Part shown: piece after piece, positions 1-64,000 of the stretch
How positions within the stretch are numbered: position 1 is the stretch's first letter
How the letters are laid out: each line of letters begins with the position of its first letter
Origin: Mobula hypostoma
Taxonomy: Eukaryota
NCBI RefSeq assembly: GCF_963921235.1
Contig: NC_086097.1
Location: 7,936,001-8,000,000 of the forward strand
Length of the DNA: 64,000 nt
Reading direction: 5' to 3'
The notes under the pieces: model-generated
Database searches by the model: none
Told to the model about the DNA's origin: nothing
The model's input: the letters and a program-made list of their open reading frames with translations, nothing else
Translations under genes and position numbers: made by a program

Positions 1-439
1 GGTTTATTTATGTCAAGTTTCTAAGATCTGCCCTTCTCTCCATAAACTCCTCCGACTCTCCCCTTCTCATCTCTCTTTTACAATCCTCATTTAAATTGAG
101 TCTGAAAATTTGCCTTTCTCTGAACCAACCTTTTGAACATCTACACTGATACAAGATGTTAATGACATGGCATCAATTTTTGTAACAGCAATGTTATTGT
201 GAAAAATAAATTGCAGGATATTTTGTGACAGAAATGTATTGTTGTTGGAGAAAACTTTTTCATCTTCATTTATTTTAGTCTTCCTCTATAACATCTTAGA
301 GGATCAGTTCATAATCGCCAATATATGCGCAAACACTGCTTGAAAACTGATCAGGAGGGAAAAGCAAGATGTAATCTGCCATTTCTGCAACAATAGATTT
401 AAATAATTGCTTCAGACCCAAAGCCTCCTTCCTGGGATC

Positions 440-1105
440 CATAAGGCTATAAGACACGGGGAAAAGTTATTAGGCCATTCAGCCCATCAAATCTGCTTTG
501 CCATTCCATCATGGCTGATTTATTTTCCCTCTTAACTCCATTGTCCCACCTTCTCCCAATAACCTTTGATGCCCTTACTAATCAAGAACCTATCAACCTT
601 CACTTTAAGTACAGTCAATGCTTTGGCCTTCAAAGGCATCCATGACAGTTAATTCCCAAGATTTACCACCCTCAGTTTAAAGAAATCCCTCCTCACCTCC
701 ACTGTAAAGGGACATCCATCTATTCTGAGGCTGTGCCCCCAGGCTTAGACTTTTCCACAATTGAAAACTTCCTCTCCAAGGCTTTCAATATTCAACAGGT
801 TTCAACGAGATCCTTCCACATTCTTCTAAACTCAACAAGTACAAGCCCAGAGCCATCAAACACTCCTCATATGTAAACACTGGGATCATTGTAAGTTCCT
901 GGGCTCATTCTTGTGAACTTCCCCTGGATCCTCGCCATTGCAGCACATTCATCCATTGATATGAAACCCTAAATCACTCATAGTGTGTTCTGACAATGCC
1001 TTATAAAGCTTTAGTATTACATCCTTGCTTTGTATTGCAGTCCTCTCAAAATGAATGCTAACATTGCATTTGCCTTCCTTACTACTGACTCAACCTGCAC
1101 AAGGA
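440..1105 (-). mobile_element. CR1-type LINE, decayed 3' end
   Basis: Minus strand matches the ORF2 C-terminus and 3' UTR of the better-preserved CR1 copies in this window (e.g. 33077-34040). No intact ORF. Confidence 0.8.
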
Positions 1106-1206
1106 CTGTTGTATTCCTAATTTACCCATGTATCATTGGCAGTTAAACTTTAACTGTAACTGTATACCAAAATAGTGATTAAAGAAGACAGTGTTCCATA
1201 CATAAT

Positions 1207-1417
1207 CAGAAGGCCTTTGACAAAGTGACATACGTGAGGCTGCTGAACAATCTAAGAGGCCATGGTATTACAGGAAAGACACCAGCATGGAAAAAGCCGA
1301 TTATTAAGGATGTGGTTTTGGTGTACTTGGGGGCCCATGATAAAATAGCCCACAATCAGCATGGTTTCCTCAAGGGAAAATCTTTTCTGATAGATCTGTT
1401 AGAATTCTTTGAAGAAG
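1207..1417 (+). mobile_element. CR1 RT fragments in opposite orientation to the neighbouring copy, in scrambled order
   Basis: Encodes KAFDKV..RLLNNLRGHGITGK and then IIKDVV..QHGFLKGKS..LLEFFEE, which is the reverse of their order in CR1 ORF2. Confidence 0.7.
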
Positions 1418-1427
1418 TACCCCAAGT

Positions 1428-3080
1428 ACTTGCCTTCCTCACCACAGACTCAACATGCAAATTAACCTTTAAGGAATACTGCATGAGGACTCTGGTTGCA
1501 CCTCAGAATTTCGGATTTTTTCTCCATATAGAAAATAGTCTACTCTTTTATTTCTTTTGATTTTTACTTGCTGACACTGTATTCCATCTACCACTTCTTT
1601 GCCCATTCTCCTAATCTGTCTAAGTCCTTCTGTAGCCTTTACTTCTTCAAAACTATCTGCCCCTAAAACTATCTTTGTGTCCTCCACAAACTTTGCCACA
1701 AAGCTATCATCCAAGTCATTGACATATAAAGAGAAGCGGTCCCAACACAGACCCCTGTGGAACACCATTAGTCACCATTAACCAATCGGAAAAGGCTCCC
1801 TTTATCCCCACTCTTTGCCTCAATCAGCCACAGTTCTATCCATGCTAGAATCTTTCCTGTAATATCATGAGCTTGTAGCTTGTGAAGCAGCCTCATGTGT
1901 GGCACCTTGTCAAAGGCCTTCTGAATATCCAAGTACACAACATTCAACAATTCTCCTTTATCTATCCTACTTCTTATTTCTTCAAAGAATTCTAACAGAT
2001 TTGTTAGGCATGAATTTCCCTTGAGCAAATCATGCTGACTACGCCTTATTTCATCATATGCATCCAAGTACTCCAAAACCACATCCTTAACAATCGACTC
2101 CAACAGACTAATTAGCCTATAATTTCCTTTCTTCTGCCTCTTGCCCTTCTTTGGAGTGTAGTGGCATTTGCAATTTTCCAGTCCTCCAGAATCATGGGAG
2201 AGTCAATTGAGTCGATAGTCTCTTCAGCAACCCCTTTCTGAACTTGGGGTGTATACAGTCTGGTATAGGAGATTTAACTATTTTCAGACCTTTTGGTTTG
2301 CAAGAACCTTCTCCCTAGTAATGGCAACTCCACACACTTCTGCGCTGACATTCCTGAACTTCTGGCATACTGCTAGTGCCTTTCACAGTGAAGTCTGATG
2401 CAAAGTACTTATTCCTTTCATTTGTCATTTCCTTGTCCCCCATTCCTACCTCTCCAGCATCATTTTCCAGTTGTCCAATATCCACTCTCACCTTTCTTTT
2501 ACGCTTTATATATATGAAAAATCTTTTGGTATCAACTTTAATATTATTGGCTGTCTCACATCTGAATTCCATCTTTTCCTTCTTAAGGACTGTTTTAGTT
2601 GCCTTCTGTTGGTTTTGAAAAGCTTTCCAATTTTCTAATTTTCAACTAATTTTTGCTCTACTATATTCCCTCTCTTTTGCTTTTATGTTGGCTTAGACAT
2701 CATTTGTTATCCATGGTTGTGTCATCTTTCCATTGGAATACTTCTTCCTCTTTGGGACGTACAGTGTATATCTGGCAACCTCTGAATCACTTCCAAAAGT
2801 TCCAGGCATTGCTGTCCTGCCGTCATCCCTACCAGTGTTCTTTTCCAATCAATTTTGGCTAGCTTCTCTCTTATCCCTCTATAATTCCCTTCACTGCAAT
2901 ACCGATACATTTCACTTTAGCTTCTCCCTCTCAAATTTCAAGGAGAATTTGATCATATTAAGATCACCACCCCTAAGGGTTCATTTATCTTAATCTCTCC
3001 AATCAATTTTGGTTCATTGCACAACACCCAATCCAGAATAGCTGATCCCCAAGTGGTCTCAACCATGCGCTGGTCTAAGA
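1428..3080 (-). mobile_element. CR1-type LINE ORF2 pseudogene (end of APE, tether, RT)
   Basis: ORF fragments 1469-1768, 1768-2103 (SCLTNLLEFFEE, YLDIQKAFDKVPH) and 2315-2572 carry CR1 RT motifs, with many stops and frameshifts. Confidence 0.9.
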
Positions 3081-3412
3081 ATGAACAATCACAATCACTT
3101 CATTGGAGCTGAGGGGTGCACCATGCAAGTATAACAACCCCGTGACGGTCTCTGGCTAGTGACAATTATTTTGTTTTGATTTTGGATTAGTTTTGCTGCC
3201 AACCCCTCTTTATAGTTAATATTCTCTAATCCAAACAACATCCTGGTGATCCGCCTCACCATTCTCTCCAAAGTCCTTTTTTATATATCTATGGTTTTGC
3301 TTTAGATTTTTGAAGAAATACATACCCTTGGAAAGTAGATTTTAGTGAACTGCAGATCTACACCAAGGCGTGTTTAACCTTGATCTAAAGCTGGACTGAG
3401 AAAAACAAAACA

Positions 3413-4245
3413 AATTTTCAATTTAATCTCAGAAAATGTATACAGTATACAACCTGGAATATTTATTTTTCACAGACATTTATGAATCAGAGTGAAAAAA
3501 AATAGGGAATGAACAACAATTAGAACCCCAAAGCTTCTCCTCCCATGCACTAACAGCAGCAAAGTATCAGCCCACCCCCTCCACTTCCGCCCATTTTCCC
3601 AGCAGAAAGCATTAGCCTCCACACTACCGACCAAGCAGCAGGAAGCCCTCAGAGACCACCATCAAAAAGTACAATCCATCCTAACACCTTGACATCTCAA
3701 CAGGTGCTCTCTCTAACTAACGAGGGAGATACAGAATTTGCTCCTGCAACACGATCAGAGAGGCCAACGGATCGCTGTTTCGACGTTACAGTCTGCAGCG
3801 TTGCTTACTTGAGTTCCCCCAACTCGAGAAGCAGCAGACTCTCTCTCACCATCGAGAGAACGAGAGTGAGTGAGAGAATGCTGGAGTGCAGAGGCCTCCG
3901 ACACCCATGCCCACTGTCTCGATGTTTTGATCTCCCACGATGCTTCAGTCGGTAACATCAGTGAGGAATTGGCTTGTCCTCAGGGCCACATCCTGAAGGT
4001 GCATATCTTCCAAGCCGCTCCTGGAGATACCAAAGCACAAGCTGCTCAACAAGTCCCAAAGAGCAAGAACCCACTATCATGAAGAACACAGTTTGAGCAT
4101 AGCCAGACTCTGACAAGATCCCAGCCTCCTTGAAGGGGGAAGAACAGACATGAGAACAGGAAACTTAAGCTGTTTCACAGATAAAATCGAAGAGGTTGCC
4201 CAGGTCCGCAAGAACCTCTGGTCCCATCTTTAGCTCCTCCCACTA
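3413..4245 (-). mobile_element. Unclassified non-coding retroposon-like repeat
   Basis: Its minus-strand 3' end (..GTTGTATACTGTATACATTTTCTGAGATTAAA) resembles the 3' end of the insert at 11145-11743 (..GATGTATATTGTATACATTTCTCTGACATTAAG). Confidence 0.45.
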
Positions 4246-4249
4246 CTAG

Positions 4250-4875
4250 AACTAAAGGTCATATGTTTATCATAGGTTTAGGGTGAAAGGTGAAATATAT
4301 AGGGGAAGTCTGAGGGGAAACTTCTTCACTCAGAAGGTGGTGCATGTGTGAAATGAGCATAAGAGGCCATAAGATATAGGAGCCAAATCAGGCAATATGG
4401 CCCATTGAGTCTGATCCACCATTTCATAAGGGTTAAAAATAGAAAATCTGTAGATGCTGGAAATCTGAGCAACACGCACAAAATGCTGGAGGAACTCAGC
4501 AGGCCAGGCAGCATCTAGGAAAAGAGTACAGTCAACGTTTCAGCCTGAAATCCTTCGGCAGGACTCTAGACTTTCATCAAGGTTGAATAATTTCCCTCTC
4601 GGCTCCAATCTCCTGCCTCTCCCCATAATCCTTCATGCCCTGTTTAATCAAGAACATATCAACCTCTGCCTTCAATATACCCAATGACTTGGCCTCCACA
4701 AGTAGTGAATGTGAGTTTAATTGTAACATTTAAGAGAAGTTTGGATGGGCACCTGGATGTGAGAGGTACGGAGAGATATGAGCTGGGTGCAGGTAGATGG
4801 GAATAGACAGAAGACAATGCTAGCTTAGAGTAGATGGACCAAAGGGTGTATTTTTTCCCTGTCCTATGACTCTAT
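4250..4875. mobile_element. Nested CR1 3' ends (plus-strand host, minus-strand insert) containing a PLE tail
   Basis: Plus-strand CR1 3' sequence at 4250-4358 resumes near 4700. A minus-strand CR1 3' UTR lies between, itself split by the 4435-4571 insert. Confidence 0.7.
4435..4571 (-). mobile_element. PLE 3' terminal fragment with decayed hammerhead motif
   Basis: GATGCTGGAAAT..GCTGGAGGAACTCAGCAGGCCAGGCAGCATC terminus is shared with other PLE copies. Flanked by imperfect direct repeat TTTCATAAGGGTT / TTTCATCAAGGTT. Confidence 0.8.
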
Positions 4876-5357
4876 AAATTTCAACCCTGATACTAAATTT
4901 ACAAGGTTGATAGACATTTTATTCCCCTTGGGCACCTCTCAAGTGAAGTGGGTCATGCAACAGAAATTGTTGGCATTGAGAGATTTTAGGCAGGATTCCT
5001 TCTTTCAGATCACTGCTGATCTGCTTAACAGAGTGAATTTAAATTATGCTGATGGTTCCATCATATCTGGCCATTTCTGGTGCCAAGAGATTGCACAACA
5101 ATGGATTCCTTGTTTGTACCTCTCTGTTTCCTTGCCCTCACAAAAAGAATGATATTCTAAACTTGGAAAACTTACCTCACTTTAGGAAAGAACTGACAAC
5201 ATTTCAGAGTGGATTGCGTGACTGCATGTTCTTTTTATTATGGCAGTGACTGTGACAAAGGAAAACAAAATGTGGCTATTTTAACCTTTTCCATATGTTT
5301 TTACAAAACTGCAAGCAGGTGTGAGGTTGATCATATTGGGCAAAGCCATTAGCCCGA

Positions 5358-5612
5358 CGCGATTACAGCTTGGGGCGCCAGAGTTCAGAGTTCAATTCTG
5401 GCAGCCTCTGAAAGCAAGTTTGGATGTTTCTTCCCATGTGTGGTGGGTTTCCTCCAGGTGCTCTGGTTTCCTCCCACTTTGCAAAGACATGCCAGTTAGT
5501 AGGATAATTGGTCATTGTAACTTGTTCTGTGATTCGGTTAGGGTTAAATTGGTGGGTTGCTGAGTAGCACGATTTAAAGGGAATTAAGGGTCTGTTCCTA
5601 ACTGTATCTCTA
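5358..5612 (+). mobile_element. V-SINE-like (HE1-like) SINE
   Basis: B-box-like GAGTTCAATTC followed by the central domain TGGGTTTCCTCCAGGTGCTCTGGTTTCCTCCCAC..CAAAGAC. About 10 related copies occur in the window. Confidence 0.8.
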
Positions 5613-6090
5613 AGTTTAAAATGCATTAATATTTTTGGTAAAATATAATACAAGTAAGTACATTTTATACAAATACAGTTTTGTGGAATCAGTGCAGAAC
5701 AGAAGGAGATTATTTGGCTCATTGAATAACTATCAGTTCTCTCTGTAACCTATTAAATTATTTTTCCTCAAGTGCCCAGGCAATTCCCTTTTGAAGGTTC
5801 TGATTGAATCTTTCCAGCACTATTATAGGAATATGTTCCAAATCATCACCACTCTAAATAAAATCGATTATATATTTAAAAAATCAAAATAAACATTATT
5901 CATAACAAACAAAACACATTCACAAGAATAACCCTTGTCTTTTCATTCTTTACTTTCAAATTCAATGCTTTCACATCTGTTCTATTACACTCCTACATAT
6001 CAATCAATAACCCTGTTGCCAGCCACATGGCCCCATATGGCAATAATTCACTATTACATTTCTCTGTAAACTTGTCATTTTTTTTAAATT

Positions 6091-6171
6091 CAGGGGTTCC
6101 CAACACTTTTTATGCCATGGACCCCTACTATTAACCAAAGGGGTCTGTGGACCCCAGACTGGGAACCCCTG
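6091..6171 (+). mobile_element. Short hAT-type MITE
   Basis: TIRs CAGGGGTTCCCA..TGGGAACCCCTG with an imperfect 8-bp flanking repeat (TTTAAATT / ATTTAATT). Related copies at 9099 and 50281. Confidence 0.8.
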
Positions 6172-6736
6172 ATTTAATTGGACCTGATTTTCCGGTGTGA
6201 CATTCATAACTCACTCTCATTCCATTCTTTCCACAGATTTTCCACCTCACGAACGATTGCTCATACTCCAATGGACAGACATATTTGGTCTAGTCCATTC
6301 TTGTTTGCAATCTTGCTCATATTTAATAGGTGACTGCATTAAAATGCCACTATAACAAAGAGATATTTATACTTTATCTCAGGTTTGCAACTTCTTCTCA
6401 GGAAATTGTGAAAACAAAAGATTCTTATCACAGGTAATAGGAACACCAGTACGTGTAGAATCGTTCATTCACTATACAATTCTTTAACACTGAATTTGCT
6501 TAGGTAAGCTTTCCATCATGCTTTGGATCAATTAAATAGCTCCCTCTCCAGTGTTGTGGTTCTCCTTCCCCAAGCTTATGAACGTCCCTCAACATGCAGT
6601 CTTGCTGCCTGGAAGGTGCCAGTCAGCAGAATTTCTCCCCAGACATCTTGACATGCTGGAAGACTAACGGCTTCTGGGCACACCAAAGGGTGATTATACC
6701 CCGCTTCATCTTTTGCCCTTCACTTTAAACCTGTAA

Positions 6737-6990
6737 CAAACAAGAGAAAGTCTGCAAATGCTGGAAATCCAAGCAACACACACAAAATGTTGGAGGAACT
6801 CAGAAGTCAGGCAGCATCTCTGGGAAAGAGTACAGTCGACATTTCAGGCTGAAAATTTTCAGCAAGACTGGAGAAAAAAAGCTGAGGAGTAAAGTTAAAA
6901 GGTGGGGGGAGGGGAGAGAATTACCGAGCAATAGGTGAAACCTGGAAGGTGGGGGGATGAAGCAAAGAGCTGTGAAGTTGATTGGTGAAG
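6737..6990 (-). mobile_element. PLE 3' fragment
   Basis: PLE terminus, decayed hammerhead motif (6833-6870) and purine-rich UTR as in other copies. Confidence 0.8.
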
Positions 6991-7130
6991 GAGGCTCCTC
7001 TGATGATTGAACCATATACACAAGGTTTTGTTTAACTGAAGTAGCCTGTTATGATCTTACAACCTAATGAAATTTCCTCTTAAGATTTTGTCCCAAGGAG
7101 GTTAGACGTCACTTCTCCAGTCTAAGCATA

Positions 7131-7703
7131 CACTCAGTGGCTGCTTTATTAGGTACACCTGTACACCTGCTCGTTAATGCAAATACCTCATTAGCCAATC
7201 ATATGACAGCTACTCAATGCATAAGAGCGTGCAGATATAGTCAAAAGGTTCAATTGTGTTCAGACCAAATATCAGAATGGGGAAGACATGTGATCTAAGT
7301 GACTTTGACTGTGAAATGATTGCTGGTGCCAGACAGGGTGATTTGAGTTTCTCAGAAACTGCTGATCTCCTGGGATTTTCGCACACAGCAGTCTCCAGAG
7401 TTTACAGAGAATGGTGAGAAAAGCAAAACAAAAACATCCAGTGAGCAGAAGTTCTGTGGGCAAAATTGCCTTGTTAGTGAAAGAGGACAGAGGAGAATGA
7501 CCAGACTTGTTCAAGTTGACAGGAAGGCAACAGTAAATCAAATAACCATGCGTTACAAGAGTGGTGCACAGAAGATCTCTGAATACACAACACATCGAAG
7601 CTTGAAGTGCATGGGCTACAGCAACAGAAGACCATATGTGGTGCCAATTCTGCGGCCGCATTATTAGGTACGCTCCCATACTTGATAATGCACCCGCTGA
7701 GTG
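7131..7703 (+). mobile_element. Tc1/mariner internally deleted DNA transposon
   Basis: TA|CACTCAGTGGCTGCTTTATTAGGTA at the left end, with a degenerate inverted copy ending GCTGAGTG at 7703. From the ATG at 7277 it encodes a broken Tc1 N-terminal HTH region (MGKTCDLSDFD..GARQG..SETADLLGFSHTAVSRVYREW). No DDE domain. Confidence 0.85.
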
Positions 7704-7769
7704 GAGAGCGAAAATTCCCATCATTGAAAACTTGGTGATACATTTCTTGCCTCCTTTCTTGTACCGAAA

Positions 7770-7968
7770 TATGGTGACCAGATTTGTATGGGTTAATCCA
7801 GTTTTCCTCCGGGTACTCCAGTTTTCTCCATCAGTCCAAAGACAAACCTGTTTAAAGGTTAATCAGTCATTGTAAATTGTCCTGTGATTAGGCTAGAGCT
7901 AAATAGGTGGGTTACTGAGTGTGTGGTTCACTGGGTTAGGAAGGCCTGTTCTGCACTATATCTCTAAG
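7770..7968 (+). mobile_element. V-SINE-like SINE, 5' truncated
   Basis: Central domain and GTCATTGTAAATTGTCCTGTGATTAGGCTAG tail. Confidence 0.75.
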
Positions 7969-8399
7969 TAAAAGAAAATAATACATTCTGGCAATGAAGA
8001 ATGACATTACCAAGACAAATTAGCACAATGGGGACTGTTTTCTTTGGATGGAAGTAGGTGTAATGATGATTGATCTGAACTGAATGTATAGTGGGAGGTA
8101 GCTCCTGTTGTCGGAGAGTCAAAGTAAATTTATTATCTAAGTACATATACATTATGTCACCATATACAGTACTACCCAGAGGCTCATTTCCTTTCAGGCA
8201 TTCAGAATAGAACAAAGAAATACAATAGGATCGTTGACAAACGGCACACAAAGACTGACAAACAACCAATGTGCAACAGAGAACTGTGCAAATACAGAAA
8301 AAGTAACAGTAATAATAAATAACAAGTAAATAACTAATACTGAGAACACGAGTTGTAGAGTCTTTGAAAATGAGTTTGTAGGTTGTGGAATCAGTTCGG

Positions 8400-8668
8400 T
8401 GTCAAGGACTAGGCATCAGAGGTGGAGCATAAACAGGAAGTATATTAAGTCTGAACCTCATAAGTGGCGGTCCCAAACACAGCTGTGAAGGGAGGAGTGT
8501 TGGGCTGGGACTAGCAACCACATACAGTAAGAACCCAGAACTACAGAAGCGCCAAAGACCTCGTCCAACCTTTGAAGATAGGCTACTTCTGGGGACAACT
8601 AGAAAACTGGCCCAGGACAGCGGAGACTTGTGAGATACTTTCAGCAGCCTATGCTCCAGAAGGGGAGA
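8400..8668 (+). mobile_element. Probable RTE-derived non-autonomous fragment
   Basis: The 3' end resembles an RTE ORF terminus (..RKLAQDSG..W..AAYAP-like). It sits between Rex1-type tails. Confidence 0.4.
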
Positions 8669-9098
8669 TAGACACCATATGCACAGACACTTCTGTGCCT
8701 AGCATCAGTTTATGGATAGACAATCAATCTATGTATATGACCAAACTTATATATTTATATTTATTCTGTTTTTTTATTATTGTGTTCTCTATCTTATTGT
8801 GTTTTTTTTTTGTATTACGTTGGAGCTGGAGTTACAATTATTTCACCTTCCTTTACACGTGTACTGGAAATGACATTAAACAACCTTGAATCTTGAATCT
8901 TCTGAGAACCTCTACAGAGGGGATCAACCGATTGGTGTCCTTCTGTCTTTAACCTCCCAGTGATTCTATGAGATCATACATGCATCTGCATTTGCCAGGT
9001 GTGGACAACAACAGCTGCACTGTCAGGGTGGGGAACTAATTGGTTAACTACTGTAGTTTGAAACTATATTTAACAAGATGGTTAGAATTGTCTTAGAC

Positions 9099-9178
9099 TA
9101 GAGTTTCCCAACCTGGGGTCTACTCACCCCTCGGTTAATTGTAGGAATTCATGGCATAAAAAAATTTAGGAACCCCTG
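9099..9178 (-). mobile_element. Short hAT-type MITE
   Basis: Reverse copy of 6091-6171, with 8-bp TSD TCTTAGAC / CCTTAGAC. Confidence 0.85.
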
Positions 9179-9339
9179 CCTTAGACTGTGCTTTAACATT
9201 TCAGAGCATCTATATTGACATTTTTTGGAAAATCAGCTTAATCTTCTTTATGATAATTTTATCTTCCAAGCTGTGGCTTTTTATGGAAATTGCAGCATGA
9301 GATTTGAACTATAATGATAAACTGAGTTTCCTTCTACTT

Positions 9340-9590
9340 TATATAAAGATACAATCCTTCCAGCCTGAACAGCTGCACTGCCCAGCAACCCAGCTATTTA
9401 ATCCTAGCCGACAGGAGAATTTACAATGACCAATTAACTGTGCGTCTTTGGACTGTGGGAGGAAACCAGAGCACCCACACACTCACGGGAAGGATAAACA
9501 ACCTTCTCACCGAGGATATCAGAATTGAACTCCGAACGCACATGCCCTGGTGTGTAAAGCATTGTGCAAACGGCTATACTCCCATGGTGA
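9340..9590 (-). mobile_element. V-SINE-like SINE
   Basis: TCTTTGGACTGTGGGAGGAAACCAGAGCACCC and GAATTGAACTC are the reverse central domain and B box. Confidence 0.8.
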
Positions 9591-10059
9591 CATAAGAGGA
9601 TGTCTTCTACATTGTCACCTCAGACAAATTCTTTCTAACTTCCTGCAAATCTCATGTTAATTGCAAGAATCTGAAGTACAAACTTTAGATCTTTGAATTT
9701 CCCAAAGGAAACTTTATCGTGAGATGATTTTCTTTGAATAAGAGGCAGATCTTTAAAGAGTTCCACACCATCGATTACAGTAAGAAACTCTCACCATTAC
9801 GAATATTTCAGGGATCTAGTGATGGCATTGGTGATCAGAAATGGCAAAAAGTTTTAAGGAAAAACAATGAGGAATCTATGGCATAAAGACAAATTAATAG
9901 CTGAATAATTCATATTTCCAATTTCTGACCAGGGAAGGTGTGAATTGGAAGAGGTGAGGTTTTTTTTTGATTAGACAGTAGTGCAGACACAATAAAAATG
10001 TTCACGCGCAGGTCCAGAGCAGAGAATGAAAAATCTAGTTTTCATAAAGGTGAGATACC

Positions 10060-11140
10060 ATCTAGTGCAGCAGCCATTGTTGGAATGGTCTGTGTCAGAG
10101 TGGTAAGGCTTTGTCTCAACAGGTTTCAGTGAGAACAGGTGGAAACAAGGTAAGGAGGTAAGTTTATTTTTTATTTCTTTATCTTATTTAGCTTTTGAAA
10201 GAATAGGGGTATGTCTGCAAGGCGAGTGTTCTGTTCTATGTGTCAGATGTGGGGTTTACAGGAGGCTTCTAAACTCCCCAGCGGTCACATCTGTACAAGG
10301 TGCATCGAGACGTAGCTCCTTAGAGATCATGTTAGGGAGCCGGAGCTGCAGCTCGATGACTTTCAGCTCGTTAGGTAGTGTGAGGAAGTGATAGTCAGGA
10401 GCTACAAGGAGGTAGCCACTCCAAGGCTACAGGAGGCAGATAAATGGGGGACTGTCAAGAGAGGGAAGGGAAAACATCAGATAGTGGAGAGCACCCTGGG
10501 CAGTCCCCCTCAACAATAAGTACTCCGTTTTGAGTATTGTTAGGGGACAACATACCTGGGGGAAGTAACTACAGCCGAGCCTCTGGCACAGAGTCTAGCC
10601 CTGTGACTGAGAAGGGTTGGGAACAGTAGAGGATGGCAACAGTAAAAGGGGACTCTATAGGTAGGGGGACAGACAAGTAAATTCTGTGGACATGAAAAAG
10701 AAACACAGATGGTAGTCTGCCTCCCAGGTGCCAGGGTCCATGATATTTCTGAACGCATCCATAATATCCTGAAAAGGGAGGGTAAGCAACCAAAAGTTGT
10801 GGTACATATTGGTACCAACGATATAAGTAGAAAAGGGGAGGAGGTCCTGAAAACAGAATACAGGGAGTTTGGAAGGAAGTTGAGAAGCAGGACTTCAGGG
10901 ATAGTAATCTTGGGATTGCTGCCTGTGCCATGCAATGGTGAAGAATAGAATGTAAGAGCAGATAAATCTGTGGCTGAAGAATTAAAGCAGGGAGCAGGGA
11001 TTCAGATTTCTGGATCATTAGGTCCTCTGGTGCAGGCGTGACATGTACGAAATGGACAGGTTACATTTCAATCCGATGGGGTCCAATATCCTTGCCGAAT
11101 GGTTTGCTAGAGCTGCTGGGAGAGATTTAAACTGGGTTGG
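10060..11140 (+). mobile_element. CR1 LINE 5' region: ORF1 pseudogene (Cys-rich zinc-finger/coiled-coil plus SGNH esterase-like domain)
   Basis: ATG at 10211 gives MSARRVFCSMCQMW..HICTRCIE. ORF 10709-10948 (CLPGARVHD..VVVHIGTNDI) matches the esterase block known in CR1 ORF1. Confidence 0.85.
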
Positions 11141-11144
11141 AAGA

Positions 11145-11743
11145 CTAGCGTGCCTTCAGGGTGCCGGATTTTTTGGCTCTGGTGGCGGGCGGATTCAAGT
11201 TCGGAGCCACCGCCTGATGTGTCGTGGAAGTACATGGAAGATCGGAAGCAATGAGCTGGCTGCTGGCTGTGTGTCCAGAGACCCGAGTTCTTTGGACACA
11301 GAGCTTGGAAAAAGCAATGCAACAGACTTTTAACACCATAAATCAGTGAGTTTTTTTGTTGTGTCTCCCCTCTCGCTGTGAAACGGGGACACCTCTTCTT
11401 CCCTTATTAGGGAGAAAGAAGGAGAGAGCCTGTGGTAAGTCAAATTACTGGGTGAACAAGTAGGCTTTGGGGTACTGCAAATCTGTGTCTTTATTGCACG
11501 GTTGAGTGCTCGGTGGGGGATGCTGATGCTTTTTTGCTGGAGGAAGAGGGGGACGTTGTTTTGCTGCTGATTCTGTGAGGGAGGGGAGAGTTTTGGGGCG
11601 GCATTGAGGTTTTAACATTTAACTGTCATTCATTCTTTGGGGCACTCCTCTGTTGTTGTGGATATTTGTGAGGTAAAAGAATTTCAGGATGTATATTGTA
11701 TACATTTCTCTGACATTAAGTGTACCTATTGAAACCCATTGAA
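11145..11743 (+). mobile_element. Unclassified non-coding retroposon-like insert
   Basis: Relatively CpG-rich head and a 3' tail ending ..CTATTGAAACCCATTGAA. The tail is related to the element at 3413-4245. It lies between CR1 ORF1 and a CR1 3' end. Confidence 0.5.
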
Positions 11744-11744
11744 T

Positions 11745-12343
11745 CCTCTTGCAAGACTTGCAGAAGGTTAACTTACAGGTTCAGCCTGTGGTAAAGAAGG
11801 CAAATGCAAAGTTGGCATTCATTTCAAAGTGAATAGAATATTAAAGCAAGGAGATAATGCTGAGGCTTTATAAGACCACAGTTACAGTATTGTCAACATT
11901 TTTGGGCCCCGTATTTCAAAAAGGATGTGTCATTGGAGAGGATCCAGGGGAGGCTGGAGGGGCTTTTGGCAGCTTCAGACCTGTAATCACAGGAATTCAG
12001 AAGAATACGGGGGGGGGGGGTGATCCCATTGAAACCTACCAAATGTTGAAAAGACTAGATAAGGTGGATGTGGAGAGGATGTTTCCTAAGGTGGGGGTGT
12101 CCATAACTAGGGGCAGAGCCTCAAAATTGAGGGAGGACCCTTTAGAACAGAGCTAATGAGGAATTTTTTTAGCCAGAGAGTGGTGAATCTGTGGAATGCT
12201 CTGCCACAGACAACTGTGGTCAGGGCATCAAACGTTATGGCAAGAACGCAGATGTATGGGGATCCAAGATCAACCATGATGGAATGATGGAGCAGACTAA
12301 ATGGGCTGAATGGCCTAATTCTGCCACTATGTCTTATGGTCTT
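11745..12343 (+). mobile_element. CR1 LINE 3' end
   Basis: MLRLYK..IETYQMLKRLDKVDVERMFP, followed by a 3' UTR ending GGCCTAATTCTGCC..TATGTCTTATGGTCTT. Confidence 0.85.
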
Positions 12344-12714
12344 TTAATTTCACAATTTTCCTCAAAGAAGTAGTGTAAATGAACATAGTTATTTGTTTAT
12401 AAAGACAAAACACATGCAAAATTTCAAAGCCATACTCTCCTCTAAACTCTGAGTGGAAAAAAAATATGGAACATCTTGTCATGTTAAGGGCTAGTCTTGA
12501 TGGGAGCTGACAACTATAACTTTCAGAGCTCATGCAAAGTGAACTCGGGCTGGAAGATTCATCTATCTGATGCTTGTAATCTCAGAAGATCAATTTATTT
12601 TAAAAGAGCAGAGCCTGTTGCTGGCTGTCTCCCCAGCAGGATATCCCAAGTAGTGGAGAAACAAGAGACTGTAGATGCTGAAATCTGGAGCAACAGACAG
12701 TCTATTTATTATTA

Positions 12715-15290
12715 AACATGAGAGATTCTGCAGATGCTGGAAATCTAGAGCAGCACACACAAAATACTGGAGCAACTCAACAAGTCAGGCAGCATCTATG
12801 GAAAAAAATAAACCATTGACTTTTCGGGCTGAGACCATTCATCAGGAATGGAAAGAAAGGGGGGAGATACTTGAATAAAAAGCTGGGGAGAGGGGCAGGA
12901 GAATAGCTAGAAGATGATAGGTGACGCCAGGTGGGTGTTAGAGATAAAGGGCTGGAGAGGAAGCAATCTGATAGGAGAGGAGAGTGGACCATAGGAGGAA
13001 GGGAAAGAGGAGGGGCACCAGGGGGAGTTAATAAACAGGTGAGAAGAGAAACATAGAAACATAGAAAATAGGTGCAGGAGTAGGCCATTCAGCCCTTCGA
13101 GCCTGCACCGCCATTCAGTATGATCATGGCTGATCATCCAACTCAGAACCCTGCACCAGCCTTCCCTCCATACCCCCTGATCCCTTTAGCCACAAGGGTC
13201 ATATCTAACTCCCTCTTAAATATAGCCAATGAACTGGCCTCAACTGTTTCCTGCGGCAGAGAATTCCACAGATTCACCACTCTCTGTGTGAAAAAGGTTT
13301 TCCTAATCTCGGTCCTAAAAGGTTTCCCTTTTATCCTCAAACTGTGACCCCTCGTTCTGGACTTCCCCAACATTCGGGAACAATCAGATCCCCCCTCAAT
13401 CTTCTAAATTCCAACGAGTATAAGCCTAGTTCATCCAGTCTTAGCCTAGTTCATCCAGTCTTTCATCATATGAAAGTCCTGCCATCCCAGGAATCAATTT
13501 GGTGAACCTTCTTTGTACTCCCTCTATGACAAGGATGTCTTTCCTCAGATTAGGGGATCAAAACTGCACACAATACTCCAGGTGTGCTCTCACCAAGGCC
13601 TTGTACAACTGCAGTAGTACCTCCCTGCTCCTGTACTCGAATCCTCTTGCTATAAATGCCAGCATACCATTCGCCTATTTCACCACCTGCTGTACCTGCA
13701 AGCCCACTTTCAATGACTGGTGTATAATGACACCCAGGTCTTGTTGCACTTCCCCTTTTCCTAATCGGCCACCATTCAGATAATAATCTGTTTTCCTGTT
13801 TTTGCCACCAAAGTGGATAACTTCACATTTACCCACATTAAATTGCATCTGCCATGAATTTGCCCAGTCACCTAACCTATCCAAGTCACCCTGCATCCTC
13901 TTAGCATCCTCCTCACAGCTAACACTGCCGCCCAGCTTCGTGTCATCCGCAAACTTGGAGATGCTGCATTTTATTCCCTCATCCAAGTCATTAATATATA
14001 TTGTAAACAACTGGGGTCCCAGCACTGAGCCTTGCGGTACCCCACTAGTCATTGCCTGCCATTCTGAAAAGGTCCCGTTTATTCCCACTCTTTACTTCCT
14101 GTCTGCCAACCAATTCTCTATCCACATCAATACCTTACCCCCAATACCGTGTGCTTTAAGTTTGCACACTAATCTCCTGTGTGGGACCTTGTCAAAAGCC
14201 TTTTGAAAATCCAAATATACCACATCCACTGGTTCTCCCCTATCCACTCTACTAGTTACATCCTCAGAAAATTCTATGAGATTCGTCAGACATGATTTTC
14301 CTTTCACAAATCCATGCTGACTTTGTCCGATGATTTCACCGCTTTCCAAATGTGCTGTTATCACATCTTTGATAACTGACTCTAGCAGTTTCCCCACCAC
14401 CGATGTTAGGCTAACCGGTCTATAATTCCCTGGTTTCTCTCTCCCTCCTTTATTAAAAAGTGAGGTTACATTAGCCACCCTCCAATGCTCAGCAACTAGT
14501 CCAGAATCTAAAGAGATTTGAAAAATTATCACTAATGCACCCACTATTTCTTGGGCTAACTCCTTAAGCACTCTGGGATGCAGACCATCTGGCCCTGGGG
14601 ATTTATCTGCCTTTAATCCCTTCAATTTACCTAACACCACTTCCCTACTAACATGTATTTCCCTCAGTTCCTCCATCTCACTGGACCCTCTGTCCCCTAC
14701 TATTTCCGGAAGATTATTTATGTCCTCCTTAATGAAAACAGAACCAAAGTAATTATTCAATTGGTCTGCCATGTCCTTGCTCCCCATAATCAATTCACCT
14801 GTTTCTGTCTGTAGGGGACCTACATTTGTCTTAATCAATCTTTTTCTTTTCACATATCTATAAAAGCTTTTACAGTCAGTTTTTATGTTCCCTGCCAGTT
14901 TTCTCTCACAATCTTTTCTCCCCTTCCTAATTAAGCCCTTTGTCCTCCTCTGCTGAACTCTGAATTTCTCCCAGTCCTCAGGTGAGCCACTTTTTCTGGC
15001 TAATTTGTATGCTTCTTCTTTGGAATTGATACTATCCCTAATTTCCCTTGTCAGCCGCGGGTGCACTACCCTTCCTTGATTTATTCTTTTGCCAAACTGG
15101 GATGAGCAATTGTTGTAGTTCATCCATGCGATCTTTAAATGCTTGCCAAGAGGTAAGAGGCAAGAGTGAGGAATGGAAGAAAAGGGAAGGGGAGGGAATT
15201 ATTTTTACCGGAAGGAGTAATCAATGTTCATGCCATCAAGTTGAAGGCTACCCAGACAAAATATAGGATGTTGTTCCCCCAACCCGAGTA
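12715..15290 (-). mobile_element. PLE 3' fragment (12715-13048 and 15148-15290) split by a young CR1
   Basis: PLE terminus, decayed hammerhead and UTR on the left. The GIY-YIG C-terminal remnant (TCAATGTTCATGCCATCAAGTTG) is on the right. Confidence 0.8.
13049..15147 (-). mobile_element. Young 5'-truncated CR1 LINE (RT domain)
   Basis: ORFs 14092-15123 and 13675-14088 (GVPQGSVLGP, KFADDTKLGG) are in frame across one stop. Tail is (TTCTATGT)n. 5-bp direct repeat AAGAG at 13044-13048 and 15148-15152. Confidence 0.95.
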
Positions 15291-15299
15291 AGTAAATAA

Positions 15300-15562
15300 A
15301 TCTATTTATATATTTATTTGGAAATACAGCTCAGATCAGGCCCTTCCACTCTTCGAGCCGTGGCATCCCAGCAACCCCTGACAACCCCAGTTTCACCCTT
15401 ACCTAATCACAGGACAATTTACAATGACCAATTAACCTACCCGATATGTCTTTAGACTGTGGGATGAAAGCAGAGGTTCCTTAGAGGAGATACTGGGATT
15501 GAACTCCAAACTCGGGAACACGTCCCCAAGCTGTAATAGCGTTATGCTCACTGCTATGCTGC
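15300..15562 (-). mobile_element. V-SINE-like SINE
   Basis: Reverse tail (CCTAATCACAGGACAATTTACAATGACCAATTAACC) and GATTGAACTCC. Confidence 0.75.
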
Positions 15563-15654
15563 ACAGCTCACTCAGTTCCTCTAACAGATTGTTTAATTAC
15601 TCTAGTTTACTTACCACTTAGCAAGCATTTTCCAGAATCTAGCAGTTGCTGCAA

Positions 15655-16405
15655 CCCTCAGCATTGTCAGCTCTATAAAACTCTCGTTAGACCACAATCG
15701 GAGTGTTGTGTTCTATTCTGGTTGCCTCATTATAGGAACGATGTGGAAGCTTTGGAGAAAGTGCAAAGGAGATTTACAAGTATGCTGCCTAGATTGGACA
15801 GCATGTCTTACGAGGAAAGGTTGAGTGAGCTGAGGCTTGATATCATGAATTGATAGATGTGTGTAAGATGATAATAGGCATTGATACATTCACAGAACTA
15901 TATAACACTTTGCCGCAGCAAAGCGGCATCCATCATCGGGGACCCCCACCAACCTGTACATGCTCTTTTCTCACTGCTGACATCTGGAAGAAGGTACAGG
16001 AGCCTCAGAACTCACACCATAAGGTTTAGGAATAGTTATTGTCCCTCAACCATCAAGCTCTTGAACCAGAAGGGATAACTTCTCTCAACTTCACACATCC
16101 CATTACTGTTCACACAACCTATGGACTCAGTTTCAAGGACTTTTCATCTTATGTTCTTGATATTTATTGTTCATTTATTACTATCATTTTTTTCTTCATT
16201 ATTATTTTTTTTCATTTTGTATTTGCAGTTTGTTGTCTTTTGCACACTGCTTGAATGACCGAAATGGTGTGGTCTTTCATTGAATCTATTATGGTTATTA
16301 TTCTATTATGGATTTCTTGAGTATGCCTGCAAGAAAATGAATCTCAGGGTTATATATAGTGACATATATGCACTTTAATAATTAAGTTACCTTGAACTTG
16401 AACTT
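15655..16405 (+). mobile_element. CR1 fragment (to about 15885) followed by Rex1/Babar-type LINE 3' end
   Basis: KAASIIGDPHQPVHALFSLLTSGRRYRSLRTHT..FRNSY is the same C-terminus as the 51620-54701 element. Tail is (CTTGAA)n. Confidence 0.75.
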
Positions 16406-16707
16406 TTAATAGAGTGGACAGCCAGAGCATTTTTTGCAGATTAAAAATGGCTAATATACGAGATGGCATCATTTTAAGATGATTAGATGAATGTATGGGG
16501 GAGGGGGGAATGTTATATGTAAAAGTGGCATGCTTTTGTGCTTCTGTCTGCATCTTTTGATGCTCAGACTAATCAAGAACATGTCAAACTGTAGTTTAAA
16601 TATACCCAATCATAAACACAAAATAATCTACGGATGCTGGGATCAAAGCAACACTCACAACATGCTGGAGGAACTCAGCAGGTTAGGCAGCATCCGTGGA
16701 AATGATG

Positions 16708-16744
16708 AGTCGAAGTTTCAGACCGGAACCCTTCGTCAGGACTG
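16708..16744 (-). ncRNA. Minimal hammerhead ribozyme motif (slightly mutated)
   Basis: Minus strand reads CAGTC-CTGACGA-AGGGTTCCGGTCT-GAAAC-TTC-GACTC. Confidence 0.6.
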
Positions 16745-18242
16745 AAGAGGGAAGAGGCAGAGGCCCTATAAAGAAGGTGGGGGAGGGTTGAAAGTAGAAG
16801 GCTGGTAGGTTCAGTTCAAAACCCAGTAATTTGAAAGACAAAGGGGTGGGGGAGGGGAAGCAGGGAGGTGATAGGCAGGAAAACACAATGGGTAGTAGAA
16901 GGAGGTAGAACCATGAGGGAGGTGATAGGCAGCTGGGGAAGGGGGCAGAGTGAAATAGGGATAGGGGAAGGGAGGGGGAGGGAATTACCAGAAGTTGGAG
17001 AATTCTGTCTTCATACCAAGGGGCTGGAGACTACCTAGACGGTATATGAGGTGTTGCTTCTCCAACCTGAGTTTAGCCTCATCATGGCAGTAGACGAGAC
17101 CATGTATGGACATATTTGAATGGGAATGTGAAGCAGAGTTGAAGTGGGTGGCTACTGGGCGATCCTGTCTGTTGTGGCAGACAGAGCAGAGGTGCTCGAC
17201 ACAGCGGTCCCCCAATCTGCGTCGGGTTTCACCGATGTAGAGGAGGCCGCACCGGGAGCACCGGATGCAATAGATGACCCCAACAGACTCACAAGTGAAG
17301 TGTTGCCTCACCTGGAAGGACCGTTTGGGGCCCTGAATGGTGGCAAGAGAGGAAGTGTAGGGACAGGTGTAGCACTTACGCTTACAGGGATAAGTGCCAG
17401 GTGGGAGATCCATGGGGAGGGACGTGTGGATCCGCCCTTATCCAACACATTATCCTCCGCAACTTCCGCCGCCTTCAACAGGACCCCACCACTAAGCATA
17501 TTTTTCCCTCTCCACCCCTCTCCGCTTTCCACAGGGATCGATCTCAGCGACTCCCTTATCCACACGTCCCTCCCCACGGATCTCCCACCTGGCACTTATC
17601 CCTGTAAGCGTAAGTGCTACACCTGTCCTTACACCTCCTCTCTTGCCACCAATCAGGGCCCCAAACAGTCCTTCCAGGTGAGGCAACACTTCACTTGTGA
17701 GTCTGTTGGGGTCATCTATTGCATCCGGTGCTCCCGGTGCGGCCTCCTCTACATCGGTGAAACCCGAAGCAGATTGGAGGACCGCTTCGTCGAGCACCCC
17801 CACTCTGTCCGCCACAACAGACAGGATCTCCCAGTAGCCACCCACTTCAACTCTGCTTCCCACTCCCATTCAGATATGCCCATATATGGCCTCCTCTACT
17901 GCCATGATGAGGCTAAACTCAGGTTGGAGCAGCAACACCTCATATACCGTCTAGGTAGTCTCCAGCCCCTTGGTATGAACATAGAATTCTTCAACTTCCG
18001 TTAATTCCCTCTCCCTCCCTTCCTCTATCCCTATTTCACTCTGCCCCCTCCCCCAGCTGCCTATCACCTCCCTCATGGTTCCGTCTCCTTCTACTACCCA
18101 TTGTTTTCCTGCCTATCACCTCCCTGCTTCCCCTCCCCTACCCCTTTGTCTTTCAAGTTACTGGTTTTTCAACTGAACCTACCAGCCTTCTCCTTCCCAC
18201 CCTCCCCCCACCTTCTTTATAGGGCCTCTGCCCTTCCCTCTT

Positions 18243-18280
18243 CAGTCCTGAGGAAGGGTTCCGGCCCGAAACGTCAACTC
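18243..18280 (+). ncRNA. Minimal hammerhead ribozyme motif
   Basis: CAGTC-CTGAGGA-AGGGTTCCGGCCC-GAAAC-GTC-AACTC. Core is intact, with a mismatch at the first stem I pair. Confidence 0.65.
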
Positions 18281-18720
18281 ATCATTTCCACGGATGCTGC
18301 CTGACCTGCTGAGTTCCTCCAGCGTGTTGTGAGCGTTAAATATACCCAATGCCTTGCCCTCCACAGCCATCAATGGCAAAGAATTTCACAGATTCACCAC
18401 CCTCTGACTGAAGAAGTTTCTCCTCATCTCTGTTGTAAATGGATGTCCTTCAATTCTGAGGCTGTGTCCTCTGATCCAAGTCACTCCACATCCATTCTTT
18501 CTTGGCCTATCTTCCAGTGATATTGCCTTCTCTTCATCTTGTAACCTTTCCTAGTCTCAGCTCATTCCCAGATTTCTTATTCTTATTTTTCTCCATTTTA
18601 TATGAATGGATCCTTGGTGTAATCCAATTAAGAAGGCCTGCAAAATTAGCCACTTTGAATGTACCCTTGCACTCCAGTGAGTGTAGGCCGCTGGTGTTCT
18701 GTGGTATTGTGTTACCTGTA

Positions 18721-19312
18721 TTCCACTTCCAATTGGAGCACCACTTACAAAAAAGTGAATAATCTTCATACCTCACTGAGTGCACAAAATTGAGCTGCCA
18801 CTTAAGAAACACTTAAGGAACAGAGAGAAAAAATAAAGAGATTTTTCTTTTACTTTCAGTGGAACTAGAATTGGCTTAGGGTCATAAAATAGATACTGCC
18901 TATTTTTCCGTGATGAAATCCTCTACATCTTCACAGCAGCAGAATTGACAGGGCTCTCTAACCAGCTGTGGGGTATGTTAACATACATAAAGTGGAATAA
19001 AGGTAATGAATAATGAAAATCACTCGAGGCTTTCAACTGAAGAAAAGACAGCTTTATGACACCAGTAGATTTTGGCTTCACCAAAAGCCTTCTTCATTGT
19101 GGTCATGTGGGCAGAAATTTTTTCTGTAACCTGCACTTTACATATGCTTTTCTCTTTTTTCCATCATTGATGTAAAACTCTAGCTGGGCTGAATGATGCC
19201 CTGCTGTGACCTAGTCTTCCACTTCCATTTGGAGCACCACTTATAAAAAGTGAATAATCTTTATAGCTCACTGAGTGCACAAAGTTGCACCTCTCCCTAA
19301 AGAACATAGGAA
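18721..19312 (+). repeat. Diverged tandem duplication of non-TE-like DNA, period about 496 bp
   Basis: TTCCACTTCCA.TTGGAGCACCACTTA.AAAAA..GTGAATAATCTT.ATA.CTCACTGAGTGCACAAA occurs at 18721 and 19217. The second unit continues at about 24328. Confidence 0.85.
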
Positions 19313-19424
19313 GGCACTAACCTCCGTAGTATCTAAGACATCTTCAAGGAATGATGTATCAAAAAAAAGGGGGGGGGAGGTGTTCATCATTAAGGACCCT
19401 GATCACCCAGGACATGCCTTCTTA

Positions 19425-22400
19425 GACCATAGGACATAGAATCAGAACCAGTCCATTCAGCTCCACCACTCCATCATGGCCGATTCCGGATCCCACTCAA
19501 ACCCATACACCTGCCTTCTTGCCTCATCCTTTAATGCCCTGACCGATCAGGAAATAATCAACTTCCGCCTTAAATTTATGCACAGACATAGCTTCCAGCG
19601 TAGTCTGTGGCAGAGCATTCCGCAGATTAACTACTCCCTGGCTAAAAAATTCCTCCTTACCTGTGTTCTAAAGGGTCACCCCCTAATTTTTGAGGTTATG
19701 TCCTCTAGTTCTGAGTACACCCACCATAGGAAACATCTTCTCCACATCCACCCAGTCTAGTTCTTTCAACATTCGGTAGGTTTCCATAAGACGATATGAC
19801 ATAGGAGCAGAATGAGGCCAACTGGCAAATTGAGTCAGCTCCGTCATTCAGTCATGGTTGATCCTTCGTTTTCTCTCCTCCTCAATCACAGTTCCCGGCC
19901 ATCTCCCCATAACCTTTGATGCCATGTCCAATCAAGAATCTATCAATCTCTGCCTTAAATACACCCAACGACCTGGCCTCTACAGCTGCATGTGGTAACA
20001 AATTCCACAAATTCACCATCCTTTGGTGAAAGAAATTTCTCCGATTCTCTGTTTTGAAAGGGCACCCCTTTATCCTGAGGCTGTGCCCTCTTGTCCTAGA
20101 CTCTCCCATCATGGGAAACATCTTTTCCACATCTACTCTGTCCAGGCCTTTCAATATCTGAAAGGCTTCAATGAGGTCCCCCCATCATCCTTCTGAATTC
20201 CAGTGAGTACAGACCAAGAGCCATCAAAGGTTCTTCGTATGATAACCCTTTCATTCCTCGAATCATCCTTGTGAACCTCCTCTGGACCCTCTCCTATGCC
20301 AGCACGTCTTTTCTAAGGTGAAGGGCCCAAAACTGTTCACAATATTCAAAGTGAGGCCTCACCAGTGCCTCATAAAGCCTCAGCATTACATCCTTGCTCT
20401 TGTATTCTAGACCTCTTGAAATGAATGCTAACATTGCATTTGCCTTCCTCACCACCAACCTTTAACCTTCAGGGTGTTCTGCACAAGGACTCCAAAGTCC
20501 TTCTGGATCTCAGATTCCTGGATTTTCTTCCAATTAATAAAATAGTCCACACATTTATTTCTACTACCAAAATGCATGACCATGCATTTTCCAGCATTGT
20601 ATTTCATTTGTCACTTACTTATCCATTCTCCTGATCTGTCTCAGTCCTTCTGCATCTAAGTCCTTCCTCAACACTACCTGTCCCTCCACCAATCGTCGTA
20701 TCATCTGCAAAGTTGGCAACAGAGCCATCTATTCCATCATCTAAATTATTGATATACAACATAAAAAGAGGTGGTCCCAACACCAACCCCTACAGAACAC
20801 CACTAATCACTGGCAGCCAACCAGGAAAGGGTCCTTTTATTCCCACTCACTGCCTTCTACCAATCAGCCAATGCTCTAACCATGTTAGTAACTTTCCTAT
20901 TATACCACAGGCTCTTAACTTGGTAAGCAACCTCGTGTGGAACCTTGTCAAAGGCCTTCTGAAAATCCAAATATACAACATCCACTGCATCCCCTTCCTA
21001 CTTGTAATGTCCTCAAAGAATGCCAATAGGTTCGTCAGACAGGACTTTTCCTGACGGAAACCATGCTGACTTTGTACTATCTTGTCTTGTGTCACCAAGT
21101 ACTCCATCACCTCATCCTTAACAATTGACTCTAACATCTTCCCGACCACTGAGGTCAGTCTAACTGGTTTATAGTTTCTTTTCTACTGCCTTCCTCCTTT
21201 CTTAAAGGGTGGAGTGACATCTCAAAGAGAATCCCCACATTCTTCTAAGTTCCAGTGAGTACAGGTCCAAAGCTGCCAAACGCTCCTCATATGTTAACCC
21301 TTTCATTCCCAGAATCATCCTCATGAACATACTCTGGACTCTCTCCACTGACAACACATCCTTTCCGAGATATGGGGCCCAAAACCGTTGACAATACTCC
21401 AAGTGTGGCATGGCTAGTGTCTAATAAGGGTTCTGTATTATCTCCTTGCCTTGATATAATATTCCCCTTGAAATAAATGCCAACATTGTATTTGCTTTCT
21501 TTACCACAGACTCAAACTGTAAACTTACCTGCTGGGAGTCTTGCATGAGGACTCCTAAGACCCTCTGCACCTCTGATGTTTGAACCTTCGCCCCATTTAG
21601 ATAATGGTCTATACTATTGTTCCTTTTACTAAAAAGAATTATCATACATTTCCCAACCTTGTATTCCATCTGCTACTTTTTTGTCCATTCTTTCAATTTG
21701 TCCAAGTCCTGTTGCAATTTGCTTCCTCCACCTACCTTCATATCATCTGCAAACTCTGTCACAAAAGCCATCAATTCCATTATCTAAATCATTGACAAAC
21801 AATATGAAAAGCAGCAGTCCCAATACTAACCTCTACGGAGCACCACTAATCACCAGCGGACAAGCAGACAAAGTTCCTTTTATTTCCACTCGCTGCCCCC
21901 TGCCTGTCAGCCATTCCTCTATCCTTGTCAGTATCTTTTCTGTAATGCCATAGAATTTTATCCTGTTAAGCACCCTCATGTGTGGCACCTTATCAAACGC
22001 CTTCTCAAAATCCGAGTAAATGACATCCACTGCATCTCCGTTGTCCACCCTGCTTGTTACTTCCTCAAAGAACCCTTAACCGATTTGTCAGGCAAGATTT
22101 CCCTTCACAGAAACCATGCTGACTTTGACTTATTTTATCATTAGTCTCCATGTACCCTGAAACCTCATCCTTAATAATAGACTCCAATACTTTCTCAAGC
22201 ACTGAGGTTAGGCTAATTAGCCTATAATTTCTTCCTTTTGCCTTCCACCCTTAAAAAGTGGAGTGAGATTTACAACCTTCCAGTCCTCCGGGACCTTGCC
22301 AGAATCAAGTGATTCTTGAAAGATCATGACCAAAGCATCCATTATCTCTTCAGCGACCTCTCTCAGGACTCTGGGATTCAGTCCACCTGGCCCAGCTGAC

Positions 22401-24265
22401 CTATCCAACTTAAGCCCTTTGAGTTTGCCTAGCACTTTTGCCTTTGTAATACCAATGCCACAGCCTCAAATTCCCTGACACTGATGTACTGCTGGCATAG
22501 TGAAGACTGATACAAAGTACCCATTAAGTTCATCTGCTATTTCTTTATCCCCCATTACTACCTCATTAGCATCATTTTCCAGTGGTTTAAAATCAACTCT
22601 CACTTCCCTTTTACTCTTTATATAACTGAAAAAACTTTTGGTATCCTGCTTTATATTACTGGCTAATCTTCCCTGATATTTCATCTTTTCCCTTCTTATT
22701 GTTTTTCAGTTGCCTTTTGTTGCATTTTAAAAGCTTCCCAATCATCCAACTTCCCACTCACTTTTTCTACCTTATATGACCTTTCCTTGGCTTTAATGTC
22801 GGCCTTATCTTCCTTTGTCAGCCACGGTTGTCTAACCCTGCCATATGAGAACTTCTTCCTCTGTGGGACATATCTATCCTACTACACCTTGTGAACTATT
22901 CCCAGAAACTTTAGCCATCCTTGCTCTGCTATCATCCCTGCCAGTATCCTCTTCCAATCCACTTGGGCAAGCTCCTCTCTCATGCCTCTTTAATCCCCTT
23001 TATTCCATTTTGATACTGATACATGTGAGTTATGCTTCTCCCTCTCAAACTGCAGTATGAATTCAATCATATTATGATCACTGCCTCGTAAGGATTCCTG
23101 TACGTTAATCTCCCTAATCAGATCTGGATTATTACACAACACCCAATCTAAGATAGATCCTGAGTAGGCACAATAACAAGCTGCTCTAAAAAGCCGTCTT
23201 GTAGGCATTGAACAAATTCACTCTCTTGTGATCCAACACCAAACTGATTTACCCAATCCCTTTGCATATTGAAGTCCCCTATTACAATTGTATCATTACC
23301 CTTATTACATGCCTTTTCCAGCTTCCTTTGCAATCTCAAAACTACATCTTGGTACTATTTAGAGGCCTTTATATGATTCACATAATTTTTTTTTACCCTT
23401 GCAATTTCTTAACTCCACCCACAAAGATTCAGAATTCTTTGACCCTATGCCACCTCTTTCTATAGATGTAATTCCATCTCTTACCAACAGAGCCACATCA
23501 CCACCTATGCCTTCCTGCCTGTCCTTTCAGTACAAAGTATATCCTTTGATGTTAAGCTCCCAACTACGGCCTTCTTTCAGCCGCAACTCAGTGATGCCCA
23601 CAATGTTATACTGACCAACTTCTAATTGTGCCATGAGTTCATCCACCTTATTCCAAATGCTACGCGTATTTAAATACAACACCTTCAGTCCTGCGTTCTT
23701 CACCCTTTTGAATTTTTCCTCTGTAGTTCAACTTAACTCTTTGCTCTGTCTTCATTTGTGCCCAATCATTGGCTTGTCCTTCCTTACATTCAGGTTACAC
23801 CCATCATCTACTTGTAAACCTGCTGGCTCATCCTCAGCTCTGTCATACTGGTTCCTTTTCCCTGCCAAATTAGTTTAAACCGCTCCCAACAGCTCCAGTA
23901 AATCTGCCTCAGATTGAAGTGTAACTTGTCTCTTTTGTACAGGTCCCACCTGCCCCAAAAGAGGTGCCAATGATCCAGAAATCTGAATCCCTGCCCCCGG
24001 CTTCAATTCTTCAGCCATGGATTTATCTACCATCTCATTCTATTCCTATCCTCACTGTCGCGTGGCACAGACAGCAATCCTGAGGTTACTTTCTTTGAGG
24101 TCCTGCTTCTCGGCTTCCTTCCAATCTCCCTGTATTCTATTTTCAGGGCCTCCTCCCTTTTTCTACCTATGTCGTTGGTACCAACATGTACCATGACTTC
24201 TGGCTGCTCACCTTTCTTTGTCAGGATGTTGTGGACACATCCAGAAACGTCTTTGTACTGCTGCC
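19425..24265 (-). mobile_element. Long decayed CR1 LINE (ORF1 esterase end, ORF2 APE-RT, 3' UTR) interrupted by another CR1
   Basis: Esterase block VHVGTNDIG (24027-24278), APE motifs IVIGDFN and LDWVLCN..GSDHNMIEF (22990-23339), RT DFEKAFDKVPH (21833-22048), and 3' UTR at 19425-19785. Confidence 0.9.
19786..21221 (-). mobile_element. CR1 LINE nested inside the previous CR1
   Basis: Has its own 3' tail at about 19786 and RT fragments (19882-20154, 20847-21149). Host sequence resumes at about 21222. Same subfamily as 35457-37200. Confidence 0.88.
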
Positions 24266-24909
24266 ACAAAGTTAACAAATGTCACAATATGTGCTGGTGA
24301 TATTAAACCTGATTCTGATTTTGAATTTTTTTTTAACTTTCAGTGGAACCAGGGTCATAAAAACAGACACTCCCATGATGATTTTGTAGAGACATCTTGG
24401 AAACAAAACTTGCAAGGAATCAGACTTTCCTTCTAACTTGCGAGTCAATCTCATTTTGTCCCTTTCAATCCAGGATGGATTGGCAGGGAGTTGGGTTGGA
24501 GTAATTTTAACATTCCACAAGTATACTTAATGCATACAGTATGTGACCTTAAGTCTCAGGGGAAATGACTAAATAAACTGGGAGAGTAAGCATATGGAGG
24601 AGTTCTCCTCCCTCTGATTCAAATGAGCAGAGGTTAGTGCAGTAGGTAACCTTTTTCCTTCAATCATCTTTTGAAGTATTTTGCCTGTAAAAAATAGTTA
24701 AGAATTAGCAAAGTTTAAACTTCACCATTGTGAAGCTGCCCTTTACTTAAAGACATAAATTGAAATGAAATTTCACGTATGCACTTGTCATTTGATGTAT
24801 CTGCTTTTACTGGATTTGAATTATGTGAAAAATGTTGCCTTGGTTACACAGATCCCAATCTATACCAAAACAAACTCAATTTAATTCTTCTAGCATTGAT
24901 TCAAATTAG

Positions 24910-25128
24910 AATTTATTTATTTATTTAGAGATCCAGTGTGGACAGGACCAAGAAGCTGCATTATCCAGCATCTCACCTATTTAACCCTAGGCTAATCACA
25001 GGACCAATACAATGACCAATTACTCTACCAACCAGTACGTCTTTGGACTGTGGGAGAAAACAGGAGCACCCAGAGGAAACACATGCAGTCACAGAGAGCA
25101 TGTACAAACTCCTTACAGAGGACACCAG
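24910..25128 (-). mobile_element. V-SINE-like SINE
   Basis: Reverse central domain ACGTCTTTGGACTGTGGGAGAAAACAGGAGCACCCAGAGGAAAC and (TTTA)n tail. Confidence 0.8.
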
Positions 25129-26167
25129 GGCAAAGGAGCCTACGTGGCCAGGAGTTCTTTATTTCCGATTCAATCACCACGTGTTTCACACAGGATTGCT
25201 CATGCTTGTATCTGCGATGGTTATTCTTCGAAGTTACCGCTGCCAGCACACACACGAAGCATCCATTTTCATATCCATTCTTAATCAATTCAAATATTGC
25301 ATTCCAGTGTCATTGGCCACAGGTCACGTGTCTGACCTTTAACACCGCGTTATTGGCTCTGCTCCAAGCCAGCATCGATTTATTGCCCTCTTCCCATCAA
25401 GTGACAGTCAATAATTTATGGATGTTTGTTCTCAATCGGCAACGAGCTCGAATCACTCCAGGCAGGCACCAACCACAAAATTCACAAACCTGCATATTAT
25501 ATCTAACTAAAGAACATCTCACAAATAACTTCTTATTTGGAAATCACCTCAGGTCTAGCAGATTACCTGAAGTATCATTGTGTCTTCTTTGAAACATTGA
25601 TCAAGCCCAGCATGTCAAGCCCGGAAAATGGAGAATAGAGTATCTTCACAAAATGGCAGTCTCCATTCCCAAGCATGTGGCAAGAACAAAGATAATTAGT
25701 CTGTCTGCTTCCACTGTCCTTGATTCATTTGAGTTCACTGATTTGTAGACTGTCATTCTTTCCGGCAAACGGGAGAGTATAGAAGATTGTGGTAGATTAT
25801 AACAGGACATAGACAAGATGCAGAGCTAAGATGAGAAATCGCAGACAGAGTTCAATCTGGAAAAGTGTGTAGTAGATTCACATGGTCCAAGTTGTTCTAA
25901 GAAGTCATCTATTAGGCATTCTATAAATTCCTTCTCTTGGGTTCCAGTACCAATCTGATTTTCCCAATCTCCCTAGGTATTGAAATCCCCCATAAGTATT
26001 TTACTTGCCCTTTGTACATGCCTTTTCTGTCTCCCACTGTAATTTATACATCACGTCCTGGCTACTATTCAGAAGCCTCTATATGACTCCCATCAGGGTC
26101 CCTTTACCCTTGTAGTCTATTAACACTGCTCACAAGTATTCTATATCTTCTGATCTGTCACTTCCTT

Positions 26168-26474
26168 GGCCTGCTAACGTCGACTGCACCTCTTCCTATA
26201 GATGCTGCTTGGCCTGCGCGTTCACCTGTCCAGCTCTCGGCTCTATCCCTCCCCCTCCTGTCTTCTCCTATCATTTTGGATCTCCCCCTCCCCCTCCAAC
26301 TTTCAAATCCCTTACTCACTCTTCCTTCAGTTAGTCCTGACGAAGGGTCTCGGCCTGAAACGTCGACTGCACCTCTTCCTATAGATGCTGCTTGGCCTGC
26401 TGCGTTCACCAGCAACTTTGATGTATGTTGCTTGAATTTCCAGCATCTGCAGAATTCCCGTTGTTTGCGTTTAA
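26168..26474 (+). mobile_element. Young PLE 3' terminal fragment with rearranged 5' junction
   Basis: Nearly identical to the pseudo-LTR of the 43180-47650 element. 8-bp direct repeat ACTTCCTT at 26160-26167 and 26475-26482. Confidence 0.92.
26333..26368 (+). ncRNA. Minimal type-I hammerhead ribozyme, intact core
   Basis: AGTC-CTGACGA-AGGGTCTCGGCCT-GAAAC-GTC-GACT: stem I AGTC/GACT, CUGANGA and GAAA boxes, GUC cleavage triplet, palindromic ACGT as minimal stem III. Confidence 0.8.
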
Positions 26475-26499
26475 ACTTCCTTTCAAAGATTAGATTTCA

Positions 26500-26862
26500 T
26501 TTTTTTGGAATTTATTTATTAAGATACGACACAACCCTTCGAGCTGCACTATCCAACAGCCCCCAGTTTAATCCTAGCCTAATCACAGGACAATTTGCAG
26601 TAACCATCGGGCTACGGGTAACCCAAGGTAATTTCTAAAGTAAGTACATGTTCGCCACAGCATTGTGGGCCGAAGGACCTGTACGTTTTCTATGTTTCTA
26701 TGTTTCTATTTAACCTACCAACTGGTGTGTCTTTGGACTGTGGGGGGAAACCCACACGGTCAGGAGGACAATGTACAAACTCCTAACAGACAGCGGCAGG
26801 AAATTAATCTAAATTTCTGGTACTATAGACCGTTGGGCTAACCACTACACTACCTTGCCATC
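26500..26862 (-). mobile_element. V-SINE-like SINE interrupted by a short plus-strand CR1 tail (about 26605-26708)
   Basis: SINE tail and central domain lie on either side of an insert ending (TTCTATGT)n. Confidence 0.8.
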
Positions 26863-28588
26863 CCAACAGAGCCACCCCTCACTTTTGCCCACCTGTCTGT
26901 TTTAGATAGGATGTGTATCCTTGGATGTTTAGTGCCCAGTTGTGATCCTCTTTCAGCTATGGCTCTTCGCAGGAATACGGGGAGAAGGCAGGAGGCTGGG
27001 GCTGAGAGGGAAAATGAAACAGCCATGATGAAATAGCAGAGCACATATCATGGGCCAAATGGCCTAATTCTGTTCCTATATCTTACTGTCTCATGCCCAC
27101 CACGTCGTTCCTGCCAATTTATGGCTTCACTATATACTCCTTTACCTAACTCATGTATAGTGTGCATTCAAATCTAGAACCTTCCATCCTGTATTCACCA
27201 CACTTCTCAATTTCATCTCCCTGGTGCCCAGGCTACTTGCACATATATTGTGGAGTCTAGACGAGCACTCCAGCTACAAAGCAGACTTAACCTAATCTCT
27301 TGACATCTCTTCTAGTGCCAGCTCCTCTTCCTAATGTCTTCACTGGCTGATAAATAAATATGTTCTCTGATAAAATCCAGATAAATTTCTTAGGCAAACA
27401 TTCACATCTTATTTAATATATCTGGGCTTAATATTCTATCTCCTCAGGCTGTCACTGATAATGATCTGCGTACTTTCGTATGAGCCTTTTTTTTCTCTCT
27501 TCCATTTAAAATGATATGATTTTGACATACTAATAATCTCTACTTGTCAATGGCAAATGTATTATTTCACCAGATCGGACCCTTGAACAATTGCCACATC
27601 TTTCCAGTCCATCTACCTTATAATCCTCGTGCAATTTGTTCTAATTTCCCTCCCCCTCCAACCCACTGCCACAACAACCCCAGGCATCTCCATCCTCCCC
27701 AGTCTGAACAGGGCCCTTCATTAATTAAGAGCCAGTAATTATCAGCATTAATCGGAACAGAGTTGTACAAAAGAACTCTGAATGTAATATTTACCTTTAG
27801 GCTTAAAAACATATGGTAGCCATTATTCCCCTGCAAAGTATACTCCACATTCTTTTTACCGTTCATTACATTGATTTGTATGGGAATGAAAAGTGGACCA
27901 TTTCTCCACAGGTGGACAACCCATATTGATAATTTTATGGTTGACTGACAAGCTGTAAATTTACTCCAGTCATTGCAAAAGATCTAGTCAGTCCCATGAT
28001 TTGTAAAATAAAACAGGACTGGAAAATAAAACAGACTGGATTTCTCCATAAGGAACCAGCATAGACTTGATTATTCTATGTCCATCTCAACAGAATCGAT
28101 GCAAATGTTAAATTGGGAAGAACAACCATCAATTTGCCATTGTTGTCAATGCAGAGGAACCCCTCCTACGGCCGTTGAGAACAGAGACGGGAAAAATGAA
28201 AGGAGAGACTAGAGCGAAACTTCATGGCCTCCTCTACTGCCAGGATAAGGCCATACTCTGACTGGAGGTGCTAAGCAACACCTTGTGTTTCACCTAGATA
28301 GCCTCAAGCCTGATGACATGAACATCGATTTCCTTCACCATTCACCATTCCTCATTCCCATTTCCTTCTCTCACCTTATCTCCTTACCTGCCCATCACCT
28401 CTGGAGCTTCTCACTCTTCCCTTTCTTCCATGGTCTTCTATCCTCTCTTATCAGATTCTCCCTTCTCCAGCCCTTTATCTCTTTTACCATTCGACTACCC
28501 AGCTCCTTAATTCATCCCCACCTCCTCTCCTGGTTTCACCTATGACTTGCCACCTATAGTTCTTACTCCCTTCCCCCCACCTTCTTAC

Positions 28589-30375
28589 TGTCACGTACCC
28601 TGTGACGGGTTAAAGATCCAGCAGAAATGGAAAACACTGGAGTCCGGTATTACTATTAACTAATGGTATTTATTAGTAACTACGCAATACAGTAATATAA
28701 ATGCAGATATATCCAAACAGGTTAGCTATGATTACATATATATATATGTGTGTGTGGAAATATATGAAAACCAAGCTTCTTCAAGTCTGGGGTAAATAGA
28801 TTGTCTTACGAAGATGAGTAAAGTTCAGTTCAGTTCGTGGTATTGAGTTGAGTAGTTATGGAGAGAGCGAGATATTTAATTCTTTAGGTTAATTAATGCG
28901 AGATGTTTGTAATCCAAGGCGAATGTTGTGAGAAGGCAATTATGTCGCTATTCTACAGATTCCATGACAGCAATACAGAATAACAATAGTAGTAGGTTTT
29001 ATCTCCGAAGTTATTCTACTCCACACACGAAGTATCACCGACAGTGATCGTCAACGAATATCCTTTCAACACAAATGGTACCACACCCAAATTCAGCTAT
29101 GGGTCATACCAAAGTGGTGGCCACAGGATACTCCAACAGAATCCACATAGGGATTATCACCAACAGTAGCTTATCACAAAGGGGACGCTCTTCAAGTGGT
29201 AAAACTACCAACCCAGGCAAGGATTATCACACACAGGTAGTTTCCACACAAGGTTACCCCAAACACACAACTGTGGTAGCCACTTATCCAGTTCCACGAC
29301 ATACGAAATAACTCCAACAGTGATTTGCCACAGAGGTGCCTTTCTTCAGTGAACTACCACACTCAGACAAAGGTAACACACAAGTGGTATTCACAAGGTA
29401 CTCCCCTCACCAGAGAACCCACTCCTGTGGATTAACTATGTGACAACCACACCTTCGTATTCGAATGGAATCAAACTCACCCTTATGGGCTACTTAGAGG
29501 GAGTCCAAACAGTGACCTCTTTGTCACTAGGTTTCTTCTGTTTCAAACCTTCTCTCCTCTCTTCTCTTCCTTTAAAGTCACTGAACGTGACCACAACAAA
29601 AGGGGACCGTTCTTCTGTGGTGGAATTATCAACCCAGGCGAGGGTTGTTCACACGAACAACTCCCCACTGGTCACTCCCTTTTCACACTGCGAGAGCCAC
29701 TGATCAATCCGCCTGATTGATCCTCCAAAACCCACTTTTTCTGTGGGCACAACAAAGCTCATTCAGTGTCCAAAACCATGTGTCTCTAGGTCTATCATCT
29801 GACCTTCTATTTATCTCACTACGCTGAACACCAGCTGTCCATCAAGTAGCTCCTTCCTTCTCTCTCCCTGCAAACTCGTTCCAGTTGCAGAAATCTTGTA
29901 AGAGTCATTTATCAATACTCAGGATCGATCTCAACTCACCCCTTTTTGGGCTACTGAAAGTTTAAACCAGACCTCACTCATTGATGTCTTTCATTGATCG
30001 AATCCATCTTGACTTAGAGCATGTGTTTCTCTGTGTCTGTAACTGTCCTTATAAAAAGTAAACACGCTGCAGAGAAAACATAACATCGATTGTCCATCAA
30101 ATAACGCTGCCCTCAGTCACCATGGCGACCCATGGGCTGCTCAGTGCCCTCTCTCTCCGAACTCAGCAGAAATACAAAAGTTAGTCTCAGTTCTTTCTCG
30201 TGCCTTAAAGTGACAGTCCACAGAAAATATGAACCTTAGGGGTTCATAACACCATCTCAAAGCAGTCTTCGCCTCTCTCTCTCTCTTACAAACAAGGTGT
30301 CTGGTGTTGAACAAATCTCTCTCTCCTTTTAAAGGTATAGTCCATAAAAAATATGACCCCTGGGGGTACATAACA
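28589..30375 (-). mobile_element. Probable solo LTR (Gypsy-like), about 1.79 kb
   Basis: Termini TGTCACGTACCC..GGGTACATAACA form a 10/12 inverted repeat with TG..CA ends. Flanks are TTAC / TTAG. Minus-strand AATAAA lies about 80 bp from the left end. No convincing ORF. It cleanly interrupts a PLE. Confidence 0.75.
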
Positions 30376-30401
30376 TTAGACTGACTTCTTGCCTTCCTTT
30401 C

Positions 30402-30439
30402 CAGTTCTGAAGAAGGGTCTCAGCCTGAAACGTTGACTG
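30402..30439 (+). ncRNA. Minimal hammerhead ribozyme motif
   Basis: CAGTT-CTGAAGA-AGGGTCTCAGCCT-GAAAC-GTT-GACTG. Core boxes are retained and the cleavage triplet is GUU. Confidence 0.65.
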
Positions 30440-30799
30440 TTTACTCTTTTCCATAGGTGCTGCTTGGCTGCCTGAGATCATTCATCATTTTGTCTGTGTT
30501 GCTATGAAAGGAGAGAAACTTTTAACCTTTAGCAACTGACCTGAGGAAAATATCAGCACCTTCGGCAGATAGATTATTGTTGCAGAGTCAGACATCTGAG
30601 TTATCTCAGGACCCATGTGTAACTTGAGGGATGTTGATTAGGACAATCCCACGATCTTAGCCAGTAAACTATTTTTCCTGACTCAACATTGTTTTCGTTG
30701 ACAAAGATCTCGTGATACTGTACAGTACATTGCACAGCTTCCAGTCTTAATTCCTTGGGGCTCAAAATAAGAAAGAAAACTGCATCTATTAGAAAGCTA

Positions 30800-31263
30800 A
30801 AACAAAAACAAACAAAACAAAATTGCTGGAAGTACTCAGCAGGTTCACACTGCATCCATGGGAAAAGAAACAGAGTTCACATTTCAGGTCAAGCAACCTT
30901 TGTCAGAACATAGTCTTCAGTGCTACGGTACTGTAACAGCACAACACCCTGGAGTTCAGAGTTCAATTCTGACACGTTCTGTACATCCACCCCAAGAATG
31001 TGTGGGTTTCCTCCGGTTAGCTCTGGATTCCTCCCACAGTCCAAAGATGTACCGATTAGTAGGTTAATTAGTTATTGTAAATGGTCCCATGATTAGGCTA
31101 GGATTAGATAGGTAGTTTGCTGAATTGTGCAGCTCACTGAGCCGGGAGGGCCTGTTCTGTGCTGAACCTCTAAATATATTTTTTTAAAACCTGAAACATT
31201 AACTCTGTTTATCTTCCCACAGATGCAGCCTGACTTGCTGAGTATTTCCAGCACTTCCTGGTT
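30800..31263. mobile_element. Old palindromic PLE-terminus element split by a V-SINE (about 30920-31176, plus strand)
   Basis: TGCTGGAAGTACTCAGCAGG..CAGAGTTCACATTTCAGGT on the left is inverted relative to ACCTGAAACATTAACTCTG..TTGCTGAGTATTTCCAGCA on the right. Confidence 0.7.
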
Positions 31264-31859
31264 CTCTTCCATGGAACAGAGTTGTTTTTGCAATACAGAT
31301 ACATTTGGATTTATGTAAAGATGTCTATCAATCATTCATATTGGATTTTTTTGTGTCACGAGGTACGTTTTCCATATTATTCTAATGTAATGGGATCATT
31401 TATCTTTTTAGTCCTTTAGAGCTGAGGATGACTTGCATGAATTTGTTTAACTTAGGAGTTAGTAGCTGTTACACAATGGCCAAATTGTGCTGGTGTACAA
31501 GTCAGCCTTTGTACACCGGCTACTAACAGTTTTGACAGAGAGAAACTTGGCCCAAAATAAGGAGGTTCAAATTGATTTAAGATGAGGTATTGCTGCAAAG
31601 ACTGCACATACACTCGCACGGACACTCACCCTCACACTCTCACACAAACTCCACCACTCACACCTTTATCCTAAAAAGTAAATATATGTAACATAAAAAT
31701 TTGAAAAAATACTCATTTATTACATTTGGCCCAGATTCTTCTTTTGCTTCCAACTGGACTAGATATTCAGAGAGGAGAACTTCGATTTTGAGATCTGTGT
31801 CTCTCTTTGGTTTTGATCACTGACAGCAGAAGCTTCTTCTTTGTTCCTCAGGAAGAATG

Positions 31860-32625
31860 AAGTCATAGGGTCATAGAAGTCAAAGGAAAGTACAGCACTG
31901 AACAGTCCCCTTGTTCCATATAGTCCATGTTGAAACAATTTAAACTGCCTACTCCCATTGACCTGCTCAGGGACCATAGCCCTCCATCCCCTACTATCCA
32001 TGTACCTATCCAAATTTCTTTTCAACATTGAAATTGAGCTTGCATGCACCACTTGTGCTGGCAGCTAATTCCACATTCTCACAACCCTCTGAGTGAAGAA
32101 TTTTCCCCTCATGTTACCCTTAAACCTTTTACCTTTCACCCTTAACCTATGACCACTACTTGTAGTTCCACCTACCTTTAGAAAATCCTGCTTGCGCTTA
32201 CCCAATCTATAGCCCTCATAACTTTGTAGATCTCTATTAAATCTCCCGTCAATCTTCTCCATTCCAAGGAATAATGTCCTCATTTATTCAATCTTTCCTT
32301 ATAACTCAGGTACTCCAGACCTGGCAACATCCTTGTATATTTTCTGTGCACTCTTTCAATCTTATTTACATCGTTCCTGTGGGTAGGTGACCAAAACTGT
32401 TACACAAAACTCCAAGTTATCCCTCACTGACATCTTATACAACTTCAACATAATATCCCATCTACTGTACTCAATACATTGATTTATGAAGGCCAATGTG
32501 CCAAAAGCTTTCTTTCCAACCCTATCTACCTGTGACAATACTTTCAATGAATTATGGACCTGCATTCCCGGATCCATTTGTCCCACCACACTCCTCAGTG
32601 CCCATCCATTCACTGTGTAAGGCCC
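31860..32625 (-). mobile_element. CR1 LINE 3' part, decayed
   Basis: ORF pieces QVDRVGKKAFGTLAFI and GHRLRVKGKRFKGNMRGKFFTQRVV. Confidence 0.85.
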
Positions 32626-33075
32626 AAGTGCTCATCTAGATAATGGTAACAGAGCTTACACAATATACCAGACTGAAAATATCTTCTGTACTTTTCCAGC
32701 ATTACCTAATTGGCCACTTCTTATTATAATAATAAGTCTTAAATCTCTTAGCAGTGAATTGCACTGAGGTTGAAGGAGATGCTGGTGATCAGTCCACAAA
32801 TGGAGCAATATATCAGCTACTCATACACTTCGTATCATAACTCACTGACACACATCTCACTCTCTTGCAGCTCAAAATGCTGCAAAGCCAAATGTGACGA
32901 GGTGTCTGGGAGCGGATGGGATCATACTGGTGTTGTCTCTCTCTGCACGTGCCAAGCTATAATGTTGGATTCCGATGTAATCCAAGGTCCTTCCAGAAGT
33001 CAGGAAAGAGGCGCAAAGCTTGCTGCTTCATGGTCATTTTATTAAGCCTTGATAGATCAAAGGAAAATTGAGAAG

Positions 33076-34043
33076 ACATAGAAACATAGAAACATAGAAA
33101 ATAGGTGCAGGAGTAGGCCATTCGGCCCTTCGAGCCTGCACCGCCATTTATTATGATCATGGCTGATCATCCAACTCAGAACCCAGCCTTCCCTCCATAC
33201 CCTCTGACCCCTGTAGCCACAAGGGCCATATCTAACTTCCTTTTAAACATAGCTAATGAACTGGCCTCAACAGTTTGCTGTGGCAGAGAATTCCACAGAT
33301 TCACCACTCTCTGTGTGAAGAAGTTTTTCCTAATCTCGGTCCCAAAAGGCTTCCCCTCTGTCCTCAAACTGTGACCCCTCGTTCTGGACCTCCCCAACAT
33401 CGGGAACAATCTTCCCGCATCTAGCCTGTCCAATCCCTTTAGGATCTTATACGTTTCAATCAGATCCCCCCTCAATCTTCTAAATTCCAACGAGTACAAG
33501 CCCAGTTCATCCAGTCTTTCTTCATATGAAAGACCTGCCATCCCAGGAATCAATCTGGTGAACCTTCTTTGTACTCCCTCTATGGCAAAGATGTCTTTCC
33601 TCAGATTAGGGGACCAAAACTGCACACAATACTCCAGGTGTGGTCTCACCAAGGCCTTGTACAACTGCAGTAGTACCTCCCTGCTCCTGTACTCGAATCC
33701 TCTCGCTATAAATGCCAGCATACCGTTCGCCTTTTTCACCGCCTGCTGTACCTGCATGCCCACTTTCAATGACTGGTGTATAATGACACCCAGGTCTCGT
33801 TGCACCTCCCCTTTTCCTAATCGGCCACCATTCAGATAATAATCTGTTTTCCTATTTTTGCCACCAAAGTGGATAACTTCACATTTATCCACATTAAATT
33901 GCATCTGCCACGAGTTTGCCCACTCACCCAACCTATCCAAGTCACCCTGCATCCTCTTAGCATCCTCCTCACTGCTAACACTGCCACCCAGCTTCGTGTC
34001 ATCCGCAAACTTGGAGATGCTGCATTTAATTCCCTCATCCAAG
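33076..34043 (-). mobile_element. Very young 5'-truncated CR1 LINE with uninterrupted ORF2 C-terminus
   Basis: The 288-aa ORF 33176-34042 has no stops ([38 protein letters not shown]). Tail is (TTCTATGT)n. Same subfamily as 13049-15147. Confidence 0.95.
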
Positions 34044-34235
34044 AGGTCTGCTAAGTGAAGGGAAAGACAAAGGAGCTCAGATCTAAGATGACGTTGCTTT
34101 GTGGTCAGCTATTTTTACACCCATAGATATGGAAAAATTCCATTCAAATCCATAGATAAGAATCAATCAATGAGAAAGCCCTTATTGAAACCATGCAGTA
34201 CCAAGCGAAACTTCCAGAGCTTTTCACACTTATGG

Positions 34236-34301
34236 CAGTGCAGGCTCGAAGGGCCGAATGGCCTACTCCTGCACCTATTTTCTATGTTTCTATGTTTCTA
34301 T
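34236..34301 (+). mobile_element. Extremely truncated CR1 tail of the same young subfamily
   Basis: TGCAGGCTCGAAGGGCCGAATGGCCTACTCCTGCACCTATTTTCTATGTTTCTATG is the reverse complement of about 33085-33140. Confidence 0.9.
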
Positions 34302-34612
34302 TCCAATATAACAACTAGGGAACACATTGAACAACTGTGACCACCGGGAAGACTATTAAACTGTTAAATGGATATAAGAACTATTTTAAATACATGCAAA
34401 TAATTAATTGCTAAACTGCAAAGAAAATACCAATTAAACAGTATTATTCAACAGAAATCAGGCTGATAATTGGAACAGGTGTTGCTGAGAGAGTGATGAT
34501 GGAAGATTTATCTGATATCTTACAGTCATAGAGCAATTCAGCAAGGTTACAAGCCCTTGGACCAACTGATTCACACCATCCAAGATGGCCACAGGATGGA
34601 GTGTAATGGTCA

Positions 34613-34850
34613 AAACAACAAGAGGTTCTGCAGATGCTGGAAATCAAGCGCAAAACATATAAAATGCTGGAGGAACTCAGCAGGTCAGGCAGCATCTATG
34701 GAAATGGATAAACAATTAAAGTTTTCAAGTGAGTCCCTTCAGCAAGACCTGATGAAGGGTCTCAGTCTGAAATGTTGATTGTTTATTCTCCTCCGCAGAT
34801 GCTGCTAGACCTGCTGAGTTCCTCCAACATTTTGTGTGTTGCCCAGAGAC
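34613..34850. mobile_element. Palindromic mini-element made of two back-to-back PLE termini
   Basis: Arms are inverted about 34748, and each has a decayed hammerhead motif. Flanking direct repeat ATGGTCA at 34606-34612 and 34853-34859. Confidence 0.85.
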
Positions 34851-35456
34851 TGATGGTCAGCAGTTCTTGTCAATGGCGCAGAATAAGAATCTGTTATGAT
34901 TGGCAATCCTTTCAACAGTTGTTCGAGGTCACCTCGCAAGATGGAATCTGGGCATACTTCACGTCCAGGTTCACCTGAGCCTGGTGGCAGCCCTGTAACA
35001 TGACAGGCACAGCATCTCCAGCCTGAGCAGTTGTGGATAGGATCTCCCAGCTGACAGTGAAATTCTTAATTTCTTGAGATCCCGTCACTGTATTGGAGCT
35101 GTAGCCTTCCTCTCTTTCACAGATGGTTCTATCAGCCACAATGCAGCTAAAATCTTGAAACATCCACAATGTGTGTCCAGCCAAAGAAATCCCATAGGTC
35201 TTTAATTGGTTGGATCCTGATTCTGCAGACGCTGCCTGATGTTCTGTAGAGTTTCAGCGCTTCCTCTTTTTCATACGGATTTCCAGAATCAGTAAGGTTT
35301 TTTATTTACTTTTCAATCACTGAGGGCACAAGCCTGATAGGTTTATGTTTAGATTCAAGATTGAAGATTGTTCAATTATATTTCCAGTACACAAGTGCAA
35401 AGGAGAATGAAATAATTCAAGTTCCAGTTCAAGTTTAGTTGTCATTCAACCATACA

Positions 35457-37200
35457 TATAGGACCACTAGTAAATGAGGCCGGAGTAATAATAACGGGAG
35501 CCAAAGAGATGGCAGCTGAACTAAATGAATAGTTTGCATCAGTCTTCACTGTGGAAGACACTAACAGTGTGCCAGTTGTTGAAGGGTGTGAGGGAAGAGA
35601 AGTAAGTTCAGATGCTATTACAAGGGAGAAGGTGCTCAAAAAGCTGAAAGACCTAAGGGCACATAAGTTACCTGGACCAGATGCACTGCACCCTAAGGTT
35701 CTGAAAGAGATAGCGGTAGATATTGTGGAGGCATTAGTAAAGATCTTTCAAAACTCATTAGACTCTGGCATGATGCCAGAGAACTGGAAAATTGCAAATG
35801 TCACTCCACTATTTAAGAAAGGAGGAAGGCAGCAGAAATGAAATTATAGAGCAATTAGCCTTACCTCAGTGGTTGGAGAGATGTTGGAGTCAATTGTTAA
35901 AGATAAGGTTATGGAGTACTTGGAGACACAGGACAAGATAGGACAAAGTCAGCATTTTTTCCTTAAGGAAAAATCTTGCCTAACAAATCTGTTAGAATTC
36001 TTTGAGGAGATTACACGAAGGAGAGATAAAGGGATTAAGTGGATGTTGTATATTTGGACTTTCAGAAGGCCTTTGACGAGGTGCCACACTTCAGGCTGCT
36101 TACCAAGTTAAGAGCCCATGGTATTACAGGAAAGTTATTGGCATGGTTTGAGCATTGGCTGATTGGTAGGAGGCAGTGAGTGATTGGCTGCCAGTGTGTA
36201 GTGGTGTTCCACAGGGGTTGGTATTGGGACTGCCTTGTTTTTGCTGTATATCAATGATTTATATGATGGAATCGATGGCTTCTTGCCACGTTTGCAGATA
36301 GTACCAAGATTGGTGGACGGGCAGGTGTTGTTGAGGAAACAGATAGGATGCAGAAGAACTTAGACAGATGAGGAGACAGATGGGCAAGAAAGTGGCAATT
36401 GGAATAGAATGTTGGGAAATGCATGGTCATGCACTTCAGTAACAGAAATAAATATGCAGACAATTTTCTAGATGGGGAGACAATCCAAAAATCTGAGATA
36501 CAAGGAGACTCAGGAATCCTTGTGCAGAACACCCTAAAGGTTAATTTGCAGGTAGAGTCAATGTTAAGGAAGGCAAATCCAATGTTAGCATTCATTTCAA
36601 GAGGTCTAGAATACAAGAGCAGGGATGTGATGCTGAGGCTTTGAGTATTGTGAACATTTTTCGGCTATTCATCTGAGAAAAGATGTACTGCTGTTGGAGA
36701 GGTTTCACAGGAGGTTCACAAGTATGATTCTGAAAATGAAAGGGCTATCATATGAGGTATGTTTGATGTTTGGCGTTTGTACTCAATGGAATTCAGATAG
36801 ATGAGGGGGGGATCTCATTGAAACCTTTTGAATGTTGAAAGGCCTAGACAGAGTAGATGTGGAAAGGACGTTTCCCATGGTGGGAGAGTCTAGGACAAGA
36901 AAACACAGCCTCAGGATAGAGGGGCGTACATTTAAAATAGAGATGCAGAGAAATTTCTTTAGCCAAAAGGTGGTGAATTTGTGGAATTTATTACCACGGG
37001 CAGTTGTGGAGGACAGGTCATTGGGTGGATTTAAGGCAGAGCTTGATAGGCTCTTGATTGGACATGGCATCAATGGTTATGGGGAGAAAGACAGGGAGTG
37101 GGGCTGAGGAGGAGAAAAAAGGATCAGCCATGATTGAATGATGGAATAGACTTGATAGGACAAATGGCCTAATTCTGCGTCTATATCTTATGGTCTTACA
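35457..37200 (+). mobile_element. CR1 LINE, 5' truncated, decayed RT
   Basis: ORF pieces 35551-35841 (PGPDALHPKVLKE..WKIANVTPLFKKG), 35869-36111 and 36832-37107, followed by a CR1 3' UTR. Confidence 0.92.
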
Positions 37201-37644
37201 TGAATACTCTTGAATACAACCAAACAAAACTGCATTCCTCTGGGGCCAAGCTGCGCAAAGTAATTATCAAGCTTTAATGGTTTTCAATCCAAATTCTTGA
37301 GACAAGCAAGCTTACCAATTGAAGATGAAGCCCTGAGAATTTTCACATGAAGCAGTCTGTGTAGCCTGAGATAGAGCAGAAACCAATGGCATTCTCCAGA
37401 ACCTAGATTTTGGGTGGGATGTTTGTATCTGGTAATTATGGACAGTTGCTTATGGATTGCCACACTGAACTTGGTGTATGTATAAGGGAACTTGCTTACT
37501 AGAGTTTGCATATCATCTCAAGAATCTACAATGAATGCATTGTCATCTCTGGAGAAGTGAGTAATGAGCTGGGTGGAGTCTTTTGTGCAGAAAACCCACA
37601 GACTTCGATTTCAATAACTTGGAGTAGCTCCTAGTTTACTAGGA

Positions 37645-38522
37645 CTACCAACAACCATTGTTGGTAGAATCTCGGATGAAGATGAGAGGATGTACAGGAG
37701 GGAGATATACCAACTAGTGGAGTGGTGTCGCAGCAACAACCTTGTACTCAACGTCAGTACGATGAAGGAGCTGATTAGGGACTTCAAGAAAGGTAAGATG
37801 AAGGAACACATACCAATCCTCATAGAGGGATCAGAAGTGGAGAGAGCGAGCAGTTTCAAGTTCCTGGGTGTCAAGATCTCTGAGGACCTAAGTTGGTCCC
37901 AATGTATTGATACAATTATAAAGATGGCAAGACAGTGACTCTACTTCATTATGAGTTTGAAGAGATTTTGGTATCTCAACAAATGCACTCCAAAACTTCT
38001 ATAGATGTACTGTGGAGAGCATTGTGACAGGCTGCATCATTGGCTGGTATGGGGGCGGGGTGGCGACTGCAGAGGACCGAAAGAAGCTGCAGAGGGTTGT
38101 AAATTTAGTCGGCTCCATCTGGGGTACTAGCCTACAAATTACCCAGGGCATCTTCAAGGAGCAGTGTCTCAGAAAAGCAGCAACCATTATTAAGGACCTC
38201 CAGCACCCAGGGCAGGCCTTTTGCTCATTGTTGCCATCAGGTAGGAGGTACAGGAGCCTGAAGGCACATACTCAGCGATTCAGGAACAGCTTCTTCCCCT
38301 CTGCCATCCGATTCTTAAATGGACATCGAACCCATGAACACTGCCTCACTTTTTAAATACGTATTATTTCCGTTTTTGCATGATTTTTAATCTATTCAAT
38401 ATACATATATTGTAATTGATTTACTTTTTTTTTCTTCTTCTATGTTATGTATTGCATTGAACTGCTGCTGTTAATAAATTTCACGACACATGCCGGTGAT
38501 AATAAATCTGATTCTGATTCTG
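37645..38522 (+). mobile_element. Rex1/Babar-type LINE 3' part
   Basis: LVEWCRSNNLVLNVS..SFKFLGVKISEDLSWS and LLPSGRRYRSLKAHTQRFRNSFFP. Tail AATAAATCTGATTCTGATTCTG. Same family as 51620-54701. Confidence 0.9.
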
Positions 38523-38574
38523 TAGTTCAAGGTCCTCTGTCACAGTAGGAGTTATTCATAAATAAGAAGGTGAG

Positions 38575-39070
38575 AAGGACTACTGAGGCGGATGGAGTGT
38601 CTAAGGAAGCGTTGCACCTCGGGTGAAAGGGCTTGTTGTGTGTATTCCAGTCCAGCTCACTAGCTTTGGTTTACCAGACACTCAGCTCTCACCTGTGATT
38701 CCAAGTAGCTGTTTACATGTACGCCATTTTGACAGGCGGGCCAAGCCAGGTGATGTATTTGTGGGCCTCATAACCTGGTGAGATAGGGCCATGCCTGTCA
38801 TAGCATGTGAGGTCAGCACGAATGAGATCCATCATGAGATTCAACGGCCAGGAAATCAGTTCTGCAATATACCATGAGGAGCGAAGGGTATGAAAACTCA
38901 CAGAGGAAGTCATGGTCATCCACTTCTACCAAGGAAGACCCCGGTTTGTGACAAGTACTTGTACTACCGGACCAGGGCTTCCAAGGTTGAGAGAGTGCAA
39001 CTGCCCAGTGCAACAGCTTTTCCACTTTAAAACTCTTCTGTTACTGTCGGATAGGACGGACAATCATCAG
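38575..39070 (+). mobile_element. Probable RTE-related non-autonomous repeat
   Basis: Shares the GAAGTCATGGTCATCCACTTCT style of motif with the elements at 41490, 59745 and 61500. Non-coding. Confidence 0.35.
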
Positions 39071-39584
39071 GTGAAAAGGCGGTAGGAACTGGGGTTTAGT
39101 GGGGTTGTTGTGCTGCTGGAGGACTATAATTCTGAACTGGCCTAGCAGGCTGGCAGTATCCTCCAAGAGAGTTGTGGAAATAGGGTGAAGACCTTGGCTT
39201 AGTTCAGCATCAAATTTTAAAAACAGAATATCCCTCTGTTTGGCAGCGTCTATAATGACTATCAGGGAATTCCTGTGTGGAGCAGATCCAACGCCTGGTT
39301 TGCATTAGTGGGGACAAACCCCACATCAGACTTTAGGCACCTCATTTATTTATGTGTGAGGCCTAATACATGTTTAGGTGACCTGGAATGATATTTGAAA
39401 AATCACCTCACCTAATATGGAGTCAGATAGGTTTTAGACATCAATGTGTGGCATTGCATCAAGAATCTGTTAACCTTTGTAATCAAATTTCCTCTTCAAA
39501 ATTGAATCTAACAAGGACCAATGCATTTCTTTTTGTGTGAAGCAGTTTAATAATCAATGTTCACATTCTTCTCTATAATTTTTT

Positions 39585-40490
39585 TCCGAAAATAATAAAA
39601 ATAATAATAACTTTTTATGGAGCAATTTTCATACAGACAATGTAGTTCAAAGGGCTTTACAATGGGATGAAGTGCAAACATGAAAATAAAAGACAAAAAA
39701 GATGGTAGTTAAAAGCAAGGTTAAATAAATAGGTTTTGAGCTGGTGTTTAAAAGTGTCAACTGAGTCTACATCCCTTATAGTTTTAAATGTTGAATTTCA
39801 GGGTTTAGGAACATAGTTCAAAAAAGCTGACCAGCCAATTATCTTTTGAGGGAGATAGTTTAAATTTATGAGACTGTAGAAGAAGACCTGCGTGCTCGGT
39901 GCAGTAACATGGTGGTTAGCTCTGCACTTTATTGTAGCAGCAAAATGGGTTCAATTCCTGCCAATATCTGTAAGGGGTTTTTACGTTCCCCCTCTGACTG
40001 TGTGGGTTTCCTCTGGTGCTCTGGTTTCCTTCCACAGTTCAACGATGTACCATTTGGTGGTTTAAATGGGCATTGTAAAATTCCCGTGATGAGGCCAGGA
40101 TGAAATCGGGGATAGCTGGGTGGCATGGCTCGAAGGGCCGGAAGGGCCAATTCCACATTGTATCTCAATAAATAAATAAAAATAAAAATGCTTGAACACA
40201 ATTATAAAACAAAAGTGATTCTGTGGTGTACTCCAGTCTCAGACCATAGAGAACGTTAACAACAAGTAAGATAACTTTAAAATCAATTCTAAAAGATACA
40301 GGAAGCCATTGCAGAGTAACTAGGACAGGAGTGATATGCTCCGTCATCCTGGTTTTAGTTAAAAGTCTAGCAGCAGCGATCGGAATGAGCTGAAGTTTGT
40401 CAGTAGATTGACAAGGTCTCTGTGTTGCTTTATTCAATATCAAGAGTTGTTTAAGCATCAAATGTGCACTTAACTTAATACCACAAACTC
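39585..40490 (-). mobile_element. L2-type LINE 3' end split by a V-SINE
   Basis: AAARLLTKTRMTEHITPVLVTLQWLPVSFRIDFKVILLV is a typical L2 ORF2 C-terminus. A-rich/(TTA)n tail at about 39590. Confidence 0.8.
39896..40188 (+). mobile_element. V-SINE-like SINE, near full length
   Basis: tRNA-like head (TGGTGGTTAGC..GGGTTCAATTCC), central domain and (TAAA)n tail. Confidence 0.85.
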
Positions 40491-40969
40491 AAGCGTTTTG
40501 TGATCCCAATGCCGTTTCCCTTGATGTCCCAGATGATTTGTGGTTAGTTACAGAAGGAAGCAGTAGTCTCAAAATCAATTCAATGTCATCTGGTAATATA
40601 ATTGTGAATTTAAGAAACATACACAAAGTTTAAATTACACTTATTAATTGCAATCTCCATGAAATAATCACTGCCACTGATTGACTACAGGGCAAAGAAA
40701 TTAACTTTGCAATGACAGATTTTTCTTAACAAGGAAAAACAATAGACTCAGTTAAAAAATTGTGCACAGCTTCCTGTTGGACATTGATTAAAAGGAAACA
40801 TATTTTAAAAAATCACTAGCTTAAACCAGTCGTGTGTAACTGTGTATTAAGTGCAATGATTATTACATATTGTGGACTCAATGAGAATTCTATTAAGGTG
40901 AATACTGATTTGAAGTGACAAAGTGCCGAGGCATTCCACACATACTTTTTCCTGAGAGTTACCTTTGTT

Positions 40970-41101
40970 CCTTCTCAGTCCTAAAGAAGGGTCTTGGCCA
41001 AAAATGTTGACCGTTTTCCACAGATGCCGCCTGACCTGCTGAGTTCCTCCATCATTTTCTGTGCGTTGTTTTGGATTTCTAGCATCTGCAGACTTTCTCT
41101 G
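40970..41101 (+). mobile_element. PLE terminal fragment
   Basis: Decayed hammerhead followed by CAGATGCCGCCTGACCTGCTGAGTTCCTCC..AGCATCTGCAG. Confidence 0.8.
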
Positions 41102-41489
41102 CTTGGAATTGGAATTGGTTTATTATGGTGAGGTACACTGATAAACTTGTCTTCATACAGATCAGTTCATTACACAATGTATTAATGTAGTACAAGGTAA
41201 AACAATGCACCTTATTTGTTTTTGTCCCATCTTGGACATTCCCTCTTCTCCCCAATTCCATTTGGCAAGGACTCCTATCACCCAGGACATGCCTTAGACT
41301 CATTGTTCCCAGCTAAGAGGAAGCACAGGAGCCTAAAGGCACACACGCAGCAATTCAAGATCAGCTTCTTTCTTTCCGCTGTCAGGTTTCTGAATGGACA
41401 ATGAACACATGTACAGTCCTTCAGTATTTATTCCCTCTTTTTTTGCACTACTTATTTAATTTATCTTTTTGTATATACTTCTTGTAATT

Positions 41490-41872
41490 TATTGGGTGGC
41501 CGGGTACTTCTTCCCGCCACCCAATAAATTACAAGAAATAAGACACTTCTTCCCACCGCAAGCCTGCAGGTCACCTTTGGGTAAAGGGTAGCACCTGTTT
41601 AGCCCCCCCGATCAGGGTCACATAAAGCCGGGTTGTGGATGGTCATATGAGCAGCTGATGCATATCACAAGTCCTGGTTATGTAGCCACTGACACCAGGC
41701 AAACCATCTCTGAAGAGTACATTATTCATAATGGCTCGGGTCACCCATTTTGAAAAGATTCTGCCCAGAAGAAGACAATGGCAAGCCACTTCTGCAGAAA
41801 AATTTGTCAAAAACAATCATAGTCAAAGACTATGATCGCCCATGTCATACGACATGCACATAATGAATGAAC
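41490..41872 (+). mobile_element. Non-autonomous retroposon (probably RTE-mobilised) with rearranged 5' end
   Basis: Related to minus-strand copies at 59745-60090 and 61500-61870 (GCAGGTCACC..GGG.AAGG.GTAGCA.CTG). Tail (AATG)n. Confidence 0.65.
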
Positions 41873-41959
41873 GAAGTGTCATTTATAATCTTTATTTCTG
41901 GCTATTGCAATGTACTGATGTCACAAAGCAACAAGTTTCACAACATATGCCAGTGACAT

Positions 41960-42690
41960 TAAACCTGATTCTGATTCTGATTCAGTAACAGCACAGAGTA
42001 AAGTGTAACAGCTACTGAGAAAGTGTTGGGCAGTGCTAGAAGAAGTAAGGTGCGAGACCACATTCAGGCAGATTGTGAGGTCAAGAGACCATCTCATCAT
42101 ACTAGGGAACCTTTCAGTAGTCTTATAACAGCGGGGTAGAATTTGCTCTTGAACCTGTTGGCACATTCTTTCAGGTTTTTTCATCTTTTGCCCAGTGGCA
42201 GAGGGGAGAAAAAAGAACACCCGGGAAGGGACAAGGATGAAATCGGAGCAACATTTACAGAGAAAATGCAGTACAGGTAGTCAATACGGTAATAATAACA
42301 AGGTAGATTATAAAGTCGAAAGTCTATCCTACTGCACCAGGGAACTGTTTGATAGTCCTATAACAGCGGTGTAGAATCTGTACCTGAGCCTGGTAGTACG
42401 TGTGTTCAGCTTTTTGTATCTTCTTCCTGATGGGAGAAGGGGGATGAGAGAACTTCTGGCCTGGATGGGGTCTTCGATGATGTTGGCTGTTTTACTGGGG
42501 AAATGAGAAGAATGGAGAGTCAATGGAGGGAGGCTGGTTTCTGTGATATGCTGAGCTCTGCCCACAACTCTCTGCACTTTCTTGCCATCACAGACAGAAC
42601 AGTTGCCATTCAAAGTTGTGATGCATCCAGACAACACACTGTCTGTTCTACACTGATAAAACCTGGTGAAGTTTGCCTGGGACATTGCAA
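41960..42690 (-). mobile_element. Two stacked Rex1/Babar-type 3' fragments
   Basis: ORF 42329-42685 (LLPSGRRYKKLNTRTTRLR..FY) plus a second, similar C-terminus at about 42100-42225. Confidence 0.7.
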
Positions 42691-42694
42691 ATTT

Positions 42695-42985
42695 TAATTA
42701 TTTTATTCAGAGATACAACGTGGAACATCCACTTCAGGCCCAACGAGCCTCACTGCCCAGAAAGCCACCTACTTAACCTTGCCTAATCACAAGACAATTT
42801 ACAATGAACAATTAACCTACTAACTGGTATGTCTTTGCACTGTGGGAGGAAACTGGAGCGCCCAAACGAACACATATGCTCATGGGAAGGCCGTACAAAC
42901 TTCTTACAGAGGATGACAGAATTGAACTCTGAACTCTGACGACCAGAGTTGTAATAGTATTGCATTAACTTCTGCACTACTGAGG
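42695..42985 (-). mobile_element. V-SINE-like SINE
   Basis: Reverse central domain and GAATTGAACTC. Confidence 0.8.
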
Positions 42986-43254
42986 CACTCTTTAGCCTCA
43001 TGAGGAGGTGGAGGCATTGGTGAGCTTACCTGGCCGTGGCTTTTAAGTGGTTGTACCAAGGCATGGTATTTACCAGGAAATGCTATTAGTGATTCACTAA
43101 GTTTAAAGGGAAATTTTATACATGTTACCTCCAAAAAAAAGAGGGATTTCAGAATCGAACAAAACACAATTAATGGCCACTGGAAATTCAAGCAACACAC
43201 ATCAAAGTTGCTGGTGAACGCAGCAGGCCAGGCGGCATCTATAGGAAGAGGTGC

Positions 43255-43290
43255 AGTCGATGTTTCAGGCCGAGACCCTTCGTCAGGACT
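43255..43290 (-). ncRNA. Minimal hammerhead ribozyme in downstream pseudo-LTR
   Basis: Minus strand reads AGTC-CTGACGA-AGGGTCTCGGCCT-GAAAC-ATC-GACT. A G>A change breaks the ACGT palindrome. Confidence 0.7.
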
Positions 43291-43584
43291 AACTGAAGGA
43301 AGAGTGAGTAAGGGATTTGAAAGTTGGAGGGGGAGGGGGAGATCCAAAATGATAGGAGAAGACAGGAGGGGGAGGGATAGAGCCGAGAGCTGGACAGGTG
43401 ATAGGCAAAAGGGGATACGAGAGGATCATGGGACAGGAGGTCCGGGAAGAAAGACGGGGGGGGGGTGACCCAGAGGATGGGCAAGAGGTATATTCAGAGG
43501 GACAGAGGGAGAAAAAGGAGAGTGAGAGAAAGAATGTGTGCATAAAAATGAGTAACAGATGGGGTACGAGGGGGAGGTGGGGCC

Positions 43585-46500
43585 TTAGCGGAAGTTAGAG
43601 AAGTCGATGTTCATGCCATCAGGTTGGAGGCTACCCAGATGGAATATAAGGTGTTGTTCCTCCAACCTGAGTGTGGCTTCATCTCCACAGTAGAGGAGGC
43701 CGTGGATAGACATGTCAGAATGGGAATGGGATGTGGAATTAAAATGTGTGGCCACTGGGAGATCCTGCTTTCTCTGGCGGACAGAGCGTAGATGTTCAGC
43801 AAAGCGGTCTCCCAGTCTGCGTCGGGTCTCACCAATATATAAAAGGCCACATCGGGAGCACCGGACGCAGTATATCACCCCAGTCGACTCACAGGTGAAG
43901 TGATGCCTCACCTGGAAGGACTGTTTGGGGCCCTGAATGGTGGTAAGGGAGGAAGTGTAAGGGCATGTGTAGCACTTGTTCCGCTTACACGGATAAGTGC
44001 CAGGAGGGAGATCAGTGGGGAGGGATGGGGGGGACGAATGGACAAGGGAGTTGTGTAGGGAGCGATCCCTGCGGAATGCAGAGGTGGGGGGAGGGAAAGA
44101 TATGCTTAGTGGTGGGATCCCGTTGGAGGTGGCGGAAATTACGGAGAATAATATGTTGGACCCGGAGACTGGTGGGGTGGTAGTTGAGGACCAGGGGAAC
44201 CCTATTCCTAGTGGGGTGGTGGGAGGATGGAGTGAGAGCAGATGTACGTGAAATGGGGGAGATACGTTTAAGAGCAGAGTTGATAGTGGAGGAAGGGAAG
44301 CCCCTTTCTTTAAAAAAGGAAGACATCTCCCTCGTCCTAGAATGAAAAGCCTCATCCTGAGAGCAGATGCGGCGGAGACGGAGGAATTGCGAGAAGGGGA
44401 TGGCGTTTTTGCAAGAGACAGGGTGAGAAGAGGAATAGTCCAGATAGCTGTGAGAGTCAGTAGGCTTATAGTAGACATCAGTGGATAAGCTGTCTCCAGA
44501 GACAGAGACAGAAAGATCTAGAAAGGGGAGGGAGGTGTCAGAAATGGACCAGGTAAACTTGAGGGCAGGGTGAAAGTTGGAGGCAAAGTTAATAAAGTCA
44601 ACGAGTTCTGCATGCGTGCAGGAAGCAGCGCCAATGCAGTCGTCGATGTAGCAAAGGAAAAGTGGGGGACAGATACCAGAATAGGCACGGAACATAGATT
44701 GTTCCACAAACCCAACAAAAAGGCAGGCATAGCTAGGACCCATACCGGTGCCCATAGCTACACCTTTAGTTTGGAGGAAATGGGAGGAGCCAAAGGAGAA
44801 ATTATTAAGAGTAAGGACTAATTCCGCTAGACGGAGCAGAGTGGTGGTAGAGGGGAACTGATTAGGTCTGGAATCCAAAAAGAAGCGTAGAGCTTTGAGA
44901 CCTTCCTGATGGGGGATGGAAGTATATAAGGACTGGACATCCATGGTGAAAATAAAGCGGTGGGGGCCAGGGAACTTAAAATCATCGAAAAGTTTAAGAG
45001 CGTGAGAAGTGTCACGAACATAGGTCAGAAGGGATTGAACAAGGGGTGATAAAACAGTGTCGAGGTATGCAGAAACGAGTTCGGTGGGGCAGGAGCAAGC
45101 TGAGACAATAGGTCGGCCAGGACAGGCAGGTTTGTGGATCTTGGGTAGGAGGTAGAAACAGGAAGTGCGGGGTGTGGGAACTATAAGGTTGGTAGCAGTG
45201 GACGGGAGATCCCCTGAGCGGATAAAGTCGTTGATAGTGTGGGAGACAATGGCCTGGTGCTCCTTAGTGGGGTCACGATCGAGGGGTAAATAAGGAGGTA
45301 TCCGCGAGTTGTCGCTGTGCCTCGGCAAGGTAGAGGTCAGTACGCCAGACTACAACAGCACTCCCTTTATCAGCGGGTTTAATAATAATGTTGGGATTAG
45401 TGCGGAGGGAGTGGAGAGCAGAGCGTTCCGAAGGAGTGAGGTTGGAATGGGGACAAGGTGCGGTGAAGTCGAGACGGTTGATGTCCCGTCGGCAGTTGGC
45501 AATAAAGAGATCCAGAGCAGGCAGAAGACCAGAGCGGGGTGTCCATGAAGAAGAGGAGGGTTGAAGACGGGAGAAGGGGTCATCGGTGGGGGTGGAAGAG
45601 TCCTTGCCGAAGAAGTAGGCTCGGAAACGGAGACGGCGGAAGAAAAGTTCCGCATCATGGCGAACACGGAACTCGCTGAGGTGTGGGCGAAGGGGGACAA
45701 ACGTGAGGCCCTTACTGAGGACAGAGCGTTCTGCCTCCGACAGTTGAAGGTCGGAGGGGATGGTAAAGACCCGGCATGGATGAGAGCTGGGATCAGAGGA
45801 GGGAGGGGGGAGGCTGGGGGTGTCAATGGAGAGGGGAGGGTTGGGGTGAGAGGAAGATGGAGCCTCTGAGGGCCCAGGAGCTGACGGTGGGATCTGAGGA
45901 AGACGGGGCTGCGGAGTGGTGGTGGGGGAAGGGGAGACCGGAGTCACAACAGCAGCACATAAAGACCCGGCCTGGAGTTCAAGGCTGGAGTCGCAGTTGG
46001 TGGTTGTGCAATCGCTGTGAAGGTGTCCATGGTCGTTGCTGGAGTCCGGGTTTTGAATATGTCCTGAGGTGTTGGAGCCGGCGAGATCAATGGCAGAGGT
46101 CGCAATCTGAAGTTCATGCCTGCTAGCGTCGGGGCCGGCAGGCTCTGGAGTCCGTAGATGTAAGATCTTACGATCTTTGCCTAACATGACAAAGTCAAAA
46201 AAACGGCGATTGCAGGCGTGAATCCGACGGAGGATGAAATAACGGGTAGGACCATTACAGACGGCGAAGAAAGTGTCCCGAAGGTGTGGAAGGGTCTGGG
46301 ATAGGGACACCAAGTACCTCCTCATGGCGGAGAGAGTCGCCTTCAGAGCTTGACGGGAGAAGCGGCGAGAGGCAGAGTCAATAAAATGTGAGTACCTGGG
46401 ATCCTCAGAAAGTCCAAATTGAGAGGCTTGGAAACGAATCCTAAAGCCAACTGGAGTAAGTTGGCGACGGAGGCACGTTCCAAGAAAGGGTATATGGCTG

Positions 46501-46631
46501 TGATAGCGAGTCTGAGTCAAAGTGTGGTCGAAAAGTTGAAGAGCCGAAGAAATTACAGATGGGGAGCAGTGAGAGATGGTTTCACTGAACTCCCGTCGAA
46601 GAGAGGATCTAAACTTCTTCGGTGTAGGCAT
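43585..46631 (-). pseudogene. PLE polyprotein (N-terminal region, RT, Cys linker, GIY-YIG endonuclease), about 1000 aa, with two frameshifts
   Basis: Overlapping ORFs: 45273-46634 (IKPADKG.AVVVW), 44012-45328 (LPKIHK..GRPIVS, MDVQSLYTSIP, GVAMGT, YIDD, PFLD, YYKPT) and 43585-44478 (CKRNKCYTC, VIYCVRCSRCGLLYIGET..R..EH). Shifts occur near 45293 and 44085. Confidence 0.95.
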
Positions 46632-46764
46632 CACTGGAAGAGGCTTCGCAGTAGTGAATTTAACGCAAACAACAGGAATTCTGCAGATGCTGGAAATTCA
46701 AGCAACACACATCAAAGTTGCTGGTGAACGCAGCAGGCCAAGCAGCATCTATAGGCAGAGGTAC

Positions 46765-46800
46765 AGTCGACGTTTCAGGCCGAGACCCTTCGTCAGGACT
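46765..46800 (-). ncRNA. Minimal type-I hammerhead ribozyme in upstream pseudo-LTR, intact core
   Basis: Minus strand reads AGTC-CTGACGA-AGGGTCTCGGCCT-GAAAC-GTC-GACT, about 135 nt upstream of the ORF ATG. Confidence 0.8.
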
Positions 46801-47724
46801 AACTGAAGGAAGAGTGAGTAAGGGATTTGAAAGCTGGAGGGGGAGGGGGAAATCCAAAATGATAGGAGAAGACAGGAGGGGGAGGGATGGAGCCAAGAGC
46901 TGGACAGGTGATTGGCAAAAGGGATATGAGAGGATCATGGGACAGGAGGCCTAGGGAGAAAGACAAGGGGGGGGGACCCAGAGGATGGGCAAGAGGTATA
47001 TTCAGAGGGACAGAGGGAGAAAAAGGAGAGTGAGAGAAAGAATGTGTGCATAAAAATGAGTAACAGATGGGGTACGAGGGGGAGGTGGGGCCTAGCGGAA
47101 GTTAGAGAAGTCGATGTTCATGCCATCAGGTTGGAGGCTACCCAGACGGAATATAAGGTGTTGTTCCTCCAACCTGAGTGTGGCTTCATCTCCACAGTAG
47201 AGGAGGCCGTGGATAGACATGTCAGAATGGGAATGGGATGTGGAATTAAAATGTGTGGCCACTGGGAGATCCTGCTTTCTCTGGCGGACAGAGCGTAGAT
47301 GTTCAGCAAAGCGGTCTCCCAGTCTGCGTCGGGTCTCACCAATATATAAAAGGCCACATCGGGAGCACCGGACGCAGTCTATCACCCCAGTCGACTCACA
47401 GGTGAAGTGTTGCCTCACCTGGAAGGACTGTTTGGAGCCCTGAATGGTGGTAAGGGAGGAAGTGTAAGGGTATGTGTAGCACTTGTTCCGCTTGCGTGGA
47501 TAAGTGCCAGGAGGGAGATCAGTGGGGAGGGATGGGGGGGACGAATGGACAAGGGAGTTGTGTAGGGAGCGATCCCTGCGGAATGCAGAGAGAGGGGGGG
47601 AGGGAAAGATATGCTTAGTGGTGGGATCCCGTTGGAGGTGGCGGAAATTCCGGTCATCTAGTGATTGTCTGATTGGGTCTCCCTTGTCCTGATGTTTGTC
47701 TTCACCAGCAAGAAAATGGGAAAT

Positions 47725-48225
47725 AAGACCAATTCTCTTGCCTGCTCCCAGTAACCATTGATGCCCTGACTAATCAAGAACTTATCACCCTCCCCTTTAA
47801 ATATATCTAATGACATGGCCTCCACAGCCATCTTTGGCAAAGAATTCCATAGATTCACCACCCTCTGGCTGAAAAAATTCTTCCTTACCTCTGTTCTAAA
47901 TGGACAACCCTTTATTCTGAAGTTGAGGCCGCTGGTGTTGGAATTCCCCACTAGAGGAAACATCTTTCCTACATCCATTCAATATTCAAAAAGTTTCAAT
48001 GAGATCCCCCCTCATTCTTCTAAACTCCAGCGAGTACAGGCCTAGATCCATCAAATGCTCCTCATATGTTAACCCCTTCACTCCTAGAATAATTTTCCTG
48101 TACCTCCTCTGGAAGCTCTCCACTGTCATTACATCTTAGATAAGGGGCTGAAAACTACTCACAATGCTCCGACTACAGTCTGAGTAATGCCTTAGAAAGC
48201 CTCAGCATTACATCTTTGCTTTCAT
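47725..48225 (-). mobile_element. CR1 LINE 3' fragment
   Basis: ORF 47658-47978 (FRTEVRKNFFSQRVVNLWNSLP). Confidence 0.85.
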
Positions 48226-48472
48226 ATTTACTTGTCCTTAACTGCTGAATCACAGTGTTTACAAGGTATGAGGTGAGTGTATGTAATATTAATTGCGTGA
48301 GGGTATGATGTTTAATATGAGTTCACATTGCTCAAGTTTATTGGCTTGTATAACAAAAGTGTGGTGAACTGAGATGCATCAATATCGACCAATGTTGCTG
48401 AGATTGAAAGATGCGTTCGACAGTCTTAACTTTAAAAAATAAGTTGGTTGCATTTGAATTGCTGAAAATCGA

Positions 48473-49300
48473 ATCATCATCATCATCACCATCATCAGGT
48501 GCCGTGCCCAGTTTGAGCTTTGACTGCCATGGCCCACACACTCCTGTTTCGGGTCAAGTGGATCAATTCATCGGTATTCATTTCCAGTTCTCTGACTGCC
48601 GTCTCCATTATCATTTGTCTTTGTCTTCCTCTTGCTTTCTTCTCTTCAATCTTTTCCATAATTACCGTGCATTCTACTCCTCTTTCCTAATCACATGTCC
48701 AATGAAGTTACCTTGCCTTTTCATGATCTCATACATTATTTCTCTTTTTGTGTTTGCTCTGTTCATGACATCCTCGTTAGGTATTTGTTTCGTCTATGAT
48801 ATTCTTTGCATCCTCCTCAAAAACCACATCTCTGCTGCTACAATTCATTTCCTCATGTTACTAGATATTGTCCAATATTCTGAACCATATAACATAACTG
48901 GATAAACGTAACTTTTCGGTACTCTGAGGTGGGTTGTCATGCCTAGTTTAGTATTGGTCAGTATACTCTTCATTCTCGTAAAGGTATCTTTTGTCATCCC
49001 TATTCTTCTTTTGATATCCAAGTCGTACCTGCCATCTGATGTCACCCAGCTTCCTAAGTAGCAAAAGTTCTGTACTTGTTTTATGTCTTCCCCGTTTATT
49101 CTCAGCCTGCAGATAGGATTCTCCTTCTTTTTGTATATCACCATACATTCTGTCTTTTTGCAATTGATAGATAGACCCATTTTTGCACTTTCTTCAACAA
49201 TTATATCAACTAAGTTTTGTAGTTCTTCCTCCATACTTGCAACTAACACAGTGTCATCTGCATATCTGAAATTACTGATGTTTTCACCGCCAACTTTGAA
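48473..49300 (-). mobile_element. RTE-clade LINE 3' part
   Basis: Minus strand gives NISNFRYADDTVLVAS..GLSINCKKTECM..QVQNFCYLGS..DIKRRIGM. (GAT)n tail at 48473-48497. Confidence 0.88.
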
Positions 49301-49557
49301 AATCTAGTAAGGAAGCGAAAATCAAGAATTAATTTTCAATATCTATAGATGGCATGGACTACATATGGAAAGGGATTTTTAAAGTTACCACCTTGAATAT
49401 GTAGAATTAAATTGAGAGATCAGTGTATTTTCTACATTGCAATCCAAGTTATCTGTCACCAGTATATTGTCTCTGGAACCTAATGCCAGTTGAAATATAG
49501 AACCCACTAGAGAACTAGAAAATGGTAAAATATTATAGTCACTGTCAAAAATTAAAT

Positions 49558-50095
49558 TTCATGAGCACAAGAGATTCTGCACGTGTTGGAAATCTAGAGC
49601 AACACACACAAACTGCTGGAGAAACTCATCAGGTCAGGTCAGTATCTATGGAGGAGAATGAACAGTTGATGTTTTGGGCTGAGACTCTTCATCAAGACTG
49701 GAAAAGAAAGGGTGGAAGCCAGAGTTCTTTCATCAGGACTGAAAAGGAAATGGTAAGAAGTCAGAAGAGTGAGGGGGAGTGGAATGAGCACAAGCTGGCT
49801 AGTGACAGGGGAAACCAAGTGAAGGGAGCTAGGTGGGTGAGGGGGGTATGAAGTGCGAAACTCAGTGGTTATTGGTGGAAGAGGTAAAGGATTGAAGAAG
49901 AAGGAGTCTGATAGGAGAGGAGAGTGGACAATGGGATAAAAGAAAGGGGGGGAGCACCAGAGGGAGGTTATGGGTGGGTGAGGGTTAGAGCAAGGGGCAA
50001 GAATGGAGCCAGAATGGGGAATGGCAGAGAAAAAGGCGAAGGGAAAAAATTACCAGTGAATTGATGTTCATGCCACCAGGTTGGAGGCTACCAAC
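49558..50095 (-). mobile_element. Decayed PLE 3' fragment
   Basis: PLE terminus, decayed hammerhead with a partial local duplication (49685-49720 vs 49726-49762), and GSLQPGGMNI remnant. Confidence 0.8.
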
Positions 50096-50280
50096 AGGAA
50101 ATCCTCCATCATGACAGTTCTCCTCCATCATGACAGTGACCTTATCACACAAATCAAATACACCAATATTATACATGGTAAACAGTACCTGTGGAATTTA
50201 AGTGAAACAATGTTTAAAAAACAGTACTGAAAATTAGAGATTTTAAATAAGTCTCCAATGGTAAATTAGTCCATTTATTT

Positions 50281-50363
50281 CAGGGGTTCCAAACCTCTTT
50301 TTATGTCATGGACCCCTACCATTTACTGAGGGATCCGTGGAAACCAATCTAGGAATCCCTCTG
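50281..50363 (+). mobile_element. Short hAT-type MITE
   Basis: Third copy of the 6091 family. Flanks ATTTATTT / ATTTATGG. Confidence 0.75.
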
Positions 50364-51227
50364 ATTTATGGCAACCTCGTTGGGGGAGAAATTGTTTTAA
50401 ACTGTCTCAGTGAAAGGTACTGGTTGAGAAATTTCTTGGGAGTTGAAATTATTATTTGTAACTGCCATTTTAAATTTCAGTGCATTTTGTTGAATAATTC
50501 TTCAGCATTAGGCCTTCCATCAAAAAGGACCCCACAGTGTATCAAATATCGGCAAATCCAACAATGGGTGGTTGTAGGGGAAAATAGGGCACATCATAAC
50601 ATGTGGAATTTACTGCAGAATGTTTTCTACCAAGTACTTGACTTTGAAATAGGAGGAAAATACAATTACACGGTCCAGGGATACAAATTTTATTCAGTGC
50701 TCACTGAAACCATGTGGGTGAAATCCACGTCTTGCCCAATTTATTCTGGTCAGATAGTTTAATACCAATGAGTGTCTTATTACAGAACTGAAGCCTAATA
50801 TTACTTTGATGGTTCTGGATTACCCACTGGGGCTGTGTGAGTTTGTATTCCTTCATCTCAGTTAAACAAATTCAGCAGGATTAACCTAGAAACAGCCCTC
50901 TTGAGCTGCAGTCTGACTGCAAATCATTTTGAATTAAATCTACCCACTGTTCCCTTAACTGTAGCAAAATATCAAGTAAATGCAATTGAGTCTGGTAAAA
51001 GATGTGAGGCAGGGGCTGAATTTCAGCATATCAAATACTTAACAAGCAAAAATCATTCTTAAATTATTAAGACACATTTATCATTGCTTCACTTACTTCT
51101 ATACATTCAAATTTATTTATTTAGAATCAGAATCAGGTTTCAGGTTAATGACATGGGTTGTTATGTGGCAGCAGCGCAGTGTAATACACAATCATAAAAA
51201 ATTGTAAATTACACTAAATATATATAT

Positions 51228-51442
51228 TTTATTTTATATTGAGGTACTACATGGCATAAGCTCTACCAGTGCCTCAAGCCACGCAGTCTAGTTATCCCTG
51301 ATTTAATCCAAGCCTAATCACAGGACAATTTACAATGACCAATTAACCTACCAAACGGTACATCTTTGGACTGTGGGAGGGAGGGAACCAGAGCGCCCAG
51401 AGGAAACCCACGTAGTCACGGGAAGAATGTACAAACTCATTC
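51228..51442 (-). mobile_element. V-SINE-like SINE
   Basis: Reverse central domain TCTTTGGACTGTGGGAGG..CCAGAGGAAACCCAC. Confidence 0.8.
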
Positions 51443-51464
51443 CAGGTACTGTGTACGTATAGTT

Positions 51465-51471
51465 TGTATAC

Positions 51472-51504
<33 letters not shown>

Positions 51505-51512
51505 CGCGCATG
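51465..51512. repeat. (TG)n/(CG)n alternating purine-pyrimidine microsatellite
   Basis: Read directly from the sequence. Confidence 0.95.
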
Positions 51513-51619
51513 AAGGTTATAAACACACCTTATATATTTATATAAAGTTAAATTAAAAGTCAAATTAAATAAAAACTAGTGAGGTACTGTTCAGAGGTTC
51601 AATGGACAATTATTTATAT

Positions 51620-54600
51620 GTTGCTCTGTAGGGAATCTTACTTCCAGGGGAATTATGCTTCTGGGGCGCCTAGGGGTTAGTTGCGGTACTCTCAATGGAT
51701 ACGATTAAATATTCTTGTTTCAGCCTAATACAGCTAAAAAGCACAACTGCTTCCAAGGTCAGTATAGTCAACAAAGGTGACCTAATGCGTTTAAACGAAG
51801 TATCAATGCTGAAAACTGATGGAAATAACTCTGATTGCGGACGGAAGCCCCCACGGAGGAAGCGTGGCTGTAGATTGAGGTTACAAGTGTGTTTAAGAAA
51901 CAGGGTTTTAAACTCCCAGTACCAACTATCTTGCTGACAAATATGCAGTCTCTGGTAAATAAAATTGATGATCTCAGAGTTAGGGTGCTGAATCAGAAGG
52001 ACATTAGGACCACGTATGTCCTTTGTTTCATGGAATCCTGGCTAACCTCTTCCATACTGGATGAAGCGATTCAGATCGACAGGTTTACTGTACGCCATCA
52101 GGATAGATCTATAGAATCTCTCTAAAGCAGAGGTGAAGGAGTATGCCTCATGGTCAACTCTTTTTGGTGCAGAAATATATCAGTGCTGTCCCAATTCTGC
52201 TCACCATATCTAGTAGTTAATATCTAGTAGTTAAGTACCACCCTTTTTACCTACCACAGGAGTTCTCCGGGGTTATTTTGGTAGCAGTATCCAGTCCACA
52301 TCAGGCCAATGTCAATCAGGCTTTAGATGATCTGAGCAATGCTGATCAACATGCACAAAACACTTTCACCATTGTTTTGGGAGATTTTAACCAGGCCAAG
52401 CTGAAAAAAATCACTAAGCAATTACAGATCACTTCCAAAACCAGAAGAAACAATACACTGCATCATTGCTACACCACCATCAAGAATGCCTGCCGTGCTA
52501 TTCCATGCCTTCACTTTGGGAAGTCTGATCACCTGGCTGTATTTCTACTCCTTGAGGATAGACAGAGATTAGAGACTCTGTCTATACGCAGTAGTGGAGA
52601 CCAAGAAGGTATGGACAAGAGAAGCACAGGAGCTTTGAATCGGTGGACTGGACTGTATTCAGGGATTCACCTTCGAAACTGGATGAGTATGCTGCAGTTG
52701 TTACCGACTTCATTACAACCTATGTTGATATACGTGTGCCTACGAAGTCTTACTGCACATTCCCAAACTAAAAGCCATGGATGAAACAGGAGGTACGTCA
52801 TCTGATGAAGGCTATCTGTAGTATTCAAGTCTGGTGACCCAGGACTGTACTAGAAAAACAGGTATGATTTGCGGAGGGCTACTTCAGGGGTGAAGAGACA
52901 ATTTGAAATGAGGTTGGAGGTGACGTCAGATGTACGGCAACTCTGGCAGGGTTTGCAAGACTTTACTTCCTACAAAGCGTAATCCAATAGCGTGAACGGC
53001 AGTGACGCTTTACTGCCTGATGAACTCAATGCCTTCTATGCCCACTTTGAAAGGGAGAATATAACTACAGCTGTGAAGATCCCTGCTGCTTCTGATGACC
53101 CTGTGATCTCTGTCTCAGAGGCTGATGTTAGATTGTCTTTAAAGAGAGTGAACCCTCGCAAGGCAGCAGGTCCCAATGGAGTACCTGGTAAGGCTCTGAA
53201 AACCTGTGCCAACCAACTAGCGGGAGTATTCAAGGACATTTTAAACCTCTCACTGCTATGGGTGGAAGTTCCCACTCGCTTCAAAAAGGCAACAATTACA
53301 CCAGTGTCTAAGAAGAATAATGTGAGCCGCCTTAATGACTATCGCCCGGTAGTACTCACATCTACAGTGATGAAATGTTTTGAGAGGTTGGTTATGACTA
53401 GACTGAACTCCTGCCTCAGCAAGGACCTGGACCAATTGCAATTTGCTTATTGCCACAATACGGCAGATGCAATCTCATTGGCTTTCCACACAGCTTTAGA
53501 CCACCTGGACAACACAAACACCTATGTCAGGATGCTGTTTATCAACTACAGCTCAGCATTTAATGCCATCATTCCCACAATCCTGATTGACAAGTTGCAG
53601 AACCTGGGCCTCTATACCTCCCTCTGCAATTGGACCCACGACTTCCTAATTGGAAGACCACAATCTGAGCGGATTGGTGATAACATCTCCTCCTCGCTAA
53701 CGATCAACACTGGTGCACCTCAGGGGTGTGTGCTTAGCCCACTGCTCTACTCCCTATATACCCATGACTGTGTGGCTAGGCATAGCTCAAATACCATCTA
53801 TAAATTTGCTGATGATACAACCATTGTTGGTAGAATCTCAGGTGGTGACGAGAGGGCGTACAGGGGTGAGATATGCCAACTAGTGGAGTGGTGTCGCAGC
53901 AACAACCTGGCACTCAACGTCAGTAAGACGAAAGAGCTGGTTGTGGACTTCAGGAAGGGTAAGGTAAAGGAACACATGCCAATCCACATAGAGGGATCAG
54001 AAGTGGAGAAAGTGAGCAGTTTCAAGTACCTGGGTGTCAAGATCTCTGAGGATCTAACCTGGTCCCAACATATTGATGTAGTTACAAAGAAGGCAAGACA
54101 GTGGCTATACTTTATTAGGAGATTGAAGAGATTTGGTATGCCAACAAATACACTCAAAAACTTCTATAGATGTACCACTGTCTGGTATGGTGGGGGTGGG
54201 GGGGGGTGCGGGTGAGCTACTGCGCAGGACTGAAAGAAGCTGCAGAGGGTTGTAAATCTAGTCAGCTCCATCCTGGGTACTAGCCTATAAAGTACCCAGG
54301 ACACCTTCAGGGAGTGGTCTCTCAGAAAGGCAGCGTCCATTATTAAGGACTCCCAGCACCCAAGTCATGCCCTTCTCTCGATGTTACTATCAAGTAGGAG
54401 GTACAGAAGCCTGAAGGCACACACTCAGTGATTCAGGAACAGCTTCTTCCCCTCTGCCATATGATTCCTAAATGGACATTGAACCCTTTTTTAAAAATAT
54501 ATATAGTATATCTGTTTTTTGCACGATTTTTAATCTATTCAATACATGGATACTGTATAAAGTATACTGCATAAGATTTATTTATTTATTATTGTTATTA

Positions 54601-54701
54601 TTATTATTATTTCTTCTTCTTCTATGTTATGTATTGCTTTGAACTGCTTCTGCTGTTAACAAATTTTCGTCACGTGCTGGTGATAATAAACCTGATTCTG
54701 A
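51620..54701 (+). mobile_element. Near full-length Rex1/Babar-type LINE (APE plus RT), decayed
   Basis: APE motifs ILLTNMQSLVNK, CFMESWL, VLGDFN and GKSDH. The 407-aa RT ORF 52992-54215 has NDYRPV, QFAY, GAPQGCVLSPLLYSLYT and KFADD. Tail AATAAACCTGATTCTGA. Confidence 0.9.
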
Positions 54702-54879
54702 ATCATAATACACTTCTGGCTTTAATTAAAGAATATCCACTTATTGCCTTATTTTCCCACTTCAGAAGGAATTTGGGAACAACTTTATTATGCTCATTTT
54801 GGGGGTAAAAAATCGATGTAAGTCATACTTATTTCAGCTGTAGGATGTCCCGTGTTTATCCCGCATAAGCTTATGACCC

Positions 54880-57335
54880 TCATATTGACTGGCACCTCCT
54901 GACTGCAAGGGGGATAGATGGGGCTGAATTTGTCAGGTGTGTTCAAGAAGGATTCCTGACTCAGTATGTGGACCGGCCGACGAGAGGAGAGGCCATAGTA
55001 GATCTAGTTCTGGGTAATGAACCTGGTCAGGTGGCAGACCTCTTGGTGGGGGAGCATTTTGGTGAGAGTGACCACAACTCCCTTAGCTTCAGCATAGCTA
55101 TGGAAAAGGATAAAACCAGAAAAAATGGGAAAGTGCTTAACTGGGGAAGGGCTAACTATGAAGGGATGAGGCAGGAACTAGCGAGAGTAAATTGGAAACA
55201 GATATTCAAGGGTGAAAGCACAGAAGTCATGTGGAGGAAGGTTAGGGACCACTTGTGCTGGGGTCAGGATAGGGGTCTGTCCCACTGAGACAAGGAAAAA
55301 ATGGTAGGAAAAGGGAACCGTGGCTGATGAAACACGTGAGGCAACTGTTCAAGAGGAAGAAGGAAAAATATGTCAGATATAAGAAGCCGGAAGCAGGAGG
55401 GGTTCATGAGAAATATAAGGTAGCCAGGAAGGAGCTTGAGAAAGGACTTAGGAGAGCTCGAAAGGGGGCATGAGAAGGCCTTGGCATGTAGGATTAAGGA
55501 GAACCCCAAGGAGTTCGATGCGTATATGAAGAACAGAAGGATGACAAGAATGAAGGTGGGGCCGCTAAAGGATAAAGATGGCAACATGTGCCTGGAGCAG
55601 GAGGAGGTTGGGGAGGCCTGAATGAATACTTTGCTTCAGTATTCACAAGAGAGAAGGACCTTGATCGGGGTGAGGTTGAAATAGAACAGGCCTGTGTGCT
55701 GGACAACGTGGAGATTAAGGAAGAAGAAGTGTTGGATCTTCTTAAAAACATTATGATTGGTAAGTCCCCAGGGCCAGACGTAATATACCCCAGGCTGCTG
55801 TGGGAAGTGAGAGAAGAGATTGCTGGAGCAGTAGCTATGATCTTTGAATCCTCTTTGGCTGCAGGGGAGGGGCTGGAGGATTGGAGAATGGCAAATGTAG
55901 TTCCCTTGTTTAAGAAAGGTAACAGGGAGAATCCTGGGAACTATACACCGGTGAGTCTTACATTGGTGGTCTGCAAACTACTGGAAAAGATTCTTAAGGA
56001 TAGGATCTACGATCTACGAGCATTTGGAGAGGTACAGTCTACTCAAGGATAGTCAACATGGCTTTGTGAAGGGAAGGTTGTGCCTCACAAGCCTAATTGA
56101 GTTTTTTGAAGAGGTAACAAATGAAATTGATGAAGGTAGGGCGGTAGGTGCGGTCTACATGGATTTTAGCAAGGCATTTGACAAGGTCCCCCACGAGAGA
56201 CTCATCCAGAAAGTCATGAGGCATGGGATCAGTGGAACCTTGGCTGTTTGGATAAAAAAGTGGGCTTACAGGAAGAAAGCAGAGGATAGTCTTGGAAGGA
56301 AAGTATTCTGCCTGGAGGTCAGTGACTAGTGGAATGACGCAAGGATCTGTCCTGGGACCCCTGCTCTTTGTGATTTTTATAAATGACTTGGATGAAGAGG
56401 CAGAAGGATGGGTGAGTAAATTTGTGGATGACACAAAAATTGGAGGAGTTATGGATGGAGTAGTAGGTTGTTGAAGGTTACAAGAGGATATAGACAGGAC
56501 GCAGATTTGGGCAGAAAAGTGGCAGATGGAGTTCAATCCGGATAAGTATGAGGTGATGCATTTTGGAAGGACAAACCAGAAGGCTGAGTACAGGGTTAAT
56601 GGTCGGTTACTTAAGAGTGTGGATGAACAGAGGGACCTTGGGGTTCAAATCCATGCAACCCTCAAGGTCGCTGCGCAGGTTGATAGGATAGTTAAGAAGG
56701 CCTATGGGATGCTAGGCTTCATTAATAGGGTAGAGAGGTCATGTTGCAACTCTACAAACCTCTGGTGAGAGCACACTTAGAGTAAGAATTGTGTTCAGTT
56801 CTGGTCACCTCATTATAGGAAGGATGTGGAAGCTATGGAGAGGGCTCAGAGGAGATTTACCAGGATGTTGCTTGGATCGGAAAACAAGTCTTATGAGGCA
56901 AGGTTAGCAGAACTGGGACTTTTCTCTTTGGAGTGTAGAAGGATGAGAGGGGAATTGATAAAGGTCTACAAGATTATGAGAGGCATAGATAGGGTGGATA
57001 GCCAGTACCTGTTTCCCAGGGCACAAATAGCAAATACCTGAGGGCATATGTAGAAAGTTAAGGGAGGAGGGTTCAGGGGAGACATTAGGGGTAAGTTTTT
57101 TACACAGAGGGTTATGGGTGCCTGGAATGCCTTGCCAGGGATGGTGCTGGAGGCTAAAACATTAGGGGTATTTAAGAGCCTCTTGGACAGGCACATGGAT
57201 GAAAGAAAAATAGAGGGTTACGGGGTAGTGTGGGTTTAGTACATTTTTTTAAGGAATATATGGGTCGGCACAACATCAAGGGCCGAAGGACTGTACTGTG
57301 CTGTAGTATTCTAGTGTCTAGTGTCTAGTGTTCTA
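54880..57335 (+). mobile_element. CR1 LINE, 5' truncated (end of APE to 3' UTR)
   Basis: PTRGEAIVDLVL..GESDHN, QHGFVKGR, MDFSKAFDKVPH, QGSVLGP and KFVDDTK. Tail is (TCTAGTG)n. Confidence 0.93.
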
Positions 57336-57734
57336 GAAGGTCACAGTGGATACATTTTTGAAATTACTTTCACCTATTACCTTCCTGAGCATTTCAAAAC
57401 AGCAGGAAAGTTCCTTTGACTCTATCAGCGCCTCACCCCTCATCAGCTTTTCCCCGTGCAAGCCTTCCCCTGCTCACCACCACCCGATCAACTTCATCAA
57501 CTCAATGTTACCTCTGACCCCCATCTTACAAACTGGTGGCCCAATTCCACTGGGAGTCATTTGTGTCTGGAAATTGTATGTCAGGTTAGGTGCAAATACA
57601 CAGATGAACAATTTGAACTGTACAGTCAATTCCAAGTACCTTTTTAGAGATTTGTCAGATGACAAAGTCGAGCCTAAAAACAACACCAGTAACTTAAACT
57701 GCATAAATATGGCCATACAACATAGGAGGCAATT

Positions 57735-59305
57735 CATAGTCATAGTCATACTTTATTGATCCCGAGAGAAATTGGTTTTCGTTACAGTTGCACCAACCAA
57801 GAATAGAATATAAATATAGCAATATAAAACCATAAATAATTAAATAGTAATATGTAAATTATGCCAGGAAATAAGTTCAGGACCAGCCTATTGGCTCAGG
57901 GTGTCTGACCCTTCAAGGGAGGAGTTGTAAAGTTTGATGGCCACAGACAGGAATAACTTCCTATGACGCTCAGTGTTGCATCTCGGTGGAATGAGTCTTT
58001 GGCTGAATGTACTCCTGTGCCCAACCAGTCCATTAAGTAGTGGATGGGAGACATTGTCCAAGATGGCATGCAACTTGGACAGCATCCTCTTTTCAGACAC
58101 CACCATTAGAGAGTCCAGTTCCATCCTCACAACATCACTGGCCTTACGAATGAGTTTGTTGATTCTGTTGGTGTCTGCTACCCTCAGCCTGCTGCCCCAG
58201 CACACAACAGCAAACATGATAGCACTGGCCACCACAGACTCGTGGAACATCCTCAGCATCGTCCGATAGATGCTAAAGGACCTCAGTCTCCTCAGGAAAT
58301 AGAGACGGCTCTGGCCCTTGTTGTAGACAGCCTCAGTGTTCTTTGACCAGTCCAGTTTATTGTCAATTCATAACCCCAGGTATTTGTAATCCTCCACCAT
58401 GTTCACACTGACCCCCTAGATGGAAACAGGGGTCACCAATGCCTTAGCCCTCCTCAGGTCTACCACCAGCTCCTTAGTCTTTTTCACATTAAGCTACAGA
58501 TAATTCTGCTCACACCATGTGACAAAGTTTCCTACTGTAGCCCTGTACTCAGCCTCATCTCCCTTGCTGATGCATCCAAGTATGGCAGAGTCATCAGAAA
58601 ACTGAAGATGGCAAGACTCTGTACAGTAGTTGAAGTCCAAGGTGTAAATGATGAAGAGAAAGGGAGACAAGACAGTCCCCTGTGGAGCCCCAGTGCTGCT
58701 GATCACTCTGTTGGACACACAGTGTTGCAAGCACACGTACTGTGGTCTGCCAGTCAGGTAATCAATAATCCATGATACCAGGGAAGCATCCACCTGCATC
58801 CCTGTCAGGTTCTCCCCCAACAGAGCAGGGCGGATGGTGCTGAATGCACTGGAGAAATCAAAAAACATGACCCTCAAGGTGCTCGCTGGCTTGTCCAGGT
58901 GGGCGTAGACATGGTTCAGCAGGTAGGCAATGGCATCCTCAACTCCTCGTCGGGGCTGGTAGGCGAACTGGAGGGGATCTAAGTGTGGCCTGACCATAGG
59001 CCGAAGCAGCTCCAGAACAAGTCTCTCCAGGATCTTCATGATGTGGGAGGTCAATGCCACCGGTCTGTAGTCATTAAGGCCACTGGGGCGCGGCGTCTTC
59101 GGCACAGGGATGAGGCAGGACGTCTTCCACAGCACAGGAACCCTCTGGAGACTCAGGCTGAGGTTGAAGACATGGTGAAGTACTCCACATAGCTGAGGGG
59201 CACAGGTTCTGAGCACCCTGGTACTGACACCATCTGGGCCTGCAGCCTTGCTTGGGTTGAGACGTTTCAACTGTCTTCTCACCTGTTCAGCTGTGAAGCC
59301 CACCG
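57735..59305 (-). mobile_element. Rex1-type LINE (second family), 5' truncated
   Basis: ORF 58494-59303 (NDYRPVALTSHIMK, DPLQFAYQ, FFDFSSAF, GAPQGTVLSP) and ORF 57888-58259. Tail (ATGACT)n. Confidence 0.92.
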
Positions 59306-59319
59306 TGGTGCTTTCGTTT

Positions 59320-60405
59320 TGACTTGTTGTGTCTATGTTGACTTGGAGAAAAATTCAATTTCAGAGTACAAGGCAGGATTCTTGACAGTGTGGAGGAACA
59401 GAGTGATCTTACCATTGATGCCTCAAAGTTGCTACACAAGTTGATAGAATGATTAGGAAATATGGATGATGGTGTGTTGGACTTCATATGTTGTGGGAAT
59501 GTGTTCAAGAGCTGCAAGGTAGTGTTACAGCTCTATAAACTCCAGTTAGACCATTCTTGCATTCAGTTCTAGTTGCTTCATTTTAATAGGACGGATGTGG
59601 AAGATTTAGAGAGGGTGCATAGGAGATTTACAATGATGCTGTCTGGATTACAGAGCATGTCTTCCGAGGATAGGTTGAGCGCACCAGGGCTTTTCTCCTT
59701 GGAGCAAAGGAAGATGAGGGCTGACTTAATACAGGTGTATACGATTCATCATCATTATGTGCCAAGTCGTATGATGTGGGTGATCATGGTCTCCATGGCC
59801 AGGATCGTTCTTGGCAAATTTTTCTGAAGAAGTGGTCTGCCATTGCCTTCTTCTGGGCAGTGTCTTTACAAGATAAGTGACCCCAGGCATCTTCAATACT
59901 CTTTGGAGAGTTTCTTTGTGGTGTCAGTGGCCGCATAACTAGGGCTTGTGACATTCATCAGCCGCTCCTACGACCATCCACCACCTGCTCCCAAGGCTTC
60001 AAGTGACACTGATCGGGAGGCTGAGCAGGTGTTATACCTTGTCTGAGAGTGACCTGCAGGCTTGTGGAGAGAAGGACATATCTCCAACATACCATTCAAA
60101 TCTTGTAAACATAAGATTATCAGAGCCAAAAGTAGAGTCGAGCACATTTTTTAGGGTGGCAAAGAATCACATAGAGGACCTTCTTTTTAAGTGAGTGAAC
60201 AAAAGTTAGCAGGGATGTCAGAGATAGGTTGTTCACACGGAGAGCTGGAATGTGTGGCCAGGAGTGGCGTTATTGGCAGATAGATTAGAGACATTTAAGA
60301 TACTCTTAATAAGCTCATGAACATTAGAAAAATGGAGGATTGTGTAGGAAGAAAGGGTTAGATTGAACTGGAGTAAGCTAAAAGATCAACAAAACATTTT
60401 TGGGT
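59320..60405 (+). mobile_element. Decayed CR1 3' part interrupted by a minus-strand RTE-type non-autonomous element (about 59745-60090)
   Basis: LERVHRRFT..GLFSLEQRKMRADLIQVY stops at the insert, and CR1 sequence resumes near 60105. Confidence 0.75.
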
Positions 60406-61196
60406 TATCTACTATATCCAGTGCCTCCTGTATATCGGTGAGACCCAACGTGGGTTTAGAGACCACTTCACTAAGCACCTTCACTCCATCCACCGCAAAA
60501 AGCGGGATCTCCCTGTGGCCACCCATTTCAATTCTACTTCCCATTCCAGTTCTGACATGTCAGTGCCTGGTCTCCTCTACTGCTAGGATGAAGACACACT
60601 GAGGTGAAGGAACAACACCTTATATTTCATTTGGGTAGCCTCCAAACTGATGGCATGAACATCAAATTCTTGAACTTCCAGTAATGAATATTGTATCATT
60701 TCTTAATGCATGCATTACTAAATGACAATAAAAGAGGACTGCGTGTCCTCATAATCTAATCTAATCTAATCCACCTCCGCCCTCCCACTGCTCTCCTTCA
60801 CCATTTCACTTTCTTGTTTCCCCCTCTCAATTTATTTCCTTACCTGCCCATTACCTCTCTCTGGTGCTCCTCCCCTCTCCCTTATTCCACAGTCTTCTGT
60901 CCACTCCTATCAGATTCCCCATTCTCCAGTTCTTTATCCTTTTCATCAATCAACATCCCAGCTCTTTACTTCACCCCCTTCTTGTCTCCTGGTTTCTCCT
61001 GTCACATGCTACCTTGCACTTCTTTCTCCCCTTCCCCCACCTTCTTACTCTGCCTTTCTTTCCAGTCCTGAAGAAGGGTCTCAGCCCGAAACACTGAGTG
61101 TTTACTCTTTTCCATAGATGCTGCCTGACCTGTTGAGTTCCTCCAGCATTTTGTGTGTGTTGCTTTGGACTTACAGCGTCTGCAGATTTTCTCATG
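60405..61196 (+). mobile_element. Decayed PLE 3' part (GIY-YIG remnant, UTR, hammerhead remnant at 61063-61100) with a short (TCTAA)n-tailed insert at about 60685-60770
   Basis: CTCCTGTATATCGGTGAGACC (LLYIGET) and downstream sequence are collinear with 17740-18335. Confidence 0.85.
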
Positions 61197-61499
61197 TCAG
61201 CGACCAGCCGCATTCCTTTGAGAATTGAGGGGAAAATGATGCATCTTGGCAAAAACAATGTGGTTCCAGGGAGAGCAAGCAAACTCCACACAGACAACAC
61301 CAGAGTTCAGGATTGAATCTGGGCTACTGGAGCTGTGAAGGATTGTTTTACATAAACACAGACGTCTTCAATACTCAACATTGTTTAACGTCATTTCCAG
61401 AACACAAGCATAAAGGAAAATGAAATTATTGCTACTCCAGATCCGATGCAGCACAAAAACCACAATAAGATAAAGAACTCAATAATAAAACAACACATT

Positions 61500-61870
61500 G
61501 TGTTGTATGACATGGGTGATCCCATGACCATGATTGCTCTTAGCAAATTTTCCTACTGAAGTGGTTTGCCATTGCCTTCTTCTGGTCAGTGTCTTTACAA
61601 GGTGAATGACCCCAGCCATTATCAATACTCTTCACAGATTGTCTACCTGATGTCAGTGGTTGGATAACTAGAATTTGTGATATGCACTAGCTGCTCATAC
61701 GACCACTCACCTGCTGCTCCCATTGCTTCACATGACTCTGATCGGGCGAGGGGTGCAGGATAAGCAGATGCTACACCTTGCCCAAGGGTGACCTGCACTC
61801 TAGCGGAGTGAAGGAGTACCTTACATCTCCTTTGGTAGAGACGTATCTCCAACCCGCCACCCAATAAATA
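61500..61870 (-). mobile_element. Non-autonomous retroposon (probably RTE-mobilised)
   Basis: Same family as the copies at 41490-41872 and 59745-60090. Confidence 0.65.
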
Positions 61871-62889
61871 CATAAGATAGCCTATATACCTAGATTGATT
61901 GATGCTAGGCACAGGAGTGATTGTACATAAAGTGAAATAATAAAGTAGTTGTGGTTGGGTGTGCGGAGGTTGGAGGTGTTCATCAGCCTTACACCATGGG
62001 GGAAGGTAACTGTTTTTGAATCTAGTGATCCGACAAAAGAAGCTTTATATTCAGAAACATGCTCCAGAACAGTATAAGAATTAATAATTTTAAAACTGAT
62101 TTGTTGTATCGCCAGTGAAATTTGATTTACTAAGCAATATAATATTTAAACTTGAGAATTCTTTAAAAAAGAAGTCATTCTGAATCGATTACTGGTTTTA
62201 TGGATGTCCATTAGACAGTTTCTTAGTAAATTGAATAGGGTTTTAATATTTAAAAAGTTTTAAACCATGACCACTCTGTGTCTGATTGCCTTAAACGATA
62301 AAAAGTAAATTTGAAGAGCTCCTTCAAACTGTCACAACTGAGTAAGTTTGGCAGAACTTTGCCACACTTATTATGCAATCTGGCCATGAGCGTAACTGAG
62401 GGCAGCTTCTCGTGAAATGTTTTCCAAAGACTGTATTAAAGTTTGGAAAGTTTACTTTTTCATCATGAAAGGCATTGTAAACTCTCTGGTCTTTCAGCAG
62501 TTCACAAATTGCTTGATGTTGGATATCTGCAATAAATGCAGAAAGTATTAGAGATGCTCAACAGGACAAGCAGCATCTATGGAGAAGTAAAAAGACACAG
62601 TGCTATTACTTCAAATCAATGGCCTGTTAAACAAAACTTGGGAAAGTAAGAAATCAAGCAAGTTTTAATCTGAAGAGAAAGTGACAACAGACAGAGAGAA
62701 CAGTCTGTGATGGTATACAGGTGGAGAAGGATGTTAGACACAGTAGTGGTGGGATTAAGTAAGAGGGTGATAAAGTTTTGTCTGACAGGAGATGATGAAA
62801 TTTGTTGGAAGTGAAAGTGCAGAAGAATTGTGAATGAGCTTCTATTGTCCTGAAAAGCTAATTTGTGACATCATAAATCTCACAGGAGA

Positions 62890-63385
62890 TTTGTTATGTC
62901 ACCTATGTACAGTGCAGAGCATTCTAACTGCTTCCATCAGCGTCTGGTATGGAGGCGCCACTACATGGGACTGGAAAATTGGAAAAATCTACAGATAATT
63001 TCAAACTTAGCTAGCTCTATCTTGGGTACTAACCTCCCCAGCATCAAGGGCATCTTCAAAAGGTGACGCTTCAAAAATGTGGCATCCATCGCTGAGGACC
63101 CCCAACACCCAGGACATGCCCTCTTCTGTCAAGGTGGATGCACAGGAGCTTGAAGACATACACCAAATGTTTTGGGAACAGCTTCTGCCTTTCTGCCAGC
63201 AGATTTCTGAATGGACAATGAACCCATGTACACCTACCTCACTATTTTTGCTATCTTTATGTAAAATTACTTATTTTTTCTATATTGCTTATTGTAATTT
63301 ATATACTTTTATGTATTGCACTGTACTGTTAAAACATTTTGATGACATACAATATGTCAGTGATATTAAGTCTGATTCTGATTCA
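62890..63385 (+). mobile_element. Rex1/Babar-type 3' fragment
   Basis: Collinear with 38000-38520. Tail TCTGATTCTGATTC. Confidence 0.8.
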
Positions 63386-63459
63386 CATTTAAAACAACAT
63401 TTAAATAGTTTTAAAATATTACAGCAAATCTAAGTAAATGCAATGAAACTGATCTTTAT

Positions 63460-63930
63460 TAGATTAGATTAGATTCAACTTTATTGTCATTGTGCCGAGT
63501 ACAGATACAAAGCCAACGAAATGCATTTAGCATCTGACCAGAAATGCAAAGAATATTGTTATTTACAAAATAACTGCAAATAAAAAAAGTGCTACAGCAC
63601 ACAAATATAAAAGTACTGAGATAGTACAATATGGATGCAATATTGCTTAGCCCTGTGATGTGAGGTTCAGCAGGGTCACAGCCTCAGGGAAGAAGCTCTT
63701 CCTGTGCCTGCTGGTGCGGGAGCGGAGGCTCCTGTAGCGCCTACCGGATGGGAGGAGAGTAAAAAGTCCATGGTTAGGGTGAGATGCATCCTTGATAATG
63801 CTTTTCGCCCTGCCCAGCAGCGTTTATGGTAAATGTTCTCAATGGTGGGAAATTGGGTGCCGATAATCCGCTGGGCAGTTTTCACCACACTCTGGAGTGC
63901 TTTGCGGTCCGACACAGGACAATTGCCATT
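63460..63930 (-). mobile_element. Rex1/Babar-type 3' fragment, younger family
   Basis: YNGNCPVSDRKALQSVVKTAQRIIG followed by LLPSGRRYRSLRSRT in a shifted frame. Tail (TCTAA)n. Confidence 0.85.
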
Positions 63931-64000
63931 ATATGGCTGAGGAACCGACAGTACATTCAAATGAATAGATTTCTGATTTGGTATTCAACTCGGCAGGATC

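What the first reader, a model, noticed from the sequence alone, without database searches (positions are those of the whole stretch)
46765..46800. Family of minimal hammerhead ribozymes carried by PLE termini throughout the window
Seen in sequence: the motif (C)AGTC-CTGANGA-A-GGG..CCY-GAAAC-GTC-GACT(G) recurs about a dozen times. It is intact at 26333(+) and 46765(-), near intact at 18243(+), 30402(+), 43255(-) and 16708(-), and decayed at about 4529, 6833, 12815, 34750, 40976, 49662 and 61063. It has the CUGANGA and GAAA core boxes, a stem I closing the ends, a short stem II, and a stem III reduced to the palindrome ACGT. Established: Penelope-like elements carry minimal type-I hammerheads proposed to cleave as dimers. 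Inference: these are self-cleaving RNAs that define PLE transcript ends, and sense-strand copies could cut any host transcript that crosses this region. The ORF track does not show this layer at all.
Basis: partly seen in the sequence, partly recalled or inferred. Interest (0 to 1): 0.8.

Follow-up and report, generated by a model that had tools for sequence, protein, structure and literature searches.

The report
Penelope retroelement minimal hammerhead ribozymes
The repeated motif is a real minimal hammerhead ribozyme sequence carried near the tail of Penelope-like jumping genes that litter this animal genome, a correct catch of a kind of RNA already described in 2014.

Summary
Two more decayed copies and three partial copies also exist.

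**What it is**
- The motif lies about 100 nt from the 3' end of Penelope-like elements (PLEs). One near-full-length copy sits at 47653-43157 on the minus strand.
- That copy has reverse transcriptase and GIY-YIG endonuclease reading frames and two terminal repeats that are 96.6% identical.
- It has every sequence feature of the published PLE "min-HHR" (PMC4209133). The one departure is a G-U wobble in place of the G10.1-C11.1 pair in the youngest subfamily.

**Tests**
- Rfam's hammerhead models miss it.
- A covariance model built only from hammerheads of 12 unrelated PLE relatives finds seven window copies at E < 1e-4.
- Stem covariation is absent among 25 copies of this genome.
- Stem II covariation is clear across PLE lineages.
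- The genome holds 67,728 copies matching an intact core pattern.

**Limits**
- Cleavage was not testable here.
- Folding favours an inactive hairpin.
- Published work on a lizard PLE shows weak, protein-assisted cleavage that is dispensable in vitro (PMC11167929).

This is a known kind, and the scan has found it before in other shark windows.

The parts
46765..46800 (-). Intact minimal hammerhead in the upstream terminal repeat (pLTR). Layout: stem I AGTC/GACT, core CUGACGA, bulged A, stem II GGGU/GCCU with loop CUCG, GAAA, palindrome ACGU. The predicted cut is after C17, between 46769 and 46768.
   Evidence: Exact match. Passes the descriptor. Best hit of the cross-lineage covariance model, 32.8 bits, E 7.9e-08.
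43255..43290 (-). Hammerhead of the downstream terminal repeat. It has one CpG-type change, G16.2 to A, which breaks the ACGU palindrome. The predicted cut site lies 3,510 nt from the upstream one.
   Evidence: Covariance model hit at 30.6 bits, E 3.8e-07.
43157..46662 (-). Body of a near-full-length Penelope-like element. Its reading frame is in three overlapping pieces, so it is broken in at least two places: 46697-45273 (contains KPADKG), 45349-44012 (RT) and 44517-43585 (CX4CxxC linker plus GIY-YIG). A 3' untranslated part and the tail follow.
   Evidence: ORF list. RVT_1 at E 1.5e-05 and GIY-YIG at E 8e-04, both below Pfam's cut-offs. 270 relatives at E <= 1e-10, the listed ones 788-1358 aa, carrying PF00078, PF28514, PF26215 and often PF01541.
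46663..47653 (-). 5'-truncated upstream copy in partial tandem. Together with the downstream end it forms the pseudo-LTR. It holds an endonuclease frame (47769-47092), the 3' untranslated part, the hammerhead, and about 100 nt of conserved tail (46764-46663).
   Evidence: 96.6% identity to 44144-43180 over 967 nt and over 614 nt. The depth of laid contigs steps up at 46658-46671.
26333..26368 (+). Intact hammerhead in a 5'-truncated copy (26222-26474). A partial fragment (26165-26226) lies just before it.
   Evidence: Covariance model E 1.5e-07.
18244..18279 (+). Hammerhead of a second subfamily (loop UCCG, 11.1 = C). The core is intact. G1.1 to A breaks the first pair of stem I. An endonuclease frame lies upstream at 17132-18004(+).
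   Evidence: Covariance model E 3.3e-07.
16708..16743 (-). Hammerhead of the copy that lies head to head with the 18244 copy; the two 5' ends meet near 17187. G16.2 to U breaks the palindrome.
   Evidence: Covariance model E 1.2e-05.
30403..30438 (+). Copy of a third subfamily (N7 = A). It still passes the descriptor, with a GUU site and a G-U pair in stem I.
   Evidence: Covariance model E 8.8e-05.
61064..61099 (+). Copy whose 5' core is intact but whose cut site is destroyed (ACGUC became ACACU).
   Evidence: Covariance model E 2.2e-05.
4530..4565 (-). Decayed copy (A6 to C and 5 other changes).
6834..6869 (-). Decayed copy (C3 to U, A6 to C, stem II lost).
12814..12849 (-). Decayed copy. 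The CUGAUGA box is kept; 15.2 and stem I are changed.
   Evidence: Covariance model E 0.071.
34714..34780 (.). Head-to-head pair of two decayed copies, 34714-34749(-) and 34745-34780(+), that overlap at their 5' ends.
40977..41012 (+). Dead copy (G5 to A, G12 to A).
49664..49699 (-). Dead copy (C3 to U, G12 to A). The 1,000-base BLAST query did not pick it up.

Best explanation
These are copies of the minimal type-I hammerhead motif (min-HHR) that belongs to the terminal module of endonuclease-bearing Penelope-like retrotransposons. Here the family looks Neptune-like.

**The RNA motif.** It offers stem I (4-5 bp, open ended), the core boxes CUGANGA and GAAA, one bulged A, and a 4-bp stem II capped by a tetraloop. 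There is no helix III of its own. The four bases A15.1-C-G-U16.1 are a palindrome, so helix III can form only when two motifs pair. The two motifs can be the two terminal repeats of one tandem transcript, or two separate RNAs. Cutting would then follow GUC. For the element at 47653-43157 this predicts a 3,510-nt unit RNA.

**The genomic copies.** Nearly all copies in the genome are 5'-truncated, dead-on-arrival fragments made of the motif plus a conserved tail of about 100 nt. They decay mainly at their CpGs.

**Shown:** the identity of the motif, its carrier, its place in the element, its abundance, and its conservation across PLE lineages.

**Inferred:** that it cuts in vivo, and what the cut is for. 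The options are processing of more-than-unit transcripts, or some other role in retrotransposition.
For: **The motif and its chance level**
- Exact and near-exact motif copies.
- The descriptor finds 3 window sites; none of 200 simulated windows gave any hit.

**The carrier**
- The RT, CX4CxxC, GIY-YIG and KPADKG frames, a partial tandem with 96.6% identical repeats, and inverted 5'-truncated copies. These match the PLE anatomy in PMC8557442 (passages read).

**Published min-HHR traits seen here** (PMC4209133, text read)
- Short helix I.
- An unpaired base between A9 and 10.1.
- G at 10.1.
- A palindromic 15.2-16.2.
- No loop 3.

**Comparison with other PLE lineages**
- A covariance model built from 12 hammerheads of other PLE lineages, with no sequence of this genome, hits 7 window copies at E < 1e-4 and 2 more near 0.003.
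- In 80 metagenome loci encoding RT relatives (33-63% identity), the descriptor hits 13 loci on the RT strand, 1 on the other strand, and 0.03 in simulations.
- Matches to the core boxes alone number 53 on the RT strand. Of these, 40 have a stem II of at least 3 bp, in 15 different sequence combinations. The other strand gives 20 and 5, and simulation gives 13.2 and 1.2.
- The hits lie about 600-1300 nt after, or 1350-1835 nt before, the RT match in 11 of 13 cases, as in the window.

**Variation inside this genome**
- The subfamilies differ only where a hammerhead may vary: N7, loop 2, 11.1 C/U and H17 C/U.
- Genome-wide there are 67,728 matches to an intact-core pattern and 157,373 to a tail pattern, with 0 for the reversed controls.
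Against: - No cleavage data exist for these sequences.
- Rfam's hammerhead families give no hit even at E up to 10.
- Stems I and II show no covariation among 25 copies of this genome.
- Nearest-neighbour folding prefers an inactive rod hairpin in which G5-G8 pair with C15.2-C17 (-11.0 kcal/mol). The hammerhead-compatible fold scores -7.0. The ACGU/ACGU duplex is worth only -1.7, and the best dimer is an extended duplex.
- In the youngest subfamily, 10.1-11.1 is G-U rather than the conserved G-C.
- Published min-HHRs cut poorly in vitro (PMC4209133). In the lizard element PAc the cut needs the element's protein, is not needed for insertion in vitro, and leaves no RNA-seq ends (PMC11167929, passages read).
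- The 5' ends of 38 young copies do not pile up at the predicted cut site: only 1 of the 17 that start near the motif begins there.
Confidence: 0.85

Rival explanations
1. The motif is kept mainly as a structured RNA (or cDNA) element used in retrotransposition, and catalysis is weak or incidental. It might act as a hairpin or dimerisation site that the RT-endonuclease recognises, or as the place where reverse transcription ends or switches template.
For: - The rod hairpin is 4 kcal/mol more stable than the hammerhead-compatible fold.
- Of 38 young copies, 17 have their 5' end within 60 nt around the 5' edge of the motif. The other starts are 14 spread over about 750 nt upstream and 7 that reach further.
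- Head-to-head pairs counted with one anchor number 1,931 (gap 0-30), 5,062 (gap 31-60) and 1,283 (gap 61-90). A gap of 48 means both copies start at the first base of stem I.
- PAc cleavage is dispensable for insertion in vitro (PMC11167929).
- PMC8557442 notes that PLE clades without hammerheads proliferate well.
Against: - A pure hairpin role does not explain why the bases left unpaired in the hairpin (C3, U4, A9, G12-A14) are the invariant ones across lineages while the stems change.
- Nor does it explain why N7, which pairs in the hairpin, is the free position.
- The 5'-end pile-up could equally be a transcription start in the terminal repeat.
- The sample of 38 was drawn through intact motifs, and pairs are counted twice.
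Confidence: 0.25
2. The short units (motif plus tail, about 140 nt, often in inverted pairs) are a non-autonomous, SINE-like or retrozyme-like family that borrows the PLE machinery. On this view they are not simply truncated PLE copies.
For: - Several copies begin at the first base of stem I with unrelated DNA upstream, for example 4565(-), L018 and L009:2281.
- The depth of laid contigs is far higher over the tail and motif than upstream.
- A 2026 preprint links animal retrozymes to PLE terminal repeats (10.64898/2026.07.22.740005; abstract and results read).
Against: - No tandem arrays of motif-bearing units exist in the window. Retrozymes are defined by such arrays.
- Copy starts form a continuum from the tail up to the full element.
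- Every subfamily's short copies match the 3' end of a longer PLE copy.
Confidence: 0.2
3. The resemblance is chance: an ordinary piece of a repeat happens to contain CUGANGA and GAAA and was then amplified.
For: - Within this genome all copies descend from few sources, so copy number adds no independent support.
- Within-genome covariation is nil.
Against: - 0 descriptor hits in 200 simulated windows.
- Independent PLE lineages carry the same architecture, with different stems, at the same place relative to the RT.
- The cross-lineage model finds the copies.
Confidence: 0.02

Closest known systems
Minimal hammerheads (min-HHR) in the pseudo-LTRs of metazoan Penelope-like elements (Cervera and De la Pena 2014, PMC4209133; whole text parts 1-2 read)
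   Same: - Type I topology, with a helix I of 4-5 bp.
- One unpaired base after A9, and G at 10.1.
- No loop 3, with a palindromic 15.2-16.2.
- Present in both terminal repeats about 3.5 kb apart.
- Many solitary truncated copies and inverted pairs.
- Thousands of copies per genome.
   Different: - Helix II here is short (4 pairs including two wobbles, plus a tetraloop); the paper reports 7-8 bp in Schistosoma.
- 11.1 is U in the youngest subfamily.
- The copy number found here (67,728 intact-core matches) is well above the roughly 4,000 and 9,000 quoted for coelacanth and Xenopus.
- No cartilaginous fish is named in the text I read, and I did not see its supplements.
Hammerhead of the Poseidon element PAc of Anolis carolinensis (PMC11167929; passages read)
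   Same: A minimal motif with stems I and II only, in the terminal repeat of an endonuclease-bearing PLE of a vertebrate.
   Different: - In PAc the reading frame starts inside the motif (at stem II). Here the motif lies about 70 nt before the stop-to-stop frame, and no start codon is in it in the main subfamily.
- PAc cleavage was measured (protein-assisted). Nothing was measured here.
Non-LTR retrozymes of animals (PMC7229834, search listing and abstract only; preprint 10.64898/2026.07.22.740005, abstract and results read)
   Same: Type I hammerheads related to PLE terminal repeats, and non-coding short units.
   Different: Retrozymes are tandem arrays of 170-400-bp units that give circular RNAs. 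No such array exists in the window. Here the units are dispersed or in inverted pairs.
Canonical type I hammerheads of Rfam (Hammerhead_1 and relatives)
   Same: The same catalytic core boxes and the same order of helices.
   Different: They have a helix III hairpin and loop-loop contacts between helices I and II. Rfam's models give no match here, at gathering score or at E up to 10.

Membership tests
PLE minimal hammerhead (min-HHR) | Core boxes C3-U4-G5-A6-N7-G8-A9 and G12-A13-A14, then A15.1...U16.1 and H17 | tested here: met
   Exact in 26333(+) and 46765(-). 3 pattern matches, with no match in any of 100 shuffles. Per-copy table.
PLE minimal hammerhead (min-HHR) | Type I topology with a short open helix I (4-5 bp) flanking the core and the cut site | tested here: met
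   AGUC/GACU plus a fifth U-G or C-G pair. The descriptor finds 3 window sites and none in 200 simulated windows.
PLE minimal hammerhead (min-HHR) | One unpaired nucleotide between A9 and 10.1 | tested here: met
   An A at that place is invariant in 25 of 25 aligned copies. The same A is present in 11 of 13 descriptor hits of other lineages.
PLE minimal hammerhead (min-HHR) | G10.1-C11.1 pair | tested here: inconclusive
   G10.1 is present. 11.1 is U (wobble) in the exact copies and in 13 of 25 aligned copies, and C in 6 of 25. C11.1-G12 is a CpG.
PLE minimal hammerhead (min-HHR) | No helix III loop; 15.2-16.2 palindromic, so helix III forms only between two motifs | tested here: met
   ACGU lies directly before C17. 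Other lineages show ACGU, AUAU, AGCU, ACCGGU.
PLE minimal hammerhead (min-HHR) | Lies in the terminal repeat or 3' end of a PLE, on the coding strand | tested here: met
   Motifs at 46800 and 43290 flank the RT-EN frames on the minus strand. Other lineages give 13 loci on the RT strand against 1 on the other.
PLE minimal hammerhead (min-HHR) | Recognised by a structure-and-sequence model of the family's other members | tested here: met
   Model R1, built from 12 metagenome PLE hammerheads only, gives 7 window hits at E < 1e-4. E-values are rough because calibration was shortened.
PLE minimal hammerhead (min-HHR) | Compensatory changes in helices I and II | tested here: inconclusive
   None within this genome. 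Across lineages stem II varies in 15 combinations among 40 matches chosen by the core boxes alone. Stem I variation was seen only in hits that a stem-demanding descriptor had selected.
PLE minimal hammerhead (min-HHR) | Self-cleavage after H17, as a dimer | not testable with these tools
   No RNA run on record holds the stretch, and only contigs could be laid.
Rfam hammerhead families (types I, II, III, HH9, HH10) | Score at or above the family's gathering threshold | tested here: not met
   0 matches in the whole window at gathering score. No hammerhead family at E up to 10 over 46700-46880.
Endonuclease-bearing Penelope-like element | PLE-type reverse transcriptase, with the DKG motif upstream | tested here: met
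   RVT_1 at E 1.5e-05, 25.2 bits, below the 29.6 cut-off. 270 relatives at E <= 1e-10, best 59% identity. KPADKG is read in the 46697-45273 frame and in the consensus of the relatives. The motif's meaning is from PMC8557442.
Endonuclease-bearing Penelope-like element | C-terminal GIY-YIG endonuclease with two cysteines inside the core; a CX2-5CxxC linker in Neptune and Nematis | tested here: met
   GIY-YIG at E 8e-04, 20.1 bits, below the 22.6 cut-off. CKRNKCYTC and VIYCVRCSRCGLLYIGET are read in the translation. The clade was not placed by a tree.
Endonuclease-bearing Penelope-like element | Partial tandem giving pseudo-LTRs, frequent 5' truncation, adjacent inverted truncated copies | tested here: met
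   There are 5,272 tight head-to-head pairs by one anchor and 8,276 by another.
Non-LTR retrozyme | Tandem array of hammerhead-bearing units | tested here: not met
   Tandem Repeats Finder reports only a 20-nt x 2 repeat in the window.

The most novel reading that the evidence does not exclude
The 5' edge of the ribozyme may be a preferred end point of the copies. Head-to-head pairs are most frequent when both arms begin in or just before the 5' half of the motif: 5,062 loci at gap 31-60, against 1,931 at shorter gaps and 1,283 at longer ones. In addition, 17 of 38 young copies start within 60 nt of that edge.

This would mean the hammerhead module acts in retrotransposition itself. Three possibilities fit: a stop or template-switch point for the reverse transcriptase once the hairpin has been copied; a pairing site that joins two cDNAs primed from both target strands; or the site of a transcription start. 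On this reading its role would not be, or not only be, that of an RNA-cutting device.
Probability: 0.15. Interest if true: 0.55.

Novelty: new member of a known kind. Interest (0 to 1): 0.25.

Why it matters
- It confirms that a tool-less reading of raw sequence recognised a catalytic RNA motif that the standard Rfam scan misses. That is a practical point for annotation: PLE minimal hammerheads need their own descriptor or model.
- With at least 67,728 intact-core copies, this genome is a rich natural library of one ribozyme and its CpG-decay variants.
- It also offers many head-to-head insertions for studying how Penelope-like elements integrate.
- For ribozyme biology the find adds no new principle.

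Tried and rejected
- **Rfam:** no family hit the whole window at gathering score, and no hammerhead family hit 46700-46880 at E up to 10.
- **Within-genome covariation:** the 25 copies not chosen by the core pattern gave nothing above the shuffles.
- **Tail structure:** RNAalifold on motif plus tail of 13 copies gave a weak consensus (-1.03 kcal/mol). It did not recover the hammerhead stems. A possible GAUGCUG/CAGCAUC pairing in the tail has 1 compensatory case only.
- **RNA evidence:** no RNA holder is listed for 46560-46960. The four runs laid are contigs, which cannot show RNA ends. No place where molecules begin or end was reported.
- **5' ends at the cut site:** I considered that copy 5' ends might mark the ribozyme cut. 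Only 1 of the 17 starts near the motif lies at the predicted bond, so I rejected this.
- **Host transcripts:** the twelve further long reading frames scanned gave only retroelement domains (5 of 12) or nothing (7 of 12), so the idea of host transcripts being cut could not be examined.

Full report
**Observation**

The string AGTC-CTGACGA-A-GGGTCTCGGCCT-GAAAC-GTC-GACT is exact at 26333-26368(+) and 46765-46800(-). At 43255-43290(-) it has one change. A looser pattern of core boxes gives 3 window matches, and none of 100 shuffles gave any match.

An HMM of the motif plus its downstream tail finds 18 places in the window and 77 in the 214,840 bases I held at that stage.

One search lists how each of 14 window copies differs from the exact one. 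Two are identical, five have 1-7 changes, and seven have 6-15 changes. Many changes are CpG-type transitions, because the motif holds four to five CpGs.

**The carrier**

On the minus strand, 47653-43157 is a Penelope-like element (PLE) in the usual partial tandem.
- A 5'-truncated copy (endonuclease frame 47769-47092, motif at 46800, tail to about 46663) is followed directly by a near-full-length copy.
- The frame of the full copy is in three overlapping pieces: 46697-45273, 45349-44012 and 44517-43585.
- The full copy ends with a second motif at 43290 and a tail.
- The two repeats are 96.6% identical over 967 nt.

Pfam gives RVT_1 (E 1.5e-05) and GIY-YIG (E 8e-04), in that order. Both scores are below Pfam's own cut-offs. 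The RT piece has 270 relatives at E <= 1e-10, and the listed ones are 788-1358 aa long. They carry PF00078, PF28514, PF26215 and often PF01541, with a best identity of 59%.

The translation shows three marks: KPADKG, a CX4CxxC linker, and two cysteines between the GIY and YIG parts. Passages of PMC8557442 give these as marks of PLEs, and the linker as a mark of the Neptune and Nematis clades. I built no tree, so "Neptune-like" is a reading, not a placement.

Other large frames in the window are LINE-type reverse transcriptases and a second PLE endonuclease at 17132-18004(+).

**The motif against the published kind**

Cervera and De la Pena (PMC4209133; text read) defined the min-HHR of metazoan PLEs by these features:
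- a short helix I;
- an unpaired base between A9 and 10.1;
- a conserved G10.1-C11.1 pair;
- no loop 3;
- a palindromic 15.2-16.2, so that two motifs must pair to build helix III.

Every one of these is seen here, except that 11.1 is U (a wobble with G10.1) in the youngest subfamily. Helix II is short: G-U, G-C, G-C, U-G, capped by CUCG.

**Chance and membership**

- A descriptor written from those features finds 3 distinct sites in the window and none in 200 simulated windows.
- Rfam finds nothing, at gathering score over the whole window or at E up to 10 over the finding.

To get a test that does not lean on this genome, I fetched 80 metagenome loci that encode relatives of the RT at 33-63% identity.
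- The descriptor hits 13 of the 80 loci on the RT strand and 1 on the other. Simulation gives 0.03.
- In 11 of the 13, the hit lies about 600-1300 nt after, or 1350-1835 nt before, the RT match. The window's two motifs lie at about +800 and -1470 (my arithmetic).
- Asking for the core boxes only, with no demand on stems, gives 53 matches on the RT strand. Of these, 40 have a stem II of at least 3 bp, in 39 loci, with 15 different combinations of the first three pairs. The other strand gives 20 and 5, and simulation gives 13.2 and 1.2.
- A covariance model built from 12 of these foreign hammerheads alone then finds the window's copies. Seven hits have E < 1e-4, two are near 0.003, and two are weaker, all at known copies. 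Two hits near E 0.5-0.8 lie elsewhere. The E-values are rough because calibration is shortened.

**Covariation inside the genome**

I aligned 25 copies that had not been picked by the core pattern. The named structure has 82.5% of cells paired against 81.7% in shuffles, and 115 of 500 shuffles reach that value. Covariation scores equal the shuffles.

But these copies are dead fragments decaying neutrally, so the result says nothing about the RNA. What does differ between subfamilies falls only where a hammerhead may vary: N7 (C, A, U, G), loop 2, 11.1 (C or U) and H17 (C or U).

**Abundance**

- The genome (3.48 Gb in 200 contigs) holds 67,728 matches to an intact-core pattern.
- It holds 157,373 matches to a 24-nt tail pattern.
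- The reversed control patterns give 0.

**How it would work, and doubts**

*Inferred mechanism.* In a transcript spanning two motifs, the two ACGU segments pair. Each core then cuts after GUC, which releases a 3,510-nt unit from the element at 47653-43157.

*Against an efficient reaction.*
- The 38-nt RNA folds best into a rod hairpin that pairs G5-G8 with C15.2-C17 (-11.0 kcal/mol). The hammerhead-compatible fold scores -7.0.
- The ACGU duplex is worth -1.7, and the best dimer is an extended duplex at -30.3. These energies ignore tertiary contacts.
- The literature agrees that such motifs cut weakly as dimers (PMC4209133).
- In the lizard element PAc they need the element's protein, are dispensable for insertion in vitro, and leave no RNA-seq ends (PMC11167929, passages read).

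A lone motif lacks helix III, only 3 of 15 window copies pass the descriptor, and I could not identify a host gene in the window.

**Seen on the way**

Copies very often lie head to head.
- With the anchor CCCTTCNTCAG..CTGANGAAGGG there are 3,111, 1,403 and 758 loci for gaps of 0-30, 31-60 and 61-90.
- With an anchor further inside the motif (GTCRACGTTTC..GAAACGTYGAC) there are 1,931, 5,062 and 1,283. A gap of 48 there means that both copies start at the first base of stem I.
- Of 38 young copies in my loci, 17 start within 60 nt around that edge, 14 start further upstream, and 7 reach the limit of the query.
- That sample was drawn through intact motifs and counts both members of pairs.

Inverted truncated copies next to PLEs are known (PMC8557442). 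A preferred end at the ribozyme's edge is something I did not find stated in the passages I read. I did not search for it specifically.

**RNA evidence**

No RNA holder is listed for the stretch. The runs laid are contigs and show only that the tail and motif are far more abundant than the DNA upstream.

**Verdict**

This is a correct identification of a known kind of ribozyme-bearing retroelement end. It is a new family member at most.
- Two literature searches and the texts read name no cartilaginous-fish PLE hammerhead.
- The 2026 preprint sampled one chondrichthyan for retrozymes. I could not see its supplements, nor those of PMC4209133.
- Earlier notes of this scan report the same class in three other shark windows and call this genome a cartilaginous fish. 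I did not test the organism.

Noticed in passing
genome-wide (G000); in the window 34714-34780 and 16615-18352: Head-to-head inverted pairs of 5'-truncated PLE ends are very common. By one anchor there are 8,276 loci with gaps up to 90 nt. The gap histogram peaks at 31-60 (5,062 loci), against 1,931 at 0-30 and 1,283 at 61-90. The peak corresponds to both arms starting in or just before the 5' half of the hammerhead.
   Followed up: partly
window 46663-46764 (-) and all other copies: The roughly 100-nt tail after the motif is conserved across subfamilies as strongly as the motif itself, while the sequence just upstream of stem I differs by subfamily. The tail holds GATGCTG and two copies of its complement CAGCAT(C). 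RNAalifold support for a pairing is weak (-1.03 kcal/mol).
   Followed up: partly
window 46764-46801 (-): As a monomer the motif folds best into a rod hairpin in which core bases G5-G8 pair with C15.2-C17 (-11.0 against -7.0 kcal/mol). This is a built-in inactive state whenever N7 is C or U and helix III is ACGU.
   Followed up: partly
L068, L069, L071, L072, L074, L075, L077, L079, L081, L083, L091, L092, L099, L100, L102, L112, L115 (metagenome PLE loci): More distant PLE relatives (33-39% RT identity) carry, downstream of the RT, a second hammerhead-like type: CUGAUGAG, then a GCC..GGC stem II without the bulged A, then GAAACCGU. My descriptor could not assign its helix III or its cut site.
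   Followed up: no
window 26165-26226 (+): A 62-nt fragment that begins inside the motif (its 3' half plus spacer) lies directly in front of a longer truncated copy (26222-26474). This is a small same-strand duplication at an insertion site.
   Followed up: no
window 14092-15198(-), 33176-34108(-), 52983-54215(+), 58494-59354(-): Several LINE-type reverse transcriptase frames are present (RVT_1 E from 2.2e-28 to 5e-04). The one at 52983-54215 also matches ALKBH8_N. No host gene was recognised among the 12 further long frames scanned, so the window looks like a pile of retroelements.
   Followed up: no
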